Shown here piece by piece: positions 1-64,000 of a stretch of DNA of 64,000 nucleotides. The position numbers and the translations under genes are program-made. Location of the stretch: assembly GCA_965215505.1 (NCBI GenBank), contig OZ244065.1, positions 3,904,001 to 3,968,000 on the forward strand, given 5' to 3'. The notes below the pieces were generated by a model, which saw only the letters and a program-made list of their open reading frames with translations, did not search any database and was not told the origin of the DNA. This DNA is from Capsulimonadaceae bacterium (GTDB taxonomy: Bacteria > Armatimonadota > Armatimonadia > Armatimonadales > Capsulimonadaceae). How positions within the stretch are numbered: position 1 is the first letter of the stretch; the number at the start of each line of letters is the position of its first letter.

Positions 1-2
1 CC

Positions 3-749
3 GCCCTCGCCCACCACGAGCGGTTCCACGCGCTGGAGAAAGAGGTCCTGGGCGACAACGCCGACAAGCGCCTTCAGGCCATGCTGGTCCAGATGGACGT
101 GGAGAAGGCGCAGAAGGAGGCGGACTTCAGCCGCCAGGAGGCCGAGCTGCACCGCCTGAAGACCGTGGAGCTTGCCCAGACCAATCAGGCCTTGCGGCAG
201 GCCATCGAGAACAACGAACAATTGGTGGAGGAATTGCGGGCGCAGGCGGACGAGCTTGAGCGCCAGGCCAGCCAGGACGGCCTGACCGGCCTGTACAACC
301 GGCGTTATTTGGAGGGCTGGCTCACCCGCGCCTTCGGCGACGCCAAGCGCGGCGGCCGGCCCCTGGCCGTCGCCCTGGCGGATGTGGACCACTTCAAAGG
401 CATCAACGACCGGTACGGCCACCAGACCGGCGACGAGGTGCTGATGACGGTCGCCCTCCTGCTGCGCCGGGCCTGCCGCGAGACGGACATCGCCGCCCGC
501 TACGGCGGCGAGGAGTTCCTGCTGGCCCTTGCCGGGACGGGCGCGGCCCACGCCGCCGCCGTCTGCGAGCGGGTCCGCTTGGAGATCGAGTCCCACCCAT
601 GGCACGAGATCCACCCTGGCCTCGCCGTGACCGTCAGCCTCGGCTTCTCGGACGACCTCAGCGCCCTCGACCACGAGCGGCTCCTCTCGCTGGCCGACGC
701 ATCTCTCTACGCGGCCAAGCGCGGCGGGCGCAACCGCGTCTGCGGCTAG
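3..749 (+). CDS. Diguanylate cyclase (GGDEF), 5'-truncated by window edge
   Basis: Frame is open from position 3; coiled coil then DGLTGLYNRR, DVDHFKGINDRYGH, RxxD I-site (RETD) and GGEEF. Confidence 0.93.
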   Translation, partial: ALAHHERFHALEKEVLGDNADKRLQAMLVQMDVEKAQKEADFSRQEAELHRLKTVELAQTNQALRQAIENNEQLVEELRAQADELERQASQDGLTGLYNRRYLEGWLTRAFGDAKRGGRPLAVALADVDHFKGINDRYGHQTGDEVLMTVALLLRRACRETDIAARYGGEEFLLALAGTGAAHAAAVCERVRLEIESHPWHEIHPGLAVTVSLGFSDDLSALDHERLLSLADASLYAAKRGGRNRVCG

Positions 750-787
750 GTGCCCCCTTCCGTCCCCCCGCCTGATGACCTCCGTGC

Positions 788-817
788 TTGACACCGACCC
801 CGCCGACGTGCTACCAT
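788..817 (+). promoter_or_regulatory. Sigma70-like promoter (TTGACA-N18-TACCAT with TG extension)
   Basis: TTGACA 788-793 and TGcTACCAT ending 817, just before ATG 824. Confidence 0.5.
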
Positions 818-823
818 TGCCGC

Positions 824-1102
824 ATGGCACTGCGCCTTTACATGGCTTTCGAGGCGATGATCCCCCTCCTGCTGATTGGGCTGGCTCTCCTCTACGCCGT
901 CTGGGCCTGGCGGGAGCGGCGGCGGAACGCCCCCTATGATCTGCGCCGCCTGCGCGACGCCCGCTACGAGGGGTGGCTCGCCCCCGGCGAGGAGCCGGAC
1001 GAGGGGCTTGTCACAGCCGAGAGCGGCCCGTACTGCTCCGCCTGCGACGAGTCCTACCCCGCCGGCACCCATTCCTGCCGCTACTGCCGCCGCCCGCTGT
1101 GA
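824..1102 (+). CDS. Small membrane protein with C-terminal zinc ribbon
   Basis: One hydrophobic helix followed by an Arg cluster; CSAC...CRYC pair; start could also be 842 or 857. Confidence 0.65.
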   Translation: MALRLYMAFEAMIPLLLIGLALLYAVWAWRERRRNAPYDLRRLRDARYEGWLAPGEEPDEGLVTAESGPYCSACDESYPAGTHSCRYCRRPL

Positions 1103-1130
1103 GGGCACCGGTCGTAACGGGGCTGAACTA

Positions 1131-1270
1131 GGACGAGTGAATGAATTCACTCGCTGAAGGGGACCTGTCCAGGGGACAGAAGAAACACGAGCGTCTTCAT
1201 CCTGTCCTGGTCCTGCTCTTTTGTCCCTTGGACAAATCCCACCGAAGCGAGTGATTTCAATCACTCGTCC
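1131..1270. repeat. MITE/REP-like foldback element (~140 bp)
   Basis: Terminal inverted repeats ggacgagtgaatgaattcactcgct / agcgagtgatttcaatcactcgtcc (23/25 match), each itself palindromic, plus internal inverted arms. Confidence 0.7.
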
Positions 1271-1508
1271 CTGCCGGCGTAGATCGGCGCGTGACACCAG
1301 CCGCCGGGTATGTCATCCCACATCATGTTGTGGTACACTAGGACCGAGTAGCAGCGAAGGCGGCACTCCTTCCAAGGCCCGTGACACATGTGCGCGGGCT
1401 TTTGTGTTTGTATAACTGCGCCCACGCGGGTCAAAACGGAACCTGACACGGCCCGCTGCGCGTAGGACACAATGACCTCCCGCACACAGAAAGAGAAACA
1501 CGACTCTG

Positions 1509-4322
1509 ATGCGTCACCTGCCTAAACTGCCCAAGACTCACCTGCCCAAAATATTGATCGCCCTGATGCTGGCCTGCGCCCCGCCCGCCGCCCATGCGGC
1601 GGCCCCGACGCCCGCCTACGGCGCTGTCGTCTCCCAGTCCTTTGACAAGGCCCAGATGACGACCGAGACGCATCTCGCGAACGGGCTGACGATCCTCTCC
1701 AAAGAGGTACACGCCGCGCCGGTCGTCTACTTCAGCGTCTACTACAAGGTCGGCTCGCGCAACGAGGTCAGCGGGCAGACCGGGCTTTCGCATATCCTGG
1801 AACACATGATGTTCAAGGGGACCAGCGACCTGCCGCCCGGCTCCATTGACCACCTGTTCCAGTCCAACGGCGGCCAGATCAACGCCTCGACCGGGCCGGA
1901 CTTCACCGAGTACCACGAGGAGGTCGCCGCCGACCGGCTGGAGCTTGCCGCCCGCATCGAGGCCGACCGGATGGAGGACTCCAAGTTTGATCCGACCGAA
2001 CTGGCCCACGAGATGACCGTCGTCCGCTCCGAACTCGAGGGCGACAATAACAGCCCCGGCTACGATCTATACTCCAACGTCTTCGAGCCGGCCGCCTTCA
2101 CCGCACACCCCTACCACTGGCCGGTCATCGGCTGGCGCACCGACGTCGAGGCCGTCGCCAACCGGCGCGACATCATCTACGGCTACTATAAGCGTCACTA
2201 TCTGCCCAACAACGCCGTCGTCGTCATGGTCGGCGACTTCGACACCAAGAAGGCACTCGCCATCTGCCAGAAATACTTCGGCGTCTACCCCGCCGGGACA
2301 CTGGAGAAGCGCACCATCACGCCCGAGCCGCCCCAGCGCGGCGAGCGGCGCGTCATCCTCAAGCGCCCCGGCACCACGCCCCAACTGCTGATCGGCTACC
2401 ACGTCCCCGCGACCGGCGACCCGGACCACCTGACCTTTGACGTCGTCTCGCAGATCCTGTCCGGCGGGCGCAGCGCGCGTCTCTACCAGGACTTGGTGGA
2501 GAAGGGCCTGGCCCAGTCGGCGGGCACGGGCAACAACGACCAGCGCGACCCGTCCCTGTTCGAGTTCGACGCCACGCCGAGCGCCAAGGTGGCCGTCGCG
2601 GATGTCGAGAAGGCCCTGGAGGACGAGGTCACCCGGCTCCAGACGACGCCGGTTTCCGACGAGGAGCTGGCCCGCGCCGTGCGCCAGATCAGCGCCGCCT
2701 TCGTCTACAACAACGACAGCGTGACCGCCCAGGCCGGGCAGCTCGGCACCTACGCCGCCATCAACCAGCCACGCTACCTGGATACCTACCTGGACAAGAT
2801 CAAGGCGGTGACGCCCGCCGACGTCCAGCGGGTCGCCAGAGAGTACCTGACGGTGGACAACCGCACCGTCGCCGCCTTCGACCCGCAGCCGCTCCCGCCG
2901 GGTGCGACTCCCCCGCCGCCGCCGGTCGTGGACAACTTCGGGTCTTCAAAGCCCGTCACCGACCCGCGCCAGAAGGCGGTTCTGGCCGCCCTGGACAAGA
3001 CATTCAACGGGCCGACCGCGACCTCGAAGGCCGCGCCGACCGCCAAGCCCACCCGCGTCGTTCTGCCGAACGGCATGGTCGTGATCGTCCAGGAAAACCA
3101 CGCCAACAAGACGGTCGCCCTGGACGGCCTGGTCCGGGCGGGCACCCTGTACGACCCCGACGGCAAGTACGGCCTGGCCGGGACCACGGCGGCCATGCTC
3201 GGGCGCGGCGCGGGCGGCAAGACCGCCTTGCAGCTCGCTTTGGCCCTGGAGTCCGTCGGCGCGGGCGTCGGAGTCGGGGCAAGCACCGAGGCGGCCGACA
3301 TCTCGGGGACCAGCCTGTCCCAAGACTTCCCGCTCCTGGTCACGACATTAGCCGACGAGCTGCGCCGGCCCACCTTCCCCGCCGACCAATTGGAGCGCCT
3401 GCGGGCGCAGACGCTCTCGGGCATCGAGGAGGCCCGCCAGGACACGGGCGGGACGGGCGGCGCGGGCAGCCAGGCGGAGATCGCCTTCGCCCAGGCCATC
3501 TACCCCAAGGGCCACCCCTACTGGGCGCCGAGCCTGGACCAGAGCGCGGCGGCGGCCAAGGCCATCACGCGGGACGACCTGGTGGCCTTCCACCAGACCT
3601 ACTACCGCCCGGACACGACCGTGCTGGTGGTCGTCGGCGACGTGAACGCCGCCGACGTCGTCCGCCAGATGCAGGCCGCCTTCGGCGACTGGGAGAAGCC
3701 CGCGACTCCCGCCCCGGCCCTGACCATCCCGGACGTCCCCGCGCCCACGGCCGCGCCCAAGCCGCAGATCATCGTCCTGCCGGACGCCCCGCAGACGAGC
3801 CTGCTGTTCGGCTATAACGGCGGCCTGAAGCGGGACGCGCCGGACTTCTATGCCGCCCAGATCATGAACTACGTCATCGGCGGCGACACCTTCGGCTCGC
3901 GCCTGGGCAAGATCATCCGCGACCAGAACGGCCTGGCCTACTCGGTCTACTCGTCCATCGACGCCCAGCACGGGGCCGGCCCCTTCCAGGTGTTCGTCGG
4001 CGCGAACCCCAAGAACGCCACGCGCGCCCTGTCCCTGCTGCGCCAGACTCTCTCCCAGGTGCGTCAGTACGGCATCACGCCCGACGAGGTCAGCCAGGCC
4101 AAGCTCTACTTGACCGGCGAGTACCCCCTGCGCCTGGAGACGAACGCGGGCGTGGCGAGCCAACTCGTCGCCGCCGAGGACTACGACTTGGGCCTGGACT
4201 ACATCCAGAAGCGCGCCGACTACTACAACGCCGTCACGCCCGCCCAGGTGAACGCCGCCGTCCAGAAGTACCTGCACCCCGACCAGGGCGTCCTGATCAT
4301 CGCGGGCGCGGCCCCGCAGTAG
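1509..4322 (+). CDS. Secreted M16 (pitrilysin/PqqL-like) zinc protease with two fused halves
   Basis: Signal peptide; inverted zincin motif HILEH with FKGT in the N-half; C-half lacks HxxEH and has SRL...R...GLAY. Confidence 0.93.
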   Translation: MRHLPKLPKTHLPKILIALMLACAPPAAHAAAPTPAYGAVVSQSFDKAQMTTETHLANGLTILSKEVHAAPVVYFSVYYKVGSRNEVSGQTGLSHILEHMMFKGTSDLPPGSIDHLFQSNGGQINASTGPDFTEYHEEVAADRLELAARIEADRMEDSKFDPTELAHEMTVVRSELEGDNNSPGYDLYSNVFEPAAFTAHPYHWPVIGWRTDVEAVANRRDIIYGYYKRHYLPNNAVVVMVGDFDTKKALAICQKYFGVYPAGTLEKRTITPEPPQRGERRVILKRPGTTPQLLIGYHVPATGDPDHLTFDVVSQILSGGRSARLYQDLVEKGLAQSAGTGNNDQRDPSLFEFDATPSAKVAVADVEKALEDEVTRLQTTPVSDEELARAVRQISAAFVYNNDSVTAQAGQLGTYAAINQPRYLDTYLDKIKAVTPADVQRVAREYLTVDNRTVAAFDPQPLPPGATPPPPPVVDNFGSSKPVTDPRQKAVLAALDKTFNGPTATSKAAPTAKPTRVVLPNGMVVIVQENHANKTVALDGLVRAGTLYDPDGKYGLAGTTAAMLGRGAGGKTALQLALALESVGAGVGVGASTEAADISGTSLSQDFPLLVTTLADELRRPTFPADQLERLRAQTLSGIEEARQDTGGTGGAGSQAEIAFAQAIYPKGHPYWAPSLDQSAAAAKAITRDDLVAFHQTYYRPDTTVLVVVGDVNAADVVRQMQAAFGDWEKPATPAPALTIPDVPAPTAAPKPQIIVLPDAPQTSLLFGYNGGLKRDAPDFYAAQIMNYVIGGDTFGSRLGKIIRDQNGLAYSVYSSIDAQHGAGPFQVFVGANPKNATRALSLLRQTLSQVRQYGITPDEVSQAKLYLTGEYPLRLETNAGVASQLVAAEDYDLGLDYIQKRADYYNAVTPAQVNAAVQKYLHPDQGVLIIAGAAPQ

Positions 4323-4344
4323 AGGCGGCACGCGGCGGACACAG

Positions 4345-4381
4345 AGACGGCCCGGAGGCATCGCCTCCGGGCCGTCTTTCT
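4345..4381 (+). terminator. Intrinsic terminator
   Basis: agacggcccggaggc-atc-gcctccgggccgtct hairpin followed by T-rich tail after the M16 stop. Confidence 0.7.
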
Positions 4382-4386
4382 GTCCC

Positions 4387-4414
4387 GTAGGGGCGCGATG
4401 AATCGCGCCCCTAC
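4387..4414. repeat. GTAG-type REP palindrome
   Basis: gtaggggcgcgatgaatcgcgcccctac, perfect 13-bp stem; relatives at 10836, 44500 and 44573. Confidence 0.8.
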
Positions 4415-4422
4415 ACCGGAGT

Positions 4423-4686
4423 TCAATCCCGCAGCGCCGTCAGCCCCGTGGCGCGGTCGCCGGTCTTGTCGGCGGTGGATGTCGGCTGGGCGGTGTCGTC
4501 CGCCGTCAGACCGCCGCCGGGTGCGGCGCTGCCCCGCACGTCGTTCATGTCGCTGCCGGGCGGCATCTCCGGGATGGCGTTCCCCTCGGTGATGGCACCG
4601 TGAGGAAGAACCTCCGTCTCGCCCAGGCCCGGTATGTGTTCGTCTTTGTCCAAATCCGCGTCCTTGATGATGTCTCCGTGTGCCAT
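4423..4686 (-). CDS. Small acidic, probably disordered protein (87 aa)
   Basis: MAHGDIIKDADLDKDEH...; GGGAG RBS upstream; C-terminal part of ORF 4423..5184. Confidence 0.65.
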   Translation of the reverse strand: MAHGDIIKDADLDKDEHIPGLGETEVLPHGAITEGNAIPEMPPGSDMNDVRGSAAPGGGLTADDTAQPTSTADKTGDRATGLTALRD

Positions 4687-4838
4687 GTCTTCTCCCCCGT
4701 TTCTTCGCTCCTCGCCTGCTGCTTGCAGAGTACCGCCGCCCGGCCCGATGCCAAACCCCCGCGCGGTTCGCGCGGACGCCGGAACGGGTAAGGGGAGAGC
4801 ATCAACTTGATCAGGCAGCATGATTGGAGGCCGCACAG

Positions 4839-5147
4839 ATGGTGGACAGCCGCACGAACCCAATGGACGTGGACCAGGTCGGCGACGATACCGTGGACGC
4901 CGAGATTCGCGGCGAGCAGGAGCCGCTGAAGATGCACGAGGCCGGGGCGACGCCCCCGCCCGGCTCGCTCGATGCGGCAGGGCCGGTGATGGACGCGGCG
5001 GGGAACAGCCAGGGCGACCCCGGCCGGGTCCCCGGCAGCCGCGACCCGGACGCGGCGGGCAGCCTGGAATCCGACGGCCGCCCCGAGAGCCGGGGCGGCG
5101 ACACGCCTTACGACGCGCAGGGGACGGCGGGGTCGGAAGGGGAGTAG
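4839..5147 (+). CDS. Small acidic, probably disordered protein
   Basis: GGAGG RBS at 4826-4830, ATG 4839; D/E/G/P-rich. Confidence 0.7.
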   Translation: MVDSRTNPMDVDQVGDDTVDAEIRGEQEPLKMHEAGATPPPGSLDAAGPVMDAAGNSQGDPGRVPGSRDPDAAGSLESDGRPESRGGDTPYDAQGTAGSEGE

Positions 5148-5157
5148 GAAGGGGAGG

Positions 5158-5330
5158 ACCCCCACCCCCCGCCCCTCCCTTCACCCCGCTCCGTTCCTAC
5201 GAGGGGCCGCAAGCGGGAGAGGGGAGTCAGATGTTAGGATGCGGATGAGGACGCATTTTCTATCCTTCCCCCTCCACCTTGTCCCTTCATGCCCCCCTCT
5301 CCCGCTTGCGGGGGCAGGGGGTGGGGGTCT
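5158..5330. repeat. REP-like inverted pair (CCCCTCTCCCGCTTGCGG class)
   Basis: ccgcaagcgggagagggg and cccctctcccgcttgcgg arms plus cccccacccc/ggggtggggg ends, between convergent genes. Confidence 0.55.
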
Positions 5331-5338
5331 TTTCTTAT

Positions 5339-7396
5339 CTACCCCCACGGGAACGGCGGCGCGGGGATGGTGTGGTCGGGCGAGATCTGGTGCGAGACCG
5401 CGTTCAGCAGGACGAAAAAGACCGCGATGCCGAACTCGCCCAGGACAAGCCCCAGGAAGAACGGGCGGGCCGAGCCGTAGACCCGCATGCCGCCGTAGCG
5501 GAGGATGACGGACTTGAAGGCCCAGGCCAGCAGGCAGGGGAACCAGAACTCGATCGTGCTCCACGAGCCGGACAGCGCGTAGCCCAGCGGGTGCAGGGGC
5601 CACCAGAAGAAGGCGGTCCGCATGAAGGTCAGGAAGGCGGTCATCGCCAGCCCGACGCCGAAAAACGTCGGCATCTGCCAGGACGCGCCGGTGGGCAGCA
5701 GGGCGTTCCCCTTGAAGTACTGGCCGTAGTCTATCAAGGTCAGGCCCGGACTGCCCTGCTCCATCCAGTAGTCCATGTGGCCGTTCGCGCCCAGGTGGTA
5801 CGGCAGATAGATGTTCAGCGGGACGGCCACGGCGAAGGCGATCACGACGCCCAACGCTAAAGCCCCGGCGAAGGCGCGGCGGCGGACGCGCGTCCCGTCC
5901 GAGATGCGGGCGGCGTCCAGCATCCCCGTCAGCAGCAGGCCGCGCTGGTCGCGCAGGAACAGGTTGTCGAAGAAGGCCAGCATCGTCAGGTTGGACCCGC
6001 CCAGGGCGTGGACCGGGGCCACCATCCGGTACAGGTCGATGGGCCGGAAGGTCGTCTCGGTCATCAGCATCCCCGCTTCGGCCGTCGAGCGCGCCATGAC
6101 CACGGCGACCACGAAGATGCAGACCAGCAGCTCGAACAGGGCGAGCCAGAGCGACATGCCGTTGACGCAGAGCCAGGCGGCCGAGGCGAGGATGCTGCCC
6201 AGCAGCCCCCAGACCGCCACCTGGTAGGGCAGCAGCTCGTCGGCGTCGTCGGCCCCGTCGTATCCGCCTGGGCGGCTCAGGGCGGCGGCCCAGACCCGGC
6301 GCAGGTGCGGGCGGGCGACCCAGAAGAAGTACCCGGTCAGGACGAAGTAGGCCCCGACCGTCTGGTAGCCGATGAACAGCGGCGGCGGGTAGGCGGGCAT
6401 GCCGGGCATCGGCTGGTTGAAGGAGATCATCACGATCTGCTCGACGCGCGAGACCAGGAAGAAGAACCAGATCGAGAACAGCACGTCGGCGGGCAGCAGG
6501 AAGAAGAAGCCGACGGCGGCGAACGACAGGATGAAGTAGACCTCGCCCGCCACCTGGTTCCAGGGCGGAGCCGTCACATAGTCGCTCATGTTCCACTGGA
6601 CCGGGACGTCCGGGACGGTCGGCTGGATCTGGTGCAGCCACTTGACCGTGTAGACGGCGACGGGCAGCAGGACGCCGAGCCACATGACCCGGTTGCGGAA
6701 GAAGGCGGGCCGGTCCTGGTCGCCCGCGATCTCTAGAGGCAATTGGGCCAGCGGGAAGGCCAGCTTCTCCGAGTCCACCCACTGCTTGCGGAGGATGGCG
6801 GTCAGGCAGAGGAAGGCGAACAGGACCAGGCCGGACAGCAGGCCCCAGTTCAGGACCGGGGACAGCCACGGCCCCCACGGAAGGGCCTCGCCGACGTGCA
6901 GCTTCTTGTAGTAGCCGTCCACGACCGGCTGCGGGCTGGCGTCGCCGGTGTCGTAGGGGACGAGGCCGGGGTGGAGGAACCGTTCGAACGTGTCGTGCCA
7001 GCCGTTCGTGTTGTCGGCGGCGTCGTGCGGGTAGACCAGGGCCGGGACCATCTTCTCCACCAGGCCGTGCGAGGCGGTCATGGCCCCCACCAGGCACATG
7101 CAGTAGATGACCAGCAGGTCCGAGGAGGTCAGGTCCCAGCGCCGGGCCAGCCGCGCGACGCCCCGGCTGACGGCGACGACCAGCAGCATCAGGCCCAGGG
7201 CGGCAGGCGGGAACTGCAAGTACCCGATCTTGATAGTTTGCAGCACCATCTCCGCCCAGGTCACCAGGAAAGCGGTGGCAGCCGCGCCCAGCGCGCCGAT
7301 GAGCAGGGCGCGGGCGCGCGGCCCGCCCTTGACGGCCTCATGCCGGGGCGCTCCGCCCGAGGATTCCCCGATCAGTTCCGTTTCCGCTCGCGCCAT
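5339..7396 (-). CDS. Polytopic membrane protein, DUF6785/DUF6784-like (putative transporter)
   Basis: Many TM helices; RKQWVDSEKLAFPLAQLP and WWPLHPLGY...RYGG...PFFLGLVLGE motifs. Confidence 0.75.
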   Translation of the reverse strand: MARAETELIGESSGGAPRHEAVKGGPRARALLIGALGAAATAFLVTWAEMVLQTIKIGYLQFPPAALGLMLLVVAVSRGVARLARRWDLTSSDLLVIYCMCLVGAMTASHGLVEKMVPALVYPHDAADNTNGWHDTFERFLHPGLVPYDTGDASPQPVVDGYYKKLHVGEALPWGPWLSPVLNWGLLSGLVLFAFLCLTAILRKQWVDSEKLAFPLAQLPLEIAGDQDRPAFFRNRVMWLGVLLPVAVYTVKWLHQIQPTVPDVPVQWNMSDYVTAPPWNQVAGEVYFILSFAAVGFFFLLPADVLFSIWFFFLVSRVEQIVMISFNQPMPGMPAYPPPLFIGYQTVGAYFVLTGYFFWVARPHLRRVWAAALSRPGGYDGADDADELLPYQVAVWGLLGSILASAAWLCVNGMSLWLALFELLVCIFVVAVVMARSTAEAGMLMTETTFRPIDLYRMVAPVHALGGSNLTMLAFFDNLFLRDQRGLLLTGMLDAARISDGTRVRRRAFAGALALGVVIAFAVAVPLNIYLPYHLGANGHMDYWMEQGSPGLTLIDYGQYFKGNALLPTGASWQMPTFFGVGLAMTAFLTFMRTAFFWWPLHPLGYALSGSWSTIEFWFPCLLAWAFKSVILRYGGMRVYGSARPFFLGLVLGEFGIAVFFVLLNAVSHQISPDHTIPAPPFPWG

Positions 7397-7425
7397 TGCG
7401 TCCCCTCTCGTCCGTGGCCCCGAGC

Positions 7426-8361
7426 CTATGGCTTCAAGTGCCGGGTGAGCCATTCAAGGGCCATCGCGCCATAGGTCTGCGGGTCGCCGGGGTTCAGGAA
7501 GCCGTGGCCCAGCTTGTACATCACCGCCAGCTCCGTCTCCACACCCGCCGCGTGCAGGGCGTCGGCCATCCGCTCCGACTGGTCGGGGGCGACCAGGGGG
7601 TCGTCCGTGCCGGTGATGATGAGCGTTGGGGCGGACTTCGCATCCGCCGAGAAGAGCGGCGAGGCGGCCCGCGCCTGGGCCGGGACGTCCTGCGGCTGCC
7701 CGCCGAGCAGGTCGTTCAGCACATGGGCGACATATTTCTGGCCGCCGGTCCGTGGCACGGTGGGCGTCGCGGTCGTCAGGTCGGACGGCCCGTAGAAGTC
7801 CACGACGCACTGGGCGCGGCTGCTCTGGGATGCCAGGGCCGAGTCGGCGTTGTCCCGCGTGTCGCGCGTCCCCAGGATCAAAGCCAGGTGCCCGCCCGCC
7901 GAGTCGCCCAGCGCGCCGAGCCGGGCCGGGTCAAGGTGGTACTCCCCCGCGCGGGCGCGCACCCACCGGGCCGCCCGCTGGACATCGTCCGCCTGGGCCG
8001 GGTAGCGGGCCGCCGGGGTCAGCCGGTAGTTGACCGAGAAGGCGACGAACCCGCGCGCGGCCAGCGCCCTGCCTAATGGGGCATAGAAGCCCTTGTCGCC
8101 GCCCTGCCAGCCCCCGCCGTGGATCAGTTCCACGGCCGGACGCGGCCCGGCGAAGCCGGCGGGCAGGTATACGTCCATCTTCTGCGCCGGGTCCGCGCCG
8201 TAGGCCAGGTCCGCGAGGACGCGCGGCTTGGCGTCCGGGGCGGCTGCCTGTGGAACGGCGGCTTGGGGGGCCGCCGGGGCGGAGAAGGCGGGGGAGATGC
8301 CGGCGGCGAGGCTCAAGAACCCGAGTGCCGTTGTTAGTCGAAGTGCGGTACGGTTTATCAT
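7426..8361 (-). CDS. Secreted alpha/beta hydrolase (HSL-like esterase/lipase)
   Basis: Signal peptide; HGGGW oxyanion motif, GDSAGG nucleophile, D (DPLV) and H (GHGF). Confidence 0.9.
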   Translation of the reverse strand: MINRTALRLTTALGFLSLAAGISPAFSAPAAPQAAVPQAAAPDAKPRVLADLAYGADPAQKMDVYLPAGFAGPRPAVELIHGGGWQGGDKGFYAPLGRALAARGFVAFSVNYRLTPAARYPAQADDVQRAARWVRARAGEYHLDPARLGALGDSAGGHLALILGTRDTRDNADSALASQSSRAQCVVDFYGPSDLTTATPTVPRTGGQKYVAHVLNDLLGGQPQDVPAQARAASPLFSADAKSAPTLIITGTDDPLVAPDQSERMADALHAAGVETELAVMYKLGHGFLNPGDPQTYGAMALEWLTRHLKP

Positions 8362-8522
8362 GGCATCCTTTGGCGCGTGGCGGCACTTGTGGTGCCCCTG
8401 TCGCAATGGCTCATTTTACCTGATGCCGCCCGGAAACCCGCCTCGCCCCGCCCCGTTTCGGGTAGAATGATGGGGGCAGCTCTGCCGCTGCCGCTGTTCC
8501 GCCGGAGACGACCACGATTTTC

Positions 8523-9347
8523 ATGCCCGTTTTCATGCCCGTCAGCCCTCTGCACTTGCTCCTCCTTTTCGCCGCCGCCTTCGTCGCGGGCGCGATCAAC
8601 TCCGTGGCGGGCGGCGGGACCCTGCTGACGTTCCCGACCCTGCTGGCCGTTCTGGGGGGCGTGCCGAACGGCTCGATCATCGCCAATGGGACCAGCACCG
8701 TCGCTCTCGTGCCAGGCTCCCTCAGCGCCTTCTGGGGCTACCGGGGGGAGATGCGCGGCGCGCGCCGTGAGCTGTGGACTATGGCGGTGCCGAGCCTGCT
8801 GGGCGGGGCTGTCGGCGCGTATCTTGCCACCCACGTCAGCGCGGGCCTGTTCAGCCGCCTCGTCCCCTGGCTGATCTTCCTGGCGACGTTCCTGTTTCTG
8901 ATCCAGGACTGGGTGCGGCGGCGGTTGAACAAGCCGGGTGCGCCGGAGCAGGACGCCCTGGACCCGCCCTCGGGCCGGCTGCCCCTCGGCGCGATGCTGT
9001 TCCAGTTCTTCGTCGCCGTCTACGGCGGCTTCTTCGGGGCGGGGATCGGCATCCTGATGCTGGCCGCGCTGGGCTTCCTGGGCCAGACCAACATCCACCG
9101 GATGAACGGCCTGAAGAACTTCGCCGCCGTCTGCATCAACGGGGTGGGGGCCTTGACCTTCATCCTGTACCGCCGGGTGGACTGGCCCCTGGCCGCGCTC
9201 ATGGCCGTCGCCGCCGTCCTGGGCGGCTTGGGCGGCGCGGGCCTGGCCCGCCGCGTCGGGCAGGCGAACGTCCGCCGCACGGTCATCGCCATCGGCCTGG
9301 TCTTCGGCGTGAACACGCTCCTGGGCCAGCTTCACATCAAACTCTGA
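8523..9347 (+). CDS. Sulfite exporter TauE/SafE family protein
   Basis: NSVAGGGTLLTFP and YGGFFGAGIGI motifs, multiple TM helices; start 8523 or 8535. Confidence 0.9.
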   Translation: MPVFMPVSPLHLLLLFAAAFVAGAINSVAGGGTLLTFPTLLAVLGGVPNGSIIANGTSTVALVPGSLSAFWGYRGEMRGARRELWTMAVPSLLGGAVGAYLATHVSAGLFSRLVPWLIFLATFLFLIQDWVRRRLNKPGAPEQDALDPPSGRLPLGAMLFQFFVAVYGGFFGAGIGILMLAALGFLGQTNIHRMNGLKNFAAVCINGVGALTFILYRRVDWPLAALMAVAAVLGGLGGAGLARRVGQANVRRTVIAIGLVFGVNTLLGQLHIKL

Positions 9348-9363
9348 AACGATCGGAGGTTCC

Positions 9364-10140
9364 ATGTCCCTGAAGATAGGACAAGCCGACTCGCCGGCCG
9401 AAGCGCCTGCGGGTCAATCCCCTGCGAAGAAGCACTGGTCGAGGTACATGGGCGAGAAGGTCCAGCAGCGATTCGTGGACTTCCGCGACGATTCGGAGCC
9501 GCGCTGGCCGGCCATCATCGCCCTCGTGGCCGGGGCCGGCCTGTTCGGCGTCCTGCCTAAAGTCCTGTCCTTCGGCCCGCGCTGGCTGCCCGCCGTCATC
9601 GTGGGCGTCCTGCTAGTGCCGACGCTGCTGACGCACCTGCGCGGGCACCATAACGTCAACCGCATCCTGGGACTCCTGGTCGCCGGAGTCGAGACGTTCT
9701 TCATGGTCGCCTCGCTCTTCAAACTGGTCGGCACGATGGTGGACCCGCACCTGGCATTACACAAGGAGTCCCCGGAGCGGCTGCTGCTCTCGGCGGGCGC
9801 GCTTTGGCTGACAAACGTCCTGGTGTTCGCCTTGTGGTACTGGCACCTGGACGCGGGCGGCCCCAACCAGCGCGACCAGCGGCCCGGCCACTGCCACGGG
9901 TCGTTCCTGTTCCCGCAGATGACCATGAGCGAGGAGCGGCTGGCCGAGTCGGGGCAGGCGAACTGGTCGCCGGGCTTCATGGACTATCTGTTCCTGGCCT
10001 TCAACTCCAGCACTGCCCTCTCGCCCGCCGACACGGCCGTCCTGTCGCGCTGGGCCAAGCTGCTGATGATGGTCCAGGCCGTCATTTCCCTGACTGTCAT
10101 CGCCGTCGTCGCGGCCCGCGCCATCAACACACTCAGCTAG
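9364..10140 (+). CDS. DUF1345-like membrane protein
   Basis: FALWYWHLDAGGP, FLFPQM and PGFMDYLFLAFNSSTALSPAD motifs; GGAGG RBS. Confidence 0.75.
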   Translation: MSLKIGQADSPAEAPAGQSPAKKHWSRYMGEKVQQRFVDFRDDSEPRWPAIIALVAGAGLFGVLPKVLSFGPRWLPAVIVGVLLVPTLLTHLRGHHNVNRILGLLVAGVETFFMVASLFKLVGTMVDPHLALHKESPERLLLSAGALWLTNVLVFALWYWHLDAGGPNQRDQRPGHCHGSFLFPQMTMSEERLAESGQANWSPGFMDYLFLAFNSSTALSPADTAVLSRWAKLLMMVQAVISLTVIAVVAARAINTLS

Positions 10141-10149
10141 GAGAACTCC

Positions 10150-10824
10150 ATGCCCGACGAGATCGAAGTCCCCCTGGAACAGTCCCAGGAACACATCGAG
10201 AAGGCCCACGAGGAGCATGAGGGGCATCACGGGGAAGGCGAGGAGAAGGGCAAAAGCGGCTGGACGCGCTTCATCGCGGTCGCGACGGCGATATTGGCCG
10301 TGGTCGCCGCCATCGGTGCCCTGAAGTCGGGCCTGCTCGTCAATGAGGCGCTGCTCGCCAAGAACGACGCCCTGCTCCAGAAGAGCGAGCAGGTCAAGCA
10401 CCTGACGGACAAGAGCGACAGCTACAACTATTATCAGGCTGAGGGCCTGAAGTCGCTGATCTACCAGACCGCCGCCCAGGCCTTGCCGCCCGACTCGGCG
10501 GCCGCCGCAGACGACTTGAAGCAGTCCGCGCATTACAAGGACAAGCAGGACGAGATCAAGAAGCAGGCCGACGAGGCCGACGCCAAGGGGCGGGAGGCCG
10601 AGGAGAAGGCGGCGAAAGCCAACGAGGAGTCGGCGAAGATCATGGAGAAGCACCACATGTTCGCCTTCTCGGTGAGCCTGTGCCAGATCGCCATCGCCCT
10701 GTCCGCCATCGCCGCCCTGACCCGGAGCCGCCGCGTCTGGTTCTTCGGCCTGGCGGCGGGCCTTGCCGGCATCGCCGCCCTGGTCGGCGGCTTCGCCGGC
10801 CTGCACCTGCCGTTCGCGTTCTGA
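10150..10824 (+). CDS. DUF4337-like membrane protein
   Basis: His/Glu-rich N-terminus, TM helix, YYQA motif, coiled coil, QIAIALSAIAALT and a last TM helix. Confidence 0.75.
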   Translation: MPDEIEVPLEQSQEHIEKAHEEHEGHHGEGEEKGKSGWTRFIAVATAILAVVAAIGALKSGLLVNEALLAKNDALLQKSEQVKHLTDKSDSYNYYQAEGLKSLIYQTAAQALPPDSAAAADDLKQSAHYKDKQDEIKKQADEADAKGREAEEKAAKANEESAKIMEKHHMFAFSVSLCQIAIALSAIAALTRSRRVWFFGLAAGLAGIAALVGGFAGLHLPFAF

Positions 10825-10835
10825 TTGCCTGCCCC

Positions 10836-10863
10836 GTAAGGGCGCGATAAATCGCGCCCCTAC
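10836..10863. repeat. GTAG-type REP palindrome overlapping the deaminase stop codon
   Basis: gtaagggcgcgataaatcgcgcccctac. Confidence 0.75.
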
Positions 10864-11423
10864 TCCGTCAAAGCCAGGAGCTGTTCCACGAATTTCGCCT
10901 GCTCGGTGCCTTTTTTGCCTTCCAGCCATCGCTCGAACAGGGCGCGGCTCTCGGCGGGCAGGATGCCGCCGGTGACCTCGGGGGCGCTGCTTTCCGGGCT
11001 TTCCGGGGGCTTGACCCGCCGCGTCCCGTTGTCGGCGGGCGCGTTCAGGCCGAACAGGACGTGCGCCACGCCCGCTTCCATGGCCGCGCCCAGGCACATC
11101 ACGCAGGGCTCCAGGGTCGAAACCATGATGACGTCTTCGGCGTCGAGCGGCAGGGCGGGCGGCTGGCCGCCCCGACTGCCGGCGCTCTCGAAGGCCACCA
11201 TTTCGGCGTGGGCCGTCTTGCGCCCCAGCGCGTTCAGACGGTTGTGGCCGCGCGCGACGACGCGCAGGTCCGGCCCGGACCCCATCGCCAGGACGCAGCC
11301 GATGGGTGCCTCCCCCTCGGCCATGCCCCGCTCGGCTTCGGCCAGGGCCTCGCGCATCAGCATCTCCTGCTGGTCATCCGTCAGATCAATCCGAGACTTC
11401 GTATTAGGCTTCGTATTGGACAC
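10860..11423 (-). CDS. Zn-dependent nucleoside/nucleotide deaminase (TadA/cytidine deaminase superfamily)
   Basis: AHAE and TLEPCVMC motifs; GTG start. Confidence 0.88.
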   Translation of the reverse strand: MSNTKPNTKSRIDLTDDQQEMLMREALAEAERGMAEGEAPIGCVLAMGSGPDLRVVARGHNRLNALGRKTAHAEMVAFESAGSRGGQPPALPLDAEDVIMVSTLEPCVMCLGAAMEAGVAHVLFGLNAPADNGTRRVKPPESPESSAPEVTGGILPAESRALFERWLEGKKGTEQAKFVEQLLALTE

Positions 11424-11506
11424 GGTCGGTGCCTCGCTTTCCGGCCCTGTTGTACCCGGAACGGGGCGCGGCTATGGCAGGCGGGGCGGGGGCGGGAGGC
11501 GCGGCA

Positions 11507-11539
11507 TGAAAAGACCGGGCGAGTTTCCTCGCCCGGTTC
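11507..11539 (-). terminator. Intrinsic terminator closing the S8-peptide transcript
   Basis: Minus strand accgggcgag-gaaa-ctcgcccggt-ctttt. Confidence 0.75.
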
Positions 11540-11558
11540 CTGTTCAGCCTTGTCCTGT

Positions 11559-11633
11559 TCATCCGTCCCAGATGATGCGGGGCCGGGGGTGTGGCCGGGG
11601 GCGCACGCTGCGCCTGTCAGGCTTCGGCGTCAT
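11559..11633 (-). CDS. Putative small peptide MTPKPDRRSVRPRPHPRPRIIWDG (24 aa)
   Basis: AAGGAG RBS 6 nt before ATG 11633; lies between the S8 stop (11663) and a terminator; alternative ATG 11639. Confidence 0.6.
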   Translation of the reverse strand: MTPKPDRRSVRPRPHPRPRIIWDG

Positions 11634-11662
11634 GGTCATCTCCTTCCGATCCGTCTGCGTCC

Positions 11663-13744
11663 CTATTCGCCCGCGACGGCTGTGGAGGTGAGGTCCACGG
11701 CCGGCGTGCTGCTGCCCCAGGTCGCCCGGCTGCCCCAGGTCGCCCGGTCGGCACCCGCCAGGGCGCTGCCCCAGGTGGCCCGGTCGGCGTCCGTCAGCGA
11801 ACTGCCCCAGGTGGCCCGGTCGGCGGCCGCCGCCGTGCTGCCCCAGGTCGCCCGGTCCATGAACAGCGAGGTGCTGCCGTCGGGGTTGGTCGTGCTGCCC
11901 CAGGTCGCCCGGTCGGCCCCGACGGAGCTGCCCCAGGTGGCCCGCAGGTCGGTCAGCCCGGTGCCCCACAGGCCGGCGGTCCAGCTCGCCTGGTTGAGGA
12001 CCAGGGAGAGGGTGCCGTCACTGTTGAGCAGCAGGGCGGGGCTGAGGGCGGGGAGGGTGGGCGTGACGGTGCTGGCCAGCGCGGCGGGGATGTCGAGGTA
12101 GCCGGCGCCGTAGGTGAGGGCGTCGCCGGTCCCGTCGGGGGCGGCCCACTTGTCGGCGGAGACCATCAGGCGGGCCTTGATCGTGTCGGGCGTCAGGTTC
12201 GGGTTGGCCTGGAGCATCAGGGCGGCGGCCCCGGCGACGACGGGGGAGGCCATGCTCGTCCCCGACAACTGGAAGTAGTCCCCGGAGGAACCCGTGACCC
12301 CGAGGTTCGCGAGGGACGCCGGTGTCACATAGGAGGTGTAGGGGATCTGGTTGCTACCGCTGTTGTAGGAGTCCAGCGCGCTGCCCTGGGCGTCCAGCGA
12401 GATGACCTTGTTGCCCGCCGCGACGATGTCGGGCTTGAGGATCAGGTCCACGCGGGACGGCCCCCGGCTGGAGTAGGTCGCGATCTTGTCGTCCGTGCGG
12501 TTCGTGTCCGGCGTGCCGTCCGGGTTGAGGGCGCGCTTTGCGGCCCCGACGGTGATGACGTAGGGGTCGTTGGCGGGCGACTGGATGGAGCCGTAGTCGG
12601 TGCCCCAGCCCTCGTTGGAAGCGCCGGGGACGTTCAGGGCGCCGAGGCGGCCAGTGTTGCCCGCCGCGCAGACGACGACGATGCCCGCCCGGTAAACGGC
12701 CTCGACGGCCTGGCAGAGCGGGTCGTTGACGTAAGTGTCTCCGACCGGGTGGCCGAGCGAGAGGTTGACGACGCGGATCGGGGCCTTCTTGTTGTCGTAC
12801 TGGTGGGCGACGATCCACTGGAGGCCAGCGATGACGGCGCTGACGTCGGCCTGTCCGGTCTGGTCGAGTACGCGGACGTTGACGATGTTGGCCTGCGGCG
12901 CGATGCCGTTGAAGGTGTGATAGCAGTAGGCGGCGGGGGAGCGCGAGCCGTTGCCGGCGATGATGCCGGCGACGTGGGTGCCGTGTCCGCAGGGGTCGTA
13001 GCCGTTGGAACTGGGGGCGCTGCCCAGCAGGAGGTTGGTGTCGGTGTCCCCCTCGGCGTCATCGCCGCCTTTGTTCTTCCCCTTGCCGTTCCCGCCGCCG
13101 TTGCCGCCGGATGCGGCGCCGCCGGAGAGGGCGTTGGCGAAGTTGGCGCTGCCGATCACGCGGGACGCGGCCTTGTTGGAGAGGTCGCCGGCCTGGCTGC
13201 TCAGGTCCGCGACGGGCATCACGCCGCTGTCAACCACGGCGACGGTCACGCCCAGCCCGGTGAGCTGGTAGGGCTTGTTCTTCTTGCCCAGCCCCACGGC
13301 CAGGCCGGCCTCGCTGGAGCCGACGGTGAACTCGTCGCTCTTGCGGACCACCCCGTCAAGCGAGAGGTGGGTGACGAACGGCAGCGCGGCCACGCGGCCC
13401 AGGCTGCGCGAGGGCACGCGCACGGCCACCGACCGGATGAAGGGCAGGCGGCGGATGATGTCCGCCCCCAGCGCCCGCAGGGACGCTTCCTGAGCGGGCG
13501 TCAGTGTATCCGCCGTCTTGAGGATGACGGACGACCATCCCGCGCCGGGCCTTACGGCCAGGGTCCGGGCGACGAACAGGTCGGCTTTGGATGCTGTGGA
13601 GGGGGCTGGAGTGGGGGCATCGGCAGACGGGGCGGCGTGGGCCGCGCCCGCCAGCATGGAGGCCACCAGGGAAGAGGTCAGGCCGGCCAGGAGCGCCGGT
13701 GCCAGCCGGGTCCATCCCCGGCGGCAAGAGTCGTTTCGGATCAT
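11663..13744 (-). CDS. Secreted S8 subtilisin-family serine protease with C-terminal RATWGS repeats (copy 1)
   Basis: Signal and pro-region; triad VVDSG, GHGTHVAG, SGTSMA; 7x RATWGS. Confidence 0.93.
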   Translation of the reverse strand: MIRNDSCRRGWTRLAPALLAGLTSSLVASMLAGAAHAAPSADAPTPAPSTASKADLFVARTLAVRPGAGWSSVILKTADTLTPAQEASLRALGADIIRRLPFIRSVAVRVPSRSLGRVAALPFVTHLSLDGVVRKSDEFTVGSSEAGLAVGLGKKNKPYQLTGLGVTVAVVDSGVMPVADLSSQAGDLSNKAASRVIGSANFANALSGGAASGGNGGGNGKGKNKGGDDAEGDTDTNLLLGSAPSSNGYDPCGHGTHVAGIIAGNGSRSPAAYCYHTFNGIAPQANIVNVRVLDQTGQADVSAVIAGLQWIVAHQYDNKKAPIRVVNLSLGHPVGDTYVNDPLCQAVEAVYRAGIVVVCAAGNTGRLGALNVPGASNEGWGTDYGSIQSPANDPYVITVGAAKRALNPDGTPDTNRTDDKIATYSSRGPSRVDLILKPDIVAAGNKVISLDAQGSALDSYNSGSNQIPYTSYVTPASLANLGVTGSSGDYFQLSGTSMASPVVAGAAALMLQANPNLTPDTIKARLMVSADKWAAPDGTGDALTYGAGYLDIPAALASTVTPTLPALSPALLLNSDGTLSLVLNQASWTAGLWGTGLTDLRATWGSSVGADRATWGSTTNPDGSTSLFMDRATWGSTAAAADRATWGSSLTDADRATWGSALAGADRATWGSRATWGSSTPAVDLTSTAVAGE

Positions 13745-13771
13745 TCGTCTTCTTCTCCCTCGGAATCGCGT

Positions 13772-13872
13772 CGTTCGGCGGCCCGGCGGCCCTGCCTTGC
13801 CCTGAATGGGGCGGGGGTTAGGCCCGTGGCTTTGCGTCCCGCGCTTTCGCGCGGTTTGCTCTTGTCAATCGC
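13772..13872 (-). ncRNA. c-di-GMP-I (GEMM-I) riboswitch aptamer, A20 variant
   Basis: AAGAGCAAACCGCGC-GAAA-GCGCGGGACGCAAAGCCACGGGCCTAA...GGCCGCCGGGCCGCCG; GAAA tetraloop with CCUAA receptor half; ends about 28 nt before the S8 ATG. Confidence 0.85.
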
Positions 13873-13932
13873 GAAGGATCGTTTGCTGTGGCTCGGTCGG
13901 CCCGACAGGAGAGTGTCACTTGGGGAGTGTCG

Positions 13933-14025
13933 CCCGTGCGGCAGCTCGGCTGTCTCCTCGATAAGGGGGGAGACCCGCTGGCTTTGCGTCCCGGCCTCGC
14001 GGCCGGTTTGCCCTTGTCGGGGGCG
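13933..14025 (-). ncRNA. c-di-GMP-I (GEMM-I) riboswitch aptamer, G20
   Basis: AAGGGCAAACCGGCC-GCGA-GGCCGGGACGCAAAGCCAGCGGGTCT...AGACAGCCGAGCTGCCG. Confidence 0.88.
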
Positions 14026-14131
14026 GAGAGAACCATCAAGAGAGATTATGGCGTCCGCAGGCACGGGCGTTCACTGTGGGAAGTGCGGGAAATGTGCAGC
14101 GGGGGGAAGTTCGGTCAGGCCTGCGACAAGA

Positions 14132-14166
14132 GTATCGGGGGGAGCGCGGTGCGCTCCCCCCGATAC
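14132..14166 (-). terminator. Terminator-like hairpin after S8 copy 2
   Basis: gtatcggggg(g)agcg/cgctcccccgatac stem followed by TCTTGT on the minus strand. Confidence 0.55.
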
Positions 14167-14202
14167 CGTCAATCTACCTCTGCCGGTCCGGCCGCTCCCT
14201 TC

Positions 14203-16227
14203 CTACTCGCCGTTGATGGCGGTGGAGGTGAGGTCCACCGAGGGACCGCTGCTGCCCCACGTCGCCCGGCTGCCCCAAGTGGCCCGGTCCGCGCCCGCCA
14301 GCGCGCTGCCCCAGGTGGCCCGGTCGGCGTCCGTCAGCGAACTGCCCCACGTCGCCCGGTCGGCGGCCGCCGCCGTGCTGCCCCAGGTCGCGCGGTCCAT
14401 GAACAGCGAAGTGCTGCCGTCGGGGTTGGTCGTGCTGCCCCAGGTCGCCCGGTCGGCCCCGACGGAGCTTCCCCAGGTGGCCCGCAGGTCGGTCAGCCCG
14501 GTGCCCCACAGGCCGCCGCTCCAGGTCGGCTGGTTGAGGACCAGGGAGAGGGTGCCGTCGCCGTTCTCCAGCAGGGCGGGGCTGAGGGCGGGGAGGGTGG
14601 GGGTGACGGTGGAGGCGAGCGCGGCGGGGATGTCGAGGTAGCCGGCGCCGTAGGTGAGGGCGTCGCCGGTCCCGTCGGGGGCGGCCCACTTGTCGGCGGA
14701 GACCATGAGGCGGGCCTTGACGGCGTCGGGGGTGAGTGCGGGGTTGGCCTGGAGCATGAGGGCAGCGGCCCCGGCGACGACGGGGGCGGCCATCGAAGTG
14801 CCCGACAACTGGAAGTAGGCGTAGGAGGAACCGTCCGAGCCGTACTTCCGGTAGCTGGACTGCGGGATGTCATTGGTGCCGCCCGCATAGGTGTCCAGGG
14901 TGCTGTTGTCGGAACACAGCGAGATGACCTTGTTGCCGGGCGCGATGATGTCGGGCTTGAGGATCAGGTCCACGCGGGACGGCCCCCGGCTGGAATAGGT
15001 CGCGATCTTGTCGTGGGCGCGCACGCCGTCCATGCTCTTGGTGGCCCCGACGGTGATGATGGAGGGGTCATTGCCGGGCGACTGGATGGAGCCGTAGTCG
15101 GTGCCCCAGCCCTCGTTGGAGGCACCGGCCAGATTGACGGCCCCGAAGCGGCCAGTGTTGCCCGCCGCGCAGACGACGACGATGCCGGCCTTCCAGACCT
15201 TCTCGACGGCCTGGCAGAGCGGGTCGGTGGCGTAGCTCTCGCCGACCGGGTGGCCGAGCGAGAGGTTGACGACGCGGACCGGCGATTTCGGATTGTCGTC
15301 CTGGTGGGCGACGACCCATTGGAGGCCGGCGATGACGGTCGCGACATCGGCCTGTCCGTTCGCGTCGAGGACGCGGATGTTGGCGATATCGGCTTGCGGC
15401 GCGATGCCGTTAAAGGTGCGGAAGCAGAACAGCCGATTGGACCTCGCCCCGTCGCCGGCGATGATGCCGGCGACATGGGTGCCGTGCCCGCACGGGTCGT
15501 AGAGGCTGCCGTTGTTGCTGGGACCCAGCAGGGTGAGGCTGGTCCCGACGCCGATGATGTTGAGGCCCTGGCCCCTGCCGCCGCTGAGATCGAGCGAGAC
15601 GCCGATCCCGCCGCCGTAGGCACTGCTGCTCCCGGTGAGGTCGGGCGCAAAGTTGACGCTCGCGCGGATGCGAGTCTTGCTGAACGGCCCGAGGTCACTG
15701 TCGGAGAGGTCCTGGACGGGGGCGACACCGCTGTCAACCACGGCGACCGTCACGCCCAGCCCGGTGAGCTGGTACTGGCCGCCGCGCCCGTCCGTGCCGT
15801 GAGCCTGGGCGGCCTCGCTGGAGCCGACGGTGAACTCGTCGCTCTTCCGGACCAGGCCGTTGAGCGACAAATGCGTGATGAACGGCAGGGCGGCCACCCG
15901 GCCCAGGGCGCGTGCGGGGACCCGAACCGCGACCGAGCCGATGAGCGGCAGGTGCCGGGTGATGTCGGCACCCAGGGAGTGGAGCCGGGCCTCCTGCGCG
16001 GGGGTGAGAGTGCCGTCCGTCTTGAGGATGACGGACGACCATCCCGCCGCAGTCTTGGCGGCCAAGGTCCGGGCGACCGCCTGATCGGCGGACGCGGCGG
16101 GGGCGGCTTGGGCGGCACCGGCCAGCATGGGAGCCACCAGCGAGGCGGTCAGGCAAGCCAGGAAGGCCGGGGCCTGACGGGTAGTTCGCGGCCGTGCCGT
16201 GGTGCGGCGTGAGGTATCTTGGATCAT
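14203..16227 (-). CDS. Secreted S8 subtilisin-family serine protease with C-terminal RATWGS repeats (copy 2)
   Basis: Same D/H/S triad; C-terminal part nearly identical to copy 1; ATG 16227 after AAGGA. Confidence 0.93.
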   Translation of the reverse strand: MIQDTSRRTTARPRTTRQAPAFLACLTASLVAPMLAGAAQAAPAASADQAVARTLAAKTAAGWSSVILKTDGTLTPAQEARLHSLGADITRHLPLIGSVAVRVPARALGRVAALPFITHLSLNGLVRKSDEFTVGSSEAAQAHGTDGRGGQYQLTGLGVTVAVVDSGVAPVQDLSDSDLGPFSKTRIRASVNFAPDLTGSSSAYGGGIGVSLDLSGGRGQGLNIIGVGTSLTLLGPSNNGSLYDPCGHGTHVAGIIAGDGARSNRLFCFRTFNGIAPQADIANIRVLDANGQADVATVIAGLQWVVAHQDDNPKSPVRVVNLSLGHPVGESYATDPLCQAVEKVWKAGIVVVCAAGNTGRFGAVNLAGASNEGWGTDYGSIQSPGNDPSIITVGATKSMDGVRAHDKIATYSSRGPSRVDLILKPDIIAPGNKVISLCSDNSTLDTYAGGTNDIPQSSYRKYGSDGSSYAYFQLSGTSMAAPVVAGAAALMLQANPALTPDAVKARLMVSADKWAAPDGTGDALTYGAGYLDIPAALASTVTPTLPALSPALLENGDGTLSLVLNQPTWSGGLWGTGLTDLRATWGSSVGADRATWGSTTNPDGSTSLFMDRATWGSTAAAADRATWGSSLTDADRATWGSALAGADRATWGSRATWGSSGPSVDLTSTAINGE

Positions 16228-16255
16228 TTGCTTTTCTTTCCTTCGGAGTCGCACA

Positions 16256-16360
16256 GTTCGGCGGCCCGGCGGCCGTGCCCCGCCGCGGTCGAGCCGGGGT
16301 AGGGGTTAGGCCCGTGGCTTTGCGTCGCCGCCTTTCGGCGGGCATGCTCTTGATTAATCG
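16256..16360 (-). ncRNA. c-di-GMP-I (GEMM-I) riboswitch aptamer, A20 variant
   Basis: AAGAGCATGCCCGCC-GAAA-GGCGGCGACGCAAAGCCACGGGCCTAA...GGCCGCCGGGCCGCCG. Confidence 0.8.
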
Positions 16361-16376
16361 CGAAGGATCGTTCGAC

Positions 16377-16424
16377 GTGGCTTGGTTGATGTGGCTTGGT
16401 TGATGTGGCTTGGTTGATGTGGCT
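16377..16424. repeat. Tandem 14-bp repeat (gtggcttggttgat x3) in the inter-riboswitch linker
   Basis: Directly visible; the equivalent linker of copy 1 has a single related unit. Confidence 0.85.
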
Positions 16425-16451
16425 CGGTCGGTTCGACGAGAGGATGTCGCC

Positions 16452-16542
16452 CGTGCGGCGGCCCGGCCGTCTTCAGCGGGACTGAAGACCCGTCGGCTTT
16501 GCGTCCCGGCCGTGCGAGCCGGTGTGCCCTAGTCTGGGGCGG
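16452..16542 (-). ncRNA. c-di-GMP-I (GEMM-I) riboswitch aptamer, G20
   Basis: TAGGGCACACCGGC...GCCGGGACGCAAAGCCGACGGGTCTTCAG...CTGAAGACGGCCGGGCCGCCG. Confidence 0.8.
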
Positions 16543-16643
16543 AAAGAACCATCAAAGGTATTATGGGGTCTGGGAGGGGGCATGCTCACTGTAGGATATG
16601 CGGGAAAGTGCGGGGCGGGCCGAAGGAGCGGGCTGGTCTTGTG

Positions 16644-17276
16644 CTAGGGAGATATGTTCGAGGATGAACCCGCGCCGTAGCGCAGCCCGTCAACGAGCAG
16701 GGCGACCATGCGCCGCGCATGGTCAGGTCCCCCGGCGTGAGCGGCCATGGAAAGGTTCCCCACCGCCCCCAGCAGGTCATCCGGCTCGACGCCCGCGCGC
16801 ACCTCGCCCGCGGCGACCGCCGCGTCCAGCAGCGTTCGAAGCGCCGGCTGGAGCCGCTTCTGGAAGTAGGCGGGCAGGGCGTCGAAGGCCGGGTCCCCCG
16901 AATGCAGGGCCGTGGCCAGCCCGCGTTTGGTCGCGATGAAGGCCGCATACCGCTGCATCCAGCGCGCCAGCGCCTCCCCCGGCTCGTGTTCCGCCGCCAG
17001 GACCGGCGCGGCGTCCGCGCAGGCATCCACCTCATGCTGGAAGACGGCCGCGATGAGGTCCGAGCGCTGCGGGAAATGGCGGTACACCGTGCCGACGCCG
17101 ACGCCCGCCTTGGCGGCGATCTCCCGCACCGGCGCGTCCACCCCGGACGCCGCGAACACCGCCAGCGCCGCCTCCAGCAATGCGTCCGTGTTCCGCCGCG
17201 CGTCGGCGCGCACGCGCCGATCCCCGCCGCCCCGAGGCTCCGAGCCATCCCCCTGATTTTCCAATTTGCCGTTCAC
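16644..17276 (-). CDS. TetR/AcrR family transcriptional regulator
   Basis: RADARRN...IAAKAGVGVGTVYRHFP HTH; GTG start after GGAGG. Confidence 0.92.
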   Translation of the reverse strand: MNGKLENQGDGSEPRGGGDRRVRADARRNTDALLEAALAVFAASGVDAPVREIAAKAGVGVGTVYRHFPQRSDLIAAVFQHEVDACADAAPVLAAEHEPGEALARWMQRYAAFIATKRGLATALHSGDPAFDALPAYFQKRLQPALRTLLDAAVAAGEVRAGVEPDDLLGAVGNLSMAAHAGGPDHARRMVALLVDGLRYGAGSSSNISP

Positions 17277-17287
17277 TCCGCCTCCAC

Positions 17288-17335
17288 TTGACAAACGGAA
17301 CATTGTTCCGTATAATAGGGAATATGGTTCCGTTT
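17288..17335 (+). promoter_or_regulatory. Consensus sigma70 promoter with overlapping TetR-type operator palindromes
   Basis: TTGACA(17288)-N17-TATAAT(17311); acggaacattgttccgt palindrome in the spacer; second related site ggaatatggttccgt. Confidence 0.8.
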
Positions 17336-17374
17336 CAGCCATAATACCACATCGCGGCATCGAAGGAGAATTTT

Positions 17375-18208
17375 ATGGACAGCAAAGTCTGGTTTATCAC
17401 CGGCACCTCCCGCGGTTTCGGCCGCGTCTGGGCCGAAGCCGCGCTGGGGCGCGGCGACAAGGTCGCGGCGACCGCCCGCAAAACGGCAGACATCGCCGAT
17501 CTGAAGGAGCGCTTCGGGGACGCCGTCCTCCCGCTGGCGCTCGACGTCACGGACGCCGATCAGGTGCGGCAGAGCGTCCAGCAGGCGCACGCGCATTTCG
17601 GCAGGCTGGACGTGGTCCTCAACAACGCCGGTTACAGCCTGGTCGGCACGATTGAGGAGGCAGGCGAGGCGGACGTCCGCGCCGAGTTCGACACGAACTA
17701 CTTCGGCGCATTGCGGGTCATTCAGGCCGCCCTCCCTCTGCTGCGGCAGCAGGGCGGCGGGCACATCCTCGGCGTCTCCAGCACTCTCGGCCATGTGGCA
17801 TTCCCACTCATCGGCCACTACTGCGCCTCCAAATGGGCCTTCGAGGCGCTCCACGAGAGTCTGGCGCAAGAGGTCAAGGCGTTCGGCATCAAGGTGACGC
17901 TGATCGAACCCGGTGCCTACGCCACGTCGTTCGGCAGCCCCGAGTCGCTGAAGATCGCGCCGGGCATGGATACCTACAATGAGCTGCGGCAGCAGGTTTT
18001 CGGGCAGCTCAGGAGCCAAGAACGCGGCGACCCGGCGGTGACCGCCGAAGCCGTCCTCAAGGTCGCGGATGCGGAGAACCCTCCGCTGCGCCTGATCCTC
18101 GGCAGCACCGGCCTGCCCATGGTGCGCGCCGCCTACGCCGACCGCCTCGCCACCTGGGAGGAATGGGCGGCCGTCTCAAACGCCGCGCAAGGCGAGCCGC
18201 AGAAGTGA
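17375..18208 (+). CDS. Short-chain dehydrogenase/reductase
   Basis: TGTSRGFG, NNAG, YCASK. Confidence 0.93.
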   Translation: MDSKVWFITGTSRGFGRVWAEAALGRGDKVAATARKTADIADLKERFGDAVLPLALDVTDADQVRQSVQQAHAHFGRLDVVLNNAGYSLVGTIEEAGEADVRAEFDTNYFGALRVIQAALPLLRQQGGGHILGVSSTLGHVAFPLIGHYCASKWAFEALHESLAQEVKAFGIKVTLIEPGAYATSFGSPESLKIAPGMDTYNELRQQVFGQLRSQERGDPAVTAEAVLKVADAENPPLRLILGSTGLPMVRAAYADRLATWEEWAAVSNAAQGEPQK

Positions 18209-18232
18209 ATCAGCGTGAAGAAGGAGAATACC

Positions 18233-18994
18233 ATGCAAGACAAACGCATCGCCCTGGTCACCGGGGCCAATCAAGGAGTCGGCCTTCAGGTCGCAAAGGA
18301 ACTCGTGGCACACGGCCTCGCCGTGCTGGTCGGTTCGCGCAGTCTCGAGCGCGGTGAGGCCGCCGCCAAAGAGATCGGGCCGGGTGCCGTCGCGCTCCAG
18401 CTCGATGTGACGGATCGAGCTTCCATCGCCGCCGCGGCGGAGCGCATCCGCGGCGAGTTTGGCCGCCTCGACCTGCTCGTCAACAACGCGGCGATCTCGA
18501 ACACGAGAAAGCAGCAGCTCGGCTTGTCCCTTCAGGACTACGCGCAGATGTCGCTCGCGAGCAACGCGTCCCTCGATGAAATACGCGCGGTCTGGGAGAC
18601 CAACGTGTTCGGCGTCCTCGCCGTTTACCAGGCAATGCTGCCGCTCCTGCGCCTGTCGCCTGACGCCCGCATCGTCAACGTGTCGAGCAGCGTCGGCTCA
18701 CTGGCGACGAACGCAGACCCGGCTTTCCCCTACCATAAGTTCTTCGGACCCGTGTATCCGGCGTCCAAAACGGCACTCAACGCGATGACGCTGGCGATGA
18801 TGGTCGAGCTGGAATCGACCGGGATCAAGGTCAACCTGGTCTCCCCAGGCTTCACCAAGACCAGCCTCAATGGATACGAGGGCACCGAATCTGTTGAGGA
18901 CGGCTCCCGCGAGGTGGTGCGCGTCGCGCTGCTCGGCGCGGACGGCCCGACAGGCACGTTCACGCGCTGGGAGAACACAACGATCCCCTGGTGA
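18233..18994 (+). CDS. SDR oxidoreductase (carbonyl-reductase-like)
   Basis: TGANQGVG, NNAA, YPASK; AAGGAG RBS. Confidence 0.92.
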   Translation: MQDKRIALVTGANQGVGLQVAKELVAHGLAVLVGSRSLERGEAAAKEIGPGAVALQLDVTDRASIAAAAERIRGEFGRLDLLVNNAAISNTRKQQLGLSLQDYAQMSLASNASLDEIRAVWETNVFGVLAVYQAMLPLLRLSPDARIVNVSSSVGSLATNADPAFPYHKFFGPVYPASKTALNAMTLAMMVELESTGIKVNLVSPGFTKTSLNGYEGTESVEDGSREVVRVALLGADGPTGTFTRWENTTIPW

Positions 18995-19077
18995 TGTGGT
19001 CCCGAACGCCGCACGAGGCGAGCCGCAAAGATAAACCATCACAGCGTTCCAGCGCAATCAAGAAAGGAAGATATTTC

Positions 19078-20043
19078 ATGAGTGAGCCGATCAATCGAGC
19101 CGAAAACATACCCGTCAGCGCGCCCGCCCCGGTCGTCTCCGTCAGCCCCGTGGTGCTGCCGGCTCCGGGACGTGCGGTGGACTTACAGATGCGCGTTTCC
19201 GCGCCCGTGACCGGGCACGGCCTGCCCGTCATCCTTTTGTCGCACGGTCAGGGGAGGTCGAACCATCTTTCCTCCCTGAACGGCTACGGTCCGCTCGCAA
19301 ACTTCTGGGCGGCCCACGGCTTCGCCGTGATCCAGCCGACTCATCTGAGTTCAAGGACTCTCCGCCTCGACCCCGAGACCCCCGGTGCGCCCCTGTTCTG
19401 GCGGTCCCGCGCCGAGGACATGACGCGCATCCTCGACGCTCTCGACGTCATCGAGTCTTCCGTACCCGAGATCGCGGGGCGCTTGGACCGGGGCCGTGTC
19501 GCGGTCGTCGGGCACTCCATGGGCGGTCATACGGCGGGGATGCTGCTGGGGGCGCGGCTGACCGACCCCGAAGACGGAGCGGAAGTCGGCCTAGCGGAGC
19601 CTCGGATCAAGGCGGGCGTCTTGCTCGCCGCGCCCGGCCACGGCGGTAATGACCTCAGCGCGTGGGCGGCCGAGAACGCCCCCTTCTTCCGTCACCCCAT
19701 CTTCAGGGAGATGACAACGCCGGCCCTCGTGGTCGCGGGCGATAAGGATGTCTCCCCGCATCTGACGACGCGGGGCGCGGACTGGCACGCCGACCCGTAC
19801 TCCCTGAGTCCCGGCCCCAAGTGCCTGCTGACTTTGTTCGGCGCGGAACACGGGCTTGGCGGGATCTCCGGGTACGACGTGGCGGAGACGACGGACGAGG
19901 ACCTCGAGCGTGTGGCGGCCGTCCAGCGGCTGACGTGGGCCTACCTCCGCACGGCGCTCTACCCCGAAGACCCCGCCTGGCCCGCCGCGTGCGCCGCATT
20001 GATGGAGGAGCCTGATCCGCTGGGCCGGGTCGAGTGCAAGTGA
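19078..20043 (+). CDS. Alpha/beta hydrolase (chlorophyllase/dienelactone hydrolase-like)
   Basis: LSHG, GHSMGG, GDKD, AEHGLGG; AAGGA RBS. Confidence 0.85.
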   Translation: MSEPINRAENIPVSAPAPVVSVSPVVLPAPGRAVDLQMRVSAPVTGHGLPVILLSHGQGRSNHLSSLNGYGPLANFWAAHGFAVIQPTHLSSRTLRLDPETPGAPLFWRSRAEDMTRILDALDVIESSVPEIAGRLDRGRVAVVGHSMGGHTAGMLLGARLTDPEDGAEVGLAEPRIKAGVLLAAPGHGGNDLSAWAAENAPFFRHPIFREMTTPALVVAGDKDVSPHLTTRGADWHADPYSLSPGPKCLLTLFGAEHGLGGISGYDVAETTDEDLERVAAVQRLTWAYLRTALYPEDPAWPAACAALMEEPDPLGRVECK

Positions 20044-20181
20044 GCGCGCCGATGAGTGCGCCGGAGAGCGCGGAAGCTGAACCGCGATGAGGTACGCCTG
20101 CACCGTTCCAGTGAGCCGGGGGCGTGTGCTACGATCTGTGTGCCGGCGAAAATAGATGGGCATCGCCAGCTGGACAGGGCG

Positions 20182-21060
20182 CTACGAGTCGGTCCCGGCC
20201 GGCCCCCTCAGGAAGTCGGCAAGGATGCTACGCATCGGCGTGGCGGCGCGGCCGAGCAGGCGCTCCAGGGTGGGGTCCACGGCGGCGAATTCGCCCTGGC
20301 GGCCGGCGACGAACAATCCTAAGAGGCCGTCCGCCATGGCCGCCGGCAGGCCGGAGTCGAGCAGAGACTGACGGAATGCGTCATCCGACAGGATTTCCCG
20401 TGCGACCGGCATCCCGAGGATCTCTGAAGCCATGCGCGCGATCTCGGCGAAGTCCAGCGCCTCCGGGTGGGTGAGAGGCGGCGTGATCCCGTGGAGCTTT
20501 TCAGGGTCCAGCAGCGCAGTCACGGCGGCTTCCGCCAGGTCGGACCGTGACGTCCACGACGCGGGGCCGTCCGCCGGAAGGGCGATCCGGCGGGTTTCCT
20601 TCAGACGGCCGAGCTGCCACAAAGCGGACTCCGCATAGAACCCGTTCCGCAGCGACGTGAACGGAATCCCGGACCGCCGGAGCAGCTCCTCGGTCGCGGC
20701 ATGATCCCGCGCGGGGCTGAAGGCGGAACGGGGGTCGGCCGCCATGTGGCTCGTGTAGAGGACACGGCCGGCACCGGCCGCCTTCGCGGCTGCGATGGCG
20801 TTGCCGTGCTGTTCCACGGCGGACGGGCCGAGGCTGTTGACCGAGACGACAAGTACCTGCGACGCGCCTTCGAAGGCGTGGGGCAGGCTCTCCGGGTCCG
20901 CAAAATCTCCTTTCCGTACCCGCACCCCCTTCTCCTGGAGGGCGCGCGCCTTTTCCGGGTCACGGACGCTGACGCCGACCTGATCGGCGGGAATCAATCC
21001 GATCAGCCGCTCTGCGACCGCCTGGCCGAGTTTTCCGGTGGCTCCTGTGACGATGATCAT
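20182..21060 (-). CDS. NmrA-like NAD(P)H-binding oxidoreductase (atypical SDR)
   Basis: MIIVTGATGKLG Rossmann motif; H..TE..L...G..FT.LRNGFY. Confidence 0.9.
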   Translation of the reverse strand: MIIVTGATGKLGQAVAERLIGLIPADQVGVSVRDPEKARALQEKGVRVRKGDFADPESLPHAFEGASQVLVVSVNSLGPSAVEQHGNAIAAAKAAGAGRVLYTSHMAADPRSAFSPARDHAATEELLRRSGIPFTSLRNGFYAESALWQLGRLKETRRIALPADGPASWTSRSDLAEAAVTALLDPEKLHGITPPLTHPEALDFAEIARMASEILGMPVAREILSDDAFRQSLLDSGLPAAMADGLLGLFVAGRQGEFAAVDPTLERLLGRAATPMRSILADFLRGPAGTDS

Positions 21061-21307
21061 GGTGTTTTCCTTGTGCTATACTCTGCTATGCAACGGCTTC
21101 GGGTCCGCTTCTAGCAATGATACCACAAATATGCTATCATTGATAATATGGTCAAAGGAAAACTGATTAACTGATGTCACGCAGCGGCTGTCACGGCGCC
21201 TGAGCGAGCCAAAACGAGTGATCTCAGTCACTCGTCATACTCCCCGTCTGCTCTCGCCCCCGAAGGCGCATAACACCAGTGATCAAGAGCATCGGAGTAC
21301 CGTCAAG

Positions 21308-22042
21308 ATGATGACTGAGGCCCACGCCGACATGGGCGCTGAACCAGCCGCTTCCCGCGAAGACACGCGGGCGCGGATTGTTGCGTCCGCGATTGTCCTC
21401 CTCAACACCGGCGGGCGGGACGCCGTGACGACGCGGGCCGTTGCGGACGCCGCCGGTGTTCAGGTGCCGACCCTCTATCGCCTCTTTGGCGACAAGCATG
21501 CCCTCCTTGATGCGGTCGCAGAATACGGTTTCAAAGCCTATTTGACGGAGAAGATGATCCCGAGACCTGGACAAGACCCCGTAGAAGATCTGCGGATCGG
21601 ATGGGATTTACACGTCGCATTCGGGTTGTCTCACCCGGCGATTTATCTGCTGATGTACGCCGAGCCCCGGCCCGGCGTGAAGTCTCCGGCGGCCGAAACT
21701 TCGTATCGCGTCTTGAAAGAACACATACGGCGGGTTGCCGCTGCCGGGCGATTGCGCTTCTCCGAGGAACGGGCGGCACAACTTTTTCATGCCGCCGGGT
21801 GCGGGACCGTGCTGACCCTCCTTGCCAAGGCCGACGAAGACCGGGATAGGAGCCTGTCGGAAATCGCGCGCGAGGCGGCGATTGCTGCGATCACCACAGA
21901 CGGACCCACGTTTGAGGGTTCCGGACCGGCGGCGGCGGCGGTCGCCCTTCGTGCCGTTCTGCCTGAAGTCCGATCGCTTTCAGATGGGGAACGCTCCTTG
22001 CTGACCGAGTGGCTCAACCGTCTCAGCGCAATTCGGAGCTAG
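21308..22042 (+). CDS. TetR/AcrR family transcriptional regulator
   Basis: VTTRAVADAAGVQVPTLYRLFGDK HTH; start uncertain. Confidence 0.88.
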   Translation: MMTEAHADMGAEPAASREDTRARIVASAIVLLNTGGRDAVTTRAVADAAGVQVPTLYRLFGDKHALLDAVAEYGFKAYLTEKMIPRPGQDPVEDLRIGWDLHVAFGLSHPAIYLLMYAEPRPGVKSPAAETSYRVLKEHIRRVAAAGRLRFSEERAAQLFHAAGCGTVLTLLAKADEDRDRSLSEIAREAAIAAITTDGPTFEGSGPAAAAVALRAVLPEVRSLSDGERSLLTEWLNRLSAIRS

Positions 22043-22188
22043 TGAGCGCTTAGAAGGCGGGGGGAGCGTCTCGAACGCCGCGCAAGGCGAGCCGCAGCCA
22101 CACGGCAATACAAAAATGGGGATCACATGAGGAGCTTGAGCGGGTGGGCTAGCCGAGGGCATCTGGTGCTGTGAGGTTATCCGACCCG

Positions 22189-22797
22189 CTATCCTGACCC
22201 AAGGATCAGGGCCACTCCCTCATCGGCATCCACAAGAAGAGTCTCGCGTGATACGCCGGCCCGCGCCCGGAGGGCCGAGGCCATCGCCATGCCAAGGAGC
22301 TGCCGGCTGCGCGCGGCGCAGGGGAAATCAGGCGGCAGCTCGCCCGCCGCGACCGCGTCCTGGAATCGCTGCTCGACCATCCCTTCCGCCTGCGCCATGG
22401 CGCGGGCCGAGAACGCGCGGACCTTCGCGTCGCCGACGGCCGGAACGACGCAGGCCATCAGACAGCCGGCGGGCGAGCCGTCGCCCGTACCACTCTCGAC
22501 CCCCTGCCTCAGAAAGCCGGAGATCGCCCCCCGTATGTCCGGGGCCGCAAACAAGGCCCGCAGCGCCAGCGCCCCGACGGTCTCGCCGTAGTGTTCCAGG
22601 CAGCGCATGAAAAGCGCCTCCTTGTCCCCGAACGTCGCGTAAAGGCTCGGGCGGCCGACACCCATGCCGGCGACGAGGTCGTCAACCGTCGCGCCATCGA
22701 AGCCCCTGGCCCAGAAGACCTTCGTCGCCCGGTCCAGTGCCTCGTCCTCGCTGAAGTTCCGCGGCCTCCCGCGCGGCCTGGGTGAAGTTCTAGGCAT
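22189..22797 (-). CDS. TetR/AcrR family transcriptional regulator
   Basis: RGRPRNF...MGVGRPSLYATFGDKEALF. Confidence 0.92.
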   Translation of the reverse strand: MPRTSPRPRGRPRNFSEDEALDRATKVFWARGFDGATVDDLVAGMGVGRPSLYATFGDKEALFMRCLEHYGETVGALALRALFAAPDIRGAISGFLRQGVESGTGDGSPAGCLMACVVPAVGDAKVRAFSARAMAQAEGMVEQRFQDAVAAGELPPDFPCAARSRQLLGMAMASALRARAGVSRETLLVDADEGVALILGSG

Positions 22798-22800
22798 AAT

Positions 22801-22872
22801 TTTTAACCGTTTAGTTCATAAATGCTTGACACGAGGGTCTCTTGCCCATTATAATACCATATAGTTCATAAA
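22801..22872 (+). promoter_or_regulatory. Sigma70 promoter flanked by repeated operator-like sites
   Basis: TTGACA(22826)-N18-TATAAT(22850); TAGTTCATAAA occurs twice in this intergenic region. Confidence 0.65.
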
Positions 22873-22914
22873 CAGGCAAGCCGCCCAGGCGTCTTACCGA
22901 GAAGGAAAACAGGA

Positions 22915-23661
22915 ATGGCAATCTACGATGGCAAGACCGTGGTGATCACAGGGGGCACGAGCGGGATCGGCCTCGCCACGGCGAAGCTCCTGCTCGCCGG
23001 AGGCGCGCGGGTGCTTGTGACCGGGCGCACCGACAAGACGCTCGACGCCGCGCGGGAGGACCTCGGCGCGGGGGCGATCGTGCTGAAAAGTGACGCCGGC
23101 TCGCTCAGTGACATTGACACGCTCGCCTCCAAGGTGAAGGAAGCGTTTGGCACTCTCGACGTCCTGTTCATCAACGCGGGGCTGGCCCGGTTCGCCCCGC
23201 TCGAGCAGACCGGCGAGGCGCTCTACGACGAGATGTTCGACCTCAACACCAAAGGCCCGTACTTCACGGTCCAAAAACTCGCACCGCTGATGTCCCAGGG
23301 CGGCGCGATCGTCCTGACCACCTCGTCCGCCAACGAGAAGGGCATCCCGATGATTAGCGCCTACGGGGCGGCCAAGGCCGCGCTCCGCTCGTTCGCGCGC
23401 ACCCTGGCGGCGGAACTGCTGCCGCGCGGCATCCGGGTCAACGCGGTCAGCCCCGGCCCGATCGAGACGCCGATCCTGGGCAAGTCCGGGATGCCGCCGG
23501 AGATGGTCGCCCAGTTCGGGGCGCAGGTGTCCGAGATGGTCCCCATGAAGCGCTGGGGGCAGGCCGAGGAGGTCGCTCGGGCCGTCGCCTTCCTGGCGTT
23601 CGACGCGACGTTCACGACGGGGGCCGAGCTGCCCGTGGACGGCGGGGGGACGCAGCTCTAG
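22915..23661 (+). CDS. SDR oxidoreductase
   Basis: TGGTSGIG, INAG, YGAAK, VDGG. Confidence 0.93.
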   Translation: MAIYDGKTVVITGGTSGIGLATAKLLLAGGARVLVTGRTDKTLDAAREDLGAGAIVLKSDAGSLSDIDTLASKVKEAFGTLDVLFINAGLARFAPLEQTGEALYDEMFDLNTKGPYFTVQKLAPLMSQGGAIVLTTSSANEKGIPMISAYGAAKAALRSFARTLAAELLPRGIRVNAVSPGPIETPILGKSGMPPEMVAQFGAQVSEMVPMKRWGQAEEVARAVAFLAFDATFTTGAELPVDGGGTQL

Positions 23662-23680
23662 TGGGCGTGCGTGGGGGCCG

Positions 23681-26155
23681 CTAGGCCGCGCGGGGCAGGC
23701 CGAACTCGGCCCCCAGGTGCAGCCGGTCGGGGTCGGCCAGCTTGCCCAGCTTGCGCTCGGTTTTCTCCCGGTACAGCGCGGCGTCGGCGGCGGTGATGAG
23801 GCTGGTGAAGTCAGGACCGTCGGCGGGGAAGCAGCCCGTCCCGATGGAGACGCCCAGGCGCAGCGCGCCCAGCCGGGGGTGGAGCAGGCCCGGCTCGTAG
23901 GACTCGACGGCCTCCCGGATGCGGGCGGCGAGGGCGGCGGCCTCGGCCGGACCGCCGCCGTGGACGTAGACCAGGAACTCGTCGCCGCCGTGCCGGGCCA
24001 CGACGTCCTCCGCGCGGATCTGGGCCACGAACAGCGCGCTCAGGTCGCGCAGCACCTGGTCGCCCTTCTGGTGGCCGAAGTTGTCGTTGATCGGCTTGAA
24101 GCTGTCCAGGTCCAGGCAGAGCAGGGCGAACGGCCTCCCGTCCCGGCAGCGGTCCTCGACGTGCCCCGTGATGTGGCGGATGTTGTGCAGGCCCGTCAGC
24201 GGGTCGCTCAGGGCGTGCGACCGCGTCCGGTCGAAGAGCAGGCCGTCATACAGGGCCGCCGCCGCCCGCTCGGCGATGGTCTCCAGGAGCTGCTTGTCCA
24301 GGGCGCTGAAGGCGTCGGCGTAGGGGTGGTACAGGTTGATCGTGCCGAGTACCTCGCCCTGATGCACGATCGGGACGATCAGGGACGTCTGGAGCGCGGT
24401 CCACTGGGCGGACCGTGAGGCGGTCAGCAGGAGGTCGTCGGCGTCGTAGCCCCCCAGGTAGGTCAGGCGGTCCGAGGCGACCCGGAGCGACGTGCTGGCC
24501 GGCCCCAGGGTGCGCGCGCCGGTGAAGTACTCGCGGTTGACGCCCACGGCGGCGCGCACGCTCATGCCGGCACCTTCCAGACCCACCCCCGCCGCGTCGC
24601 GCAGCAGGAACAGGGCGGCCGTGCCGGGCAGGATCGTCTCCAATTTGCGGCTCAGGATCTCCAGAGTCTCCTGGAGGCCCAGGGACGAGGACAGGGTCTG
24701 CACGACCTCGTACAAGGCCCACAGCTCCGAGGAGGCCCGGTGGATGGCGCGCGCCGCCTGGTCGGCGGGGTGGGCGAGCGCCTCGCCGGGCGCGGCGGCG
24801 GCCAGCGGCCCGTCGCCCTCGGCCGCCATCTGGACGACGACCTCCTCGATCACGCCCAGGAAGGCGTCGGCGACGTCCGGGTCGAAGTGCGTCCCCCGGT
24901 CCTTGCGGATCACCTCGCAGGCCCGCTCGTGCGGCCAGGCGCTCCGGTAGGACCGCGACGACGTCAGGGCGTCGTAAACGTCGGCGACGGCCAGGATGCG
25001 CGCCGTGCGCGGGATGTCCTCGCCCTTCAGCCCGTCCGGGTAGCCGGTCCCGTCCCACTTCTCGTGGTGCGACCGGACGACGGGCAGGACAGGCCAGGGG
25101 AACTGGACCGGGTGGAGGATGTCGGCCCCGATCTGCGGGTGTTCCTTGATCTTGGCGAACTCCTCGTCGGTCAGCCGCCCCGGCTTCAGCAGGACGTACT
25201 CGGGGACGCCCAGCTTGCCGATGTCGTGCAGCAGCGCGCCCATCTCGATGGCCTTCAGCTCGGTCCCGACCAGCCCCATGTGTTTCGCCGTGGCGACGGC
25301 GTAGCGCTGCACCCGCAGGATGTGCTGGTGCGTGTACTGGTCCTTGGCGTCGATGGCAAGGGCGAGGCTCCCGATGGTCGCGAGGTACAGCTCGGCCAGA
25401 TGCTCCTGACTGAGCTGCATCTCCTCGATGTGCTGCTGCTTCTCCTCGGTCGCGCGGACCGTCGTGGAGTAGTTCTGGAACACGACCAAGCCCAGCGGGG
25501 CCAGCAGCAGCAGGACGAAGCCGACGTGGCTGGAGAACAGCAGGATCGCCAGCGTGCTGACGCAGCCGCCCGCGAAGTAGGAGGGGGCCGTCCAGAAGAA
25601 CGTCTCGCGCCACAGGGTCAGCGGCTTCTGCCCGGTGCAGAGGGCGACGATGACGGCGACGCCGCCCGTATTGAGCAGGAAGTAGACCAGGCTGAAACCC
25701 GCCACGGCGGGGTAGGTGCCGGGACTCCGCAGGGCCAGGGAGGAGTGGTTCAGCCACAGGAAGACCAGCCCCGCCGCCCAGGCCTCCACGACGGCCGTGG
25801 ACACGTTGAACAGGAGCTGGTGGAGGGGCTGGCGGCGCGAGGCCGGGAACAGGCTCTGGCAGAGGCTGCCGAAGGCGCTCACCAGAACGGCCGCGGCCGG
25901 CCCGAAGCGCAGCAGGGCCGTACAAGTCAGCACATAGCCCAGGGAGAGCGAGACGTGGTCCTCGGCGCTGTGGTGGCGCATCAGGCGGATCTTCTTGCTG
26001 CTCGCCAGCGCCGTCAGGAGCAGGTAAAGCCCCAGTTCCCACCACGGAGCGTCCTCCTTGGGGACCGGCGTGACGGCGGCGCAGGCCGCCGCCGCGCCGC
26101 CCAGCAGGCAGACCAGGACCAGATATAGTTGTGCGTTCCGCGGTAGTTTACTCAT
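23681..26155 (-). CDS. Membrane sensor-HD-GYP-GAF-GGDEF cyclic dinucleotide enzyme
   Basis: About 7 N-terminal TM helices; LHDIGK and HHEKWDGTGYP; GAF-like region; RAED...GGDEF. Confidence 0.92.
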   Translation of the reverse strand: MSKLPRNAQLYLVLVCLLGGAAAACAAVTPVPKEDAPWWELGLYLLLTALASSKKIRLMRHHSAEDHVSLSLGYVLTCTALLRFGPAAAVLVSAFGSLCQSLFPASRRQPLHQLLFNVSTAVVEAWAAGLVFLWLNHSSLALRSPGTYPAVAGFSLVYFLLNTGGVAVIVALCTGQKPLTLWRETFFWTAPSYFAGGCVSTLAILLFSSHVGFVLLLLAPLGLVVFQNYSTTVRATEEKQQHIEEMQLSQEHLAELYLATIGSLALAIDAKDQYTHQHILRVQRYAVATAKHMGLVGTELKAIEMGALLHDIGKLGVPEYVLLKPGRLTDEEFAKIKEHPQIGADILHPVQFPWPVLPVVRSHHEKWDGTGYPDGLKGEDIPRTARILAVADVYDALTSSRSYRSAWPHERACEVIRKDRGTHFDPDVADAFLGVIEEVVVQMAAEGDGPLAAAAPGEALAHPADQAARAIHRASSELWALYEVVQTLSSSLGLQETLEILSRKLETILPGTAALFLLRDAAGVGLEGAGMSVRAAVGVNREYFTGARTLGPASTSLRVASDRLTYLGGYDADDLLLTASRSAQWTALQTSLIVPIVHQGEVLGTINLYHPYADAFSALDKQLLETIAERAAAALYDGLLFDRTRSHALSDPLTGLHNIRHITGHVEDRCRDGRPFALLCLDLDSFKPINDNFGHQKGDQVLRDLSALFVAQIRAEDVVARHGGDEFLVYVHGGGPAEAAALAARIREAVESYEPGLLHPRLGALRLGVSIGTGCFPADGPDFTSLITAADAALYREKTERKLGKLADPDRLHLGAEFGLPRAA

Positions 26156-26444
26156 GGATGTTCGGCAGATACGGGCCGGGGCCGTGACGCCGCCCCCGTC
26201 CTCACTCGCACCTTGGCGTATTCACTTCTATCTTGGCCTATTCGCCGGCTGAACTTTAGCCGCATCTTGTCATACATGCATAAAAAGAAGGCAATCTCGG
26301 CGGCACCGCCTTTGTAATCCGGCGCGCGACTATGGTAAAATACGGCGGTACTTTCCGCAGGCCCTGAGATTCGCTCCGTGCCCTGCCGATGGTAGAACAG
26401 ACCGGCTGCCGGACCCGCCGACAACGGCGCGGCACGGCGGAGAA

Positions 26445-29400
26445 GTGAAAACCGTTTTGTGTCCACCCGCCCCCGCAAACCAGCCGCCTTTCCCCGCGAA
26501 CGAAGAGGAACGGCTAGCCGCGCTGCGCCGCTGCGCGCTCCTAGACACGCCACCGGAAGCCGCCTTCGACCGGCCGGCCTCGCTCGCCGCCCGCCTGTTC
26601 GGGGTGCCGCTGGCCCTCGTGACCCTCCTCGACCGCGACCGCCTGTGGCTCAAGTCCTGCCAGGGGCAGGGCCGCGATTCCGTCGGCTTCCGCGAAGTGA
26701 GCCGTGACCTCTCCTTCTGCGCCCACACGGTCTTCGCGGGCGAGCCGCTGGTGTTCGAGGACACCCGCCTGGACCCGCGTACCGCCCACAACCCCTTCGT
26801 CACCGGCGAAAGGGGTGTCCGCTTCTACGCCGGCGCCCCGCTGCTGGACGGGGAAGGCCACGCGCTCGGTGCCCTCTGCCTTCTCGATTTCGAGCCGCGC
26901 CTCTTCCCCGCCGAGCAGCGCGCGGCCCTGGCCGACCTCGCGGCCGGCGTGGTCAGCGAGATCGAGCTGCGGCGCGCGTCGTCCGCCCTGGCCGAGAGTG
27001 AGCGGCTGGGCCGGCAGATGTTCGAGGACAGCCCGCAGCCCATGTGGGTCTTTGACGACAAGACGCTGCGCTTCCTGGCCGTGAACGGGGCCGCCGTCGC
27101 CTGCTACGGATACACGCGCGCCGAGTTCCTGGCGATGACCCTCGCCGACATCCGCCAGCCCGAAGACGTGCCCGCCCTGTTCGAGGCCGAACCCGCCCTG
27201 CGGCCCGGCGACAAACTCCTCCGGCGGCACCGGAAAAAGGACGGCGCGCTGATCTGGGCGGAGGTCGCCGCCCACGCGGTTGACTATGAAGGCCGTGCGG
27301 CGCGCATGGTGGTCGCGAGCGATGTCACCGAGCGGGTGCAGGCTGAGGACGCCTTGCGCCGCAGCCTGACGATGATGAAGGCCCAGCAGGAAGCCGCCCC
27401 GGACGGCATCCTGGTCGTGGACGAGCATCGCCGGGTCATCAGCTACAACCAGCGCCTGTGCGAGATGTGGGGCATCCCCGACGTCGTCCGCCGGGCGGCC
27501 CGGTACGACGGGCTGCTCGGCCACATCCTCTCGCTCGTCGAGCGGCCTGAGGAGTACGCGCAGCGCGTCCGGTGCCTCTATGAACACCCCTCGGAGCGGA
27601 GCCACGAGGAGATCGAGCTGAAGGACGGGCGCGCCTTCGACCGATACTCCGGGCCGATGGTGTCCGAAGGGGGGGAATACTACGGGCGCGTGTGGTTCTT
27701 CCGGGACATCACCGAGCGCCGAGTCATGGAGCAGGGGCTGCGCCGCTCGGAGCGGAAACGCGCCCTGCACATCCGGCACACGCCCCTGGCGGCGATCGAA
27801 TGGGGGCTGGACTTCGAGGTGACCGCCTGGAACCCCGCCGCCGAAAGGATCTTCGGCTACACCCAGGACGAGGCCCATGGCCGCCGGGGGCCGGACCTGA
27901 TTCTGCCCGACGCCGAGCAGGCCGCCATCGAGGCCGTCCGCGTCGCCCTGCTTTCGGGGACGGGGGGCGCACGCAGCACCAACCTCAACCGAACCAAGGA
28001 CGGCCGCACCATCCTGTGCGAGTGGTACAACACGCCCCTGGTGGACGACGACGGGCGGGTGATCGGGGTCGCCGCCCTGGCGCAGGACGTGACCGAGAGC
28101 AGGCGGGCCGAGGCGCAGCTCCGGGAGAGCCGCCAGCGCTACAAGTCGCTGGTGGATTACCACCCCCACACCGTCTGCTCCATTGACACGCAGGGCCGCT
28201 TCCTGACCGTGAACGCCGCCTTCGAGCAGCTCACCGGGTATGCCGCGTCGGAGGTCTGCGGGCGGCCGTTCGCCCCTGTGGTCGCGCCGGAGTGCCTGGA
28301 GCAGTCCCGCCGGCACTACGCGCTGACGCTCCAGGGGCACCCGCAGAGGCACGAACTGACGCTCCTGCACAAGACGGGCCGGCGCGTCGGGGCCTGCCTG
28401 ACCACCGTCCCGATCGTGGTGGAAGGGGCGGTCACCGGCATCTACGCGGTCGTCGAGGATGTCACCGAGCGCCTGGCCCTGGAGGCCGAGCGCGAGGCGC
28501 TGCTGTCCCAGACCGAGGCGCTGCTGGCGGACGCCCTGGAACGGGCGGACCACGACCCGCTGACCGGGCTGATGAACCACCGCGCCTTCCACAAGCGCCT
28601 GGAGGAGCAGGACGAGGCGGCCGGCCGCGAGGGCAGGCCGCTGTCCCTGCTGCTCCTGGACCTTTGCGACTTTAAGTTCTTCAACGACGCCTATGGCCAC
28701 CTCGCCGGCGACGACGTGCTGCGGCGGGTGGCGGCCGCCCTGCGGTCCGCCTGCCGTCCGGGGGACACGCTGGCCCGCTTCGGCGGCGACGAGTTCGCCC
28801 TGCTGATGCCCGGCGCGTCTCAGCCCGAGGCCGCCCGCGCCGCCGACGCCCTGCGGGCTGCCGTGGCCCGCGTCGGCTATCGCCCGCCGGGCCACGACGC
28901 CGCCATCCCCCTCAGCCTTTCGGTCGGGGCCGCCTCCGCCCCCGGAGACGGCGCGGGCCGCGGCGCCCTGCTCGGGGCCGCCGACGCCCGCCTGCGGGTC
29001 GCCCAGTCGGGGGGCGACGATGAGGGCCAGGCGATGCGCCTGCGCCGGGGCCTGACCCGCTCGGTCGAAGGCTTCTCCATGCTGGACGCCCTGGTGGCCG
29101 CCGTGGACAATAAAGACCGCTACACCCGCCGCCACTCCGAGGACGTCATGGAGTACAGCGCCCGCATCGCCCGCGCCCTGGGCATGGGCGCCTCGGCCCA
29201 GCACGCCGTCCAGGTCGCCGCCCTGCTGCACGACGTGGGCAAGATCGGGGTGCCGGACGAGATCCTCCGCAAGCCGGGCCGGCTGACCGACGAGGAGTTC
29301 GCCGCCGTCCGGCAGCACCCGATGATGGGCGCGGTCATCGTCGGGGCCGTGCCGGGCTTCGAGGAGGCCCTGGATGCCGTCCGCCACCACCACGAGCGGT

Positions 29401-29615
29401 GGGACGGCGAGGGCTACCCGTTCGGCCTGCGCGGCGCGGAGATCCCCCTGACCGCCCGCCTGATGGCCGTCGCCGACGCCTACAGCGCGATGACGACCGA
29501 CCGCCCCTACCGCAAGGGCATGGACCCGGCCCGCGCGCGGCGCATCCTGGCCGAAGGCGCGGGGACGCAGTGGGACCCCGCCTGCGTCGCCGCGTTCCTG
29601 GGCGAAGGCGTCTGA
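26445..29615 (+). CDS. GAF-multi-PAS-GGDEF-HD-GYP protein
   Basis: N-terminal GAF (RFYAGAPL), four PAS/PAC-like repeats ending DVTE/DITE, GGDEF, LHDVGK...HHERWDGEGYP. Confidence 0.93.
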   Translation: MKTVLCPPAPANQPPFPANEEERLAALRRCALLDTPPEAAFDRPASLAARLFGVPLALVTLLDRDRLWLKSCQGQGRDSVGFREVSRDLSFCAHTVFAGEPLVFEDTRLDPRTAHNPFVTGERGVRFYAGAPLLDGEGHALGALCLLDFEPRLFPAEQRAALADLAAGVVSEIELRRASSALAESERLGRQMFEDSPQPMWVFDDKTLRFLAVNGAAVACYGYTRAEFLAMTLADIRQPEDVPALFEAEPALRPGDKLLRRHRKKDGALIWAEVAAHAVDYEGRAARMVVASDVTERVQAEDALRRSLTMMKAQQEAAPDGILVVDEHRRVISYNQRLCEMWGIPDVVRRAARYDGLLGHILSLVERPEEYAQRVRCLYEHPSERSHEEIELKDGRAFDRYSGPMVSEGGEYYGRVWFFRDITERRVMEQGLRRSERKRALHIRHTPLAAIEWGLDFEVTAWNPAAERIFGYTQDEAHGRRGPDLILPDAEQAAIEAVRVALLSGTGGARSTNLNRTKDGRTILCEWYNTPLVDDDGRVIGVAALAQDVTESRRAEAQLRESRQRYKSLVDYHPHTVCSIDTQGRFLTVNAAFEQLTGYAASEVCGRPFAPVVAPECLEQSRRHYALTLQGHPQRHELTLLHKTGRRVGACLTTVPIVVEGAVTGIYAVVEDVTERLALEAEREALLSQTEALLADALERADHDPLTGLMNHRAFHKRLEEQDEAAGREGRPLSLLLLDLCDFKFFNDAYGHLAGDDVLRRVAAALRSACRPGDTLARFGGDEFALLMPGASQPEAARAADALRAAVARVGYRPPGHDAAIPLSLSVGAASAPGDGAGRGALLGAADARLRVAQSGGDDEGQAMRLRRGLTRSVEGFSMLDALVAAVDNKDRYTRRHSEDVMEYSARIARALGMGASAQHAVQVAALLHDVGKIGVPDEILRKPGRLTDEEFAAVRQHPMMGAVIVGAVPGFEEALDAVRHHHERWDGEGYPFGLRGAEIPLTARLMAVADAYSAMTTDRPYRKGMDPARARRILAEGAGTQWDPACVAAFLGEGV

Positions 29616-29692
29616 CCCCCGCCGTGGCCTGACGGCCGCCGTGGGGCGAGGCTAGGGCAGCCGTAAGCGCGCGTCCCGGCGCGCGATGCACC

Positions 29693-30272
29693 CGACCCGC
29701 AACGAACCCGGCCATGCCCGCAACGAACCCGGCCATGAATGGCCGGTCTATTCCCGGCTTCGCCGGTGGGCCGCCCCTTCGGGGCTACGGACGATGCCAC
29801 CGAATGATGTGATGGTGTAGGGGCGCCGCTTGCCGCGCCCTCCTGCCTTCCCCGCCCTCCTGCTTTCCCCGCCCTTCTTCTCCCAAAGCGCGGCAGGACA
29901 AGAGGGCGCGGCAAGCGGCGCCCCTACGCCCGGAGGATGCCGCCCCGGATGCCGCCCCGGATGCCGCCCCGGATGCCGCCCCGGATGCCGCCCCGGATGC
30001 CGCCCCGGATGCCGCCCCGGATGCCGCCCCGGATGCCGCCCCGGATGCCGCCCCGGATGCCGCCCCGGATGCCGTGCCCCTACACCGCCCCTGTAGGGGT
30101 CGGGTTCCCCGACCCTCGTTCCCCTCCTTTCCTTTCGGCTTTGTCCCTCCGAAGCCCCGATCCGAAGCCCCGAAGCGGGCGGCCCACCGGCGAAGCCGGG
30201 GATAGACCGACGGTTTAACGCCGGGACAATGGGCCGGGACGCAGCCGCATAGACCAACGGTTCAACGCCGGG
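29693..30272. repeat. Composite REP/palindrome cluster
   Basis: ccggccatgaatggccggtcta (29729); REP doublet 29817-29927; gtaggggtcgggttccccgaccct (30093); inverted pair cccggcttcgccggtgggccgcc / ggcggcccaccggcgaagccggg; two atagacc.acggtt.aacgccggg copies. Confidence 0.75.
29935..30074. repeat. VNTR: 12-bp unit ggatgccgcccc x11 plus a partial unit
   Basis: Perfect tandem units with no spacers. Confidence 0.95.
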
Positions 30273-30492
30273 CTGACTTTTTCACGAAATGCTTGACAAA
30301 CGATGGGGGCTTCCGCTACACTGTAGCATAGCAGAAATACCAAAGTGTCTGCCGCGCGTTGCAAAGGAGAACCATCCGATGACACGCACCGCGACAGGCA
30401 CGAACATTCGCCCCTGCCCCATTTCCGGCCCCGTCCGCCTTGCCGGTCTTTACTAAGTAAAGACCGGCGCGCTCCGATCCTGGCTGACCCTG

Positions 30493-32487
30493 ATGAGCCT
30501 CACCCTTTTTACCCTCGGCCTGCTCTGCGCCCGCTCCGCTCAGGCACAAGACGATTGGAACGTCACCGACAAAGACGGCAGCACCCTCCAAGTCTCCGGT
30601 GCCGGCTACCCCCTCACCGGCACCGCCACTGGCAAGGCCAAAAACACCTACCCCGCAGATATGACCTTCGTCGCCAAACTCGCGCCCTACTACGACTTGG
30701 AATACGGGTGGGTAGACAACAGCCAGTGGCTCCAGGCTGCCTCCGGCGGCCCCCACTCCTACGACCCCAACCCGCTCGGCGTCCCTTACCTTTACAACGA
30801 CGGGACCACCGGCCCGCCCTCGACCCTCATCGCGCTGAACGCCACCGCCCACAACTACGCCTTCAACAACAGCTACTATGGGTCCTTCAACCCCGAAGAC
30901 TACCCCTTTTACACATACCAGACGTACAAGGATGTGAGTGACTGTGAGCCGATCATCGGCAACGTGACCGGCAGGGCCAAAGGGACGCTGTGGGCGAACT
31001 GGAACTGGACGGGGTCCGGGGCGGCCCCGGACCACCTAGACATCTTGCTGACCACGAACGTGCAGGCGTCGAAGTCCTACGAGAACGGCTCGGAGGAGAC
31101 GGACCTGATCGCGACGGCGACAGCCTCGGACGGGGACCCGTTCAACGAGACGGCGAGTTCCGATGGCCCAGGAGGTAGGGAGCAGGCGGGTGGCCGCCAC
31201 CTGCTGCGTGTTCCAGTGTCAGGCGGGGTGGCGGCGGTGTCTTTGAACGGCAACGTGAGCGCCTCGGCGACCAACAACCTCCAGTACGGGGGGTTCAGCT
31301 ATCCCTACTATCAGATCTACGGCGGGCGTAACCCGACCGGTGCCCGCAGCTACGCCTCGGTTTCGGCTACCGCTATGGTAGACAGCCGGGACGTGACGAT
31401 TACCTCAGACATCGATCCAACCTATAAAAAAGGCAGAGTGGCGGATCGGGTAGGACATCCTGTTCAAGACCAGTGGGGCAATGACCTCTACGAGCCTGTC
31501 CAGAACAAGCTCGACGCGGATGGCACAGGGCATGGGGATGTGGGTCTGGCGGCTTCACCGCAGAGCGTAATGGTGCCAACGCCCTCCGACTCCTACCTGT
31601 ATGTTACCTACAAGGGCAACTATTCCGGTAGCTGGCACGTTTCCGGCCTCATGGAATGGTGGTATTCTGCCTTGACGGGTTCTTCAGCCGTTGGCACCCT
31701 CATTAACTCCTTCGACGAATCAGGCTTCGTCGTATCCTATGTTAGACCAAGCGATCCGCAAGTAATCGGCTATGACCCGTATGACGGGACCCCCCTCTAC
31801 TCCCAGGCGGTGCCGGGCAAAACCGGCACGGACCATGTTCACCTTACCTGTGAAGATGCTGCCCCCTATTCGGACTCTGGCGGTGATGGCGCTTTCGCGA
31901 CAGCCAACTATTACATGAACATGCATGACACGGAAGAAAATCCCTTCAAGTTCCGTGCTGATGAATACTATTGGCAGGATCTGCAACTGAATACGCCGGT
32001 TCCTACAGCTAATTTCAATCTCAATCCGACCGTCACCGTCTCAGCAAAAGATAATCCTGCCACCACTGGCGGGGCGCTGGGAATCAGCAGCTTATGGACG
32101 GTCGGCTTTAACGCAATGCCGGGATGGCTGCAAGGTATCTTAAAGGTTGCCGGCATTTCGGACGACAGCCTCAAGCCTGAGACGCTAACTTGGAGCGTCG
32201 GATTCAATGATGTATGGGACAACTCCAGCATAGATGGCGCGACGTGGCAAGGTGGCGTAAAACCGGCAGACAGCCAAAAGGCGTTTTGGCAAATGACGCC
32301 GCGTGTGCAGCGGTACTACATCCGCACTTGGACACGCTCGGATCATTATGTCATGCCTGGCGATGACTCCGGCTACACTGGTTTTGCAGGACAGGACCCT
32401 CAGCACTTCGAATCCAGATGCAACCAATCAGGCTCAGTGGGATTGCGCGGGTCTGGTGATTTCTCTCTGAACCCTCCCACTTCTTGA
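30493..32487 (+). CDS. Secreted hypothetical protein (664 aa), 5' end ambiguous
   Basis: Signal-peptide-like ...ARSAQA; Tyr/Trp/Gly/Thr-rich; an in-frame upstream RBS+ATG at 30379 is cut off by TAA 30454. Confidence 0.75.
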   Translation: MSLTLFTLGLLCARSAQAQDDWNVTDKDGSTLQVSGAGYPLTGTATGKAKNTYPADMTFVAKLAPYYDLEYGWVDNSQWLQAASGGPHSYDPNPLGVPYLYNDGTTGPPSTLIALNATAHNYAFNNSYYGSFNPEDYPFYTYQTYKDVSDCEPIIGNVTGRAKGTLWANWNWTGSGAAPDHLDILLTTNVQASKSYENGSEETDLIATATASDGDPFNETASSDGPGGREQAGGRHLLRVPVSGGVAAVSLNGNVSASATNNLQYGGFSYPYYQIYGGRNPTGARSYASVSATAMVDSRDVTITSDIDPTYKKGRVADRVGHPVQDQWGNDLYEPVQNKLDADGTGHGDVGLAASPQSVMVPTPSDSYLYVTYKGNYSGSWHVSGLMEWWYSALTGSSAVGTLINSFDESGFVVSYVRPSDPQVIGYDPYDGTPLYSQAVPGKTGTDHVHLTCEDAAPYSDSGGDGAFATANYYMNMHDTEENPFKFRADEYYWQDLQLNTPVPTANFNLNPTVTVSAKDNPATTGGALGISSLWTVGFNAMPGWLQGILKVAGISDDSLKPETLTWSVGFNDVWDNSSIDGATWQGGVKPADSQKAFWQMTPRVQRYYIRTWTRSDHYVMPGDDSGYTGFAGQDPQHFESRCNQSGSVGLRGSGDFSLNPPTS

Positions 32488-32509
32488 CTTCTACCGGAGG
32501 AGGCCTTGG

Positions 32510-33331
32510 ATGCGAACACCGGCCATCAGTCTTATTCTTCTGGCGTTCGTGGCTGGCTGTGGATTACATCATGCCTCCTCCCAGCAGTTTGTTCCGCGTC
32601 CTGTCTCACAGCCGGAAATAGAGGCCCGTCAGAACTTTGCTTGGTCAAGACTTCCGATCAACGGCGATGATACGCCTTACGCTCAGATCGCGTTACACAT
32701 TGACCAGGCGATCCGGTCTGGGGTTTCCCCGCAATCACTCCGCAGTCAATACGGCCTCCAGGCACAGCGACAGTCCGATAGCCCGCAAGCACAGTTTGCC
32801 TGGGCTTATGCTTCCTGGAAAGCTCTGCCTGCGGATTTTACCCTATCCGATAAAGCGGACATACTGGAAGGTGTTCCAGAAGCATTAGCCCATGCCACGT
32901 TTCCACGCGCATACCACTTCGCCCGCATCCGCTTCCTAGTAGAAGGCTCTGACTCGCGGATGTGGCCGCTCGGGGAGACGTTGTTGGCACATGATCCCAA
33001 TGACAAGGAGGTCAAGACAAATCTGATTAACTGCTACGGTGCTTTTTTGCTAGCTTCCAAACCGAGCGATGCCACTGTGCCGAAGATCAAGCAAAAGGCG
33101 CTTTCTTACGCGCAGGATATGCTGCGGTCTGACCCTCAAAAACCGAGATACCACGCCACTATTGGATGGGTTTACTTGATGTCATGGGCGGAAAAAAGCA
33201 ACCAGAACGACGGCCGGAACGCCATCAAGTACTTCCAAGAGTATCTGCGCCTCGCGCCTGCTAATGACAGTTGGCGCAGGCAGGCAGAGTCCTTCATCAA
33301 AATGATCCAGAGCCAGCAACAGTCAAAGTAA
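32510..33331 (+). CDS. Putative lipoprotein with TPR-like helical repeats
   Basis: GGAGG RBS; lipobox VAGC; C-terminal AIKYFQEYLRLAP. Confidence 0.75.
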   Translation: MRTPAISLILLAFVAGCGLHHASSQQFVPRPVSQPEIEARQNFAWSRLPINGDDTPYAQIALHIDQAIRSGVSPQSLRSQYGLQAQRQSDSPQAQFAWAYASWKALPADFTLSDKADILEGVPEALAHATFPRAYHFARIRFLVEGSDSRMWPLGETLLAHDPNDKEVKTNLINCYGAFLLASKPSDATVPKIKQKALSYAQDMLRSDPQKPRYHATIGWVYLMSWAEKSNQNDGRNAIKYFQEYLRLAPANDSWRRQAESFIKMIQSQQQSK

Positions 33332-33625
33332 GATTGGGTGCGAAACTGTACTTGTTACCAAACATGACGCCTCGTTTCAAGTTCAGCCAGCCGTTTGAGG
33401 AGCGACTAGCAAGGTACTGACCATCTTCAATTAAGGACAGGCACAAGCTGTCTGCCTTCTCCATTGCGCCTTCTCTGGGATGGCACTGCCGCCCTTGACC
33501 GAGTTTTCTGCTCCCTTCTGCCTATCTTAGTAGGACTGAGACTTTCCGCCGCCTTTGACGTGGGAGAAGCAGGCCCCCTATGTTTGGGGCCTGCGCTTCG
33601 TTAAAGAGGGAAACACTACAGCACG

Positions 33626-34609
33626 ATGAAGAATACGTCGGACCTCAAAATGCCTTCGGCGTCTTCACCTACCTTGGGCCTGGATCGTGAGGGGGCCAAC
33701 GATGATGAGGGCCGATCCGGTGAGAATCAACAAAAAAAGGCACTCGCGTTTGCGGCGGCAGTGGCTATGATCGTCACCTATTCCGCCGCAACGCAGCGGG
33801 CTTGGCTGACGGCGCTCGTGCCCATGGCGGCGGAAGCCGCCATCGACCCACTCGCTGCCGCGCGATACCAGGAATATGCGCCCAGTGACCCCGTAGGGGA
33901 GAAAACCATCGCTGAGAACGCATCCTCCTGGCGGCATGAGACATGGGGCGGCGACGACGGCCCTTATCAGAAAGCGCGCCGGGAGATTGATGCTGCTGTC
34001 GCTGCCGGCACATCCCCCATGCATCTTGCGCGCCAGTATGAAGCGCAAGCGGACCAGAACCCGAAGGCCCCTTTAGATCAATTCCGCTGGGGCTATGCCC
34101 TGTGGAGAACATTCACGCCGACTTCCACATCGGCTGAAAAGGGGACGAATAAACCAGGCGCTTTCTATTCACTGGCAAAGATCGAATCACCTAACACCTA
34201 CAACTACGCCCGCTTAAGGTATCTGCTCTCGTATCAGAGCGGCGACCTGACGGCGCTAGGTGAAAGGTTGATACAGCGGGATAACCAGGATGTGCAGGTC
34301 AAAGCCCATCTCGCTCTGGATTACACAACGCCTGGCTCGAAGCCGTACACCTTGGAGGTCAAACGCAGGGGCATCCAACTCTCGGAGGAGTTGATCCAGT
34401 CTGACCCAAAGTACCCTCAATATCACGCCATTCTCGCAGAAGAATACATAACGAGTTACTATGTAAATGGTCATCATCGCCAGGACGCTGCGGCTGCGGT
34501 CGTGGCGCTGAAGGAATACCTGACCCTGGCAAAGCCCAACGAGTTCTTCTATGAAGCGGCGAAAACCCGTGTCGCCACTTTGGAGCAGGAGTTAAATGGG
34601 GGTAAATAG
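33626..34609 (+). CDS. TPR-like protein, paralogue of 32510..33331
   Basis: Shared GDD.PY...ID.A...G.SP..L..QY..QA...P..QF.W.YA.W and EYL.LA motifs; start uncertain. Confidence 0.75.
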   Translation: MKNTSDLKMPSASSPTLGLDREGANDDEGRSGENQQKKALAFAAAVAMIVTYSAATQRAWLTALVPMAAEAAIDPLAAARYQEYAPSDPVGEKTIAENASSWRHETWGGDDGPYQKARREIDAAVAAGTSPMHLARQYEAQADQNPKAPLDQFRWGYALWRTFTPTSTSAEKGTNKPGAFYSLAKIESPNTYNYARLRYLLSYQSGDLTALGERLIQRDNQDVQVKAHLALDYTTPGSKPYTLEVKRRGIQLSEELIQSDPKYPQYHAILAEEYITSYYVNGHHRQDAAAAVVALKEYLTLAKPNEFFYEAAKTRVATLEQELNGGK

Positions 34610-34661
34610 GGCAGTCAATCTGGATGCCGACCAAATTGGAACTCGCGCCGCCCGTCCCCCA

Positions 34662-34687
34662 TGAAACTTTCCGCCGCCTTTGACGTA
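34662..34687 (+). promoter_or_regulatory. ECF-type promoter TGAAAC-N16-CGTA
   Basis: Same motif and spacing at 40053 before the paralogous gene. Confidence 0.65.
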
Positions 34688-34753
34688 TGAGAAGCAGCGC
34701 CCCATGCCTGGACCTGATTTTGGGGCCTGCGCTCTCGTCGAAAGGAACTGCGG

Positions 34754-36106
34754 TTGAAGTCTTTCCTGAAGTCTTTTCACTCCTACGCCCGGCTGATCCC
34801 GACCCTCGCCCTGGTCGGCCTGGCGGCCTGCGCCTTTGCCACCGGCGGGGCGAAGCCCGCACCGAAGGCATACCCGAAGGCCAGTGCGGTAGCACCGAGG
34901 GCGGTCACTTACGCCCACGACATCGCGCCGATTCTGTACCAGAACTGCACCACCTGTCACCGGGCGGGCGAGGTCGCGCCGTTCACCCTGTCCTCCTACG
35001 CGGACGCCAAAAAGCGCGCCCGGCAGATCGCGCTCGTCACCGACCAGCGCGTGATGCCGCCGTGGAAGGCCGACTCGCACGGGGAGTTCCAGGACGAGCG
35101 GCGGCTGACGGCCGCGCAGATCGCGCTGGTGAAGCGCTGGGTGGATGCGGGTGCCCCGGAAGGGAGCAAGGCGCAGGAGCCGCCCGCGCCGCAGTTCGCG
35201 GCGGGCTGGGCGCTGGGCAAGCCGGACCTGCTGGTCGCGCCCTCCGCGCCCTACACCGCGCCCGCCGAGGGGCGGGACGTCTACCGCTGCTACGTCATCC
35301 CCACCGACTTCGCCGAGGACCGCTACGTCTCCACCATCGATGTCCGCCCCGGCAACCGCGCCGTGGTGCATCACGCCATCGCCTATGTGGACACGGGCGG
35401 GGCCGCGCGCCGGTTGGCCGCGAAGTCGAGCGACGGCGGCCCCGGCTACCGGGAGTACGGCGGCATCGGCTTCCTGCCCGCCGGGATGCTCGGCGGCTGG
35501 GCGCCCGGCGCGATGCCCCACCCGCTGCCCGCCGACACGGGGATCGTCCTGCCGAAAGGCGCGGACATCGTGCTGGAGGTGCATTACCACCCGGACGGCA
35601 AGCCCGAAACCGATCTGACGCAGGTGGCGCTCTACTTCAACAAGGGGACCGTCGCGCGGCCTATGCACCTCTTCCCGCTCGCCAACCCGCGCCTGCACAT
35701 CCCCGCCGGCGACAAAGATTATGAGGTTCGGGCCTCGCTTCCCGTGGTCTTTGACGCCACCCTGCTGACGGTTTTCCCGCACATGCACGTCCTGGGGCGG
35801 CGGATGACCGTCACGGCGACCCTGCCCGACGGCACGACCAGATCACTTGTGGACGTGCCCGACTGGGACTTCAACTGGCAGGGGTTCTACGCCTACAAGC
35901 AGCCGGTCCGCCTGCCCGCCGGGTCGCACATTGATCTGGTCGCGCACTATGACAACTCGCCCGGCAACCCGCGCAACCCGAGCAGTCCGCCCAAGGACGT
36001 CACCTGGGGCGAGCAGACGACCGACGAGATGTGCCTGTGCTACCTCGGCTTCACGATCGACGCCGAACACGCCCCCAGGCAGGGGAAAACCGCCAGTTCG
36101 CGGTGA
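34754..36106 (+). CDS. Secreted cytochrome c / copper type II monooxygenase-like protein (paralogue 1)
   Basis: Signal peptide; CTTCH; VVHH, HYH, PHMH, WDFNWQ, DEMC; TTG start. Confidence 0.85.
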   Translation: MKSFLKSFHSYARLIPTLALVGLAACAFATGGAKPAPKAYPKASAVAPRAVTYAHDIAPILYQNCTTCHRAGEVAPFTLSSYADAKKRARQIALVTDQRVMPPWKADSHGEFQDERRLTAAQIALVKRWVDAGAPEGSKAQEPPAPQFAAGWALGKPDLLVAPSAPYTAPAEGRDVYRCYVIPTDFAEDRYVSTIDVRPGNRAVVHHAIAYVDTGGAARRLAAKSSDGGPGYREYGGIGFLPAGMLGGWAPGAMPHPLPADTGIVLPKGADIVLEVHYHPDGKPETDLTQVALYFNKGTVARPMHLFPLANPRLHIPAGDKDYEVRASLPVVFDATLLTVFPHMHVLGRRMTVTATLPDGTTRSLVDVPDWDFNWQGFYAYKQPVRLPAGSHIDLVAHYDNSPGNPRNPSSPPKDVTWGEQTTDEMCLCYLGFTIDAEHAPRQGKTASSR

Positions 36107-36177
36107 ACCGTCGCGAAAGCCGTCCGTTCCGGGGTAACATGATGTCATCGTAAATCATCAAGTCCGATGGAGTGACA

Positions 36178-39030
36178 ATGACCCCGAAAAGACTGTTCCT
36201 GAAAAGACTGTTCCTCGCGGCGGCCGTGCCCGCCGGGGCCTGCCTCGCCCTGGCGGCGTCGGCCCAGACCCCGTCCCCGCCCGCATCGCCTGCGGGCGGG
36301 CAGATGACCCCCCTCCGGCCCCCGGCCACCCCGCTGATCGTCCGGTCGCCCTATGTCAGCACCTGGCAGACCGCCGACTCGCTGGCCGGGACGCGGCCCG
36401 CCTTCTGGGCCGGACGCGCCAAGCCGATCACCGGCATCGCCCGCGTGGATGGCCAGTCCTACGTTTTCCTGGGCGACCCGCGCGATGCCGACGACAAGCC
36501 GCTCGCCCCGCCGATGACCCAGACCAGCCTTTCCGTCACGCCCACGCAGTCGCTCTACAAGATGTCGGGCGGCGGCGTCACGGTTTCGCTGGACTTCCTC
36601 TCGCCGGTCGAGCCGACCGACTTGCAGCGCCTGTCCGTGCCCTTCGGCTACGTCTTCGCCACCGCCCGCAGCGCAGACGGCAAGCCGCACACGGTCAGCC
36701 TGTACTTCGACATCACCGGCGCGTGGGCGCACGGGGACGACAACGCGCCCATCACCTGGGAGCGCCGGAGCATCCCCGGCATTGGGCAGACCCTCGCGGC
36801 CTTTGCGGTGACGCCCGCCGCTCCCAAGGTGCTGGGCGAGACGAACGACTACCCCCTGTGGGGGACGGCCGTCCTGGCGACCGCCGACCGGCCGGGCCTG
36901 ACGGCGCAGGCCGGCCAGGATACGGTTGTCCGCACCGCCGCGATCAGCAGCGGCGTCCTGGGCGGCTCCGTGGACGCCGACCAGCCGCGCGCCATCAACA
37001 GCCGTCCGCCGGTCTTCGCCTTCGACTTCGCCTTGGGCCAGGTCGGCAAGTCCGAAACCAAGCCCCTCGTTCTGGCCCTGGGTGATGTCCGCGACCCCGC
37101 CGTCAGCTATCAGGGTAAGCCGATCCAGCCGCTCTGGCGCTCCTACTGGCCGGAGTGGACCCAGATGATGGCCTCGTTCTACGCCGACGCAGGCACCGAG
37201 CGTTCGCGCGCCGACCGGATGGACAAGCGGGTCATGTCCGACGCGACGAAAGCCGGCGGCGCGAAGTACGCCGCCCTGTGCGCGCTGGCCTTGCGCCAGG
37301 CCTTCGGGGCGACCGAGATGGTCGGCACCCTGGGCAAGCCGTGGATGTTCATGAAGGAGATCAGCTCCGACGGCAACATCTCCACTGTGGACGTCATGTA
37401 CCCGTCCTTCCCCGCCTTCCTGTATGCCGACCCGCGCCTGGTGCGGATGCAACTCGACCCGCTCTTCGACTATGTGGAGGCGGGCCACTGGCCGCAGCCC
37501 TTCGCCCCGCACGACATCGGCGCGTCCTACCCGAACGCGGACGGCCACAACGACGGCGGCGGCGAGAACATGCCCGTCGAAGAGTCCGCCAACATGCTGA
37601 TCATGGCCGCCGCCTACATGCGCTACGTCCCCAAGAGCGAGGCCGCGCCCTATGCCCGCGCCCACTACCGCGCCCTCAAGCAGTGGGCCGACTACCTGCT
37701 CTCGGTGCCTAAGGGCGGCACGGCGGCCAACGCCCTGGACCCGCTCTACCAGAACCAGACCGACGACTTCACCGGCTCCATCGCCCACAGCGTCAACCTC
37801 GCCCTCAAAGGCATCGAGGGGGTCGGGGCCATGGGCCAGATTGCAGGCTACGCGGGCGACGCGCCGGGCGCGGCTCATTACGGCGGCGCGGCGAAAACGC
37901 TCATCGCCGAGTGGGCGCGGCGGGCACAGTCCAAGACCGGTCCGCACCTGACCATGCAGTACATCGAGGCGGACACGCCCAAGCCCGCCGGCTGGACGGC
38001 GGGCGTCGTCGGCCCGCATGCCCTCAGCCTGAGCGGCGTGGGCGGGGCGGACGCGCCGAAGCCCGCCGTGGACACGACCAAGAGCTACACGGTCTCGGCC
38101 TGGGTCAAGGTCGCCCGCATCGAGGGCTTCCAGACCTTCGTGAGCATTGACGCCGCCCACGTCAGCGGCTTCTTCCTCCAGCTCCGGGGCGACACCGGCA
38201 AGTTCAGCATGAGCGCCCTGGGCCGCGACAGCAGCGAGGGGGCGGGGGGCGTCTCGGCGGTCGCCCTGGCCCCGCCCGCCGTGGACACCTGGTATCACCT
38301 CGCGGGCGTCTACGACGCCGACGCGCACACGCTCTCCCTGTACGTCAACGGAGCCTTGCAGCAGACCGTCCCGTACACCTCGGCCTTCCGCGCGGACGGC
38401 CACACGGCCATCGGGCGCGGCTTCTACAACGGCGGCCGGACGGACTTCGTCAGCGGGGCGATAGACGACGTGCGCTTCTACCAGTCGGCCCTCCCCGCCG
38501 CCGCCGTCCTGGCGCTCTCCTCGCCCGGCGGGGCCGCCCCGGCCGCCCCGGCCCCCGCGTCCTATTGGACATTCGACGAGGGCACGGGCACGACGGTGGC
38601 CGACACGGCGGGCGGCGACAACGCGACCATCGAGGCCGGCGCGGCGGACCCGGACAACGCCTGGAGCCTGAAGTACAACGCCTTCCCCGACCGCGTCCTG
38701 GGGCTGAACCTCATTCCCAAGTCCATACTCCAGGAGGAGGCGAAGTTCTACCTGACCAAGCTCGGGCCGTTCGGCGTCCCGCTGGACATCCGGCACTCCT
38801 ACACCAAGGCGGACTGGGAGCTGTGGACGGCGGCCTCCACCGACGACGCCGCTTTGCGGCAGGGCTTCGTGGACGGCATCTACAACTTCGCCGACACGTC
38901 CCCGTCGCGCGTCCCCTTCAGCGACTGGTACGACACGGTATCGGTCCTGTATCAAGGCTTCCGCGCCCGCCCGGTCATCGGCGGCGTCTTCGCCATCCTG
39001 GACCGCACCGCGCTGAAGGTGGGGGAGTGA
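36178..39030 (+). CDS. Secreted glutaminase-A-like (DUF5127/DUF4965/DUF1793-type) protein with inserted LamG domain
   Basis: RPPATPLIVRSPY, KEISSDGNISTVDV.YP, APHDIG..YP, MPVEESANM, QTDDF, YTKADW, ARPVIGG. Confidence 0.85.
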   Translation: MTPKRLFLKRLFLAAAVPAGACLALAASAQTPSPPASPAGGQMTPLRPPATPLIVRSPYVSTWQTADSLAGTRPAFWAGRAKPITGIARVDGQSYVFLGDPRDADDKPLAPPMTQTSLSVTPTQSLYKMSGGGVTVSLDFLSPVEPTDLQRLSVPFGYVFATARSADGKPHTVSLYFDITGAWAHGDDNAPITWERRSIPGIGQTLAAFAVTPAAPKVLGETNDYPLWGTAVLATADRPGLTAQAGQDTVVRTAAISSGVLGGSVDADQPRAINSRPPVFAFDFALGQVGKSETKPLVLALGDVRDPAVSYQGKPIQPLWRSYWPEWTQMMASFYADAGTERSRADRMDKRVMSDATKAGGAKYAALCALALRQAFGATEMVGTLGKPWMFMKEISSDGNISTVDVMYPSFPAFLYADPRLVRMQLDPLFDYVEAGHWPQPFAPHDIGASYPNADGHNDGGGENMPVEESANMLIMAAAYMRYVPKSEAAPYARAHYRALKQWADYLLSVPKGGTAANALDPLYQNQTDDFTGSIAHSVNLALKGIEGVGAMGQIAGYAGDAPGAAHYGGAAKTLIAEWARRAQSKTGPHLTMQYIEADTPKPAGWTAGVVGPHALSLSGVGGADAPKPAVDTTKSYTVSAWVKVARIEGFQTFVSIDAAHVSGFFLQLRGDTGKFSMSALGRDSSEGAGGVSAVALAPPAVDTWYHLAGVYDADAHTLSLYVNGALQQTVPYTSAFRADGHTAIGRGFYNGGRTDFVSGAIDDVRFYQSALPAAAVLALSSPGGAAPAAPAPASYWTFDEGTGTTVADTAGGDNATIEAGAADPDNAWSLKYNAFPDRVLGLNLIPKSILQEEAKFYLTKLGPFGVPLDIRHSYTKADWELWTAASTDDAALRQGFVDGIYNFADTSPSRVPFSDWYDTVSVLYQGFRARPVIGGVFAILDRTALKVGE

Positions 39031-39032
39031 CA

Positions 39033-39170
39033 CCGGCCATGAATGGCCGGTCTACTGTTGAGTGGAAACCCCTCCGGGGTTGGGGATTGTGACGATGGCG
39101 CTTCCTATGTCCTTTCCTCAGTCGCGGAGCGGCTTTCATTCGAGAGTAGGTCGCCCATTCATGGCCGGTA
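39033..39170. repeat. REP-like inverted pair
   Basis: ccggccatgaatggccggtctac and gtaggtcgcccattcatggccgg; same family as 29729. Confidence 0.65.
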
Positions 39171-39428
39171 TTTTATCATTCCGCGCCCCCCAGCGGCGTG
39201 GTCACTCTGATGAAACCTCCAGCCCCTCGTCCGCGAAGGGCGGAAAGGCAGAGTCTCTGTTATTTCGCAACACTCACCACACCTCAAGCATGATTACAAG
39301 GAGATGGTGTTCTGCTTACGAAACGACATAAATCGGGGTTCGCCGTACTCCCGGTTAGAAGTCTCCACGCGGGCCGGCGACGGTGCTGAGTTGTCGTTTA
39401 TTCGCCGGTCTCGTGCTACAATCGAGGC

Positions 39429-40055
39429 ATGAAAACGGCGCGACAGACGGCCGCAGGCCGGCGGCTCTCCCTGCTCCAGGCGGCACTGGAGCTTTTCTCC
39501 ACGCACGGTTATGACGGCACGACCACTCGGGCGATCGCCCAGCGGGTCGGGGTGACGGAGGCTTTGGTGTTCAAGCATTTCCGCACCAAGCGGGAACTGC
39601 TCCGTGCCGTCGTGGCGGAGTTCGGCCCGCGCCGGATGTTCCCGCCGCCGCCTCCATCCCTCCAAACAATCCCCGCCCGCGCGGCCCTGGAGACGTTCAT
39701 CACGCAGTACCTCGACACGTTCTGGGCCAACCGCGCCTTCCTGCGGATGCTGCTCATGGCGACCGACCGCGACCGGGCCGCCCTTGAGGAATTGCGGGCG
39801 CAGTTCTGGACCCTGGCGCTGTCCCTGCACGCGCTGCTGCAGGAGCGGGCCGCACGGGGCGAGCTGCGGCCCGACAGCGCCGTCGCGGCGACCGACGTGA
39901 TCTCCGCCTCCACCAGCGGCTTTTTGCAGCGGTCGCTGAGCGAGGAACCCGAGGACTGGGCCGCCGCCCGTAGCCAGTTCGTCGCGCACCTACTTCAAAC
40001 CCTGTTTGACGGCCTTCAGGAAAAAAAAGAATCGTCCGACGGCGAGTTCTCTTGA
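39429..40055 (+). CDS. TetR/AcrR family transcriptional regulator
   Basis: GYDGTTTRAIAQRVGVTEALVFKHFRTK. Confidence 0.9.
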   Translation: MKTARQTAAGRRLSLLQAALELFSTHGYDGTTTRAIAQRVGVTEALVFKHFRTKRELLRAVVAEFGPRRMFPPPPPSLQTIPARAALETFITQYLDTFWANRAFLRMLLMATDRDRAALEELRAQFWTLALSLHALLQERAARGELRPDSAVAATDVISASTSGFLQRSLSEEPEDWAAARSQFVAHLLQTLFDGLQEKKESSDGEFS

Positions 40056-40078
40056 AACATTTCTTTCCGCGAGTCGTA
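40053..40078 (+). promoter_or_regulatory. ECF-type promoter TGAAAC-N16-CGTA
   Basis: Matches the 34662 motif; overlaps the TetR stop codon. Confidence 0.65.
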
Positions 40079-40133
40079 TGGTAAGTGAACACTCACCAGT
40101 ATGGGTGTAAAAGTCTTCGGGGGAGAAAGTTTG

Positions 40134-41462
40134 TTGAAAGTCTGGAGAGCGACGGTCTGGTTTTCGGCGGTCTTGCTGTCGGCGGCGGTGGGGCTGGCCT
40201 GTCTCGGCGGCCCGGCGGCGCGCCCCGTCGCGACGCGCGCGGCCGCGCCGGCGGGGACGGTGACGTTCGCCCGAGACATCGCGCCGATCCTAAACGAGAA
40301 GTGCGTCACCTGCCACCGTGCCGGTGAGGTCGCGCCGTTCGCGCTGACCAGCTACGCCGACGCCAGGAAGCGGGCCGCCTTCCTCGCCGCCGTCACTCGG
40401 AGCCGCTACATGCCGCCCTGGAAGGCCGACTCCCATGGCCAGTTCCTGGACGAGCGCCGGCTGACCGATTCCCAGATCGCCGCCATCCGGAAGTGGAGCG
40501 ACGAGGGGGCGCCGTTGGGCGACCCCCACGCCCTGCCGCCCACGCCGCACTTCGCGTCGGGCTGGCGGCTGGGAACGCCCGACGCCGAGTTCCAGCCCGC
40601 CCGCAGCTACACGCTGGCCGCCGACGGGAACGACGTTTACCGCTGCTTCGTCATCCCCACTCACTACAAGGAAGACCGCTGGGTGACGGCGATGCAGTTG
40701 CGGCCCGGCAATGCCAAGATTGTCCACCACACCCTGGTCTACCTGGACACCACGAGCAAGGCGCGGCAGCTTGAGGCGCAGGCCCACGACGGCAACCCCG
40801 GCTTCAGCCAGGCGGGCTTCACCGGCTCGGAGCTGCTGGGCGTCTGGGCCCCCGGCAACGACCCGCGCCGGCTGCCCCCCGGCGTCGGCATCCGGCTGCC
40901 CAAGGATGCCGACATCGTCTTGCAGGTCCACTACCACAAGGACGGCAAGCCGGAGACCGACCTGACCCGGCTCGGCCTCTACTTCGCCCAGGGGGCCGTG
41001 GACAAGCCGCTGCGCATCTTCCCGCTCCCGGCCTGGCTCTGGATTGCGCCGGGCGACGCGCACTATGTCACCCACGCCGACCTGACTGTTCCCGCCGACG
41101 CCACCCTGCTGGAGGTGATGCCCCACATGCACCTGCTGGGGCGCACGATGACGGTCACGGCGACCCCGCCGGGGGCGACAGCCGCGCAAACGCTGGTCGA
41201 TGTCCCGGACTGGGACTTCAACTGGCAGTCCACCTACGTCTACAAGCGGCCGGTCGAACTGCCGAAGGGGACGAAGATCCACATGACGGCGACCTATGAC
41301 AACTCGGCGGCGAACCCGCGCAACCCGACCCACCCGCCCAAACTGGTGACGTGGGGCGAGCAGACCACCGACGAGATGTGCCTCGCCTTTTTGTTCTTCA
41401 CGGTGGACGCCGAACACGCCCCGCAGGGCAAAGGCAAGGTCGCCGCGCGCCCGACGCGCTAG
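40134..41462 (+). CDS. Secreted cytochrome c / copper type II monooxygenase-like protein (paralogue 2)
   Basis: CVTCH; IVHH, HYH, PHMH, DEMC; TTG 40134 after GGAG chosen, ATG 40101 also possible. Confidence 0.85.
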   Translation: MKVWRATVWFSAVLLSAAVGLACLGGPAARPVATRAAAPAGTVTFARDIAPILNEKCVTCHRAGEVAPFALTSYADARKRAAFLAAVTRSRYMPPWKADSHGQFLDERRLTDSQIAAIRKWSDEGAPLGDPHALPPTPHFASGWRLGTPDAEFQPARSYTLAADGNDVYRCFVIPTHYKEDRWVTAMQLRPGNAKIVHHTLVYLDTTSKARQLEAQAHDGNPGFSQAGFTGSELLGVWAPGNDPRRLPPGVGIRLPKDADIVLQVHYHKDGKPETDLTRLGLYFAQGAVDKPLRIFPLPAWLWIAPGDAHYVTHADLTVPADATLLEVMPHMHLLGRTMTVTATPPGATAAQTLVDVPDWDFNWQSTYVYKRPVELPKGTKIHMTATYDNSAANPRNPTHPPKLVTWGEQTTDEMCLAFLFFTVDAEHAPQGKGKVAARPTR

Positions 41463-41513
41463 GCGTTAACCGCTGAACGAGAACCGCTGAACGGGAACCA
41501 GAAAGCGACAACC

Positions 41514-43580
41514 ATGCACCGCAACAACAAACTCTGGAACAACAAACTCTGGGCAGTCAACGCGCTGGCGCTGGTCGTTTTGTCGGCCTGCGCCCTTCTC
41601 GCCGCCCCGACGCCGCCCCGCGAGGTGGTGCGCTCCTCCCAAATCCTGCGCTCCTCCCAGGTCCAGCGCTCCTCCCAGGTCCTGCACTCCTCCCAGGTCC
41701 TTCACCCGACCTTTACCAGAGACATCGCCCCGGTCGTCTTCGCGCAGTGTTCCTCCTGCCACCGGGCGGGTGAGGTCGCGCCGTTCTCCCTGCTGACCTA
41801 CCGGGACGTGCGGAAGCGGGCGCGGCAGATCGCCCTCGTCACCGACCAGCGCATCATGCCGCCCTGGAAGCCTGTGCCCGGCTACGGCGAATTCCAGCAT
41901 GAGCGGCGGCTGACGGACGCACAGATCGCCCTGTTCCGGCGGTGGGCGGAGGCGGGCGCTCCCGAGGGCAAGCCCGCCGACCTGCCGCCCGCCCCGCGCT
42001 TCGCGGACGGCTGGCAGCTCGGCAAGCCCGACATGGTCCTCTCCATGCTGAAGCCCGTCACGATCCCCGCCGAGGGGCAGGACGTCAACCGCAGCTACGT
42101 CATCCCTGTCCACATGCCGAAGGGCCGCTACCTCCGGGCGGCCGAGTTCCGGCCCGGCAACCGCCGCGTCGTCCACCACGGGACGGCGATGCTGGACAGC
42201 AGCGGCAAGGCATTGGCCCTGGAAGCGCGGCAGGGCGGGCCGGGCGCGGGCTACGTCTCCTTCGGCGGGCCGGGGTTCCTTCCGTCCGGCGGGCTGCCCG
42301 GCTACGCGCCGGGCATGGGGGCCGAGGTCTTCCCCGCCGACGCCTCCGGCGTTCTCCCCAAGGACGTGGACGTCGTGATGGGGATGCACTACCATCCGGA
42401 CGGGAAACTGGAAACCGATCAGTCCTCTATCGGCCTGTATTTCACCGACACGCCCCCGGTGCGCGTCGGCTCCCTCGTCACCATGGGGGCGCTGAACCTG
42501 GTCATCGAGCCGGGCGAGAAGGCGCATCTGGAACAGGACACCTACACGCTGCCCGTGGACGTGGACGTCGAGGCCGTCTACGAACACATGCACCTGCTCG
42601 GCAAGACCTGCAAGATGTGGGCCGCGCTGCCCGACGGCACGACCCGGCCGCTGATCCGGATCAACGACTGGGACTTTAGCTGGCAGGCGACCTACCACCT
42701 GAAGCGGCGCCTGCACCTGCCCCGAGGCACCGTCCTCCACGCCGAGTGGACGCACGACAACACGGCGGACAACCCGCACCAGTTCAACACGCCGCCGAAG
42801 CGGGTCACGAACGGCGAGAACAGCACGAACGAGATGGGCGGGGCGCTGATCAACGTCTATGTCGCCGACCAGAAGGACAACGGCATCCTCTGGATCGCCA
42901 ACCTCGGCCACCTGTGGCAGTTAAGCGTCGCCCCGCCCGCCCGTCCCGCCCCTGAGAAGAGGACCAGCGCCCGCAAGAAGAGGACAACCCCGCTCGGGTA
43001 CACGCTGGCCGCGGGCGGCATCAACGGCGTCACTGACTTCCTCATCAGCCTGGACCGGTCGCCGGGCGGGACACTCGGCGGAGGCCTTGCGGGCGGCGCG
43101 GCGCTCTGCCTGGTCTGCCTTGCGGTCCCGGCGCGTCTTCTCCCGCGCGCGTCGTCGCGGGCCGCCGAGGTGCTGGCGGCCTCGCCGTGGCGCTGCCTCG
43201 GGGCCGGCCTGCTCGCGCTGCTTGCGCTGAGTCTCATCACGCCCCCTCTGCTGTTTTCCCCCAGCGCCTTCCTCCAAGCACTGGCCGTGGCCCTCTGGGG
43301 CGGTGCGCTGGCAGCCCTGCTGGCGGGGTCCGGGGGGCTGGCGCGTCGCGCGAGCCGCCGCTTCTTCCGGCAGGCCGGGCCGGACCCGACGCCCGCCGTC
43401 CTGGTGAAAGGCAGCCTTCTCCTCACTCTGCTGTTCCTGCTGCCCGTCATCGGCTGGCTGCTCGCTCCCGCCGCACTCGTCGCCTCGCTCGGCGCGGGCC
43501 TCTGCGCCCTGCGCTTGCCTCGAATCGGCGTCCGGGCGCTCCCCCGCCGCGTCCCCCTCGTGAAAGCCGCCGCCCGATGA
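41514..43580 (+). CDS. Cytochrome c / copper type II monooxygenase-like protein (paralogue 3) with C-terminal multi-TM tail
   Basis: CSSCH; VVHH, HYH, EHMH, NEMG; last ~190 aa hydrophobic helices. Confidence 0.8.
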   Translation: MHRNNKLWNNKLWAVNALALVVLSACALLAAPTPPREVVRSSQILRSSQVQRSSQVLHSSQVLHPTFTRDIAPVVFAQCSSCHRAGEVAPFSLLTYRDVRKRARQIALVTDQRIMPPWKPVPGYGEFQHERRLTDAQIALFRRWAEAGAPEGKPADLPPAPRFADGWQLGKPDMVLSMLKPVTIPAEGQDVNRSYVIPVHMPKGRYLRAAEFRPGNRRVVHHGTAMLDSSGKALALEARQGGPGAGYVSFGGPGFLPSGGLPGYAPGMGAEVFPADASGVLPKDVDVVMGMHYHPDGKLETDQSSIGLYFTDTPPVRVGSLVTMGALNLVIEPGEKAHLEQDTYTLPVDVDVEAVYEHMHLLGKTCKMWAALPDGTTRPLIRINDWDFSWQATYHLKRRLHLPRGTVLHAEWTHDNTADNPHQFNTPPKRVTNGENSTNEMGGALINVYVADQKDNGILWIANLGHLWQLSVAPPARPAPEKRTSARKKRTTPLGYTLAAGGINGVTDFLISLDRSPGGTLGGGLAGGAALCLVCLAVPARLLPRASSRAAEVLAASPWRCLGAGLLALLALSLITPPLLFSPSAFLQALAVALWGGALAALLAGSGGLARRASRRFFRQAGPDPTPAVLVKGSLLLTLLFLLPVIGWLLAPAALVASLGAGLCALRLPRIGVRALPRRVPLVKAAAR

Positions 43581-44128
43581 AACCATCCACGCTTCGCCCG
43601 TCACGTTTGCTCCCGGCCCTGATTACCCTCCTCTGCCTGCTCGCGATTGGCTCGCGGGCGGAGGCGGGCGGCGGCCCGCTGCCGAGCGCCGTCGGCAAGA
43701 AGGCCGTCGTGCTGCTGTTCATCGCCCGCGACTGCCCCGTCTCGAACTCCTACGCGCCCGAGATCGAGCGCATCATCGCCCGCTACACGCCCCTGAAGGT
43801 CGGCTTTACGCTCGTCTACCCGGACCCCGACACGTCGCTCGCCGCCGCCCGGCAGCACGCGAAGGACTATGGCTACACCTGCCCCCTCCTTCTGGACTCA
43901 GCCCACAAACTGGTGCGCCGGGCCGGCGCGACCGTCACGCCCGAGGCCGCCGTGTTCGCGCCGGGCGGCAGACTGCTTTACCGGGGCCGCATTGACGACC
44001 TCTACCTCGGCTTCGGCAAGCGCCGCAACGCCGCCACCCGTCACGACCTGCGGGACGCCCTCGACGCCGTCCTGGCCGGGCACGCCGTCCCCGCGCCCCG
44101 GACGGAGGCCATCGGCTGCTTCATCTGA
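43577..44128 (+). CDS. Secreted redoxin (thioredoxin-fold, AhpC/TSA-like) protein
   Basis: ATGA overlap with upstream stop; DCPVS, GATVTPEA, YRGRIDD, AIGC. Confidence 0.85.
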   Translation: MKPSTLRPSRLLPALITLLCLLAIGSRAEAGGGPLPSAVGKKAVVLLFIARDCPVSNSYAPEIERIIARYTPLKVGFTLVYPDPDTSLAAARQHAKDYGYTCPLLLDSAHKLVRRAGATVTPEAAVFAPGGRLLYRGRIDDLYLGFGKRRNAATRHDLRDALDAVLAGHAVPAPRTEAIGCFI

Positions 44129-44187
44129 GGAGTGTAGTGGTTTTTCCCGCACCGCGCGCGGGTAAAGGGCGGGAGAGGTAAGCAACT

Positions 44188-44481
44188 ATGACGATGGAAC
44201 AACTGCGCCAGGCACCCGCGCCGGGCCTGGGCCTGGACCCCGAAGACAGCGGAAATCTCGCCCCGACCAACCAGGACGCGCTCACCGAGGATCCCGACGA
44301 GGAACTGCCGGACGACGACTCGATGGACGGCCTGCCCGACGGCGACCGGCAGCTCACGACCGACAGCACGGCCTTGGATGGCGGCGGGGCGGGGGAGAGC
44401 GGGGATTACACCGGCGGCGGCACCAACGACAGCGACCTGGGCGCGGACGTGGCCGGCGACATCGGGCCAAAGCACGATTAG
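44188..44481 (+). CDS. Small, very acidic, probably disordered protein
   Basis: GAGG RBS; D/G-rich 97 aa. Confidence 0.7.
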   Translation: MTMEQLRQAPAPGLGLDPEDSGNLAPTNQDALTEDPDEELPDDDSMDGLPDGDRQLTTDSTALDGGGAGESGDYTGGGTNDSDLGADVAGDIGPKHD

Positions 44482-44499
44482 GGGCGGCTCCTGCAACCT

Positions 44500-44597
44500 G
44501 TAGGGGCGCGATTCATCGCGCCCTTCTGTTGCGGCCCGCGTAAGGCAGAGGAAGAGGGCGCGGCGGGAGAAGAGGGCGCGATGAATCGCGCCCCTAC
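44500..44597. repeat. GTAG-type REP doublet
   Basis: gtaggggcgcgattcatcgcgccc ... agggcgcgatgaatcgcgcccctac in inverted orientation. Confidence 0.8.
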
Positions 44598-44622
44598 GCC
44601 AGACGGAGTGCAGGCCAGCCGG

Positions 44623-47600
44623 TCACAGCGGGCAGATCAGGCTGTACGCGCACGAACGGCATTCGTCGCCCGACTCGGGCCGGGCCGGGAACAGGCCGAG
44701 CTGGATGCCGCGTGCGGCCTTCTCGTATTTCGCCAGCCTGTCGCCCTCCCACTTCAACTCCTGCTTCTTCTCCGGCGGCGCGATGGCCTTGATGGTGCCG
44801 TCGGACAGGTAACGAAGCTCGACGCGGACCGGCGTGTCCGGGTGGGTCTGCGTGGCCGCGCGGCGGTACAGGGCGAGTTTCTTGTCCGTGTGGTCGCTGT
44901 CGCCGGGCCGGCCGGTGAGGTGGCGGGCGACGATCAGGGTTCCGTCCTCCGTGTCCCGGCGGATCACATCGGGCCGCACATGGACGTGGCAGTTTGACAG
45001 CGTCGCGCGCAGCGACTTGATCCCCGCCCGCTGCTCCGTTTCGGCCCCCAATGCCCCGCCCGCGCGCAGCATCCCCAGCGCGCTTTCTTTGTACTTCGCC
45101 TCGTGCAGATGCCCGACCGGGCCGTGTTCCGCCCAGATGGCCTCCAAACGCGCCTCGGCCTCCGCCGCCGTGGGCGGCTGCCCCGCTTCGCGCGCGTCTT
45201 CCAGCCAGTGCAGGGTCCGGCGGACGCAGGCGTGGAACTGCGGGTAGCCGTCCCCGCCGAACGCGCCGGGCAGCTTCAAGCTCTGTCCGTAGTGGTACTG
45301 GCGCGGGCAGCGCCCATACGTCTCCAGGGCCGACGACGAGTACTCCGGCAGGGCCTCGGGCGTCGGCGTTATTAGGTCGTCCGCCTCGGGCGCGGGCGCA
45401 CGCCCTGCCGGCCAGGCCGTCTCGGCGATGCCGCGCTCCTGCAAATGCGGCTGGATCAGGGCCAGCAGCGGGGAGGGCGCGACGGCCTTGTCGGCGGCGT
45501 TCCTCTCGGCCCGCGAAAGGACGATGTGGTCGCGGGCGCGGGACAGGGCGACGAAGAACAGGCAATGCTCCTCGTCCAGCTCCTCGCCCGCCGCGTCCGC
45601 CAGGCCCGGCGGGGTGGGGATGCCGTCGCTCCGGCCCCGCGTGGGGAACTGACCCGCGCCCAGGTTCGGCAGGAAGACGACCGGGTATTCCAGCCCCTTG
45701 GCGGCGTGGGCCGTCAGCAGGCGGACGGCGTCCAGCGCCTCGGCCTCGGGCGGCAGGCTCCCGCGCGGAGCGCCGCCGGACGCCTGAAGCCGGCGCAGGT
45801 GGGCCAGGAACGCGCGGACGCTGTTCGGCGACCCGTGCGGCGTCCGGGGCGCGACCAGGCGCTTGCCCGCGTCGGCGGCCATCCCCAGCAGTTGATGGAT
45901 CGCCAGGGTGCGGGCCAGCCGCGCCAGCTCGCGAGGCTCACCTGCCGTCAGGTGCCGCAGATAGTCGGACAGCCCGAACAAATAGTGCCGCAACAGGGCG
46001 GCCGGGTCGTTCTCCATCGTCTCCAGTTCGGCCAGGTGCGCCGCCAGTTTCGCCAAACCAGGGTGCAGGCCAGGCTCGCTTAACGCTTCCAGCAGCGGCG
46101 TCTCGGCCCGGCCCATCTGCGTCAGGAAGGCCAGCGCGTCCGCCTGCGGGACGGCGTATTCGGGGAACGCGGCCACGCGGATCAGCGCGGAGCCGTCGGG
46201 GTCGGCGAACAGGGCCAGCAGGCAGAGCAGGTCCTTGATCTCGGGCCGTTCCAGCAGCGCGCCCAGATAAAGGACGGGGATGTCGCGCGCCGCCAGCAGG
46301 CCCGCCAGCGCCTCCGCCTGGGCGTGTGACCGGCACAGGATGGCCTGGTGGCGGTGGTCACAGCCGGCGGCCTTCAGGTCTTTGACGGCCTGCGCGATGC
46401 CCTCCGCCTGCCCGACATCGTCGGGCGAGACGGCCAATGTGACGGCGGGGTGGGGCGGGTTTTCGTGCGTGCCACGGTGCGCGCGCCAGACGGAAACATC
46501 GGGAAGGACAGGAGGGTAGGACGGGAGAAGAGGGCGGGGGGACCCCGCCCCTACGCCATTCCCTGTAGGGGCGGGGTCCCCCCGCCCTTCTTTGTCCTGC
46601 CCGTCCTTGCCTGGTTCCATCATCCCGCTCGCCGCGCCGAACAGGTCCACGATGGGTGCCCGCGAGCGGTAGTTGACGCCAAGTTCCAGCCGCCGCCCCG
46701 TCGGGTAGTCCCGCTCGAAGGCGGCGACGTTGGCGGGGGAGGCCCCCTGGAACTGGTAGATGCTCTGCCGGTGGTCGCCGACCGCCCACAGGCCTTGGGC
46801 TTGTTCCCCGGCCAGCAGGCGGACCAGGCGGGCGCAGGCGCGGTTGACGTCCTGGTATTCGTCTGCCAGGACGTGTGGGTACTCGCCTTGCAGGTCCGCC
46901 AGGACGGCGGGGTGGCTTTCCAAAAGCTCCACCGTCCGCGAGATCAGGCCGCCGAAGTCCAGGAAGCCGCTCTCAGCCAGCAGGCGCTCGTAGACCGCGT
47001 AGCAGTGCGCGACCTCGGCCGCCTTCGCGGCCTGCGCTTGCCTCTTGGCGGCGTCTTCCAGCTTGCCTTTCAGGCCCTTGTCGCTGCCCGCCGCCTGCAC
47101 CTGCGCTTCCAGGGCGGCCATCGCGGCGTCGGCGGGGGCCTGCATCGCCGCGCAGAGTTCGGCGTAACGCGCCGGCGGGCAAAGCTCGTCCTTGGCCCGC
47201 CCGATCTGCCCTAAAATCCCGCCCAGGTGGATGGCCGGGTTATAGAGGTTGTCCAGCGCGTCCAGCTTCAGTTCGGCGAGATTGTTTTCCAGCAGCGTCA
47301 CGCCGTCCAGAGTGTTCAGCAGCTTGATGTCGCCGGTCAGCCCGATCTTTCCCCCGTAGCGGCGCAGCACTTCCAGGCCGAACGAGTGGAACGTCCCCAC
47401 CCACGGCCCGGCCTTCTCGGACCCGACGCCCGCCGCGACCAGGCGCTCCTTCATCTCCCCGGCGGCCTTGCGGGAGAAGGTGAGGGCCAATATCTGCGGG
47501 GCCGGAACACCCAACCGCTGAGTCAGGAATTGGCAGCGGCCCACCAGCGTCTTGGTCTTGCCCGTCCCCGGCCCGGCCCCGAGCAGCAGCGGGCCGCAGG

Positions 47601-48228
47601 AGATTTGCGCCGCCGCCTGCTGCGATTCGTCAAGCGTCACGTCGGCGGATGCGGGCGTCGGCGCTGCCTCTGTCACCCCGTCGCAGTGCGGCAGCAGGAG
47701 GGCGTCGGCGAGCTGCATCTGGACCATGCCGGTCGGCAGACCTAGTGCCTCGGCGATGGCCCCCGCCGACTGCCCTTCCTCGCTGAACAGGCTGCGGGCC
47801 AATGGGCTAGGCAACAGCATTTCGGCGGCGTAGACGTTCGCCTCGTTCTCGCGCCTCTGTTTGGGCGCGTAGCCCTCCACCTTGCTCATCGCGCCCGCCG
47901 TGGCCTCGGCGGTTTGGGACAGGTCGAGGTCGCCGGCCGTGCAGGAGATGGCCTCGGCGTGGAGCCAGAAGTGGGCGAACTCGTGTACGGCATCGAACGC
48001 CTGCATGGCGAAGGGCCGGGAGCCGTCCTGGTAGATGGCCGACATCTCGTGGTCCAGCACCGCCGAGGCCCCCGCCAGCAGGGCATCATCCGGCGTGAGG
48101 AAATGCCGCACGAGGCCCGTGGCATGGAGACACGCCTCCACCACCGACTGCGCCGGCAGGGCTTCCTCTACCAGCAGTCCTAATTCCAGCCGCCGCGCCC
48201 GCGCCTGCCGCCGTATTTCACTACTCAT
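44623..48228 (-). CDS. ImmA/IrrE-like metallopeptidase - UvrD/PcrA helicase - Fe-S PD-(D/E)xK-like fusion
   Basis: HEFAH and ENEANVYAAEMLLP; AGPGTGKT, LTFSRKAA, DEYQD, VGDHRQSIY, NYRS, TAHAAKGLE, VALSRA; C-terminal CP...CxxCxxxxxC. Confidence 0.9.
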   Translation of the reverse strand: MSSEIRRQARARRLELGLLVEEALPAQSVVEACLHATGLVRHFLTPDDALLAGASAVLDHEMSAIYQDGSRPFAMQAFDAVHEFAHFWLHAEAISCTAGDLDLSQTAEATAGAMSKVEGYAPKQRRENEANVYAAEMLLPSPLARSLFSEEGQSAGAIAEALGLPTGMVQMQLADALLLPHCDGVTEAAPTPASADVTLDESQQAAAQISCGPLLLGAGPGTGKTKTLVGRCQFLTQRLGVPAPQILALTFSRKAAGEMKERLVAAGVGSEKAGPWVGTFHSFGLEVLRRYGGKIGLTGDIKLLNTLDGVTLLENNLAELKLDALDNLYNPAIHLGGILGQIGRAKDELCPPARYAELCAAMQAPADAAMAALEAQVQAAGSDKGLKGKLEDAAKRQAQAAKAAEVAHCYAVYERLLAESGFLDFGGLISRTVELLESHPAVLADLQGEYPHVLADEYQDVNRACARLVRLLAGEQAQGLWAVGDHRQSIYQFQGASPANVAAFERDYPTGRRLELGVNYRSRAPIVDLFGAASGMMEPGKDGQDKEGRGDPAPTGNGVGAGSPRPLLPSYPPVLPDVSVWRAHRGTHENPPHPAVTLAVSPDDVGQAEGIAQAVKDLKAAGCDHRHQAILCRSHAQAEALAGLLAARDIPVLYLGALLERPEIKDLLCLLALFADPDGSALIRVAAFPEYAVPQADALAFLTQMGRAETPLLEALSEPGLHPGLAKLAAHLAELETMENDPAALLRHYLFGLSDYLRHLTAGEPRELARLARTLAIHQLLGMAADAGKRLVAPRTPHGSPNSVRAFLAHLRRLQASGGAPRGSLPPEAEALDAVRLLTAHAAKGLEYPVVFLPNLGAGQFPTRGRSDGIPTPPGLADAAGEELDEEHCLFFVALSRARDHIVLSRAERNAADKAVAPSPLLALIQPHLQERGIAETAWPAGRAPAPEADDLITPTPEALPEYSSSALETYGRCPRQYHYGQSLKLPGAFGGDGYPQFHACVRRTLHWLEDAREAGQPPTAAEAEARLEAIWAEHGPVGHLHEAKYKESALGMLRAGGALGAETEQRAGIKSLRATLSNCHVHVRPDVIRRDTEDGTLIVARHLTGRPGDSDHTDKKLALYRRAATQTHPDTPVRVELRYLSDGTIKAIAPPEKKQELKWEGDRLAKYEKAARGIQLGLFPARPESGDECRSCAYSLICPL
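46531..46588. repeat. REP doublet embedded in-frame in the helicase gene
   Basis: agggcggggggaccccgcccctac (identical to intergenic 49797-49820) plus inverted gtaggggcggggtccccccgccct. Confidence 0.85.
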
Positions 48229-48877
48229 CTCCGAGTGTCCCCTCGCTTTCTATTTCCACATGCCAATAGTCCCGGTCGGCCTGTGGCAGACCGCCGAGGA
48301 CATCCTCAAACTTTTGTCGTGGTCCCGACTCGCGCAGGACCGGTGCCTGCCTGGACTTATATTGCGCGCCCGATGCCAGCCGGGGGGGCAGCCGCAGGTA
48401 CGCCTCTACTTCGTCCGCCGAGCGGCCCAACGCCTGCGCGGCCCGCTTGGCCAGCGAGCGCGGGAGCGAGGCGGCGTCCAGCAGCCTCTGGTTCAGGCGG
48501 GAGAGGGCGAGCGTGTCCAGGCGCAGTGCTTGGGCGAACTCGCGGGCGGTCAGGCCGCGCGCCTTGGCCTCGTCCACCAGGCTGACCAGCGGCTTGGGCG
48601 GGGCGAAATGGCGGTCCAGGGCAGCCCGGCCCAGGGCAACGGTTTCGGGGTCCTCGGGGCCGCCTTCCAGCGGGTCGGTCAGCGACAGGCCCGCCGCGAA
48701 CCCGGCGAGGCTGACCTCCACCAGCGCGTCGGCGTGGGCCGGGTACTGCGCCGCCCACTCGCGCAGCAGAGTCCGGTCGCCGGGGGCAGCTTGGGACGCC
48801 TGCGCGTAGGCGAACAGGACGTCGTCCGCTTCCACTTCGGTCAGGCTGGGGTCATCGGGGACTGCTTTTTCGTTCAT
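48221..48877 (-). CDS. Hypothetical protein with a possible Xre-like HTH (candidate repressor/anti-sigma)
   Basis: Overlaps both neighbours; GLTAREFAQALRLDTLALSRL helix pattern. Confidence 0.75.
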   Translation of the reverse strand: MNEKAVPDDPSLTEVEADDVLFAYAQASQAAPGDRTLLREWAAQYPAHADALVEVSLAGFAAGLSLTDPLEGGPEDPETVALGRAALDRHFAPPKPLVSLVDEAKARGLTAREFAQALRLDTLALSRLNQRLLDAASLPRSLAKRAAQALGRSADEVEAYLRLPPRLASGAQYKSRQAPVLRESGPRQKFEDVLGGLPQADRDYWHVEIESEGTLGDE

Positions 48878-49599
48878 CGCGTGTCTTCATTCCAGAATGC
48901 CTGGGCGGTCTTCGCCCAGTTGCGGAGGGTGCGGTCGGTGACGCCGAGCCGCGTGCCGATCTCTCGATCCGTGAAGCCGTGCAGCCGCAGGTGGACCATC
49001 TCGGCGACGCGCGGGTGCCTCTGCGCCAGCCGCCGACAGAAGGCGGCGTCTTCTATCGCCGTGAAGGCGTTCACAGGGTCGGCGATCTGTGCCAGGCCGT
49101 CATGCTCCTCGCCGTCCGCGTCCATGCGCGCCAGCGAAACCGCGTCTTCGCGCCGCCGCCTCGCCGCCCTCCATGTGTTGATGAGGCACCGGTTGAAGCA
49201 GCCGGTGAAGTTGCACTCCCATAGCTCCTTGCCTGGCCCCAGGTCCAATGCAGCCTGCACGACCGCAATGATCGTCTCCTGCTTGGCGTCGGTCTTCTCT
49301 TCGGGTGTCAGGCCGGACCACGCCGCGACTCGCTTGGCGATGCTGTGGCTGACGCGCCGGACCAGGGCGTCCATGACGCGCCGGGAGGCGTCCGCGTCCC
49401 CCGCCTTTTGGTAAGCGCGGGCCATCGCGACCAGCGTTTCCCAGGTCAAGCCGTCCCCGCCCGCCCGCATCAGGGCCGCGTCACGGGACAGCCGCGCCAC
49501 CTCGGACAGCTCCCGGATGACGCCCTCGGGGCGCGTCCGCACTTGCAGCGGGCGCAGGAACTCGGCCCTGCCTTCGGCGTCCTCTGTGTCTCTACTCAT
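48874..49599 (-). CDS. ECF/sigma70-family sigma factor-like protein
   Basis: Region-2-like DAKQET...; region-4 HTH LHGFTDREIGTRLGVTDRTLRNW. Confidence 0.75.
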   Translation of the reverse strand: MSRDTEDAEGRAEFLRPLQVRTRPEGVIRELSEVARLSRDAALMRAGGDGLTWETLVAMARAYQKAGDADASRRVMDALVRRVSHSIAKRVAAWSGLTPEEKTDAKQETIIAVVQAALDLGPGKELWECNFTGCFNRCLINTWRAARRRREDAVSLARMDADGEEHDGLAQIADPVNAFTAIEDAAFCRRLAQRHPRVAEMVHLRLHGFTDREIGTRLGVTDRTLRNWAKTAQAFWNEDTR

Positions 49600-49711
49600 G
49601 GTGATTTCTTGAAAGCGGAAAACGATTTCCGCTTCTCGCGGAAAGGCGCGAGTGGGGAAGTGTCAGCACAGTATAACACAGGCGGGCGGGTTGAGGCAAA
49701 TGAGTAAGGAC

Positions 49712-49897
49712 GCCACGGGTTGAAACCCGAGGCTTGGAAGTGCCCACCGTCGAAGCGACGTTAAGAGCGACAAGGATCGGAGGGCGAGAAACAAAGAGGG
49801 CGGGGGGACCCCGCCCCTACCCGGTCATGCTCTTAGGTTCATGTCTTGCGTCCCCTGGACGCTGGGCTTTTCGGAGCCTCGGGTTTCAACCCGTGGC
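49712..49897. repeat. Inverted palindromic pair enclosing a REP
   Basis: gccacgggttgaaacccgaggct / agcctcgggtttcaacccgtggc, with a REP at 49797-49820 inside. Confidence 0.75.
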
Positions 49898-49937
49898 TCC
49901 CCGCCGCTGAACGCACCCGAAGAACACGGAGACTACC

Positions 49938-51410
49938 ATGAAAGCCCAGTACATCGAAGACCTGACGCCCGGCGATGCCGTGGACGGCGAGTTCGTCCTC
50001 TCCCGGGCCGAGCGCGGCAAGAGGAAGAACGGCGAAGCCTTCCTGCGGGGCCAGCTCCAGGACCGCACCGGCACGGTGGCCGCCGTCGCCTGGACGCTCA
50101 CCGAGGGACAGATCGGGGCCGCGCTGGCGTCGCGCTATGTCCGCGTCCGGGGCACCGTCGGCCGGTACAAGGACGGGCGGCAGGTCACGATCACGTCGGC
50201 CCCGGAAGACATGGGCGAGCCGGAAGACCTCTCGGACTTCACGCGGGCCGCCGCCCTGCCCCGCGCCGAGCTGTGCCGCCGCCTCGACTCGCACCTGGAT
50301 ACGATCCAGAACCCATTTCTAAACGCCCTGCTGCGGGCCTTCTTCCATGACCCCAGGTTCCGCCGCCGATTCGACGAGGCCCCTGCCGCCATGGGCCTGC
50401 ACCACGCCTGCATGCACGGGCTGTTGCAGCACACGCTGGAGGTGACCGACCTCGCCGCCGCGATCGCCGACGTGCAGGGCCGCTGGGGCTACCCCGCCGT
50501 CTCGCGCGACGTGGTGGTCGGGGGCGCGCTGCTGCACGACATCGGCAAGGTCTATGAGCTTACCTGGGACGGCCCCGAGTATGGCTACACCCGCCGGGGG
50601 CAGCTCTACCAGCACATCATCCTCGGCTTCCAGATCGTCTCCAAGAAGATCCTCGGCATCCCCGGCTTCCCTCCCGACCTCACCGACGCCCTGTTGCACG
50701 GCATCCTGTCCCACCACGGCAAAGAAGAACACGGCTCGCCCGTTTCGCCCCAGATGCCGGAGGCGCAGATCGTCCACATGGCCGACGCCCTGGACGTCCA
50801 GCTTTTCTACATGATGGAGGCCCGCGCGGGCGCGGAGGGCGACACCGCCTGGCACCCGGCTTTGGAGGGCCGCGTCAAGACCGGAGGCCGGCGCGTTTAT
50901 TCGGGGTCGCTCGACTTCGCGCCGGACTTCTCGCGGCCCGAGCCGGCCCGCCTCCTCCCCGTCTTCCGCCTGGCCTCACGCGGCTCCGCGCCGGCCTTCG
51001 AAACCCGCCGCCTGCCTCTGCGCGGGCGGACGGCGGCCGGCCCGCCCGTTCTGGCCGATGACCGTGTGGAGGAGGAGCTTGATGTGGCGGCTGAGGGCCT
51101 GCCCACTGGCCCGGACCTGTTCCTGCTGCGAGTGGACGGCGAGAGCATGACCGGCGACGGCATCGCGGACGGCGACCTGATCGTCGTCCGCCCGCAGCAG
51201 CACCACGCGCCTGACGCCGTCCTCGTCTGCCTGCTGGACGACGACACGGTCACGATCAAGCGCGTGGAGCGGACGGCGTCCGGGGGCCTGCGCCTGCTGT
51301 CCTCTAACCCCGCGTTCGCCGCCATCCCCATCCCCATCGCCGACCCCGAACGCTTCCGGGTGCGCGGGCGCGTCCTGGGCGTCGCGCGCGGTGTCCCGGC
51401 GGTCCCTTGA
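49938..51410 (+). CDS. YhaM-like OB-fold/HD 3'-5' nuclease fused to a LexA-type S24 peptidase domain
   Basis: LQDRTG OB fold; HH...GLLQHT, LLHDIGK, SHHG, ADALD; then GRTAAGPP, LRVDGESM, VTIKR, VRGRV. Confidence 0.88.
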   Translation: MKAQYIEDLTPGDAVDGEFVLSRAERGKRKNGEAFLRGQLQDRTGTVAAVAWTLTEGQIGAALASRYVRVRGTVGRYKDGRQVTITSAPEDMGEPEDLSDFTRAAALPRAELCRRLDSHLDTIQNPFLNALLRAFFHDPRFRRRFDEAPAAMGLHHACMHGLLQHTLEVTDLAAAIADVQGRWGYPAVSRDVVVGGALLHDIGKVYELTWDGPEYGYTRRGQLYQHIILGFQIVSKKILGIPGFPPDLTDALLHGILSHHGKEEHGSPVSPQMPEAQIVHMADALDVQLFYMMEARAGAEGDTAWHPALEGRVKTGGRRVYSGSLDFAPDFSRPEPARLLPVFRLASRGSAPAFETRRLPLRGRTAAGPPVLADDRVEEELDVAAEGLPTGPDLFLLRVDGESMTGDGIADGDLIVVRPQQHHAPDAVLVCLLDDDTVTIKRVERTASGGLRLLSSNPAFAAIPIPIADPERFRVRGRVLGVARGVPAVP

Positions 51411-51435
51411 CAGGGCAATGGTGCAGTGCTATAAT
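51407..51435 (+). promoter_or_regulatory. Consensus sigma70 promoter
   Basis: TTGACA-N17-TATAAT overlapping the upstream stop codon. Confidence 0.75.
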
Positions 51436-51473
51436 CCGGTGTCTTGACAGGAGGCTTGTTAGGAGGCACCGTT

Positions 51474-51746
51474 TTGGACCCCGATCTTCCCCAGAATGTT
51501 TCGCAGGACCCCGCCGTCTCCGGCCTGGTCCGCCGCGCCGCCCTGCGCGCCTTCCTCGCCGGCCTCGCGGTCGCCGCCCTGCTCGCGACCGCCGTCGCGC
51601 TGGGGGCCGAGACGTTCGCACACGGGTTCCGGCAGGGGGCCGTGTGGGGCTTCGGCATCGGCCTGGGCGTCGTCTTCGGCGGGTCGGTCCTGAACGCCCT
51701 CGTCGGCCTGCTGGACCAGGCCAAGACCGACATCACGGGGGGCTAG
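51474..51746 (+). CDS. Small two-TM membrane protein
   Basis: AGGAGG RBS and TTG start; two hydrophobic helices. Confidence 0.65.
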   Translation: MDPDLPQNVSQDPAVSGLVRRAALRAFLAGLAVAALLATAVALGAETFAHGFRQGAVWGFGIGLGVVFGGSVLNALVGLLDQAKTDITGG

Positions 51747-51758
51747 AGGGCCTTCACC

Positions 51759-53078
51759 ATGACCCCCCTGCGCCGGGCGGCCCACCGCTGGGGGCCGCTG
51801 CTCGTCTACATCGCCGCCTGCGGCCTGCTCCTCAGCCTGCTCGGGCGGCAGGGTGCCGCCCTGCTGAGGGCGCTCCTCGCCGGCCTGCCGTTCGGCCTCG
51901 GCCTGTTCTGCGGCTTCGCCCTGGCGGTCGCGGCGGGGACGCTCTGGGTCTTCCTCGCCGGCCCGATACAAGAGTTGATCCAGGAGCGGTTCCTGGACCC
52001 GCCCCAGCCCGCTGCCGTGCTGACGCCGCCGCCGGACGGGCCGCAGGGGGTCCTCGTCTCCGACCTGCACATAGACACCTGGGGGCTGGCCGATGACGGC
52101 ACCCCGAACGCCCGGCGGGCGCGCTTCCTCGGTTTGCTGGCCGCCGTCAAGGCCGACCCGCACGTCAACAGCTTCTACCTCAACGGCGATCTCATGGACA
52201 TCCCGCTCCACCCGGACGCCAATGCACCCGAGCCGGAGATGCTGCGCCTGAGCGGGATGCTCGCCGAGGAGCGCGGCGTCCTGCTGGCGCGCTACGACTC
52301 CATCCTCGGGGCACTGCTAAACCTGACCCGGCCCGACCCCGCCTCGCCCGCCGAGATGGCCGCCCCTGTGCGGCGCGCGGTCTTCCAGACCGGAAACCAC
52401 GACGTGGGCGTTAGCGGCCTGCGCTACGTCCGCCCCGAACTGCCCCCGTTCCTGCCGCCCGTCCAGGCCGTCTGGAACCCCTCCCTGCTGATCCAGACCG
52501 ACGCCGACGGCAACGATCTTCCCCGCTGGACCTACATCGAACACGGCCACCGCTGGGACCCGCTGCTGTGGCTGTACATGCGCTACGCCCTGCTCGACAT
52601 CCTCCGCGCCGGGCACCGCCGACGGGAGGCGCAATTACTGTCAGGGATGCAGCGGGCGGGCAAGGCCGGCATGGGGGCGCAGACATCGGGCGGCGAGGTC
52701 CTGCCGCCCGCGCCCGCGCCGGGCACCTCGCAGAACCATTTCCCCGACGACCAGCCCGGCCTGCTGTCCACGCTCGTCCGCCTGCGCTACCGTCAGGCCG
52801 CCCGCCGTCTGTTCCGCGAGTTCCGCAGCCGGCAGGCCGACCCCCAGGCGGCGGTGCGCGTCCGCACCCTCCTGATGGGCCACACGCACCACCCGGACCG
52901 CTACGTCTTCCCCGGCGGCCTGCTTTACATCAACTCCGGCGACTGGTCCGGCTATACCGCCCACTGCGCCTACTGCGTCCTCGACCCCGACGGGTCCGTG
53001 CGCGGCCCCTTCCAGTGGGAGGGCGCGGGCAAGGCCGAGTTCGGCCTCCGCCCGGACTCCGACGGCGACAAGTCGTGA
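51759..53078 (+). CDS. Membrane-anchored calcineurin-like metallophosphoesterase
   Basis: N-terminal TM helices; SDLH, GDLMD, GNHD, EHGH, GHTH, NSGDW. Confidence 0.85.
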   Translation: MTPLRRAAHRWGPLLVYIAACGLLLSLLGRQGAALLRALLAGLPFGLGLFCGFALAVAAGTLWVFLAGPIQELIQERFLDPPQPAAVLTPPPDGPQGVLVSDLHIDTWGLADDGTPNARRARFLGLLAAVKADPHVNSFYLNGDLMDIPLHPDANAPEPEMLRLSGMLAEERGVLLARYDSILGALLNLTRPDPASPAEMAAPVRRAVFQTGNHDVGVSGLRYVRPELPPFLPPVQAVWNPSLLIQTDADGNDLPRWTYIEHGHRWDPLLWLYMRYALLDILRAGHRRREAQLLSGMQRAGKAGMGAQTSGGEVLPPAPAPGTSQNHFPDDQPGLLSTLVRLRYRQAARRLFREFRSRQADPQAAVRVRTLLMGHTHHPDRYVFPGGLLYINSGDWSGYTAHCAYCVLDPDGSVRGPFQWEGAGKAEFGLRPDSDGDKS

Positions 53079-53361
53079 ACCGGGCCTCCTAGCGGACGCC
53101 GGCAAAAGTGCCTGAAAGCGCACGGACCTACTGAAAGCCGGCATTCTTGCCGATGATAAGTAAGGCGACCGGCCTGGCGTTTTTATGAAAAGTGCTGTAT
53201 ACTAAACCCGGCAGACATCCTACCGGCCGCTGATGATGTGCGGGACGGGCCTCTGGCCTGGCCGCGCCCCCGCCCTGATTACCCACGGCTTACATCTTCA
53301 TCCTGCACCTTCACGTCCCATTTTCACGACACGTCTCACACTCGGAAAGGCCTTTTTCTTT

Positions 53362-56300
53362 ATGCTCGTTAGTTCCACCCTCGTCCGCCGCCTCGCGCGC
53401 CGGGTGAGTCCCCCGCTGCTGGGGGGCCTCGTGGCCGCCGCCGCGCTGCTCGGGGCCGCCCCCGCGCGGGCCGCCACGCTGCTCGTCACCGACACCAGCG
53501 ATGTCGCCACCGACGCAGGCTCACTCCGCCATGCGGTCAATGCCGCCCTCCCCGGCGACACCATCACCTTCGCGCCCAGCGTCACCGGCGTCATCACGCT
53601 CTCCCCGGCCAACGGCTCCCTGACGCTCAACCCGCCTGCGGGCGGCACCGCGATCACCATCAGCGGGCCGGGCGCGAACGCGCTCGCCGTTGACGGCGGC
53701 GCGGCCTCCACGGTCTTCGCCGTCTCCGGCGGGGCGGTCGCCATTTCCGGGCTGACCCTCCAGAACGGCATGTCCCCCTACTACGCCCTCGGCGGCGGTG
53801 CCGTTGACGTGGAAGGCGGCGGCGCGCTGACGCTGACGGCCTGCACCCTCTCCGGCAACACCGCCCCGAGCAACGCGAGCGGCGGCGGCCTGTATGTGGA
53901 CTACGGCTGCTCGGCGACCCTCAAGGCCTGCGCGATCGTCGGCAACACCGCCTCCGACGGCGGCGGCGTCTACGTCAACGGGACCGTCTCGCTGCTGAAC
54001 TGCACGGTCGCCGGCAACGCCGCCTCCACGGCGGGCGGCGGCGTCTATGTGGACTTCAACGCCGGCGGCTGCGCCATCGCCTCGTCCACCCTCTCCGGCA
54101 ACACTTCCGCAGGCACGGGCGGCGGGCTGGAGGTCAGCTACGGCGCGGCCGCAAGCCTCGTCGGCAGCCTCATCGCCGGCAACACGGCCGGTAACAACGG
54201 CGGCGCGGTCACCCCCGGCCCCGACATCACCGTGGACAGCGTCAGCCCGACCTTCCACGGCGTCGTCACCTCGGGCGGCGGCAACCTGATCGGCATTGAC
54301 GACGGCGGCACCAACGGCGACGCCGCCTATGCCGGCAATGACTCCGTGGGCACCGCGGCGCACCCGATCAACCCCCGGCTCGACCCCGAAGGCCTCAAGA
54401 TGAACGGCGGCCCGACCCCGACCGTCGCCCTGCTGCCCGGCAGCCCCGCCCTGGACCTGGTCCCGGCGAAGGCCGCGCCCGTCACCGACCAGCGCGGCGC
54501 ACTGCGGAACGTCTCCGGCGACGGCAAGAGCGACTGCGGCGCGTTTGAGGCTCAGGCCAACGACAGCATCACCGACCTGACCGTGAACGCCAACCCGGCC
54601 CTCCAGGGGCAGAATGTGACTTTCACCGCCCGCGTCTACACCTTCACCGGGACGCCGACCGGGAGCGTCAAGTTCGCCACAGGCGGGCAGACGGCCACCG
54701 CCCCCGTCAGCGCCTCGGGCACGGCGGCCCTCACGACCAACGCCCTGAGCCTCGGCTACCACGCCGTCACGGCCGCCTACTCGGGCGATACCCGCTTCCG
54801 GGCGAGCCAGTCCGCGCCGCTGACCGAGCACATCCTGTACGCATCTAAGACCCTTAAAGTCACCGACAAGTCGGACAACCCGAGCGACCCCGGCTCGATC
54901 CGCTCGATCGTCAACAACGCCCAGCCGGGCACCTCGGTCACGTTCCCTAACCTCTCGGGCACGATCACGCTGACGAACGGCCCCCTGGTCGGCGGCGACC
55001 TTTCCCTCCTCGGGCCGGGCGCGGGGAGCCTGACCCTTGACGGCAACCGGAACGGCTCCGTCCTCGTCATCACCGGCGGGACGGTCAGCATCTCGGGCCT
55101 GACCTTCCAGAACGGCCTGACGACCGGGGTGGGGGGCGGCATTGACCAGGAGGCGGGTACGCTGACGCTGACAGACTGCACCCTGATCGGCAACACCGCC
55201 AACTATGGCGGCGGCCTCTTCGCAGGCGGCACGGCGACCCTCAGCGGCTGCTCCATCACCGGCAACACCGGCAAGGGCGGCACCAGCATAGACGGCAGCA
55301 GCACGAGTGGCGGCGGCGGCGGCGTCTACGCCGCGAACCCCATCACCCTGACCGGCTGCACCGTGGCGGGCAACACGACCTCCGCCGACACCGGCTCCTA
55401 CGGCGGCGGGATCGAGGGCGCGGACGCCGTGACGCTTAACGCCTGTGCCGTCACCAAGAACACCGCCTCCGGCATCGGCGGCGGCGTCTACGCGGCCGGC
55501 ACCCTGGCGGTCAACGCCTGCTCCGTGCAGGGCAACACGTCCTCGGTGGACGGCGGCGGGCTGTACGGCTTCGGGGCCGTCACCCTCGCCTACAGCTTGG
55601 TGCAGGGCAACACCGCCGCGCGCGACGCGGGCGGCCTCTACGCCAACGGCGCGCTCACGGCTCCCTACAGCGCCCTGCTGGGCAACACCTCCAGCAGCGT
55701 CGGCGGCGGCGTCTACACCGGCGACGCGGCGATCCTGACGGGCTGCATCGTCTCGGGCAACACGTCCCTCTTCTCCGGCGGCGGCCTCTTCGGCGCCGGC
55801 GCTTCGTCCGGCGGCTTCTTCGGTGCCCCCCCCGTCGCCGGGCCCCTGGTGAGCCTGACGGGCTGCACCGTGTCCGGCAACACGTCCACGGCCAGCTACG
55901 GCGGCGGCCTCTACCTCTCCGGCCCCCTGACCCTGACCGGGTCCACCCTCTCCGGCAACACGGCCGGCGAGGGCGGCGGTGGCCTCTACTGCTCCGACCA
56001 GACCCTCGTCGCCGACTGCACCCTCGCGAACAACGCGGCCCAGGGCGACAGCGGCGGCGGCCTCTACGACGACGGGTTCCTGACGCTGACCGCCTGCACC
56101 CTCACCGGCAACTCGGACCCTAAGTTCAGCGGCGGCGGCCTGTATGTGGATTACCAGCCCTACCAGCAGGTCACGGCCACCCTCCAGGCCGACCTGATCG
56201 CCAGGAACACGGCGGGCACCGACCCGGACGTCGCGGTCAGCACGTCGTTCTCCTCGACCGACCCGGACGCGCCGGTCGTGACCTCGAACGGCTACAACCT

Positions 56301-56589
56301 GATCGGAGTGGGCGGCGTCACCTACGCCCCCGCCCCAAACAAGAACGACCAGGTGGGGACGGCGTCGCGCCCGATCAATCCCCAGCTCGACCCGAACGGC
56401 CTCCAGTTCAACGGCGGCCTGACCCAGACCATCGCCCTGATGGCCGGCAGCCCCGCACTGGACAAGGTCCCAGCGAAGGCGGCCCAGGCCGCCGACCAGC
56501 GCGGCGCTCCCCGCCCCGGCAACAACGACGGCAAGGCTGACATCGGCGCCTACGAGGCCCAGCTCAAGAACTCCGGGAAGGGGCACTAG
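53362..56589 (+). CDS. Large secreted beta-helix repeat surface protein (choice-of-anchor Q-like domains with Ig-like linker)
   Basis: Signal peptide; GSLR.A; many GNTA..GGG repeats; two NGG.T.T.AL..GSPALD...DQRG...D.GA.E modules; central TAAYSGD Ig-like domain. Confidence 0.88.
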   Translation: MLVSSTLVRRLARRVSPPLLGGLVAAAALLGAAPARAATLLVTDTSDVATDAGSLRHAVNAALPGDTITFAPSVTGVITLSPANGSLTLNPPAGGTAITISGPGANALAVDGGAASTVFAVSGGAVAISGLTLQNGMSPYYALGGGAVDVEGGGALTLTACTLSGNTAPSNASGGGLYVDYGCSATLKACAIVGNTASDGGGVYVNGTVSLLNCTVAGNAASTAGGGVYVDFNAGGCAIASSTLSGNTSAGTGGGLEVSYGAAASLVGSLIAGNTAGNNGGAVTPGPDITVDSVSPTFHGVVTSGGGNLIGIDDGGTNGDAAYAGNDSVGTAAHPINPRLDPEGLKMNGGPTPTVALLPGSPALDLVPAKAAPVTDQRGALRNVSGDGKSDCGAFEAQANDSITDLTVNANPALQGQNVTFTARVYTFTGTPTGSVKFATGGQTATAPVSASGTAALTTNALSLGYHAVTAAYSGDTRFRASQSAPLTEHILYASKTLKVTDKSDNPSDPGSIRSIVNNAQPGTSVTFPNLSGTITLTNGPLVGGDLSLLGPGAGSLTLDGNRNGSVLVITGGTVSISGLTFQNGLTTGVGGGIDQEAGTLTLTDCTLIGNTANYGGGLFAGGTATLSGCSITGNTGKGGTSIDGSSTSGGGGGVYAANPITLTGCTVAGNTTSADTGSYGGGIEGADAVTLNACAVTKNTASGIGGGVYAAGTLAVNACSVQGNTSSVDGGGLYGFGAVTLAYSLVQGNTAARDAGGLYANGALTAPYSALLGNTSSSVGGGVYTGDAAILTGCIVSGNTSLFSGGGLFGAGASSGGFFGAPPVAGPLVSLTGCTVSGNTSTASYGGGLYLSGPLTLTGSTLSGNTAGEGGGGLYCSDQTLVADCTLANNAAQGDSGGGLYDDGFLTLTACTLTGNSDPKFSGGGLYVDYQPYQQVTATLQADLIARNTAGTDPDVAVSTSFSSTDPDAPVVTSNGYNLIGVGGVTYAPAPNKNDQVGTASRPINPQLDPNGLQFNGGLTQTIALMAGSPALDKVPAKAAQAADQRGAPRPGNNDGKADIGAYEAQLKNSGKGH

Positions 56590-56678
56590 CCCCGCCCCCG
56601 CCGGGGACTACCCGCTGGGGATCATCCGAAGACTGTCTGAAGATCATCCGGCGGGGCCACTCTGAGCATGACCGCGAC

Positions 56679-56717
56679 GACGGCCCGGACCTACACTGTA
56701 GGTCCGGGCCGTCTTTT
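56679..56717 (+). terminator. Intrinsic terminator
   Basis: gacggcccggacctaca-c-tgtaggtccgggccgtc followed by tttt. Confidence 0.7.
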
Positions 56718-56820
56718 CGCGCCGGGGAATGACGCCGGCCGGCGCAGTGGCCGGCAGGAAACGGGGACGCGGGCGGCGAATGAGTGTTGTGAGAGGGACC
56801 ACACTGCGGGAGGTGTCACC

Positions 56821-57630
56821 ATGAACCCAAAAAGAGGCGGCCACTCGGGCCGGCGCGGCGTCGGCCCCGCGTCCGGCTTCACCCTGACGGAGCTGCTCAT
56901 CGTCATCGCCATCATCGCGGTCCTCGCCGCGTTCCTGTACCCCGTCTTCCAGCATGTGCGCGACAACGCGCATCGGGCGACCTGCCAGAGCAACATGAGG
57001 CAGCTCGGCATCGCCCTGGTCCAGTATGTCACCGACAGTGACGAAGTCATGCCCCGGTCCTGGTACGGGCCGCCCATCTCCAACGGCCCCTCCGACCCCA
57101 CGGCGGGCAAGTACAAGTGGATGGACATCGCCTACCCCTATGTCCACAGCGAACAGGTCTTCACCTGCCCCGACGACCCCGCCGCCGGGGCGCACCCCTA
57201 CATCTATTACCGGAACCTCCCGGCCCCCAGCGACCACAACTACGGCACCTACCGCAGCAACTTCGCCTACTACCGCACCAGTTCCTACACGCCGCCCTTC
57301 TCCGACTTCAACCGGCCCGTGCCCCAGTCCGCCGTCCGCGTTCCGGCGGACACCGCCTGGATTCTGGAGGGGGACGCCGACCAGACCATCTACGACACCG
57401 CCTGGCGGGACGTGTCGCAGACGCCCGTCATCACGGCGGACAACCCGCGCCGCCTGCAAAACAACGCCGACCCCGCCCGCCAGCGGGCCGTCGCCCGCCA
57501 CGGCGGCCTGACCGACGTGATCTGGTGCGACGGCCACGCCAAGGCGGTCTCTTTGGAGTACCTGGCCGCCACCCACACCATGCGGAACGGCGACAAGATC
57601 CTGTACCGCTTCACCATACAGGACGACTGA
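56821..57630 (+). CDS. Prepilin-type N-terminal cleavage/methylation protein with H-X9-DG motif (DUF1559-like)
   Basis: GGAGG RBS; GFTLTELLIVIAII; CQSNMRQLG; RHGGLTDVIWCDGHAK. Confidence 0.9.
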   Translation: MNPKRGGHSGRRGVGPASGFTLTELLIVIAIIAVLAAFLYPVFQHVRDNAHRATCQSNMRQLGIALVQYVTDSDEVMPRSWYGPPISNGPSDPTAGKYKWMDIAYPYVHSEQVFTCPDDPAAGAHPYIYYRNLPAPSDHNYGTYRSNFAYYRTSSYTPPFSDFNRPVPQSAVRVPADTAWILEGDADQTIYDTAWRDVSQTPVITADNPRRLQNNADPARQRAVARHGGLTDVIWCDGHAKAVSLEYLAATHTMRNGDKILYRFTIQDD

Positions 57631-57631
57631 T

Positions 57632-57949
57632 TCACCATACAGGACGCCTGAATGCCCGCCGGGGGCGCTTCTTCAGCCGGTGCAGGATCTTCGGGTTCCG
57701 GTAGGTCGTCACCAAAGCGCCCCCTTGGGAGACGACGGCGACGGTGCCGTGGACGCGGGCGGCGTACTCCGCGCCCACCCAGAGCGGGATGTCGCGGCGG
57801 CGCAGATAGTACAGCACCGCGCCGGTGACGTGCAGGCGGGTCCCGTAGCGCAGGGTGAGGTCGAGCTGGTCGTCGGTGATGCCGCGCCGCCTCTGTCGCT
57901 CGGCCCCGTGGCCGGTCGTGGCGAGGCAGGCAAATGAGGTGATTGTCAT
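57632..57949 (-). CDS. Small basic protein, DUF4258-like
   Basis: AGGAG RBS; TGHGAERQRRRGI...LRYG...LVTTY pattern. Confidence 0.65.
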   Translation of the reverse strand: MTITSFACLATTGHGAERQRRRGITDDQLDLTLRYGTRLHVTGAVLYYLRRRDIPLWVGAEYAARVHGTVAVVSQGGALVTTYRNPKILHRLKKRPRRAFRRPVW

Positions 57950-58060
57950 CGGTTTCTCCTGTTCCGTCGGGGCGTGCTGCTGTCCTACTCGCGGGGAACG
58001 CGCGGAACCGGAAAGCGCGCAGGAAAACCGCCCCCCCGTGAACAACTATCACGAACGCCC

Positions 58061-59581
58061 ATGATTGAACAGACAGCCACCCCGCACCCCCCCGATGCCG
58101 CGCCAATCCTGGAGATGTCGGGGATTCGAAAAGCCTTCCCCGGCGTCCGCGTGCTTGACGACGTTTCGCTCTCGGTCAAGCCCGGCGAGGTCCACGCCCT
58201 GATGGGCGAGAACGGCGCGGGCAAGTCCACCCTGATGAAGATCCTGGCGGGCGCGCTCCAGGCCGACGACGGACGAATCCTGCTCGGCGGCAAGGCCGTC
58301 CACATCGCCACGCCGCAGCAGGCCATGGACCTCGGCATCGGTATCATCTACCAGGAACTCAACCTCGCCCCGCACCTGTCCATCGCCGAGAACATCTTTC
58401 TGGGCCGTGAGCCGCGCCTGCTGCCGGGCTGGGTGGACGGGGCCAAAATGCGCCGCGAGGCCCAGGCGTTGATGCAGAACCTGGGCATGAACCTGGACGT
58501 CCGCACCCTCGTGGGCCGGCTGACCATCGCGCAGCGTCAGATGGTGGAGATCGCCAAGGCCACCAGCCGCAAGGCGCGCGTCCTGGCGATGGATGAGCCG
58601 TCGGCGACCCTGACCGCCCACGAACTCGAAAACCTGTGGCGGCTGATCCGGCAGTTGAAATCGCAGGGCATCGGCATCATCTACATCTCACACCGCATGG
58701 ATGAGGTGTTCCAGATCGCCGACGCCGTGACCATCCTGCGTGACGGCCGCATCGTCGGCAGCAGCCCCATCGGTCAGATCGGGCGCGACGATGTCCTGCG
58801 CCTGATGGTCGGGCGCGACCTGGACGAGACCTACCCCAAGGAACACGCCCCCATCGGGAAACCGGTGCTGGAAGTCCGGGGCCTGTCCCGGCGCGGTGTG
58901 TTGGAAAACATCAGCTTCACGGTCCGCGCCGGGGAGGTGGTCGCCCTGGCCGGCCTGGTCGGGGCGGGGCGGACGGAGATCGCCCGCTGCCTCTTCGGGG
59001 CGGATGCGTGGAGCGCGGGCGAGATGCTTTTGGAGGGCGTCCGGTTCGTGCCCAGGTCCCCGCATGAGGCCATCGCGGCGGGCATCGGGTTCGTCACCGA
59101 GGACCGCAAGGAGCAGGGGGTCGTCCTGAACCTGACCGTCCGCGAGAACGTCTCGCTCGCTTCGCTGCCGAAGGTTTCCAGGCTGGGCTTCGTCCGGCGC
59201 GGGGCCGAAAACGCCGAGGCGCGCGAGAGCGTCCAGCGCCTGCGGGTGCGGACGCCCTCGGTCGAGCAGAAGGTCGGCAACCTGTCCGGGGGCAACCAGC
59301 AGAAGGTCATCCTCGCCAAGTGGCTCCAGATCCCCCTGAAGCTGCTGATCCTGGACGAGCCGACGCGCGGCATTGATGTGGGGGCGAAGCGCGAGATCTA
59401 CCAGATCATGAACGAGCTGGCCGCGCGGGGCGTCGCGATTTTGATGATCTCCTCCGAGCTGCCCGAGGTCTTGGGCATGGCTGACCGCATCGTGGTGGTC
59501 CGCGACGGCCGCGTGGCCGGTGCCCTGGACCGGGCGGAGGCGACGCAGGAAAAGGTCGGGGCGCTGGCGCTGGCGGGGTGA
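58061..59581 (+). CDS. Sugar ABC transporter ATP-binding protein (RbsA/MglA-type)
   Basis: GENGAGKST, LSGGNQQK, DEPTRGIDVGAK; two ABC domains. Confidence 0.95.
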   Translation: MIEQTATPHPPDAAPILEMSGIRKAFPGVRVLDDVSLSVKPGEVHALMGENGAGKSTLMKILAGALQADDGRILLGGKAVHIATPQQAMDLGIGIIYQELNLAPHLSIAENIFLGREPRLLPGWVDGAKMRREAQALMQNLGMNLDVRTLVGRLTIAQRQMVEIAKATSRKARVLAMDEPSATLTAHELENLWRLIRQLKSQGIGIIYISHRMDEVFQIADAVTILRDGRIVGSSPIGQIGRDDVLRLMVGRDLDETYPKEHAPIGKPVLEVRGLSRRGVLENISFTVRAGEVVALAGLVGAGRTEIARCLFGADAWSAGEMLLEGVRFVPRSPHEAIAAGIGFVTEDRKEQGVVLNLTVRENVSLASLPKVSRLGFVRRGAENAEARESVQRLRVRTPSVEQKVGNLSGGNQQKVILAKWLQIPLKLLILDEPTRGIDVGAKREIYQIMNELAARGVAILMISSELPEVLGMADRIVVVRDGRVAGALDRAEATQEKVGALALAG

Positions 59582-59610
59582 GGGCGAGCGGCGGGGGCGG
59601 AGCAAAGGCG

Positions 59611-59934
59611 ATGCATGTCTACCAGCCGGTTGATTTGGTACTGGGGCTGCTTATGTCCCTGCTGGGCCTGCCGGGTGTCGGCCATGACTTGTACCGTATC
59701 ATCACCAAGCAGTTCAGGAACCGCTATGATGACTGGCGTTCCCTGACTTTGAGCGTGTGGTTCATGTCAGACGGCCCGGCCCATCTTTCCAAAGCGCTCG
59801 ATCCGCGGCATCAAGAGTCACACCGTACTGGCATTCTCACCACCGTTGCGGTATGTGTCTTCTGCGCCCTTGTAGCAGCCAGTAGTATCGCTTGGATCGT
59901 TTGTAGACGCCAGAGGTCACAACTGGCTGGGTAG
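59611..59934 (+). CDS. Small hypothetical membrane protein
   Basis: Hydrophobic segments; lower GC than neighbours; start 59578 or 59611. Confidence 0.45.
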   Translation: MHVYQPVDLVLGLLMSLLGLPGVGHDLYRIITKQFRNRYDDWRSLTLSVWFMSDGPAHLSKALDPRHQESHRTGILTTVAVCVFCALVAASSIAWIVCRRQRSQLAG

Positions 59935-59937
59935 AAA

Positions 59938-60062
59938 CACGGGGCTGAACCCCCGTGCTTCATAAGTGCAAGCCCGCGAGGGTAAGGGCGAAGATTTCGG
60001 TCCCTCTGATGCCCGCGCAGGCGTGGATTTGCTCTATTAAAGCCCAGGGGTTCAGCCCTGGG
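59938..60062. repeat. REP/MITE-like inverted pair
   Basis: cacggggctgaacccccgtgctt / aagcccaggggttcagccctggg. Confidence 0.6.
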
Positions 60063-60085
60063 TAAGCATCGGCACGAAAGAAACT

Positions 60086-62905
60086 ATGACGAAACAGACA
60101 TCACCCGCCCGCCTCCTCATCGCCCTCGCCCTGACCGCATCGGCTTGGAATGCGGCCCCGAGCTGCGCCGCCGCGCCCGCGCCGGGCGCTGCCTCCCCGA
60201 CCGCCAGCGTCAACCCGTTCGTCGGGACGGCGGGGCACGGGCACACCTACCCCGGCGCGACGGTCCCGTTCGGTCTGGTGCAGCTCAGTCCCGACACGCG
60301 CACGGAAGGGTGGGACGGCTGTTCGGGCTACCACTACGACGACACCACCATCCAGGGCTTCAGCCACACGCATCTGACCGGGACGGGGGCGGCAGACCTC
60401 GGCGATGTCCTGCTGATGCCGACGGTCGGGGACGTACACTTGAACGTCGGCATGCCCGGCGACGGCTACGTCTCGCGCTTCTCCCACGCCAACGAGACGG
60501 CGCACCCCGGCTATTACAGTGTCTTTTTGGAGGACCCGAAGGTCAAGGCGGAGCTGACGGCGACGGCCCGCGCGGGCTTCCACCGGTATACCTTCCCGGC
60601 CACGGACAGCGCCCACGTCGTTCTGGACCTCGTCCACGGCATCGGCTGCACTGTCTACGAGGCCGGGCTGACCGTTGAGGGCGGCGACACGATTTCCGGC
60701 TACCGCAAGACGCACGGCTGGGCCGGCGACCGGTCGGTCTACTTCGTCATGCGCTTCTCGCGGCCCTTCGACGCAGCGGGGATCGAACAGGACGGCACCC
60801 GGCTGGCCCCCGGAGCGCGCGAGGCGAAGGGCGCGCACCTCAAAGCGTTCGTGAACTATAAGACGACGGCGGGAGAGGCCGTGCTGGTCAAGGTCGGCAT
60901 CTCCGGGACCGGCATTGACGGCGCGCGCAGGAACCTGGATGCCGAGATCCCCGGCTGGGACTTCGACGGGGTTCGCAGACAGGCCGCCGCCCAGTGGGAC
61001 CGTGCGCTCGGCAAGATCGCCATCGAGACGCCCGACCCGCACCTGCGCGCGACCTTCTACACGAACCTCTACCAATCGTCGCTGGCCCCGACCCTGTTCA
61101 ACGACTCGGACGGGACGTACCGGGGGATGGACCGCAAGAACCACGCCGGGGGTGGCTTCCAGAACTACACCGAGATGTCGCTCTGGGACACCTTCCGGTC
61201 CGAGAATCCCTTGCTGACCCTCGTTCAGCCGGCCCGCGTGGGTGACATCGTGCATACCATGACCGCCGAACACAGCGAGCTGGGCCGGCACATGCTGCCG
61301 GTCTGGCCGCTCTGGGGCAACGAAACCTATTGCATGATCGGCTACCACTCGGTCCCGGTCATCACCGACGCCTACTTTAAAGGCTTCAAGGGCTTCGACG
61401 CCGAGGCCGCCTATCAGGACATGCGCGACACGGCCATGCAGGACCGCAGCGGCCTGGCCGACTACAAGACCTTGGGCTATGTCGCCTCCCGCCCCGGCCG
61501 GCAGGCGACCTCCTGGACTTTGGAATATGCCTACGATGACTACTGCCTCGGGCGCATGGCCGCCGCCCTGGGCCACCCCGGCGACGCCCGGCTCTTCTAC
61601 GGGCGGGCGGCGAACTACCGGCGCGTGTTCGACGGTGCGAGCGGCTTCATGCGCGGGCGCAAGAGCGATGGGTCGTGGCGGACGCCCTTCGCGGCCAACG
61701 GCCTGGTCAACGACGAATACACCGAAGCGGACGCCTGGCAGTATGCGTTTTCCGTCCAGCAGGACGTTCCCGGCCTGATCAAGCTGTACGGCGGCGATGC
61801 CGGGTTCCTGCATAAGTTCGCCGCCATGCTGGCCGCCAATTCGGCCTTCCACCCGTACCTCCCTGATATCACCGGCATGATCGGTCAGTACGCGCACGGC
61901 GACGAGCAGTGCCACCACGTCGCCTACCTCCCGAGCTACGCGGGCGCGGCCTGGAAGACGCAGGCGCTGGTCCGGCAGGTGATGAAGGCCTTCTACGACG
62001 ACACCCCGGCCGGCCAGTGCGGCAACGACGACTGCGGCCAGATGTCCGCCTGGTACGTCTTCAGCGCCCTGGGCTTCTTCCCCGCCAACCCCGCGTCCGG
62101 CGATTACGTCTTGGGCAGCCCGCTCGTCAGCCGGGCCGTCCTGCGCCTGGACCCCGCCTACTACCCCAACGCCAAAGGCCACACGTTCACCGTCGTCGCC
62201 CAGAACAACTCGGCCCGGAACGTGTACATCCAGTCGGCCGTGCTGAACGGCATGCCGCTCAAGCGGTCCTGGTTCACCCACGCCGACCTTGCGCGTGGGG
62301 GCGAACTGCGGCTGGTGATGGGGCCGAAGCCGAACAAGAATTGGGGCGCGGCACTCGCCGACCGCCCGCGGTCGGGGATGCCCGCCGGGATGGCCCTCCC
62401 CGCCCTGCCGATGCCCGCCTTGCCGCCTTCCCCGCCCGCGCGGCTGACCCTGCCCATCCGCCTGAGCGCGGCGGGCGGGGGCGGTTTCACCTCCGATGAG
62501 GCCTACACCGACGGCGGGAGCGCCCAGGGCGCGGCGGCGATTGACGTCAGCACCCCGAATGCCGCTCCTGCCGCCGTCTACTTGGGCGAGCGGTACGGGA
62601 CGCCTCTGGTCTACACCCTCCCCGTGCCGCCCGGCGGGCCGTACACGGTCCGGCTGCACTTCGCCGAGCTGTTCGACGACGGGCCGGGGATGCGGATTGA
62701 GGACGTCTCGATCAACGGGGCGCGCGTCCTGACCGGCTTCGAGATCTTCAAGGCGGCGGGCGGCCTGAACAAAGCCGTCGTGCGCGACTTCCCCGGCATC
62801 CGGCCCGACAAGGACGGCGACATCACCCTGTCGTTCGCCGCCACGGCGGCCAGCCCCGACCAGAACGCGAAGGTCAGCGGCATCGAGATCTTTAAGCAGC
62901 CGTAA
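60086..62905 (+). CDS. GH92 alpha-mannosidase with C-terminal malectin-like domain
   Basis: VNPFVGT..HGHTYPGA, FSHTHL, SLWDTFR, TLEYAYDD, GNDDCGQMSAW; C-terminal YTVRLHFAE...VSGIEI. Confidence 0.93.
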   Translation: MTKQTSPARLLIALALTASAWNAAPSCAAAPAPGAASPTASVNPFVGTAGHGHTYPGATVPFGLVQLSPDTRTEGWDGCSGYHYDDTTIQGFSHTHLTGTGAADLGDVLLMPTVGDVHLNVGMPGDGYVSRFSHANETAHPGYYSVFLEDPKVKAELTATARAGFHRYTFPATDSAHVVLDLVHGIGCTVYEAGLTVEGGDTISGYRKTHGWAGDRSVYFVMRFSRPFDAAGIEQDGTRLAPGAREAKGAHLKAFVNYKTTAGEAVLVKVGISGTGIDGARRNLDAEIPGWDFDGVRRQAAAQWDRALGKIAIETPDPHLRATFYTNLYQSSLAPTLFNDSDGTYRGMDRKNHAGGGFQNYTEMSLWDTFRSENPLLTLVQPARVGDIVHTMTAEHSELGRHMLPVWPLWGNETYCMIGYHSVPVITDAYFKGFKGFDAEAAYQDMRDTAMQDRSGLADYKTLGYVASRPGRQATSWTLEYAYDDYCLGRMAAALGHPGDARLFYGRAANYRRVFDGASGFMRGRKSDGSWRTPFAANGLVNDEYTEADAWQYAFSVQQDVPGLIKLYGGDAGFLHKFAAMLAANSAFHPYLPDITGMIGQYAHGDEQCHHVAYLPSYAGAAWKTQALVRQVMKAFYDDTPAGQCGNDDCGQMSAWYVFSALGFFPANPASGDYVLGSPLVSRAVLRLDPAYYPNAKGHTFTVVAQNNSARNVYIQSAVLNGMPLKRSWFTHADLARGGELRLVMGPKPNKNWGAALADRPRSGMPAGMALPALPMPALPPSPPARLTLPIRLSAAGGGGFTSDEAYTDGGSAQGAAAIDVSTPNAAPAAVYLGERYGTPLVYTLPVPPGGPYTVRLHFAELFDDGPGMRIEDVSINGARVLTGFEIFKAAGGLNKAVVRDFPGIRPDKDGDITLSFAATAASPDQNAKVSGIEIFKQP

Positions 62906-62920
62906 GGCGGGCACTCCCGG

Positions 62921-63030
62921 CGGGCGGTTAAAACCGCGCCAACAAAGGCACAAAGTCCACCTTTGTGGACTCCGACTTGAACCTGCGAATGCAGGTTTCG
63001 TGAACTCGTTGGCGCGGTTTCAACCGCCCG
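62921..63030. repeat. REP/MITE-like foldback element
   Basis: cgggcggttaaaaccgcgccaac / gttggcgcggtttcaaccgcccg with two internal hairpins. Confidence 0.7.
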
Positions 63031-63121
63031 CAAAAGCCGACACATCGGCCAGTCGCAAAGCGGGCAGGAGAATGACGCGCGAGGCGCGAACTCTGAGGAG
63101 TAATTCAAAGGAGACTGACAC

Positions 63122-64000
63122 ATGGACATGACGCGCAGAAGCACGGGACTCGGCACGAAATTCGGCATGGCCGCCGCACTGCTGGGGCTGACGGCGGCGT
63201 TGGCCGGCTGCGGCCACGGCAGCGGCGGGACGGCGACGAGCGGCGGGTCGGCCTCGACGGGCGGCGGGACCCCGGCGGGCGGTGCGCCGCTCCAGATCGC
63301 CGTCATCCCCAAGGGGACCTCTCACGAGTACTGGAAGTCCATCCACGCCGGGGCGATGAAGGCCTCGCAGGACCTCGCGGCCAAGGGCACGCCGGTCAAC
63401 ATCATCTGGAAGGGCACCGAGAGCGAGGGCGACCGCAACGGCCAGGTGACCATCGTCGAGAACTTCATCACCCAGAAGGTCAGCGGCATGGTGCTGGCCC
63501 CGCTGGACAAAGACGCCCTCAAGACGCCCGTCCATGATGCCGCCGACCATAAAATCCCTGTGGTTATCATCGACTCGTCGCTGAACGGCAGCGACTACAC
63601 CTCCTTCTGCGCTACCGACAATGAGAAGGGCGGGACCCTGGCGGGCGAGCAGATGGTGAAGCTGCTGGGCGGCAAGGGCAACGTCCTCGTGCTGGCCTAC
63701 GCCCTCGGCTCGGCCAGTACGGAGGCGCGCGAGAAGGGCTTCCTGGACGCCGTCAAGAAGGCCCCAGGCATCACCGTCCTGTCGAGCAACCAGTACGGCG
63801 GCCCGACGACGGAGGTCGCCCAGAAGACCTCGGGCAACCTGCTGGCCCGCTACGGCGCGCAGGTCAACGGCATCTTCGCCTCCAACGAAACCAACACGCG
63901 CGGGATGCGGCTCGCCCTCAAAGATCACGGGCTGCTGGGCAAGGTGAAGTTCGTCGGCTTCGACGCCGCTCCGGACCTCTTGGACGCGCTGAAAGCGGGC
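63122..64000 (+). CDS. Sugar ABC substrate-binding lipoprotein (RbsB-like), 3'-truncated
   Basis: AAGGAG RBS; lipobox LAGC; IAVIPKGTSHEYWKSIHAGA, IDS, ATDN..GG, VGFD; open to the window end. Confidence 0.92.
   Translation, partial: MDMTRRSTGLGTKFGMAAALLGLTAALAGCGHGSGGTATSGGSASTGGGTPAGGAPLQIAVIPKGTSHEYWKSIHAGAMKASQDLAAKGTPVNIIWKGTESEGDRNGQVTIVENFITQKVSGMVLAPLDKDALKTPVHDAADHKIPVVIIDSSLNGSDYTSFCATDNEKGGTLAGEQMVKLLGGKGNVLVLAYALGSASTEAREKGFLDAVKKAPGITVLSSNQYGGPTTEVAQKTSGNLLARYGAQVNGIFASNETNTRGMRLALKDHGLLGKVKFVGFDAAPDLLDALKAG

Follow-up and report, generated by a model that had tools for sequence, protein, structure and literature searches.

A tryptophan-motif micro-ORF beside WG-tailed S8 subtilase genes: a possible protease and peptide module in Armatimonadota and Acidobacteriota

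Two S8 subtilases of a Capsulimonadaceae bacterium end in a run of short tryptophan (Trp) motifs, and directly behind the gene for one of them stands a micro-ORF whose product ends in a similar motif. Do the tail and the micropeptide belong together? If so, are they precursors of short Trp peptides released by the protease, as the original prediction held, or do they serve the enzyme in another way? We addressed these questions in the window, a stretch of 64,000 nt, and in related genomes.

Tandem subtilase genes, their tails and the ORF behind copy 1

The two S8 genes lie in tandem on the minus strand. Copy 1 (11663..13744, stop codon at 11663-11665) encodes 693 aa, and copy 2 (14203..16254) encodes 683 aa when read from a GTG, with an ATG nine codons in. 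Copy 1 comprises, in this order, an N-terminal hydrophobic signal-like segment, a propeptide-like domain, the catalytic domain and the WG tail. Pfam Peptidase_S8 (PF00082) was matched at 156.4 bits by copy 1 and at 155.6 bits by copy 2 (cut-off 21.8). No other Pfam family was found in either at E<=0.1, the Inhibitor_I9 propeptide profile included, and in the AlphaFold2 model a confidently predicted alpha/beta domain occupies residues ~60-135, ahead of the catalytic core. Both copies contain the motif blocks VAVVDSG, CGHGTHVAG and SGTSMA(S/A)P. In an alignment of 74 sequences, the catalytic and oxyanion residues H254, N363 and S497 show no variation and conservation of D172 reaches at least 90%, which upholds the earlier claim of intact D/H/S triads. 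The closest solved chains are 9ues_B and 3afg_A (E ~1e-29). Assignment to the type VII secretion mycosins was rejected (TIGR03921, 122.2 bits against an NCBIfam cut-off of 278.75).

A tandem pair of c-di-GMP aptamers is predicted ahead of each gene, all four on the minus strand and above the gathering thresholds of the Rfam covariance models. Before copy 1, a c-di-GMP-I aptamer (RF01051; 13774..13870, 63 bits, threshold 35) lies proximally and a c-di-GMP-I-GGC variant (RF03167; 13936..14021, 66.5 bits, threshold 59) distally. Before copy 2, c-di-GMP-I aptamers lie at 16257..16358 (54.4 bits) and 16454..16538 (41.8 bits; threshold 35 for both). A c-di-GMP riboswitch accompanied 12/12 genus loci examined, and MASE9/HD-GYP, GGDEF and PilZ genes adjoin the protease in relatives. 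Neighbouring genes in the window encode a TetR regulator, a deaminase and DUF4337 and DUF1345 proteins. As a separate observation, MASE9-type HD-GYP/GGDEF genes sit by S8 paralogues and by acidobacterial relatives, with sigma-54/PilZ genes also adjacent in an acidobacterial relative.

Each protease ends in exactly seven RATWGS units with variable spacers (0-13 aa), as had been described: at aa 601-678 of copy 1 (11711..11944) and at aa 591-668 of copy 2 (14251..14484), both on the minus strand. The units are identical in protein, and the nucleotide differences between them are synonymous without exception, with a mean of 2.1 nt of 18 in copy 2. Between species the units of a tail shift in concert (RATWGS, RAAWGS, RAMWGS, RAVWGS, HALWGT and RAMWSS). 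The repeats of copy 1 are followed by a terminal segment, VDLTSTAVAGE, that is found family-wide, and the pattern VDL[ST]S.A..GE is conserved at this place in most relatives.

For the tail segments (115 and 165 aa), no family came up in Pfam at E<=10 or in NCBIfam at E<=1, and no profile of known cell-wall, choline or carbohydrate-binding repeat families was matched; the peptides, likewise, have no Pfam or NCBIfam family. In AlphaFold2 models, the tail of the window protein had a pLDDT of 25-42 (below 50 at residues 608-619 and 623-693; 74-row alignment), and the tail of an acidobacterial protein with 10 perfect SAVWGS units had a pLDDT of 22-35 (46-row alignment), the catalytic cores being confident in both modelled proteins (n=2). 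The tail is predicted to be unstructured, and not a folded repeat domain or beta-solenoid. Since neither of the 2 models showed a confident tail fold, the tails look like arrays of linear motifs, and the models speak against the structural repeat that had been offered earlier as an alternative. As a lone query against proteins of 63-202 aa, the tail returned one match, so free-standing tail-like proteins of this size are uncommon. The clusters closest to a tail query in the ESM Atlas were small hypothetical proteins of Acidobacteriota (0.91), which we treat as a lead only.

The micro-ORF (11559..11633, minus strand; ATG at 11633, TGA at 11559) consists of 24 codons and a stop, and its translation, MTPKPDRRSVRPRPHPRPRIIWDG, ends in PRIIWDG. 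A Shine-Dalgarno-like (SD) sequence, GGAAGGAG (11640..11647, minus strand), stands 6 nt ahead of the ATG. At 21 nt past the stop lies a terminator-like hairpin (11514..11537, minus strand), with a 10 bp stem (8 GC) followed by CTTTTC. The arrangement first reported, an SD-led ORF of 24 codons between copy 1 and a terminator-like hairpin, was thus recovered. A terminator scan gave 3 sites per 5.8 kb where 2.6 +/- 1.6 were expected, so the terminator match is weak on its own; inspected by eye, a GC-rich hairpin lies 3' of the micro-ORF in 15/15 related loci, and an SD-like sequence was found in 13/15. A 136-aa GTG ORF (11559..11969), which overlaps the S8 tail in another frame, ends as the micro-ORF does; the 24-codon version was preferred because the SD and the conservation fit only that start. 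An extension of the S8 protein by read-through or frameshift was rejected, as the ORF uses a different frame, is led by an SD of its own and, in relatives, is separated from the S8 stop by 6-79 nt. Neither a hydrophobic segment nor a signal sequence was found in the micropeptide, in 14 aligned relatives or in any other micropeptide of the genus. No micro-ORF was found downstream of copy 2.

Small Trp-motif ORFs beside S8 genes in two phyla

Homologous ORFs of 12-28 codons with an RRRIFWEG-type end follow the orthologous S8 gene in 17 of the 24 genus genomes. A hidden Markov model (HMM) built from 15 micro-ORFs was searched against 71 genomes of the order and gave one strong match per genome in 17/24 genus genomes; 16 of these 17 matches lay directly 3' of a WG-tailed S8 gene, and the 17th lay at a contig end. 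In its own genome, the micro-ORF was the sole significant match (next E = 0.75). What is conserved is mainly the last 8-9 codons; length and N-terminus are variable. For the last 9 codons of the 17 orthologues, the entropy at codon positions 1, 2 and 3 was 0.41, 0.43 and 0.92, respectively. Their stop codons are mixed (TAA 7, TAG 6, TGA 4), and the W stays three residues from the end. By the coding-type variation of its sequence, the micro-ORF is a real gene, and it is probably translated in vivo. The conservation of the micropeptide, on which the original prediction depended, was thus found.

The original prediction also proposed a search for small Trp-motif ORFs beside other WG-repeat S8 genes, and such partners were found in the genus, in other Armatimonadota and in Acidobacteriota. 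In another family of the order, 3 of the 5 assessable loci of a more distant S8 subfamily have a downstream small ORF, encoding 5 x RNITWDRG, 4 x NVAWTVTDE and 15 aa ending in NIIWDKG, respectively. In named Armatimonadota MAG loci, two further ORFs, ending in RIIWGS and RIVWGT, adjoin genes with RAIWGT tails. In Acidobacteriota, small ORFs ending in ASAVWG[S/A] are adjacent to the S8 gene at six loci. The acidobacterial small-protein family comprises at least 120 protein clusters at E<=1.1e-5, and all 34 sequences examined end in ASAVWG[S/A/N]. These partners, membrane or signal-peptide proteins of ~43 aa, have a Lys-rich N-terminus, then a ~20-aa hydrophobic segment and a short tail; one contains a lipobox-like LVIGC.

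In the genomes of these loci, a DNA pattern for A-S-A-V-W-G-S-stop had 1, 1, 1, 2 and 1 matches per genome, only beside an S8 gene, and its reversed control had 0. When the search was begun from the acidobacterial peptide, 2/2 new genomes carried the peptide gene beside one for an S8 protease. Among 300 further genomes sampled evenly across the class, the pattern had 2 matches versus 4 for the reversed control, and the match with a real stop had no start codon and no S8 gene nearby; the ASAVWGS family is therefore confined to narrower lineages. Across the two phyla, the linkage is exclusive to WG-tailed S8 genes, the small ORFs of other clades lying either upstream or downstream of the S8 gene.

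Tail and peptide also match in the residue three before the Trp, which co-varies between them: R/R in this genus, L086 and L101, N/N in G036, G027 and G033, and S/S in Acidobacteriota. Such co-variation in three clades indicates that the R-x-x-W register shared by tail and micropeptide, noticed earlier in the window, is no accident. Basic residues flank the units, as in R-NITWDR-G of the multi-copy ORF, NIIWDK-G, and the RRR before IFWEG. Searched against protein representatives, the 59-aa five-repeat ORF had 26 matches at E<=0.001; the 13 that were inspected were nearly all unrelated low-complexity repeat proteins, and no clear wider family emerged among them. One of the 13, an 88-aa protein with RIAWDRV repeats, may be a relative.

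Possible roles of the tail and the peptide

We tentatively favour a module of a protease and Trp-peptide precursors within a c-di-GMP-controlled circuit. The first part would be a secreted subtilase with an unstructured C-terminal tail in which a hydrophobic-hydrophobic-W-G-S/T motif recurs (RATWGS x 7 here), and the second a separately translated small peptide with one copy of the motif at its extreme C-terminus (...PRIIWDG-COOH). The Trp motif would be the element that the protease domain recognises. Tail and small peptide would both be precursors, trimmed by the S8 domain to short peptides ending in W-x-x-COOH, and these peptides may act as a signal outside the cell or at its surface. Control would come here from the tandem c-di-GMP riboswitches before both genes, and in relatives from the MASE9/HD-GYP, GGDEF and PilZ genes. 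The earlier reading as a whole gains from the conservation of the micro-ORF, the shared register, the unstructured tail, and the multi-copy and Sec-type versions of the small ORF; cleavage at the motif, export of the leaderless window peptide and any signalling role are steps that we infer. In Bacillus, according to passages of PMC11343458, tandemly duplicated pheromone propeptides are matured by extracellular proteases; for CSF, the same passages name subtilisin, Epr and Vpr.

Several observations count against the precursor reading. The terminal segment after the repeats is conserved, and a disposable polyprotein would have no need of one. The small ORF is missing from 7 of the 24 genus genomes, from copy 2 and from the other five S8 paralogues of this genome. 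The peptides carry RIIWDG or RIFWEG and the tails RATWGS or RAMWGS, motifs that are not identical. The protease has a signal-like segment that the micropeptide lacks, and the precursor reading does not account for how the two would meet. The acidobacterial small protein is conserved across all 43 aa, not just at its end, a pattern that suits a membrane protein no less than a propeptide. Finally, no receptor gene linked to the S8 locus was found among the window neighbours.

The Trp motif is absent from the probable propeptide junction of the protease in the consensus of the 74-sequence alignment, so it is not evidently the enzyme's self-cleavage site. A complex prediction of a relative's S8 domain and tail (residues 144-660) with its own 59-aa partner scored 0.00 and weighs neither way.

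The chief competing explanation is that motif and peptide inhibit or dock with the enzyme; the same data fit it, and we consider it somewhat unlikely. The Trp motif would then dock in the S8 cleft as a pseudo-substrate; the tail would be autoinhibitory or regulatory, and the peptide would act in trans as a product-like inhibitor or competitor, located in the cytoplasm in this genus and in the periplasm or membrane in Acidobacteriota. The small ORF lies directly 3' of the protease gene in one operon, and small inhibitor genes are found just after protease genes in SpeB-Spi, staphopain-staphostatin and AprA-AprI, where the protease is likewise secreted. In these systems, Spi resembles part of the protease precursor, and inhibitors occur in cytoplasmic and periplasmic versions. 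An inhibitor would also account for the fixed place of the W, third from the free C-terminal end in each of four groups (WDG, WEG, WGS, WGT), as for a product-like P3 ligand. It would suit a leaderless peptide, which needs no export, the existence of small proteins both with and without a signal segment, and the co-variation of the peptide motif with the tail. However, the inhibitors of these operons are folded proteins of ~100 aa, and we know of none as small as 12-28 aa whose sequence matches an array of repeats. Peptides as short as 12 aa would inhibit weakly, and an N-terminal propeptide-like domain, the usual holder of the inhibitory job, is already there. Moreover, Sec-exported enzymes are unfolded in the cytoplasm, and multi-copy ORFs with basic flanks resemble precursors more.

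The precursor reading has a more specific form, which we think unlikely. The protease would mature a short Trp-peptide pheromone and would itself be the polyprotein from which that pheromone is cut, the micropeptide gene being a second source that can be tuned separately. The peptides would be sensed through the membrane sensors of c-di-GMP enzymes (MASE9-type HD-GYP/GGDEF), and the signal would feed back via the tandem c-di-GMP riboswitches on the protease genes. If true, Armatimonadota and Acidobacteriota would have a self-contained quorum-sensing loop that runs on peptides; to our knowledge, none is known in either phylum.

Anchoring is a less probable role again. Trp-rich arrays often occur in proteins that bind sugars or membranes, and the array could tether the protease to a polysaccharide, membrane or matrix, the small protein being a membrane-anchored copy of the motif that binds the tail, or a competitor that releases the enzyme. 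The acidobacterial partners, with their Lys-rich N-terminus, ~20-aa hydrophobic segment, external ASAVWGS tail and, in one case, lipobox-like sequence, would suit this role, as would c-di-GMP control, which befits matrix or biofilm functions. Yet the tail matched no known binding repeat in Pfam or NCBIfam, its models contain no confident fold, and the genus peptides have no membrane segment.

Very improbable, in our estimate, is a cis-acting 3' ORF, in which the nascent Arg/Pro-rich peptide with I-F-W-E-G-stop would stall the ribosome at termination and so influence S8 mRNA stability or termination, with no function left to the peptide. The micropeptide may resemble arrest peptides and Pro/Arg-rich peptides, its conservation clusters in the last 8-9 codons by the stop while length and N-terminus vary, and a hairpin lies 5-27 nt downstream. 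However, the distance between ORF and hairpin is not conserved, the downstream genes vary by species, and in other clades the related small proteins contain several motif copies or are membrane proteins, with genes on either side of the S8 gene; nor would a tunnel-acting peptide need a motif that co-varies with the protease tail. A chance ORF in a GC-rich spacer, functionally unlinked to an ordinary structural repeat beside it, is scarcely credible: 24 codons are unremarkable in DNA of ~70% G+C, where Arg/Pro-rich translations are typical, but this explanation is contradicted by the retention of the ORF in 17/24 genus genomes with coding-type substitutions and by the S8-only ASAVWGS-stop pattern, and further by the lack of a second significant match in its own genome and the analogous partners in a second phylum.

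Relation to known systems

Our search of openly searchable literature returned no description of the module, and one may still exist in print elsewhere. The pairing of protease and peptide in two bacterial phyla looks like an undescribed module. It defines a small-gene family (12-28 codons here) that gene callers mostly miss. Together with the ~43-aa acidobacterial protein family, annotated so far only as hypothetical, this family is tied to one protease subfamily in two soil phyla that are experimentally poorly studied. If the Trp peptides are released signals, as in the precursor reading that we prefer, they would connect extracellular proteolysis to c-di-GMP lifestyle control in a new way and give a first entry point to cell-cell signalling in Armatimonadota and Acidobacteriota. 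If they are inhibitors or docking elements, they would represent a new and very compact form of subtilase regulation. Under either reading, the module yields simple testable predictions.

The cyanobactin proteases PatA/PatG are similar in that an S8 domain acts on precursors via short recognition motifs by the cores, and multi-core precursors are possible. Membership was rejected, however: the S8 proteins lie far under the NCBIfam cut-off (TIGR03895, 36.8 bits against 421), and no tailoring genes (heterocyclase etc.) were seen among the window neighbours. PatS/HetN of heterocystous cyanobacteria and ComS/XIP of streptococci are leaderless peptides of 13-17 aa that are active through their C-terminal 5-7 residues; the PatS/HetN motif is also embedded in a larger protein, and XIP carries a Trp. 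They differ from the module in that the protease gene is unlinked, the receptors are known and the motifs are others. In yeast, alpha-factor is made as tandem Trp-containing peptide copies with spacers, cut by the S8-family kexin Kex2. Tandem Trp-motif copies and an S8 protease occur here as well, with basic flanks in some relatives; unlike the module, the yeast system is eukaryotic, keeps precursor and protease separate and has no conserved C-terminal cap.

Phr/CSF propeptides, in the passages of PMC11343458 that describe them, are ~40 aa long, begin with an export segment, carry the short active peptide at the very C-terminal end and also occur as tandem duplications. The acidobacterial ASAVWGS proteins share this small-precursor layout. 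In contrast, the partner of a Phr gene encodes a cytoplasmic TPR receptor (Rap) and not the protease, and no adjacent TPR receptor of the Rap/NprR/PlcR/PrgX type was found among the window neighbours. The window peptide has no export segment, and the secretion signal expected of Phr/RRNPP peptides is lacking from it and its 14 relatives, whereas the acidobacterial partners do have a hydrophobic segment. Further differences are that the motif is here also repeated on the protease itself, and that Phr/CSF belongs to Bacillus and the present module to Armatimonadota and Acidobacteriota. Beside another S8 paralogue of this genome sits a TPR-GGDEF-HD-GYP gene, which is not of the RRNPP type.

Tandem subtilases and their Trp-Gly tails

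The two tandem S8 genes under study, recognized from the ORF listing and Pfam, lie on the minus strand at 11663..13744 (copy 1, 693 aa) and 14203..16254 (copy 2, 683 aa), in a window with a G+C content of about 69%. Against Pfam Peptidase_S8 (cut-off 21.8), copy 1 scored 156.4 bits and copy 2 scored 155.6 bits; no other Pfam family was found for either copy at E≤0.1. S8 subfamilies of NCBIfam were matched below cut-off only; membership was rejected for the mycosins (score 122 vs a cut-off of 279) and for PatA/PatG of the cyanobactin system (37 vs 421). The closest solved chains were the generic subtilisin-like proteases 9ues_B and 3afg_A (E ~1e-29). In a 74-sequence alignment, H254, N363 and S497 were invariant and D172 was conserved in at least 90%. 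A hydrophobic signal-like segment could be read off the sequence at the N-terminus, and AlphaFold2 placed a confident small alpha/beta domain (~60-135) ahead of the catalytic core. Judged by these matches, the enzyme is an ordinary S8 protease. The original prediction had assigned an intact D/H/S triad and seven RATWGS units to each copy, and both proteins were found to carry the catalytic blocks and the repeats, with exactly seven units at the end of each and spacers of 0-13 residues.

The copies share 72% protein identity overall (499/690). In 50-nt bins, their DNA was 88-100% identical over a stretch that begins about 500 nt ahead of the stop codon and ends 50 nt ahead of it. Identity was 76% in the final 50 nt and 28% directly past the stop codons; over the 200 nt upstream of the conserved 3' stretch it was 38-84%, increasing toward the stretch. 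Given this per-bin pattern, with far greater divergence outside the near-identical 3' tract (11663-12160 vs 14203-14700, minus strand), we take the tract as probable gene conversion that spans the catalytic-domain end and the tail of both copies.

Within each copy the seven units were identical in protein, with no nonsynonymous difference; at synonymous sites the units of copy 1 differed by a mean of 0.86 nt and those of copy 2 by 2.1 nt. Since protein identity was kept despite synonymous differences, the pattern points to selection acting on the peptide sequence of each RATWGS unit. After the repeats both copies end in ...VDLTSTA(V/I)(A/N)GE, a conserved cap located in copy 1 at 11666-11698 (minus strand) by comparing tails across relatives. 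VDL[ST]S.A..GE ends nearly every Armatimonadota member after the repeats, and ..[NG]GE[KN] ends many acidobacterial S8 tails.

A search with the tail as sole query recovered 72 proteins, S8 without exception. The closest named relatives, according to record titles, were from Armatimonadota, at 43-61% identity, and from Acidobacteriota, at 36-40%. Arrays of x-x-x-W-G-x were present in nearly all of the S8 relatives examined, with units uniform within a protein and different between proteins (among them RATWGS, RAAWGS, RAMWGS, RAVWGS, HALWGT, HVIWGT, NAVWGN, SAVWGS and AVIWGD); the species of G003 had RAMWSS in place of RAMWGS in every unit. The Trp-Gly (WG) tail is, by these searches, a family trait of these S8 proteins. 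The original prediction had offered a structural repeat as an alternative. In an AlphaFold2 model of the window protein (74-row alignment), most of the core had pLDDT >80, while residues 608-693 had only 25-42. To give the structural-repeat idea the most favourable case, a second model (46 rows) was made of an acidobacterial relative whose tail has ten perfect SAVWGS units; that tail had pLDDT 22-35. Neither of the two models thus predicted a confident fold, and Pfam and NCBIfam, both searched, hold no model for the tail or for any of the small peptides described below. The variable spacers, the lack of a profile match and the two models argue for a tail predicted to be an unstructured array of linear motifs.

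A small reading frame downstream of copy 1

The TAG of copy 1 is followed by 15 nt, GGAAGGAG, ATGACC, and the ATG at 11633 of a micro-ORF (11559..11633, minus strand), whose 24 codons translate into a peptide ending in PRIIWDG before a TGA at 11559. A GC-rich hairpin with a 10-bp stem and a T-run (11537..11514, minus strand) lies 21 nt past it; the terminator scan that found this hairpin showed no enrichment by itself (3 sites vs 2.6 expected). The layout of a Shine-Dalgarno (SD)-led 24-aa ORF between copy 1 and a terminator was therefore as originally described in every detail. Downstream of copy 2 there was no micro-ORF, and the hairpin there was without a T-run.

The best S8 relatives were collected from 40 related genomes, and such genes were present in 41/41 genomes including the window's own, which has seven. 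When 400 nt downstream were translated, a small ORF ending R-R-R-I-[FIVTS]-W-[EDG]-G-stop was found in 13/17 genes, and a 14th downstream ORF was recovered by pattern search. An HMM built from 15 peptides (alignment A1) and searched against 71 genomes of the order gave a single clear match per genome in 17 of the 24 genomes of the genus; the match was directly 3' of a WG-tailed S8 gene in 16 of them and at a contig end in the remaining one. In the window's genome the second-best match had only E = 0.75. Among the seven genus genomes with no HMM match, three were only 75-76% complete and three had the orthologous locus minus the ORF.

The peptides were 12-28 aa long, with varying N-termini and a fixed C-terminal end, the Trp being constantly third from the end whichever stop codon was used by the 17 orthologues (TAA 7, TAG 6, TGA 4). 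Over their last nine codons, entropy was 0.41 at the first codon position and 0.43 at the second, against 0.92 at the third. An SD-like sequence was present in 13/15 loci, the remaining ORFs beginning 6-8 nt past the S8 stop, and a GC-rich hairpin was seen by eye after the micro-ORF in 15/15. What emerges is the pattern of a gene that is translated rather than that of an RNA element or of a frame open by chance. The micropeptide put forward in the original prediction is conserved in the genus, both by HMM match and by its coding-type variation.

Two loci differed in structure. At 2058-2150 of L016 (G003) the micro-ORF end is tandemly duplicated in DNA, and the IFWEG-stop codons recur out of frame immediately past the first stop. 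At L002, in a close relative (G011), the micro-ORF is absent after the S8 stop and the deaminase-type gene that follows seems to lack roughly the first 100 nt of its counterpart in the window, as though one deletion had taken out the micro-ORF together with the start of that gene; misassembly of the MAG could also account for the difference.

Partner peptides in other lineages

Small Trp-motif ORFs beside other WG-tailed S8 genes, which the original prediction proposed to look for, were found in both Armatimonadota and Acidobacteriota. In a second family of the order, which has a divergent S8 subfamily, a downstream small ORF was present at three of five assessable loci; two more loci run off contig edges. 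One is a 59-aa ORF with five RNITWDRG units, paired with a tail of NNLVWGGTGR units. Another, of 15 aa with its own SD and terminator, ends in NIIWDKG beside NNLIWGGHID units, and the third, of 48 aa if read from an inner ATG or 60 aa from the earliest in-frame one, has four NVAWTVTDE-type units and a partner tail of DNASWNTGGD units. RAIWGT tails at two named MAG loci of Armatimonadota have neighbouring ORFs that end in RIIWGS and in RIVWGT.

At 6/58 loci, most of the 58 labelled Acidobacteriota, the S8 gene has one or two small neighbours with an ASAVWG[S/A] end, lying just upstream of it in four and just downstream in two. A profile of these peptides matched 399 proteins at E≤10. The top 120 among them had E≤1.1e-5, were 40-74 aa long and were named 'hypothetical protein' at most. 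All 34 sequences fetched ended in ASAVWG[S/A/N]. The proteins begin Lys-rich, continue through about 20 hydrophobic residues and an adjoining conserved segment, and finish in the motif. This ~43-aa family comprises at least 120 clusters (proteins P0074-P0193; loci L121, L125, L129, L136, L147, L153, L177 and L178). A DNA pattern encoding A-S-A-V-W-G-S-stop, searched in the five genomes that carry these loci, occurred only beside S8 (1, 1, 1, 2 and 1 matches), and the reversed control pattern gave zero matches. In the opposite direction, starting from the peptide, the profile matched four of 61 genomes of one family, and in both newly found genomes the small ORF adjoins an S8 gene. Across 300 further genomes sampled evenly from the class, there were 2 pattern matches vs 4 for the control, which is noise; the peptide family is therefore limited to some lineages.

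Clade by clade, the residue three before the Trp matches between tail and partner peptide: Arg in the window's genus and the two MAG loci, Asn at all three second-family loci, and Ser in Acidobacteriota. At the one locus where the Gly after the Trp was lost in the tail (W-N), the partner peptide likewise lacks it (W-T). Other positions in the window's genus are unlike (tail A-[MTAV]-W-G-S vs peptide I-[FIVTS]-W-[ED]-G).

The c-di-GMP context and the possible role of the module

A tandem pair of c-di-GMP-I aptamers stands ahead of each S8 copy on the minus strand, at 13936-14021 (the GGC variant, RF03167) and 13774-13870 before copy 1, and at 16257-16358 and 16454-16538 before copy 2. By score, these riboswitches are ordinary Rfam members. 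Such aptamers, often in tandem, preceded S8 in 12/12 genus loci tested and also a three-gene S8 paralogue cluster in the window's genome; outside the genus they preceded S8 in 0/7 loci tested. The window's genome has five further WG-tailed S8 paralogues (L074-L076, L164-L166; G000:C1 1950078-1953594, 2398748-2403045 and 4265508-4274591), none with a micro-ORF. Their tails are of HVIWGT, AIIWGE, TLWGS and RATWGS type, and their neighbours are MASE9-HD-GYP-GAF-GGDEF, TPR-GGDEF-HD-GYP and MASE9-SpoIIE proteins, the weak MASE9 matches falling below the Pfam cut-off. In Acidobacteriota a MASE9 membrane protein follows S8 (one of two tested exceeds the cut-off), and other S8 loci are flanked by a MASE9-HD-GYP-GAF protein (MASE9 below cut-off) and a sigma-54 activator with a PilZ domain. 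A preprint outlines MASE9 as a membrane sensor domain of unknown ligand (bioRxiv 10.1101/2021.11.05.467447). The window's own S8 neighbours (TetR, a cytidine-deaminase-type gene, DUF4337 and a weak DUF1345 match) give no hint of function.

It is firm that a conserved module pairs a secreted, WG-tailed subtilase with a translated small peptide that has a similar C-terminal motif, and the micro-ORF very probably functions as a gene linked to the tail motif. The reading we favour, tentatively and by inference, is that the two stand as precursor and protease and would feed a peptide signal into a c-di-GMP circuit. The S8 domain would recognize the Trp motif and trim the tail and the small peptide into short peptides ending W-x-x-COOH, which would act as the signal. 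Such processing is favoured by the basic flanks in multi-copy ORFs, by the Sec-type precursors, whose product past the hydrophobic segment would be a ~6-25-aa peptide ending in the motif, and by units uniform inside a protein and divergent between species. It has a precedent in Bacillus, where, as one report outlines, secreted proteases mature tandem pheromone propeptides (PMC11343458). However, no receptor is linked, the tail and peptide motifs are not identical, the repeats are followed by a conserved cap, the acidobacterial small protein is conserved over its full length, and the window's peptide is leaderless. This last point, together with the fixed distance of the Trp from the free C-terminus, is explained by the main rival, in which the motif docks in the active-site cleft, the tail being autoinhibitory and the peptide a product-like inhibitor; we consider it rather unlikely. 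Anchoring or surface binding is improbable, a cis-acting arrest ORF still more so, and chance is scarcely credible.

The reading of a protease that releases Trp peptides was partly supported and much broadened, and we rate the module as a peptide with a processing or regulating protease. Kexin-cut polyprotein pheromones, PatS/HetN and protease-inhibitor operons are, together with Phr-type propeptides matured outside the cell, the closest analogues in working principle. Two known systems were rejected: the RRNPP system, as the window's peptide has no signal sequence and there is no RRNPP-type TPR receptor, and the cyanobactin system, whose defining features the module lacks. Tail, micropeptide and tail-peptide pairing match no curated family, and a literature search, with subscription journals and supplements outside its scope, found the module described nowhere.

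Elsewhere in the window, three plus-strand ORFs of 664, 273 and 327 aa, for which no Pfam family or PADLOC model was found at E≤0.001, lie within a low-G+C island at 30493-34609 (G+C 0.55-0.61 vs ~0.69).

Follow-up and report, generated by a model that had tools for sequence, protein, structure and literature searches.

A conserved gene triad of an ECF-like sigma factor, a helix-turn-helix partner and a peptidase-helicase fusion: a candidate DNA-triggered switch

Why should a sigma factor be encoded in overlapping genes with a DNA helicase? In the window (the whole 64,000-nucleotide stretch of a Capsulimonadaceae contig, OZ244065.1, analyzed here), three genes on the reverse strand code for an ECF-like sigma factor, a 218-aa protein (here, the partner) and a large fusion of a peptidase, a helicase and a RecB-like domain (Table 1). 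A first-pass annotation of the bare sequence had suggested that the helicase senses aberrant or phage DNA, that the peptidase then cuts the partner and that the sigma factor is released or activated. The reading we favor, at a little better than an even chance, is a DNA-triggered sigma/anti-sigma switch, in which engagement of DNA by the helicase would license the protease, the partner would be cut and the sigma factor would be set free. If true, the triad would switch on repair or defense genes when abnormal DNA appears.

Table 1. Features of the triad and its upstream region (positions in the window; residues refer to the respective protein)
Feature	Position	Strand	Remarks
ECF-like sigma gene	48874..49599	-	241 aa, ~70-aa N-terminal extension
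Sigma E(F/L)WEC(N)F box			Residues 125-131; conserved (alignment)
Sigma region-4 HTH, GVTxRTLRNW			Residues 219-228; motif search and alignment
Partner gene	48221..48877	-	218 aa; predicted hybrid of anti-sigma domain and Xre-type HTH
Partner N-domain, helical	48605..48841	-	Residues 13-91; predicted contacts with sigma regions 2 and 4
Partner Xre-type HTH, five helices	48395..48586	-	Residues 98-161; AF2 and Foldseek
Partner linker PPRLASGAQYKSRQAP	48341..48388	-	Residues 164-179; conserved, exposed
Candidate scissile pair Y173-K174	48356-48361	-	Aromatic-basic; by analogy with CapH F82|R83
Fusion gene	44623..48228	-	1,201 aa: M78 peptidase, HTH-like linker, SF1A helicase, RecB-like four-Cys domain
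Peptidase and HTH-like linker	47689..48228	-	Fusion residues 1-180; IrrE/PprI/CapP-type
HEFAH	47971-47985	-	Fusion residues 82-86
Cys96 loop	47929-47946	-	Fusion
ENEANVYAAEMLLP	47809-47850	-	Fusion residues 127-140
UvrD/PcrA-like helicase	45499..47643	-	Fusion residues about 196-910
Walker A, GAGPGTGKT	47554-47580	-	Fusion residues 217-225
DEYQD	46849-46863	-	Fusion residues 456-460
RecB/AddB-like PD-(D/E)xK fold	44626..45366	-	Fusion residues 955-1201
Motif III IVARHLTG, degenerate	44911-44934	-	Fusion C-terminal domain
Candidate -35 box TTTTCCGCTTTC	49611..49622	-	TTTCCG begins 22 nt upstream of the annotated ATG
Candidate -10, ATGAGTA	49593..49599	-	Overlaps the annotated sigma start codon
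Inverted repeat GCGGAAA-TCGT-TTTCCGC	49615..49632	-	Perfect, 7 nt; overlaps the -35 box; possible HTH operator
Extended -10-like TGTGTTATACT	49670..49680	-	Possible housekeeping-sigma promoter, by consensus resemblance alone

Gene order, conservation and co-loss

The three ORFs lie exactly where the first-pass annotation had placed them, and both overlaps were borne out, 4 nt between sigma and partner (48874-48877) and 8 nt between partner and fusion (48221-48228). In the window, the triad is flanked by a redoxin gene and an OB-HD-S24 gene, and no target operon or immune-type operon adjoins it among the neighbors. Orthologs of the fusion were found in 21 of the 23 genomes of the same genus and in 14 of the 16 genomes of the sister family. 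Across 20 related loci that were fetched, the order sigma-partner-fusion is kept in 14 (13 adjacent, one split by a 4.8-kb insert), and three of the six exception genomes have sigma and partner genes side by side at another site. The same layout was present in another phylum, at all 13 proteobacterial plasmid loci examined, where the partner matches our partner profile (A2) in 13/13 and the sigma factor our sigma profile (A3) in 10/13. The neighborhood conservation that the annotation had marked for checking is borne out, and the triad is a genuine module of considerable age.

On the plasmids, a Bub-type (ubiquitination-like) operon adjoins the triad in 12 of the 13 loci, as an E1/ThiF-type operon directly downstream in 11 and divergently upstream in one, and relatives on plasmids sit amid defense-type genes (Bub, AbiEii, SbcCD-like, methylase). 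The link to defense is indirect and derives from these plasmid relatives beside Bub operons; according to the part of the Bub preprint available to us, no Bub operon protecting E. coli against phage has yet been found. In the present genome the triad is a chromosomal module, syntenic within the genus, and not a mobile defense island, and the full-length fusion was found in none of 50,697 phage records. A PADLOC screen, also suggested by the annotation, gave only generic GajB/UvrD-core matches to the helicase (best, 2.7e-63) and none to the sigma factor or the partner. Gabija itself was considered and rejected, since the GajB matches are generic and the neighbors are the sigma factor, the HTH protein, the redoxin and the OB-HD-S24 protein, with no GajA.

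Two congeners (G006 and G002) carry a fusion without its companions. Both lack the partner (0 matches at E<=0.01) and a true sigma ortholog (best match, 2.5e-5 to 3e-5 versus 1e-62 to 1e-80 in genomes that possess it), and in their fusion HExxH has become HHFAH and 24 residues are deleted. The decay of the peptidase where sigma and partner have been lost ties the peptidase to the partner and is the one line of support for a CapH/CapP-type cleavage of the adjacent HTH protein. G006 and G002 have their upstream synteny in common, and the co-loss may be a single evolutionary event.

Domains of the fusion protein

The N-terminal zincin domain proposed from the HEFAH and E.EAN motifs was recovered as Pfam Peptidase_M78 (PF06114) on residues 75-173 (2.5e-07, 31 bits versus a cut-off of 22). 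In an alignment of 21 orthologs (A1), H82, H86, E129, A130 and E136 are invariant, and E83, C96 and N131 are conserved in at least 90% of the sequences. Profile searches matched CapP (7t5t, 0.0025) and IrrE (3dte, 0.0079). The AF2 model (pLDDT 83.7) has an IrrE/CapP-type fold, and its ten best Foldseek matches are all IrrE/PprI or a related Mycobacterium tuberculosis regulator (E values of 1.2e-04 to 3.2e-03, TM(query) 0.50-0.58; IrrE/PprI alone, 1.2e-04 to 1.1e-03). Cys96, in a loop modeled with pLDDT <50, aligns in the profile alignment with a Cys of CapP 7t5t that, from its position 13 residues past the second His of HExxH, we take to be the switch residue C113. This cysteine-switch residue of CapP is described in the part of the preprint by Lau et al. 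(2022) available to us.

The helicase is complete, as the annotation had it, with Pfam matches to UvrD-helicase (2.7e-58) and UvrD_C (1.1e-25). Its SF1A motifs (Walker A, DExQD and III-VI) are intact, and GPGTGKT, DEYQD, VGDxRQSIYxFRGA and NYRS are invariant in 21/21 sequences. Profile matches in the PDB were to PcrA (6.8e-107) and, across helicase and C-terminal domain, to AdnA and AdnB (AdnA over residues 214-1069). No GAF domain was matched past residue ~196, a region that Pfam assigns to the UvrD helicase.

The C-terminal domain, described earlier as AddB-like, deserves that name for its fold and its four cysteines, but its catalytic motif has been replaced and it looks catalytically dead. 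Pfam PDDEXK_1 matches residues 963-1200 over the full model (4.3e-13), and C974, C1190, C1193 and C1199 (the last three within CRSCAYSLIC, 1190-1199) are invariant in the fusion alignment, a C...CxxCx5C arrangement that we take to be the AddB/Cas4 Fe-S pattern. A search by sequence with this domain alone found no solved relative. Canonical motif III of the RecB family is (D/E)xK, whereas all 17 aligned sequences lack both the acidic residue and the Lys at this place, with IVARHLTG in the window and RRVRTG (xxRRVRTG) on the plasmids. Judging from these residues, the domain is probably not a nuclease. Loss of the nuclease motif with retention of the four cysteines fits a DNA sensor and not a DNA degrader.

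Sigma factor, partner and their predicted interface

The first gene is a sigma factor, as had been annotated. It matches Pfam Sigma70_ECF (PF07638) above the cut-off (2.2e-06, 28.1 bits versus 21.1), and profile A3 matches SigE (2.9e-04) and E. coli sigmaE (7.8e-04) over nearly the whole length. Profile residues 78-245 align with residues 22-186 of sigmaE (1or7), and regions 2 and 4 are recognizable. The score with TIGR02937 falls below the cut-off (22.9 versus 42.9), which marks this sigma factor as a divergent member of the ECF group (group 4).

The partner belongs to a family of 1,452 representatives at E<=1e-3, almost all of 190 to 240 aa. Searches of Pfam, PADLOC and NCBIfam gave no match above threshold (the Pfam Xre-like-HTH reached only 0.035, sub-threshold), and no likeness to known anti-sigma domains was detectable by sequence with Pfam and profile searches. 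It has no cysteine, and the HxxxCxxC motif of ZAS anti-sigma factors is absent. In structure, the HTH-like character noted at first reading takes the shape of an Xre-type fold. In the AF2 model (pLDDT 84), helices 100-161 reach a pLDDT of 96 to 98, and the Foldseek matches of this central part, weak (none at E<=1e-3), were consistently to Xre HTH domains (HigA, the CapH N-terminal domain 7t5u, SinR and C.AhdI) over 58 to 68 residues with an rmsd of about 2-2.5 A; the CapH domain gave a TM(target) of 0.74. The nearest Atlas clusters carry HTH_31.

Co-folding of the sigma factor with the partner, a check proposed in the annotation, predicted an interaction, with ipSAE 0.80 in 3/3 runs versus 0.34 for the best of three controls; the mark used is reached by 58/80 solved complexes and 2/110 mismatched pairs, own alignments were used, and likeness to solved sigma/anti-sigma complexes could yield a pass. 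The contacts agree by at least 95% among runs, the partner keeps a pLDDT of at least 81, and the interface joins sigma residues 69-147 and 185-217 to partner residues 13-91, thus spanning sigma regions 2 and 4. The partner N-domain is therefore predicted to bind the sigma factor through an anti-sigma-like interface. The chain first put forward (DNA sensing, cutting of the partner, release of sigma) is supported in part.

Behind the HTH, the exposed linker PPRLASGAQYKSRQAP is modeled with low pLDDT and is kept in 15/15 orthologs; it is also recognizable in the seven plasmid homologs inspected. The available part of the Lau et al. preprint (2022) places the cleavage of CapH by CapP at F82|R83, and by analogy, the pair Y173-K174 is a candidate cleavage site of the partner.

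A promoter-like motif and its plausible targets

Upstream of the sigma gene, TTTCCG was found on the coding strand in 14 of 15 loci, and the remaining one (L013) has TTCCGGTT. In same-genus loci, the distance from TTTCCG to ATGAGT is constant, with an offset of 22. At L014, the copy at this offset is in a different reading frame that leads to a stop, which indicates that ATGAGT is conserved as DNA. With the candidate -10 element over the ATG in this genus, transcription would begin within the ORF as annotated, which means that one of the two assignments, start codon or promoter, must be in error. A TGnTA(T/A)nnT-type pattern is also found upstream of sigma in 8/15 loci, and further TATAAT-like elements were seen by eye in L014, L022, L025 and L026. 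On the plasmids, the TTTCCG box is followed at fixed spacing by CGAT(T/C)(A/G). In 9/13 loci, this bipartite box follows the helicase gene and precedes the Bub operon, and in 4/13 it stands upstream of sigma; with the pattern used, it was absent before the next gene in 4/13.

The motif also precedes recJ in all six triad-bearing congeners (four TTTCCGC, two GTTCCGC), with (C)GAGTA at a spacing equal to that upstream of sigma. It was found at recJ in neither of the two congeners without sigma and partner, nor in any of three sister-family genomes despite their having the triad. Genome-wide in G000, TTCCGS-N16-18-YGAGT occurs 53 times versus 24 to 37 at six control spacings, a modest excess in which five of the 53 matches are one repeated coding motif; a looser pattern gave no excess (120 versus 95-115). 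From these patterns, we infer that the bipartite motif is the promoter of this sigma factor.

Proposed switch and alternative explanations

In the resting state, the partner would hold the ECF-like sigma factor through its N-terminal helical domain. The UvrD/PcrA motor of the fusion, together with its presumably dead Fe-S RecB-like domain, would engage abnormal DNA, e.g., single strands, ends or gaps arising from damage or from invading DNA. The N-terminal M78 peptidase of IrrE/CapP type, presumably latent through a cysteine switch, would be unlocked by this engagement and would cut the partner, probably at Y173-K174, between the Xre-HTH-like domain and the C-terminal helices. The freed sigma factor could then steer RNA polymerase to promoters of the form TTTCCGG(N)TT-N13-14-(C)GA(G/T)T(A/C), those of its own operon, of recJ in this genus and of the Bub operons on proteobacterial plasmids. 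We infer the cleavage of the partner and its site, the DNA signal, the dependence on ATP and the regulon. The sigma switch is favored by the predicted interface, the co-loss with decay of the peptidase, the IrrE/PprI/CapP-like fold with its aligned Cys and the common promoter-like motif.

The partner might instead act chiefly as a DNA-binding Xre repressor, working by the logic of CapH and CapP with the TTTCCG repeat or the inverted repeat as operator and the sigma factor as a passenger. The peptidase would then cut the repressor after DNA damage, a housekeeping-type promoter would be de-repressed, sigma and helicase would rise, and sigma would only amplify the response downstream. The Xre-HTH fold of the partner agrees with this, and so do the perfect inverted repeat GCGGAAA-N4-TTTCCGC in the window, a comparable one being seen only in L019 among the 15 sigma-upstream loci, and the position of TTTCCG 2-6 nt past a TATAAT-like element in L014, L015, L025 and upstream of recJ in G000, as for an operator over a start site. 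CapH, moreover, is a repressor that CapP cuts, and in 24 CBASS systems capH and capP are accompanied by a sigma factor of the sigma70 family, as stated in the part of the preprint available to us (Lau et al., 2022). However, the fixed-spaced CGAT(T/C)(A/G) or GAGTA after the box resembles a -35/-10 pair, the plasmid box precedes Bub operons without an obvious TATAAT, the inverted repeat is missing from most of the 15 loci inspected, and the co-fold puts the partner N-domain on sigma, all of which makes this reading unlikely in our view. A pure anti-sigma model, for its part, has no need of the partner HTH. The repressor and anti-sigma readings are compatible, and the partner could do both.

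The remaining alternatives put the helicase at the center. It could be a stand-alone defense effector that attacks phage or plasmid DNA like Gabija GajB or helicase-nucleases of the Nhi type, with sigma and partner setting its level. The GajB match and the plasmid relatives amid Bub, AbiEii, SbcCD-like and methylase genes point that way, but the match is to a generic UvrD core, sigma and partner have no PADLOC match, and the adjacent genes include nothing like GajA. The degenerate nuclease motif also speaks against it, as do the chromosomal position, syntenic in the genus, and the lack of the full-length fusion in the phage records. The peptidase would also be left without a role, yet the co-loss ties it to the partner, and we regard such an effector as improbable. 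Still less credible is an ordinary AdnAB/AddAB-type repair helicase-nuclease beside unrelated regulators by chance. The profile does align with AdnA and AdnB across helicase and C-terminal domain, and NCBIfam lists PcrA, Rep, UvrD and AddA, every one of them below its cut-off and by a wide margin (PcrA, 269 versus 911.2 bits). Against it stand the single subunit, the dead-looking nuclease motif, the overlap of the three genes in an order kept across two phyla and the decay of the peptidase once its partners are lost. UvrD/PcrA and HelD bind RNA polymerase, and the helicase might monitor stalled polymerase, not free DNA ends, while the protease would reset how much sigma is available. The PcrA/UvrD family resemblance and the sigma factor in the operon are all that speaks for such a transcription-coupled sensor, NCBIfam HelR reached only 0.0051 (15 bits versus a cut-off of 750), and we give it the faintest chance of all. 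PcrA has an RNA-polymerase-binding C terminus; in the fusion, the RecB-like domain comes after the helicase.

Comparison with known systems

The assertion that no named system has this architecture holds insofar as we found no published description of the triad in the literature searched, but the switch logic is not wholly new. It has a precedent in part, since sigma, CapH and CapP appear together in one sentence of the available portion of Lau et al. (2022). CapH and CapP (Controller of adjacent pathways; Lau et al. 2022 preprint, restated in PMC13373217, both available in part), the nearest system found, resemble the triad, as far as those portions go, in having an Xre-HTH gene immediately before that of an M78 peptidase of IrrE type, which is followed by an HTH-like linker, and in the CapP Cys, the switch residue by position count, that aligns with the Cys96 loop. 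The plasmid triads likewise adjoin immune-type operons (Bub). CapP, however, has a GAF sensor at its C terminus, whereas the fusion has ~1,000 aa of SF1 helicase and presumed Fe-S RecB-like domain. Unlike CapH, the HTH protein of the triad has an additional domain at its N terminus, the predicted sigma-binding part. Sigma is a constant member of the triad, whose output is predicted to be the release of sigma and not lost repression, and in this lineage the triad is chromosomal, without an adjacent immune operon.

In IrrE/PprI-DdrO of Deinococcus and ImmA-ImmR of ICEBs1 and phages, an M78 metallopeptidase cuts an HTH regulator after DNA damage, and ImmR/ImmA-type pairs have the HTH gene before the M78 gene, the same order as partner and fusion. 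IrrE/PprI gave the closest structural matches to the fusion N-domain, but all these are separate small proteins with no helicase, sigma or anti-sigma-like domain. In ECF sigma/anti-sigma pairs under regulated proteolysis (RseA-type), the proteases are the membrane site-1 and site-2 enzymes. The triad is similar in the co-transcription of sigma and binder, the modeled interface over regions 2 and 4 and the likely autoregulated promoter; it differs in that its predicted anti-sigma protein is cytoplasmic, lacks cysteine, bears an Xre-HTH and matches no known anti-sigma family, and in that the proposed protease is fused to a DNA motor. AdnAB and AddAB share the UvrD-like motor followed by a RecB-like domain and the four-Cys pattern, but the fusion is a single polypeptide with an N-terminal peptidase and a motif III without acidic residue and Lys. 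Finally, CapW/BrxR and CapK+CapS, which respond to DNA damage, occupy the same position beside Bub or other immune operons, according to the available parts of PMC13373217 and the Bub preprint, but they belong to unrelated families with different signaling chemistry (a WYL ligand sensor and a kinase/STAS pair, respectively).

Domain composition and predicted complex

The most economical reading of the triad, i.e., adjacent genes for an ECF-like sigma factor, a 218-aa protein (the partner) and a 1201-aa M78 peptidase-helicase fusion, is a DNA-triggered sigma/anti-sigma switch. Support in silico comes from the domain make-up (motor and peptidase site intact, nuclease motif dead) and a predicted sigma-partner complex, together with co-inheritance and co-loss and a promoter-like motif common to sigma, recJ and the Bub (ubiquitination-like) operons. 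DNA engagement by the helicase would activate the peptidase of the fusion, the substrate would be the partner, cut within its linker, and the promoter-like motif would be read by the triad sigma. ORF calling and translation returned the three ORFs of the first-pass annotation at exactly the same coordinates on the minus strand, with overlaps of 4 and 8 nt, and all the sequence motifs cited there were located in the translated proteins. Pfam recognized Sigma70_ECF in the first gene (28.1 bits; cut-off, 21.1) and Peptidase_M78 (31 bits; cut-off, 22), UvrD-helicase (2.7e-58), UvrD_C and a full-length PDDEXK_1 (4.3e-13) in the fusion; for the partner there was nothing beyond a sub-threshold Xre-like-HTH match.

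Features of the triad locus (nucleotide positions in the window) and of the 218-aa partner (residues)
Feature	Position	Strand	Remarks
Sigma	48874-49599	minus	ORF, 241 aa
218-aa partner	48221-48877	minus	ORF
1201-aa fusion	44623-48228	minus	ORF
Upstream TGTGTTATACT element	49670-49680		5' of sigma
Perfect inverted repeat	49615-49632		
OB-fold + HD + LexA-like Peptidase_S24 protein	49938-51410	plus	490 aa, divergent from triad
Small acidic ORF	44188-44481	plus	97 aa, convergent to helicase gene
Partner N-terminal helices	residues 14-61 and 77-91		AF2
Partner five-helix bundle	residues 100-161		AF2, very confident
Partner linker PPRLASGAQYKSRQAP	residues 164-179		AF2 + alignment; poorly ordered yet sequence-conserved

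The zinc-site residues of the fusion (H82, H86, E129 and E136), all its helicase motifs and C974, C1190, C1193 and C1199 are invariant in 21 orthologs, and E83 and C96 are conserved in at least 90%. Searched as a profile, the first 200 residues matched CapP (7t5t, 0.0025) and IrrE (3dte, 0.0079) among solved structures. In the profile alignment, the Cys-loop cysteine (Cys96 in the window) aligns with a CapP cysteine that corresponds, counting positions from HExxH (it lies 13 residues past the second His), to the cysteine-switch residue described in the accessible part of Lau et al. The AF2 model of the N-domain (pLDDT 83.7) gave a Foldseek top ten made up entirely of IrrE, PprI (including the ssDNA complex 8sln) or a related M. 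tuberculosis regulator. The helicase is closest to PcrA/UvrD (6.8e-107), and the helicase and C-domain together align with mycobacterial AdnA/AdnB. The first-pass annotation had described an AddB-like C-terminus; its four cysteines stand, but the nuclease motif has been replaced. RecB-family nucleases carry hh(D/E)xK at this position, where the window's family has IVARHLTG and the sister-family and plasmid members have xxRRVRTG. The C-domain, for which no solved relative was found by sequence when searched alone, is most likely a non-cutting domain that binds DNA and an Fe-S cluster. The fusion thus looks like a CapP/IrrE with its GAF sensor swapped for a DNA motor.

The partner belongs to a family of 1452 representatives at E≤1e-3 (915 at 1e-10), nearly all of 190-240 aa and unannotated. 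Its AF2 model (pLDDT 84) ends in C-terminal helices that follow the linker. Its profile found no solved relative and Foldseek gave nothing at E≤1e-3; the weak Foldseek matches were consistently Xre-type HTH domains, the CapH N-terminal domain among them, and the nearest Atlas clusters carry HTH_31. An aromatic-basic pair in the linker, Y173-K174, is retained in orthologs and plasmid homologs and resembles the CapH site F82|R83, at which cleavage is mapped in the accessible part of Lau et al.; by this analogy, Y173-K174 would be the scissile bond. The sigma profile aligns with ECF sigmas over nearly its whole length (SigE, 2.9e-04; sigmaE, 7.8e-04). Co-folded on our own alignments, sigma and partner scored 0.80 in all three runs (best of three controls, 0.34). 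They thereby reached a mark attained by 58/80 solved complexes and 2/110 mismatched pairs, a pass that may reflect likeness to solved sigma/anti-sigma complexes, since these are abundant among solved structures. The runs share at least 95% of contacts, with partner pLDDT of at least 81, and the model agrees with the earlier suggestion that sigma is released or activated once the partner is cleaved. The predicted interface sets partner residues 13-91 against sigma residues 69-147 and 185-217 (regions 2 and 4); class I anti-sigma domains bind sigma regions 2 and 4 similarly.

Conservation and loss among relatives

Orthologs of the fusion were found in 21/23 same-genus genomes (missing in G003 and G018, partial in G010) and in 14/16 sister-family genomes, both genomes of genus g7 being without one; the family's one other genus had none. 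Sigma, partner and fusion, taken for an operon in the first-pass annotation, were adjacent and in that order in 13/20 fetched loci. At one more locus (L026, genus g4), the sigma-partner pair is parted from the helicase by a 4.8-kb PSCyt/DUF1501 insertion, and six had no detectable sigma and partner nearby. Five of these six genomes were searched whole. An adjacent sigma-partner pair is retained elsewhere in three of them, 15-16 kb off in G038 and G026 and on a different contig in G030. The other two, G006 and G002, had no partner anywhere in the genome, and for sigma they gave weak generic ECF matches alone (2.5e-5 to 3e-5, versus 1e-62 to 1e-80 for true orthologs elsewhere). In these two genomes, and in no others, HHFAH replaces the peptidase HExxH and 24 residues are deleted, while the helicase and the four Cys are retained despite the peptidase decay. 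They have upstream synteny in common, and the loss may have happened only once. Within groups of congeners, the flanks of the triad keep their synteny, the downstream one being common to the window and at least loci L032 and L019, and therefore the triad locus is chromosomal and mostly inherited vertically.

Some variants were seen along the way. Within genus g4, an opposite-strand PSCyt/PSD1 and DUF1501 pair lies directly 5' of the helicase (L026, 5391-9712; L027, 5279-9672), and the stretch fetched for L027 showed no sigma-partner pair. Two sister-family genomes have a second, paralogous M78-helicase (G030:C26:10615-15210 and G035:C87:9487-12798), adjoined in G030 by a sigma-like match. At locus L021 (2056-6423, minus strand), the helicase ORF is open for 1455 aa, ca. 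390 aa of them upstream of the peptidase domain, which could be an N-terminal extension or a mere open frame in GC-rich DNA.

Plasmid relatives

A tblastn search of PLSDB with the fusion gave 1667 records with any match and 81 with at least 80% coverage (ca. 31-35% identity), the latter mostly from Hyphomicrobiales and Rhodobacterales, with some Pseudomonas, Robbsia and Klebsiella. The full-length fusion was found in none of 50,697 phage records. Thirteen plasmid loci were taken, non-randomly, from the 25 rows listed (H1, H2, H4-H10, H12, H16, H17 and H21). In every one of them the helicase is preceded by two genes, the first of 162-294 aa and the second of 170-221 aa; the second product is recognized by the partner profile in 13/13 (1.5e-29 to 7.5e-08) and the first by the sigma profile in 10/13 (the misses are L035, L039 and L061). 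Directly 3' of the helicase and on the same strand, 11 of the 13 carry an E1/ThiF-like operon (called from record annotations, Pfam and blastp), accompanied by a multiubiquitin gene and DUF6527 or by a JAB/MPN gene. L039 has an E1/ThiF-type operon divergently upstream, and L034 has IS66 in place of the operon. These operons are Bub-type, going by the accessible part of the Corbett laboratory's description; in the portion of the Bub preprint available, their trigger and biological role are given as still open. The triad makes a clear case of a single module that travels as cargo on plasmids and is also a chromosomal circuit passed on vertically.

Promoter-like motif and candidate regulon

The helicase-Bub spacer contains TT(T/A)CCGG(N)TT, 13-14 nt and CGAT(T/C)(A/G) in 9/13 plasmid loci (L034, where the operon itself is missing, included), and the identical motif is found ca. 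40-90 nt 5' of sigma in 4/13. Among the window's relatives, TTTCCG is present on the coding strand just 5' of sigma in 14/15 loci, L013 having TTCCGGTT. Within the same genus, it begins 22 nt before the annotated sigma ATG in seven loci, with ATGAGT(A/C) following at fixed spacing. L014 has ATGAGTAAG at the motif spacing, out of frame and reading into a stop, which argues that the element is conserved as DNA and not as a start codon. From sequence, TTTCCG and ATGAGT(A/C) resemble the -35 and -10 boxes of an ECF promoter under autoregulation. Transcription initiated past the candidate -10 would, in this genus, begin within the annotated sigma ORF; either the true sigma start codon is further downstream, or mRNA from the TGTGTTATACT element supplies the annotated start.

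Scanning the window's own genome for TTCCGS-N16-18-YGAGT gave 53 matches, five of which come from a single repeated coding motif; the six control spacings gave 24-37. The best intergenic match lies 36-37 nt before the recJ ATG, and the bipartite element is found 5' of recJ in 6/6 triad-bearing congeners, this genome and five others (four TTTCCGCTTT, two GTTCCGCTTT). It was found within 200 nt upstream of recJ in neither G006 nor G002, both without sigma and partner, and in 0/3 sister-family genomes that have the triad. This pattern suggests that the motif travels with sigma within the genus and that the two families have different regulons. When the genome was scanned with a PWM of the single box, 102 matches came up against ca. 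37 expected, and the genes downstream formed no coherent set; a loose bipartite pattern was not enriched (120 versus 95-115). Three LexA genes of this genome score above the curated cut-off, all outside the window (483472-484080, 1658128-1658742 and 4951723-4952361), so the triad would be an additional circuit beside SOS, not its replacement.

Motif matches also precede three further genes of this genome, at 652702 (+), 4159176 (+) and 2216638 (-), which from their N-terminal sequences we take to be DUF488-like, 1075-aa PLD-helicase-like and DUF1016/PDDEXK-like; they could belong to the same regulon. Within the window, a bipartite motif, TTTCCGGTTCC...CGAGTAGG (ca. 57985-58013, minus strand), lies 64 nt before a 105-aa ORF that may be spurious, since it overlaps the end of an opposite-strand DUF1559 gene.

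Known systems and alternative readings

PADLOC gave no system-level match for the triad, with generic GajB/UvrD-core matches for the helicase alone and none for sigma and partner; NCBIfam gave no system-level match either, all scores being far below cut-offs. The first-pass annotation knew of no named system with this architecture, and full-text literature searches, leaving aside the tables supplementing the Bub and CapH/CapP papers, likewise turned up no description of an M78-helicase fusion encoded together with a sigma and an anti-sigma/HTH protein; some CapH+CapP pairs in those tables may be the helicase-fused form. As far as the 2024-2026 papers were accessible, the DNA-damage-responsive controllers of adjacent immune operons are CapW/BrxR, CapH+CapP and CapK+CapS. 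The word "helicase" is absent from the accessible main text of the CapK/CapS paper, and in the available parts of the two Bub preprints there is no mention of a helicase or of a sigma factor. One sentence in the accessible part of Lau et al. reports 24 CBASS systems with capH and capP alongside a sigma70-family sigma. Given this and the outcome of the literature search, we class the triad with the protease-gated HTH/sigma switches, as not categorically new.

The chief rival to a sigma/anti-sigma switch is that the partner is also, or mainly, a CapH-like repressor acting on the TTTCCG repeats, for which the perfect inverted repeat in the window speaks; the predicted contacts with sigma regions 2 and 4 are like those of an anti-sigma factor, and the two readings can be compatible. 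The sigma/anti-sigma switch can be extended, tentatively, to a model that we consider possible but somewhat doubtful as a whole: an ATP-driven SF1 helicase with a nuclease-dead Fe-S domain would physically license a cysteine-switch M78 protease, leading to destruction of a hybrid anti-sigma/HTH protein; mobile versions would turn on Bub operons on proteobacterial plasmids, and a whole bacterial order would have taken the module over as a domesticated DNA-repair circuit, independent of LexA and including recJ. If true, this would be a new coupling of DNA surveillance to transcription, in which a motor reads DNA and answers via proteolysis of an anti-sigma factor, in contrast with RecA-LexA, a WYL ligand sensor, a GAF-gated protease or a kinase, and the Bub operons would gain a regulatory handle and a defined promoter. 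The compact, apparently orthogonal sigma/anti-sigma/protease/promoter set could also serve in synthetic reporters of DNA damage or invader DNA.

Surroundings of the triad

The triad is followed 3' by a convergent redoxin-like gene and the small acidic ORF and preceded 5' by the divergent OB-fold, HD and Peptidase_S24 gene; the small acidic ORF excepted, these flanking genes lie beside the triad in none of the 20 related loci, and the OB-HD-S24 gene was for this reason rejected as a fourth component. A reverse-oriented TTTCCGC...CGAGT copy (ca. 49626-49655) faces this gene. The acidic ORF, with no Pfam family, is kept 3' of the helicase in six same-genus loci (51-65% identity), among them the two that lost sigma and partner. 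The source organism is a high-GC bacterium, and its gene content and that of its relatives, with DUF1559/N-methyl, PSCyt and DUF1501, is of a kind usual in Planctomycetota-like or Armatimonadota-like lineages. One segment of the window (ca. 30300-35800), with a GC content of 0.55-0.64 versus ca. 0.69 elsewhere and four ORFs of 273-664 aa without a Pfam family, may be foreign DNA. At 26445-29615 (plus strand) lies a gene for a 1056-aa signaling protein with GAF, four PAS, GGDEF and HD-type domains.

Follow-up and report, generated by a model that had tools for sequence, protein, structure and literature searches.

A YhaM-type nuclease joined to a LexA-type self-cleaving domain in Armatimonadota: a candidate for post-translational control by RecA filaments

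Introduction

Can a nuclease be switched directly by RecA filaments, rather than through the transcription factors that they cleave? To our knowledge, the proteins for which RecA acts as co-protease are transcription factors (LexA and the repressors of phages and ICEs) and one polymerase subunit (UmuD). We analyzed a 64,000-nucleotide stretch of a Capsulimonadaceae genome (phylum Armatimonadota; contig OZ244065.1; hereafter, the window), in which a gene on the + strand (49938..51410; 490 aa) encodes an OB fold, a YhaM-type HD nuclease domain, a linker, and an S24 self-cleaving domain. A preliminary description of the locus suggested that RecA gates this nuclease post-translationally and that the protein might be a partner of the adjacent divergent operon. 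The locus raises the questions of whether the fusion is genuine, what its two halves resemble, and how far these suggestions hold.

Results

The fusion gene is real and conserved, and is not an assembly artefact. GGAG is located 7–10 nt 5' of the ATG, and the ORF was in frame in contigs of four runs, each from a different study; these contigs differed from it solely by an in-frame 6 nt, and one of them covered the entire ORF. The preliminary description had named uniqueness to this assembly as a ground for doubt, which the search did not bear out: the fusion architecture recurs in approximately 40 clusters at 50% identity, at least 38 of them full-length, and all named ones belong to Armatimonadota. 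Public records place one such gene in a cultured relative, Capsulimonas corticalis. An assembly or gene-calling artefact or a decaying pseudogene might be suspected from protein record P0008 (98% identical), which is frameshifted in the linker, and from a 77–78% orthologue divided between two records, P0009 and P0033; the latter looks error-prone because it contains further frameshifts. However, the ORF is intact here, and the family clusters, the residue conservation described below, and the independent runs refute this reading for the window, leaving it a negligible probability. A literature search of open-access papers and bioRxiv found no description of a YhaM–S24 fusion.

The proposed order of domains, namely an OB fold and HD nuclease followed by a LexA-type domain, was borne out by Pfam and NCBIfam profiles, sequence matches to PDB entries, and the fold of an AF2 model (mean pLDDT 85.5). 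The domain E-values were all far beyond chance. The OB fold (approximately residues 14–87; 49977..50198, + strand) matched tRNA_anti-codon (PF01336) at residues 28–87 with 23.5 bits, which is below the cut-off of 27, but the model has five beta strands at residues 14–85 that make up a five-strand barrel, and Foldseek found resemblance to the OB folds of RPA and SSB and to the anticodon-binding domain of AspRS. The HD phosphohydrolase/nuclease domain (approximately residues 159–298; 50412..50831, + strand) was delimited by PF01966 (residues 163–286; 54.3 bits, cut-off 22) and by alignment to YhaM (9h3f). The linker (residues 299–355; 50832..51002, + strand) was recognized from model pLDDT, which was minimal at residues 328–336, and from alignment columns of variable length. 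The S24 domain (residues 356–485; 51003..51392, + strand) was supported by Peptidase_S24 (PF00717; residues 361–479; 76.2 bits, cut-off 23.3), TIGR00498, and fold comparison. As the preliminary description had stated, a DNA-binding HTH was not found, and no HTH family among the Pfam and NCBIfam profiles matched the fusion protein. A complex prediction of residues 1–330 with residues 356–490, which addressed autoinhibitory docking, scored 0.00 and is uninformative either way.

The nuclease half is probably a YhaM-type, Mn/Mg-dependent 3'-to-5' single-strand nuclease. It shares with YhaM and Cbf1 of Firmicutes the order of OB fold and HD domain, the full set of metal ligands, and approximately 31–33% identity over approximately 280 residues, whereas it differs from them in having approximately 190 more C-terminal residues with the S24 domain and in belonging to another phylum. 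Sequence matches to solved structures reached E 8.5e-36 for YhaM (9h3f; alignment beginning at fusion residue 12) and E 8.3e-35 for Cbf1 (9o7t), and the fold of the model matched YhaM with a target-normalised TM of 0.82. By alignment to 9h3f, the metal ligands are H165, H200-D201, H259-H260, and D283, the counterparts of H163, H193, D194, H250, H251, and D274 in Bacillus subtilis YhaM (excerpt of PMC12107432). They were retained in all 43 family sequences covering them, except for H260 (40/43). As residues 4–293 scored 147.6 bits against the YhaM profile NF010007, for which the equivalog cut-off is 460, the fusion is a relative of YhaM and not an equivalog. YhaM itself is described in the same excerpt as a hexameric 3' ssDNA exonuclease that degrades 3' ssDNA overhangs (PMC12107432). 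We found no stand-alone or second yhaM in the host genome.

The S24 half carries intact cleavage machinery, in agreement with the Ala-Gly, Ser, and Lys motifs pointed out previously. The predicted scissile bond, Ala367-Gly368 (GRTAAGPP; 51036..51041, + strand), aligns with A84-G85 of Escherichia coli LexA, and the predicted nucleophile Ser403 (DGESMTG; 51144..51146, + strand) and general base Lys441 (TVTIKRVE; 51258..51260, + strand) are in register with LexA S119 and K156, respectively. The domain scored 77.5 bits against the lexA profile TIGR00498 (cut-off 110.95), with only model positions 79–201, the C-terminal domain, being covered, and 52.1 bits against the UmuD profile NF007621 (cut-off 110). 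These profile scores and the matches to structures (E ~5e-15 for E. coli LexA and ~1e-4 for UmuD') place it nearer to LexA than to UmuD. Furthermore, the model matched LexA C-terminal domains with a target-normalised TM of approximately 0.8, including the RecA-filament-bound structures 8trg, 8gms, and 8s7g. The fusion shares with LexA the LPL-GR-AAG cleavage loop, the G-x-SM and xxKR motifs, the RecA-contact pocket, and the acidic patch, but has the nuclease in the place of the winged-helix DNA-binding domain. The nearest functional precedent is UmuD, which regulates DNA polymerase V and not transcription: it is likewise an S24 module without a DNA-binding domain, and its cleavage alters the activity of a DNA-processing enzyme, as we propose for the fusion. 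However, UmuD is a small subunit of its own, shortened by 24 residues upon cleavage, whereas the S24 domain of the fusion is placed covalently behind the enzyme.

The S24 cleavage machinery looks to be maintained by selection. Among the family sequences, the nucleophile Ser was present in 44/44, Lys in 43/44 (the exception being Arg), and the Ala-Gly site in 42/44, and members with identities as low as approximately 27–35% still carried the machinery. In E. coli LexA, the residues contacting RecA are F111, L113, V153, and the acidic patch D150-E152 (excerpt of PMC9926225), which map by sequence alignment only to F395, L397, V438, and D434-D436 of the fusion. The aromatic residue was F or Y in all 44 sequences and the Leu was retained in 39, but at least two acidic residues occurred in the patch of just 20/44, and eight sequences had none. 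The host genome (6.18 Mb) carries two recA genes, each of which contains the L2-loop motif MFGNPETT, and three canonical lexA-like genes in addition to the fusion. Together with the retained RecA-contact residues, these genes lend added support to the initial inference that RecA filaments may gate the fusion.

Conversely, the S24 domain might not sense RecA at all, but might serve dimerisation or as a scaffold, or might undergo cleavage as part of maturation, either constitutively or upon some other signal, such as pH or a further protein. This would be in keeping with the weak acidic patch in one subfamily of fusions, with the two members that have lost the Ala-Gly site yet keep the S24 domain, and with the existence of IrvR, a LexA-like protein whose cleavage is RecA-independent (excerpt of PMC7101444). 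However, dimerisation alone does not require a cleavage site and catalytic dyad, which 42 to 44 of the 44 sequences still have, and the hydrophobic pocket for the RecA L2 loop is also retained. We regard this explanation as improbable.

A tree built on the nuclease part contained one branch, with an SH-aLRT of 99%, that separated all 42 fusions from 32 stand-alone YhaMs, which fits a single old fusion event that has since been kept. The distribution is patchy. Among the 23 other genomes of the genus, eight had a fusion-length gene, just one of which was the 80% orthologue. At the order level, 34 of the 71 genomes lacked a YhaM-like gene (with the fusion as query), so the function is dispensable. 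A contig search using back-translated HD patterns, which were too general, returned 53 stand-alone YhaM relatives and no fusion.

We then consider how expression of the fusion may be controlled. Only the first ~113 bp of the divergent intergenic region (49600..49937) are shared with the locus of the 80% orthologue, as delimited by sequence and orthologue comparison, and the remainder is specific to the host genome. This remainder includes a copy of a MITE-like dispersed repeat in front of the fusion gene (49712..49898); the inverted ends of the repeat (22 nt) match perfectly, and a GC hairpin lies in its middle. Its end sequence has 17 and 16 occurrences in the genome, the repeat showed very high depth and variable interiors in the four runs, and it is missing from the orthologous intergenic region of genome G336. 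A promoter-like site was found by the promoter scan on the − strand, upstream of the sigma-like gene (49699..49670); between it and the start of that gene lies the palindrome GCGGAAA-N4-TTTCCGC (49614..49631), a candidate operator that is unique in the host genome and of which both arms are retained in the orthologous locus of G336. On the + strand of 49600–49937, no sigma-70-like promoter was found, and Rfam gave two sub-threshold matches to the region at chance level (26.5 and 22.6 bits, with thresholds of 137 and 44, respectively).

A LexA box was also absent from 49600–49937, allowing at most one mismatch to CGAAC-N4-GTTCG, which we take to be the consensus of Gram-positive bacteria and which was checked only by eye in the host genome (upstream of recA1, recA2, and one lexA). 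Any SOS coupling of the fusion would therefore have to be post-translational. In Bacillus, by contrast, the link to SOS runs through LexA-controlled transcription: B. subtilis yhaM is LexA-regulated, and SOS induction increases its expression (excerpt of PMC12107432). The same excerpt reports that deletion of yhaM causes no DNA-damage sensitivity in B. subtilis, and a role of YhaM itself in damage repair is therefore unproven (PMC12107432).

The two genes 3' of the fusion (51444..53078, + strand; from the ORF list) each encode a membrane protein: the first is small (100-aa ORF), and the second has 439 aa and weakly resembles metallophosphoesterases (Metallophos, E 0.022). They need not be co-transcribed with the fusion, because a consensus sigma-70 promoter with TG (TTGACA-17-TATAAT; 12/12 positions; 51407..51435, + strand) lies at the end of the fusion ORF, whereas shuffled sequence yielded a mean of 0.2 such sites. 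The sequence of the small membrane protein is also found 3' of the fusion in the 78% orthologue (tail of P0033), but neither gene was found beside more distant fusions, and co-transcription need not be invoked. We rejected a DUF4258-like small protein (Pfam, sub-threshold E 0.0037) as an obligate partner: it was near the fusion in only 6/34 loci, namely the window, where it is 6 kb away, and L098, L103, L105, L108, and L132.

The divergent arrangement of the fusion and a peptidase-helicase operon was confirmed, with three genes on the − strand. The first encodes an ECF-like sigma factor of 241 aa (48874..49599), assigned by PF07638 (E 2.2e-6) and HTH_23, although its score against TIGR02937 (22.9 bits) was below the cut-off of 42.9. 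The second encodes a 218-aa, possibly XRE-like protein (48221..48877; Xre-like-HTH, E 0.035; no Pfam match at E ≤ 0.01). This 218-aa protein, presumably a target or partner of the M78 peptidase, was matched in 77 of the 401 genomes of the phylum. The third encodes a 1201-aa protein (44623..48228; Pfam Peptidase_M78) combining an ImmA/IrrE-type M78 peptidase, a UvrD helicase, and a PD-(D/E)XK nuclease, with HEFAH at residue 82, GPGTGKT at residue 219, and a C-terminal Cys cluster; it is the sole M78 match in the host genome. The operon resembles ImmR/ImmA, DdrO/IrrE (PprI), and CapH/CapP in ending with a HEFAH M78 peptidase after a small, possibly XRE-like protein. It differs from them in that the M78 domain shares its polypeptide with a UvrD helicase and a PD-(D/E)XK nuclease, in that an ECF-like sigma gene heads the operon, and in that the HTH match of the 218-aa partner is not significant.

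The sigma/XRE-like/M78-UvrD-nuclease triad is a conserved module, usually without the fusion. It was syntenic without the fusion in nine of ten loci of relatives, the tenth contig ending first, and the fusion of this genome sits in a variable insert beside the triad. The suggestion that the fusion is a partner of this operon is thus only partly supported: 6 of the 34 fusion loci had an XRE + M78 module at most two genes away from the fusion, in at least three different arrangements, but the other 28 had no such module in the surrounding DNA examined. The six cases exceed chance, because a genome contains only 1 to 5 M78 genes. A plain HTH_3 (E 2.6e-10) and M78 pair in L099 is divergent from the fusion, which is the layout of CapH/CapP beside its operon. 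XRE + M78 modules derepress adjacent genes upon ssDNA (excerpts of bioRxiv 10.1101/2022.04.27.489752, PMC10904395, and PMC12828697), and transcription of the fusion may therefore also respond to DNA damage in lineages with such a module nearby, the present one among them.

Since XRE + M78 pairs regulate immune operons (excerpt of bioRxiv 10.1101/2022.04.27.489752), the fusion might alternatively be an effector against phages or mobile DNA, in which phage ssDNA and RecA filaments would release the nuclease against invading or host DNA and a CapH/CapP-like XRE + M78 pair would set its expression. The patchy distribution within the genus and the variable insert around this copy agree with such a role, as do some neighbours of the fusion: BrxL and an SMODS cyclase flank it in L123, its neighbours in L099 are a BamHI-type restriction-modification system and an EVE protein, and transposases adjoin it in L095 and L126. 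However, PADLOC-DB 2.0 gave no system, and the fusion had only matches to Cas3/Cas10 HD domains (E 1.7e-6 or weaker); the 1201-aa helicase-bearing protein had GajB-like UvrD matches in the same database. Most fusion loci have housekeeping neighbours instead (HrcA, RNase III, SpoVR, NAD synthase, and an aminoacyl-tRNA synthetase), one fusion subfamily is syntenic within its genus, and no full-length copy was found in the 29 matching phage records or the 72 matching plasmid records. A defensive role is therefore quite improbable in our assessment.

Discussion

Taken as a whole, the fusion nuclease is probably itself controlled by DNA damage. With roughly even confidence, we propose that a 3' ssDNA exonuclease is regulated post-translationally through self-cleavage that RecA filaments stimulate; cleavage, its stimulation by RecA, and its effect on activity are each inferred. 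DNA damage or another source of ssDNA would lead to RecA-ssDNA filaments, which would accommodate the S24 domain in the filament groove and keep its cleavage loop positioned over Ser403 and Lys441. The protein would then cut itself between Ala367 and Gly368, separating a 367-residue OB + HD nuclease from a 123-residue, probably dimeric, S24 core. The nuclease would thus be a direct substrate of RecA, whereas Bacillus yhaM is coupled to SOS by LexA-repressed transcription. We lean slightly toward cleavage licensing the nuclease rather than destroying it, either by freeing it from an S24 dimer that would hinder the hexameric ring of YhaM or by freeing it at the filament.

The opposite outcome, which we consider rather unlikely, is that the full-length protein is an active 3' exonuclease and that RecA-induced cleavage inactivates or destroys it, sparing the RecA-coated 3' tails in recombination. 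The nuclease fragment would end in -TAA (Ala-Ala-COOH, like the N-terminal fragment of LexA), both Ala being near-invariant, and Neher et al. reportedly found in 2003 that the N-terminal LexA fragment is degraded by ClpXP. Because cleavage itself needs Ala-Ala, this ending is no independent evidence of a degron. In addition, the same S24 self-cleavage is what inactivates LexA and lambda CI (excerpt of PMC9926225), and YhaM trims 3' ssDNA overhangs, the substrate that RecA needs (excerpt of PMC12107432). However, the increase of yhaM expression upon SOS induction in Bacillus follows the opposite logic.

A further extension of licensing has, in our view, a slim chance of being correct: in some Armatimonadota, the M78-UvrD-nuclease protein and RecA might jointly gate the fusion as their output nuclease in a circuit with two keys. 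As the first key, the M78-UvrD-nuclease protein would sense broken DNA or ssDNA and cleave the small XRE-like protein, which would free the ECF-like sigma factor or derepress the shared promoter region, so that the fusion would be transcribed. As the second key, RecA filaments would trigger the licensing self-cleavage of the S24 domain. A 3' exonuclease that could be dangerous would thereby be confined to places where the two signals meet.

Regardless of this extension, the recurrent XRE + M78 neighbourhood points to an unstudied DNA-damage module, the sigma/XRE-like/M78-UvrD-nuclease triad, whose 218-aa marker protein had a match in 77 of the 401 genomes. Work on Bacillus YhaM asks which partner regulates the hexameric nuclease (excerpt of PMC12107432), and in the fusion family the polypeptide itself contains a candidate regulator. 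If control by self-cleavage is true, the family would be a natural case of the S24 domain as a portable post-translational switch, which would also be of interest for protein engineering. A RecA-responsive, self-cleaving nuclease would then give the SOS response a direct enzymatic output that outpaces transcription and is limited to the sites of RecA filaments.

Results and discussion

We characterized the 490-aa product of the ORF at 49938-51410 (+ strand; GGAG lies 7-10 nt ahead of the ATG). A Pfam scan assigned an HD domain to residues 163-286 (54.3 bits) and Peptidase_S24 to residues 361-479 (76.2 bits), with an OB fold at residues 28-87 remaining sub-threshold (23.5 bits; cut-off, 27). 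With NCBIfam models, residues 4-293 matched YhaM at 147.6 bits, under the equivalog cut-off of 460, and the lexA model was matched only over its C-terminal two thirds (positions 79-201; 77.5 bits; cut-off, 110.95); no HTH family was matched in either scan. The nearest solved structures by sequence on the nuclease side were Bacillus subtilis YhaM (9h3f, E 8.5e-36) and Staphylococcus aureus Cbf1 (9o7t), and many LexA structures (E about 5e-15) and UmuD' (about 1e-4) also matched. An AlphaFold2 model built with 30 homologues as input (mean pLDDT 85.5, pTM 0.59) resembled YhaM (TM normalised to target, 0.82), LexA C-terminal domains including RecA-filament-bound LexA (about 0.8) and OB-fold proteins. 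The architecture proposed in the preliminary description, an OB+HD nuclease joined to a LexA-type domain without an HTH, is borne out by these matches, as are its motifs GRTAAG (A367-G368), GESM (S403) and TIKR (K441).

The fusion is not an artefact, as contigs from four runs, belonging to four studies, covered the ORF, one contig spanning 49868-51500. The sole length difference among these contigs was an in-frame 6 nt at 51322, where the window's genome has an extra Ile-Pro near the S24 C-terminus relative to contigs of three other runs and to the orthologues. Nor is it unique to this assembly: roughly 35 clusters at 90% identity carried both PF00717 and PF01966. When 1.84 billion representatives (50% identity) were searched with a profile, the best 150 matches included 38 fusions of full length, a further 3 that are probable (each matched in two stretches) and 2 fragments. 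Every member with an organism name came from Armatimonadota. One record 98% identical to the fusion has a frameshift in the linker, and one orthologue (77-78%) is split over two records; since the split record has further frameshifts, these cases look like assembly errors. Public databases already list the proteins by non-specific labels ("hypothetical protein", "metal dependent phosphohydrolase", "HD domain-containing protein", "transcriptional repressor LexA" and "3'-5' exoribonuclease"), and they combine known kinds, YhaM and S24, rather than representing a new one. We found no published description of a YhaM-S24 fusion among open-access papers and bioRxiv preprints.

Judged from residue conservation, the self-cleavage machinery is maintained across the family: the Ala-Gly cleavage site was present in 42 of the 44 sequences (lost in two), the catalytic Ser in all 44 and the Lys in 43. 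The HD metal ligands were likewise present in all 43 sequences covering them, apart from H260, which was present in 40 of these. In a rapid maximum-likelihood tree computed from the nuclease portion (84 rows; unrooted, SH-aLRT support only), 32 stand-alone YhaMs formed one clade (99% SH-aLRT), and all 42 fusions lay opposite, with 10 shorter forms interspersed among them. The topology is consistent with a single ancient fusion and, later, sporadic losses or gene calls that stopped short. YhaM-like matches occurred in 37 of the 71 genomes of the order; 28 of the 39 matches were in open frames of at least 450 aa (fusion length), 9 were in frames 314-381 aa long and 2 were fragments. A match, of fusion length in every case, was present in eight of the 23 other genomes of the window's genus. 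That of G336 was the sole orthologue (80% identity), the remaining seven being 31-36% identical and located on the other main branch of the tree. The 29 phage and 72 plasmid records that matched yielded no full-length fusion.

According to PMC9926225, Escherichia coli LexA docks into the RecA filament's groove, with a hydrophobic pocket (F111, L113 and V153) taking F203 of RecA and an acidic patch (D150, D151 and E152) also serving RecA binding. The counterparts in the fusion, based on a HMMER alignment to E. coli LexA, are F395, L397, V438 and D434-D436. Within the family, the pocket aromatic was F or Y in all 44 sequences and the Leu was kept in 39, but at least two acidic residues in the patch were found in only 20, and 8 had none. 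The window's genome (one contig, 6.18 Mb) encodes two full-length recA paralogues (L110 and L111), which share MFGNPETT in the L2 loop, a motif that presumably contains the residue equivalent to E. coli RecA F203. It also holds three further S24 genes (lexA-like; L001, L002 and L003), whose ~70-100 N-terminal residues each resemble, by eye, the LexA DNA-binding domain; one lies 2.5 kb downstream of recA1. No YhaM-like gene other than the fusion was found in this genome. Using a Gram-positive consensus, we located LexA-box-like sequences upstream of recA2 (CGAACGTCTGTTCG), recA1 and one lexA, and none with at most one mismatch in 49600-49937 upstream of the fusion. Responsiveness of the fusion to RecA filaments, as first proposed, is plausible.

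This 338-bp divergent intergenic region (49600-49937) holds a − strand promoter-like site, an 18-bp palindrome (49614-49631) that occurs nowhere else in the genome and whose arms are conserved at the locus of the 80% orthologue, and a copy of a MITE-like dispersed repeat (49712-49898). The repeat is bounded by perfect 22-nt inverted ends, whose sequence is present 17 + 16 times genome-wide, and has a central GC hairpin and variable interiors; this copy is absent from the orthologue's intergenic region and separates the fusion gene from its ancestral upstream region. At the other end, a consensus sigma-70 promoter (51407-51435; 12/12 positions, extended −10) overlaps the fusion stop codon, upstream of genes for a small membrane protein and a membrane metallophosphoesterase-like protein.

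On the − strand lies a triad with overlapping gene ends: a sigma-like gene (48874-49599), a 218-aa, possibly XRE-like protein (48221-48877) and an M78-UvrD-PD-(D/E)XK protein (44623-48228). The preliminary description had suggested the fusion as a partner or effector of this operon. The 218-aa marker was matched in 77 of the 401 sampled genomes of the phylum, all of them in four families and mostly in one copy per genome. The triad order was the same in nine of ten relatives' loci fetched around it (L113-L122), the contig of the tenth (L121) stopping short of the last gene, and the large protein was 60-63% identical within the genus. The fusion was absent from the vicinity at all ten. In two relatives the distance between the sigma gene and an ABC ATPase gene is ~2.2 kb, as opposed to 8.4 kb in the window, and the intervening DNA varies among genomes; the fusion in this genus thus sits in a variable segment adjoining a conserved module. 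The same segment encodes a secreted-looking protein of 1118 aa, in which Gly-rich GGG(L/V)Y...GNTA repeats are numerous (53233-56589, +), and a prepilin-type N-terminal-methylation protein (56668-57630, +). Elsewhere in the window, 30001-34000 has a G+C of 0.55-0.61 compared with ~0.69 in the rest of the window, and is possibly a foreign island. The triad, in which an M78 peptidase of the ImmA/IrrE type is fused to a helicase-nuclease with a sigma factor ahead, may itself act as a sensor of DNA damage or foreign DNA.

The suggested link is nevertheless partly supported. Of 34 loci with a fusion (the window, L060, L089-L108 and L123-L134; several on short contigs), six had an XRE-like + M78 module no more than two genes away from it, in three arrangements: divergent from the triad (window and G336); co-directional fusion, sigma-like gene, 218-aa relative and M78-UvrD-nuclease (G386, G270 and G374, from two families); and divergent from a plain HTH_3 + 211-aa M78 pair (G381). 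The G270 cluster is decayed; in that of G374, which has a gap between the sigma-like and helicase genes, the 218-aa relative was not detected. With 1, 1, 1, 5 and 4 M78 matches in the five genomes checked, a rough reckoning places chance adjacency over these loci well below one event, although related genomes are not independent. Neighbours at the remaining loci were mostly housekeeping genes. Others included genes for BREX BrxL and a SMODS/DncV-like cyclase on either side of a second fusion copy in one genome (L123, G193:C76), a BamHI-type restriction-modification system with an EVE protein (L099), transposases (L095 and L126) and a UvrD-like helicase (L098). In L127 (G374:C254), the fusion/sigma/M78-helicase cluster has a DUF6079 protein immediately upstream. 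A small protein (~95-135 aa) with sub-threshold DUF4258 likeness (E 0.0037) lay near the fusion or M78-helicase gene in 6 of the 34 loci (window 57632-58045, −; L098 4307-4600; L103 3079-3399; L105 3569-3943; L108 3894-4268; L132 5789-6100), directly upstream of the fusion in two.

The best-supported reading of these sequences is a YhaM-type 3' exonuclease whose fate would be decided by self-cleavage of the LexA type, either licensing or removing it, with RecA filaments as the most likely stimulus. In PMC12107432, Bacillus YhaM is tied to SOS through LexA-controlled transcription, its deletion is described as not damage-sensitive, and the hexamer, which assembles on ssDNA, is proposed to be regulated by a partner yet to be found. 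In the Armatimonadota fusion, a candidate regulator lies within the same polypeptide. XRE + M78 pairs derepress adjacent genes when ssDNA appears, according to three reports (bioRxiv 10.1101/2022.04.27.489752; PMC10904395; PMC12828697), so a second, transcriptional layer of damage control over the fusion is possible in lineages where such a pair adjoins it. The interest of the family is that the likely RecA-responsive substrate would be an enzyme, not a repressor.
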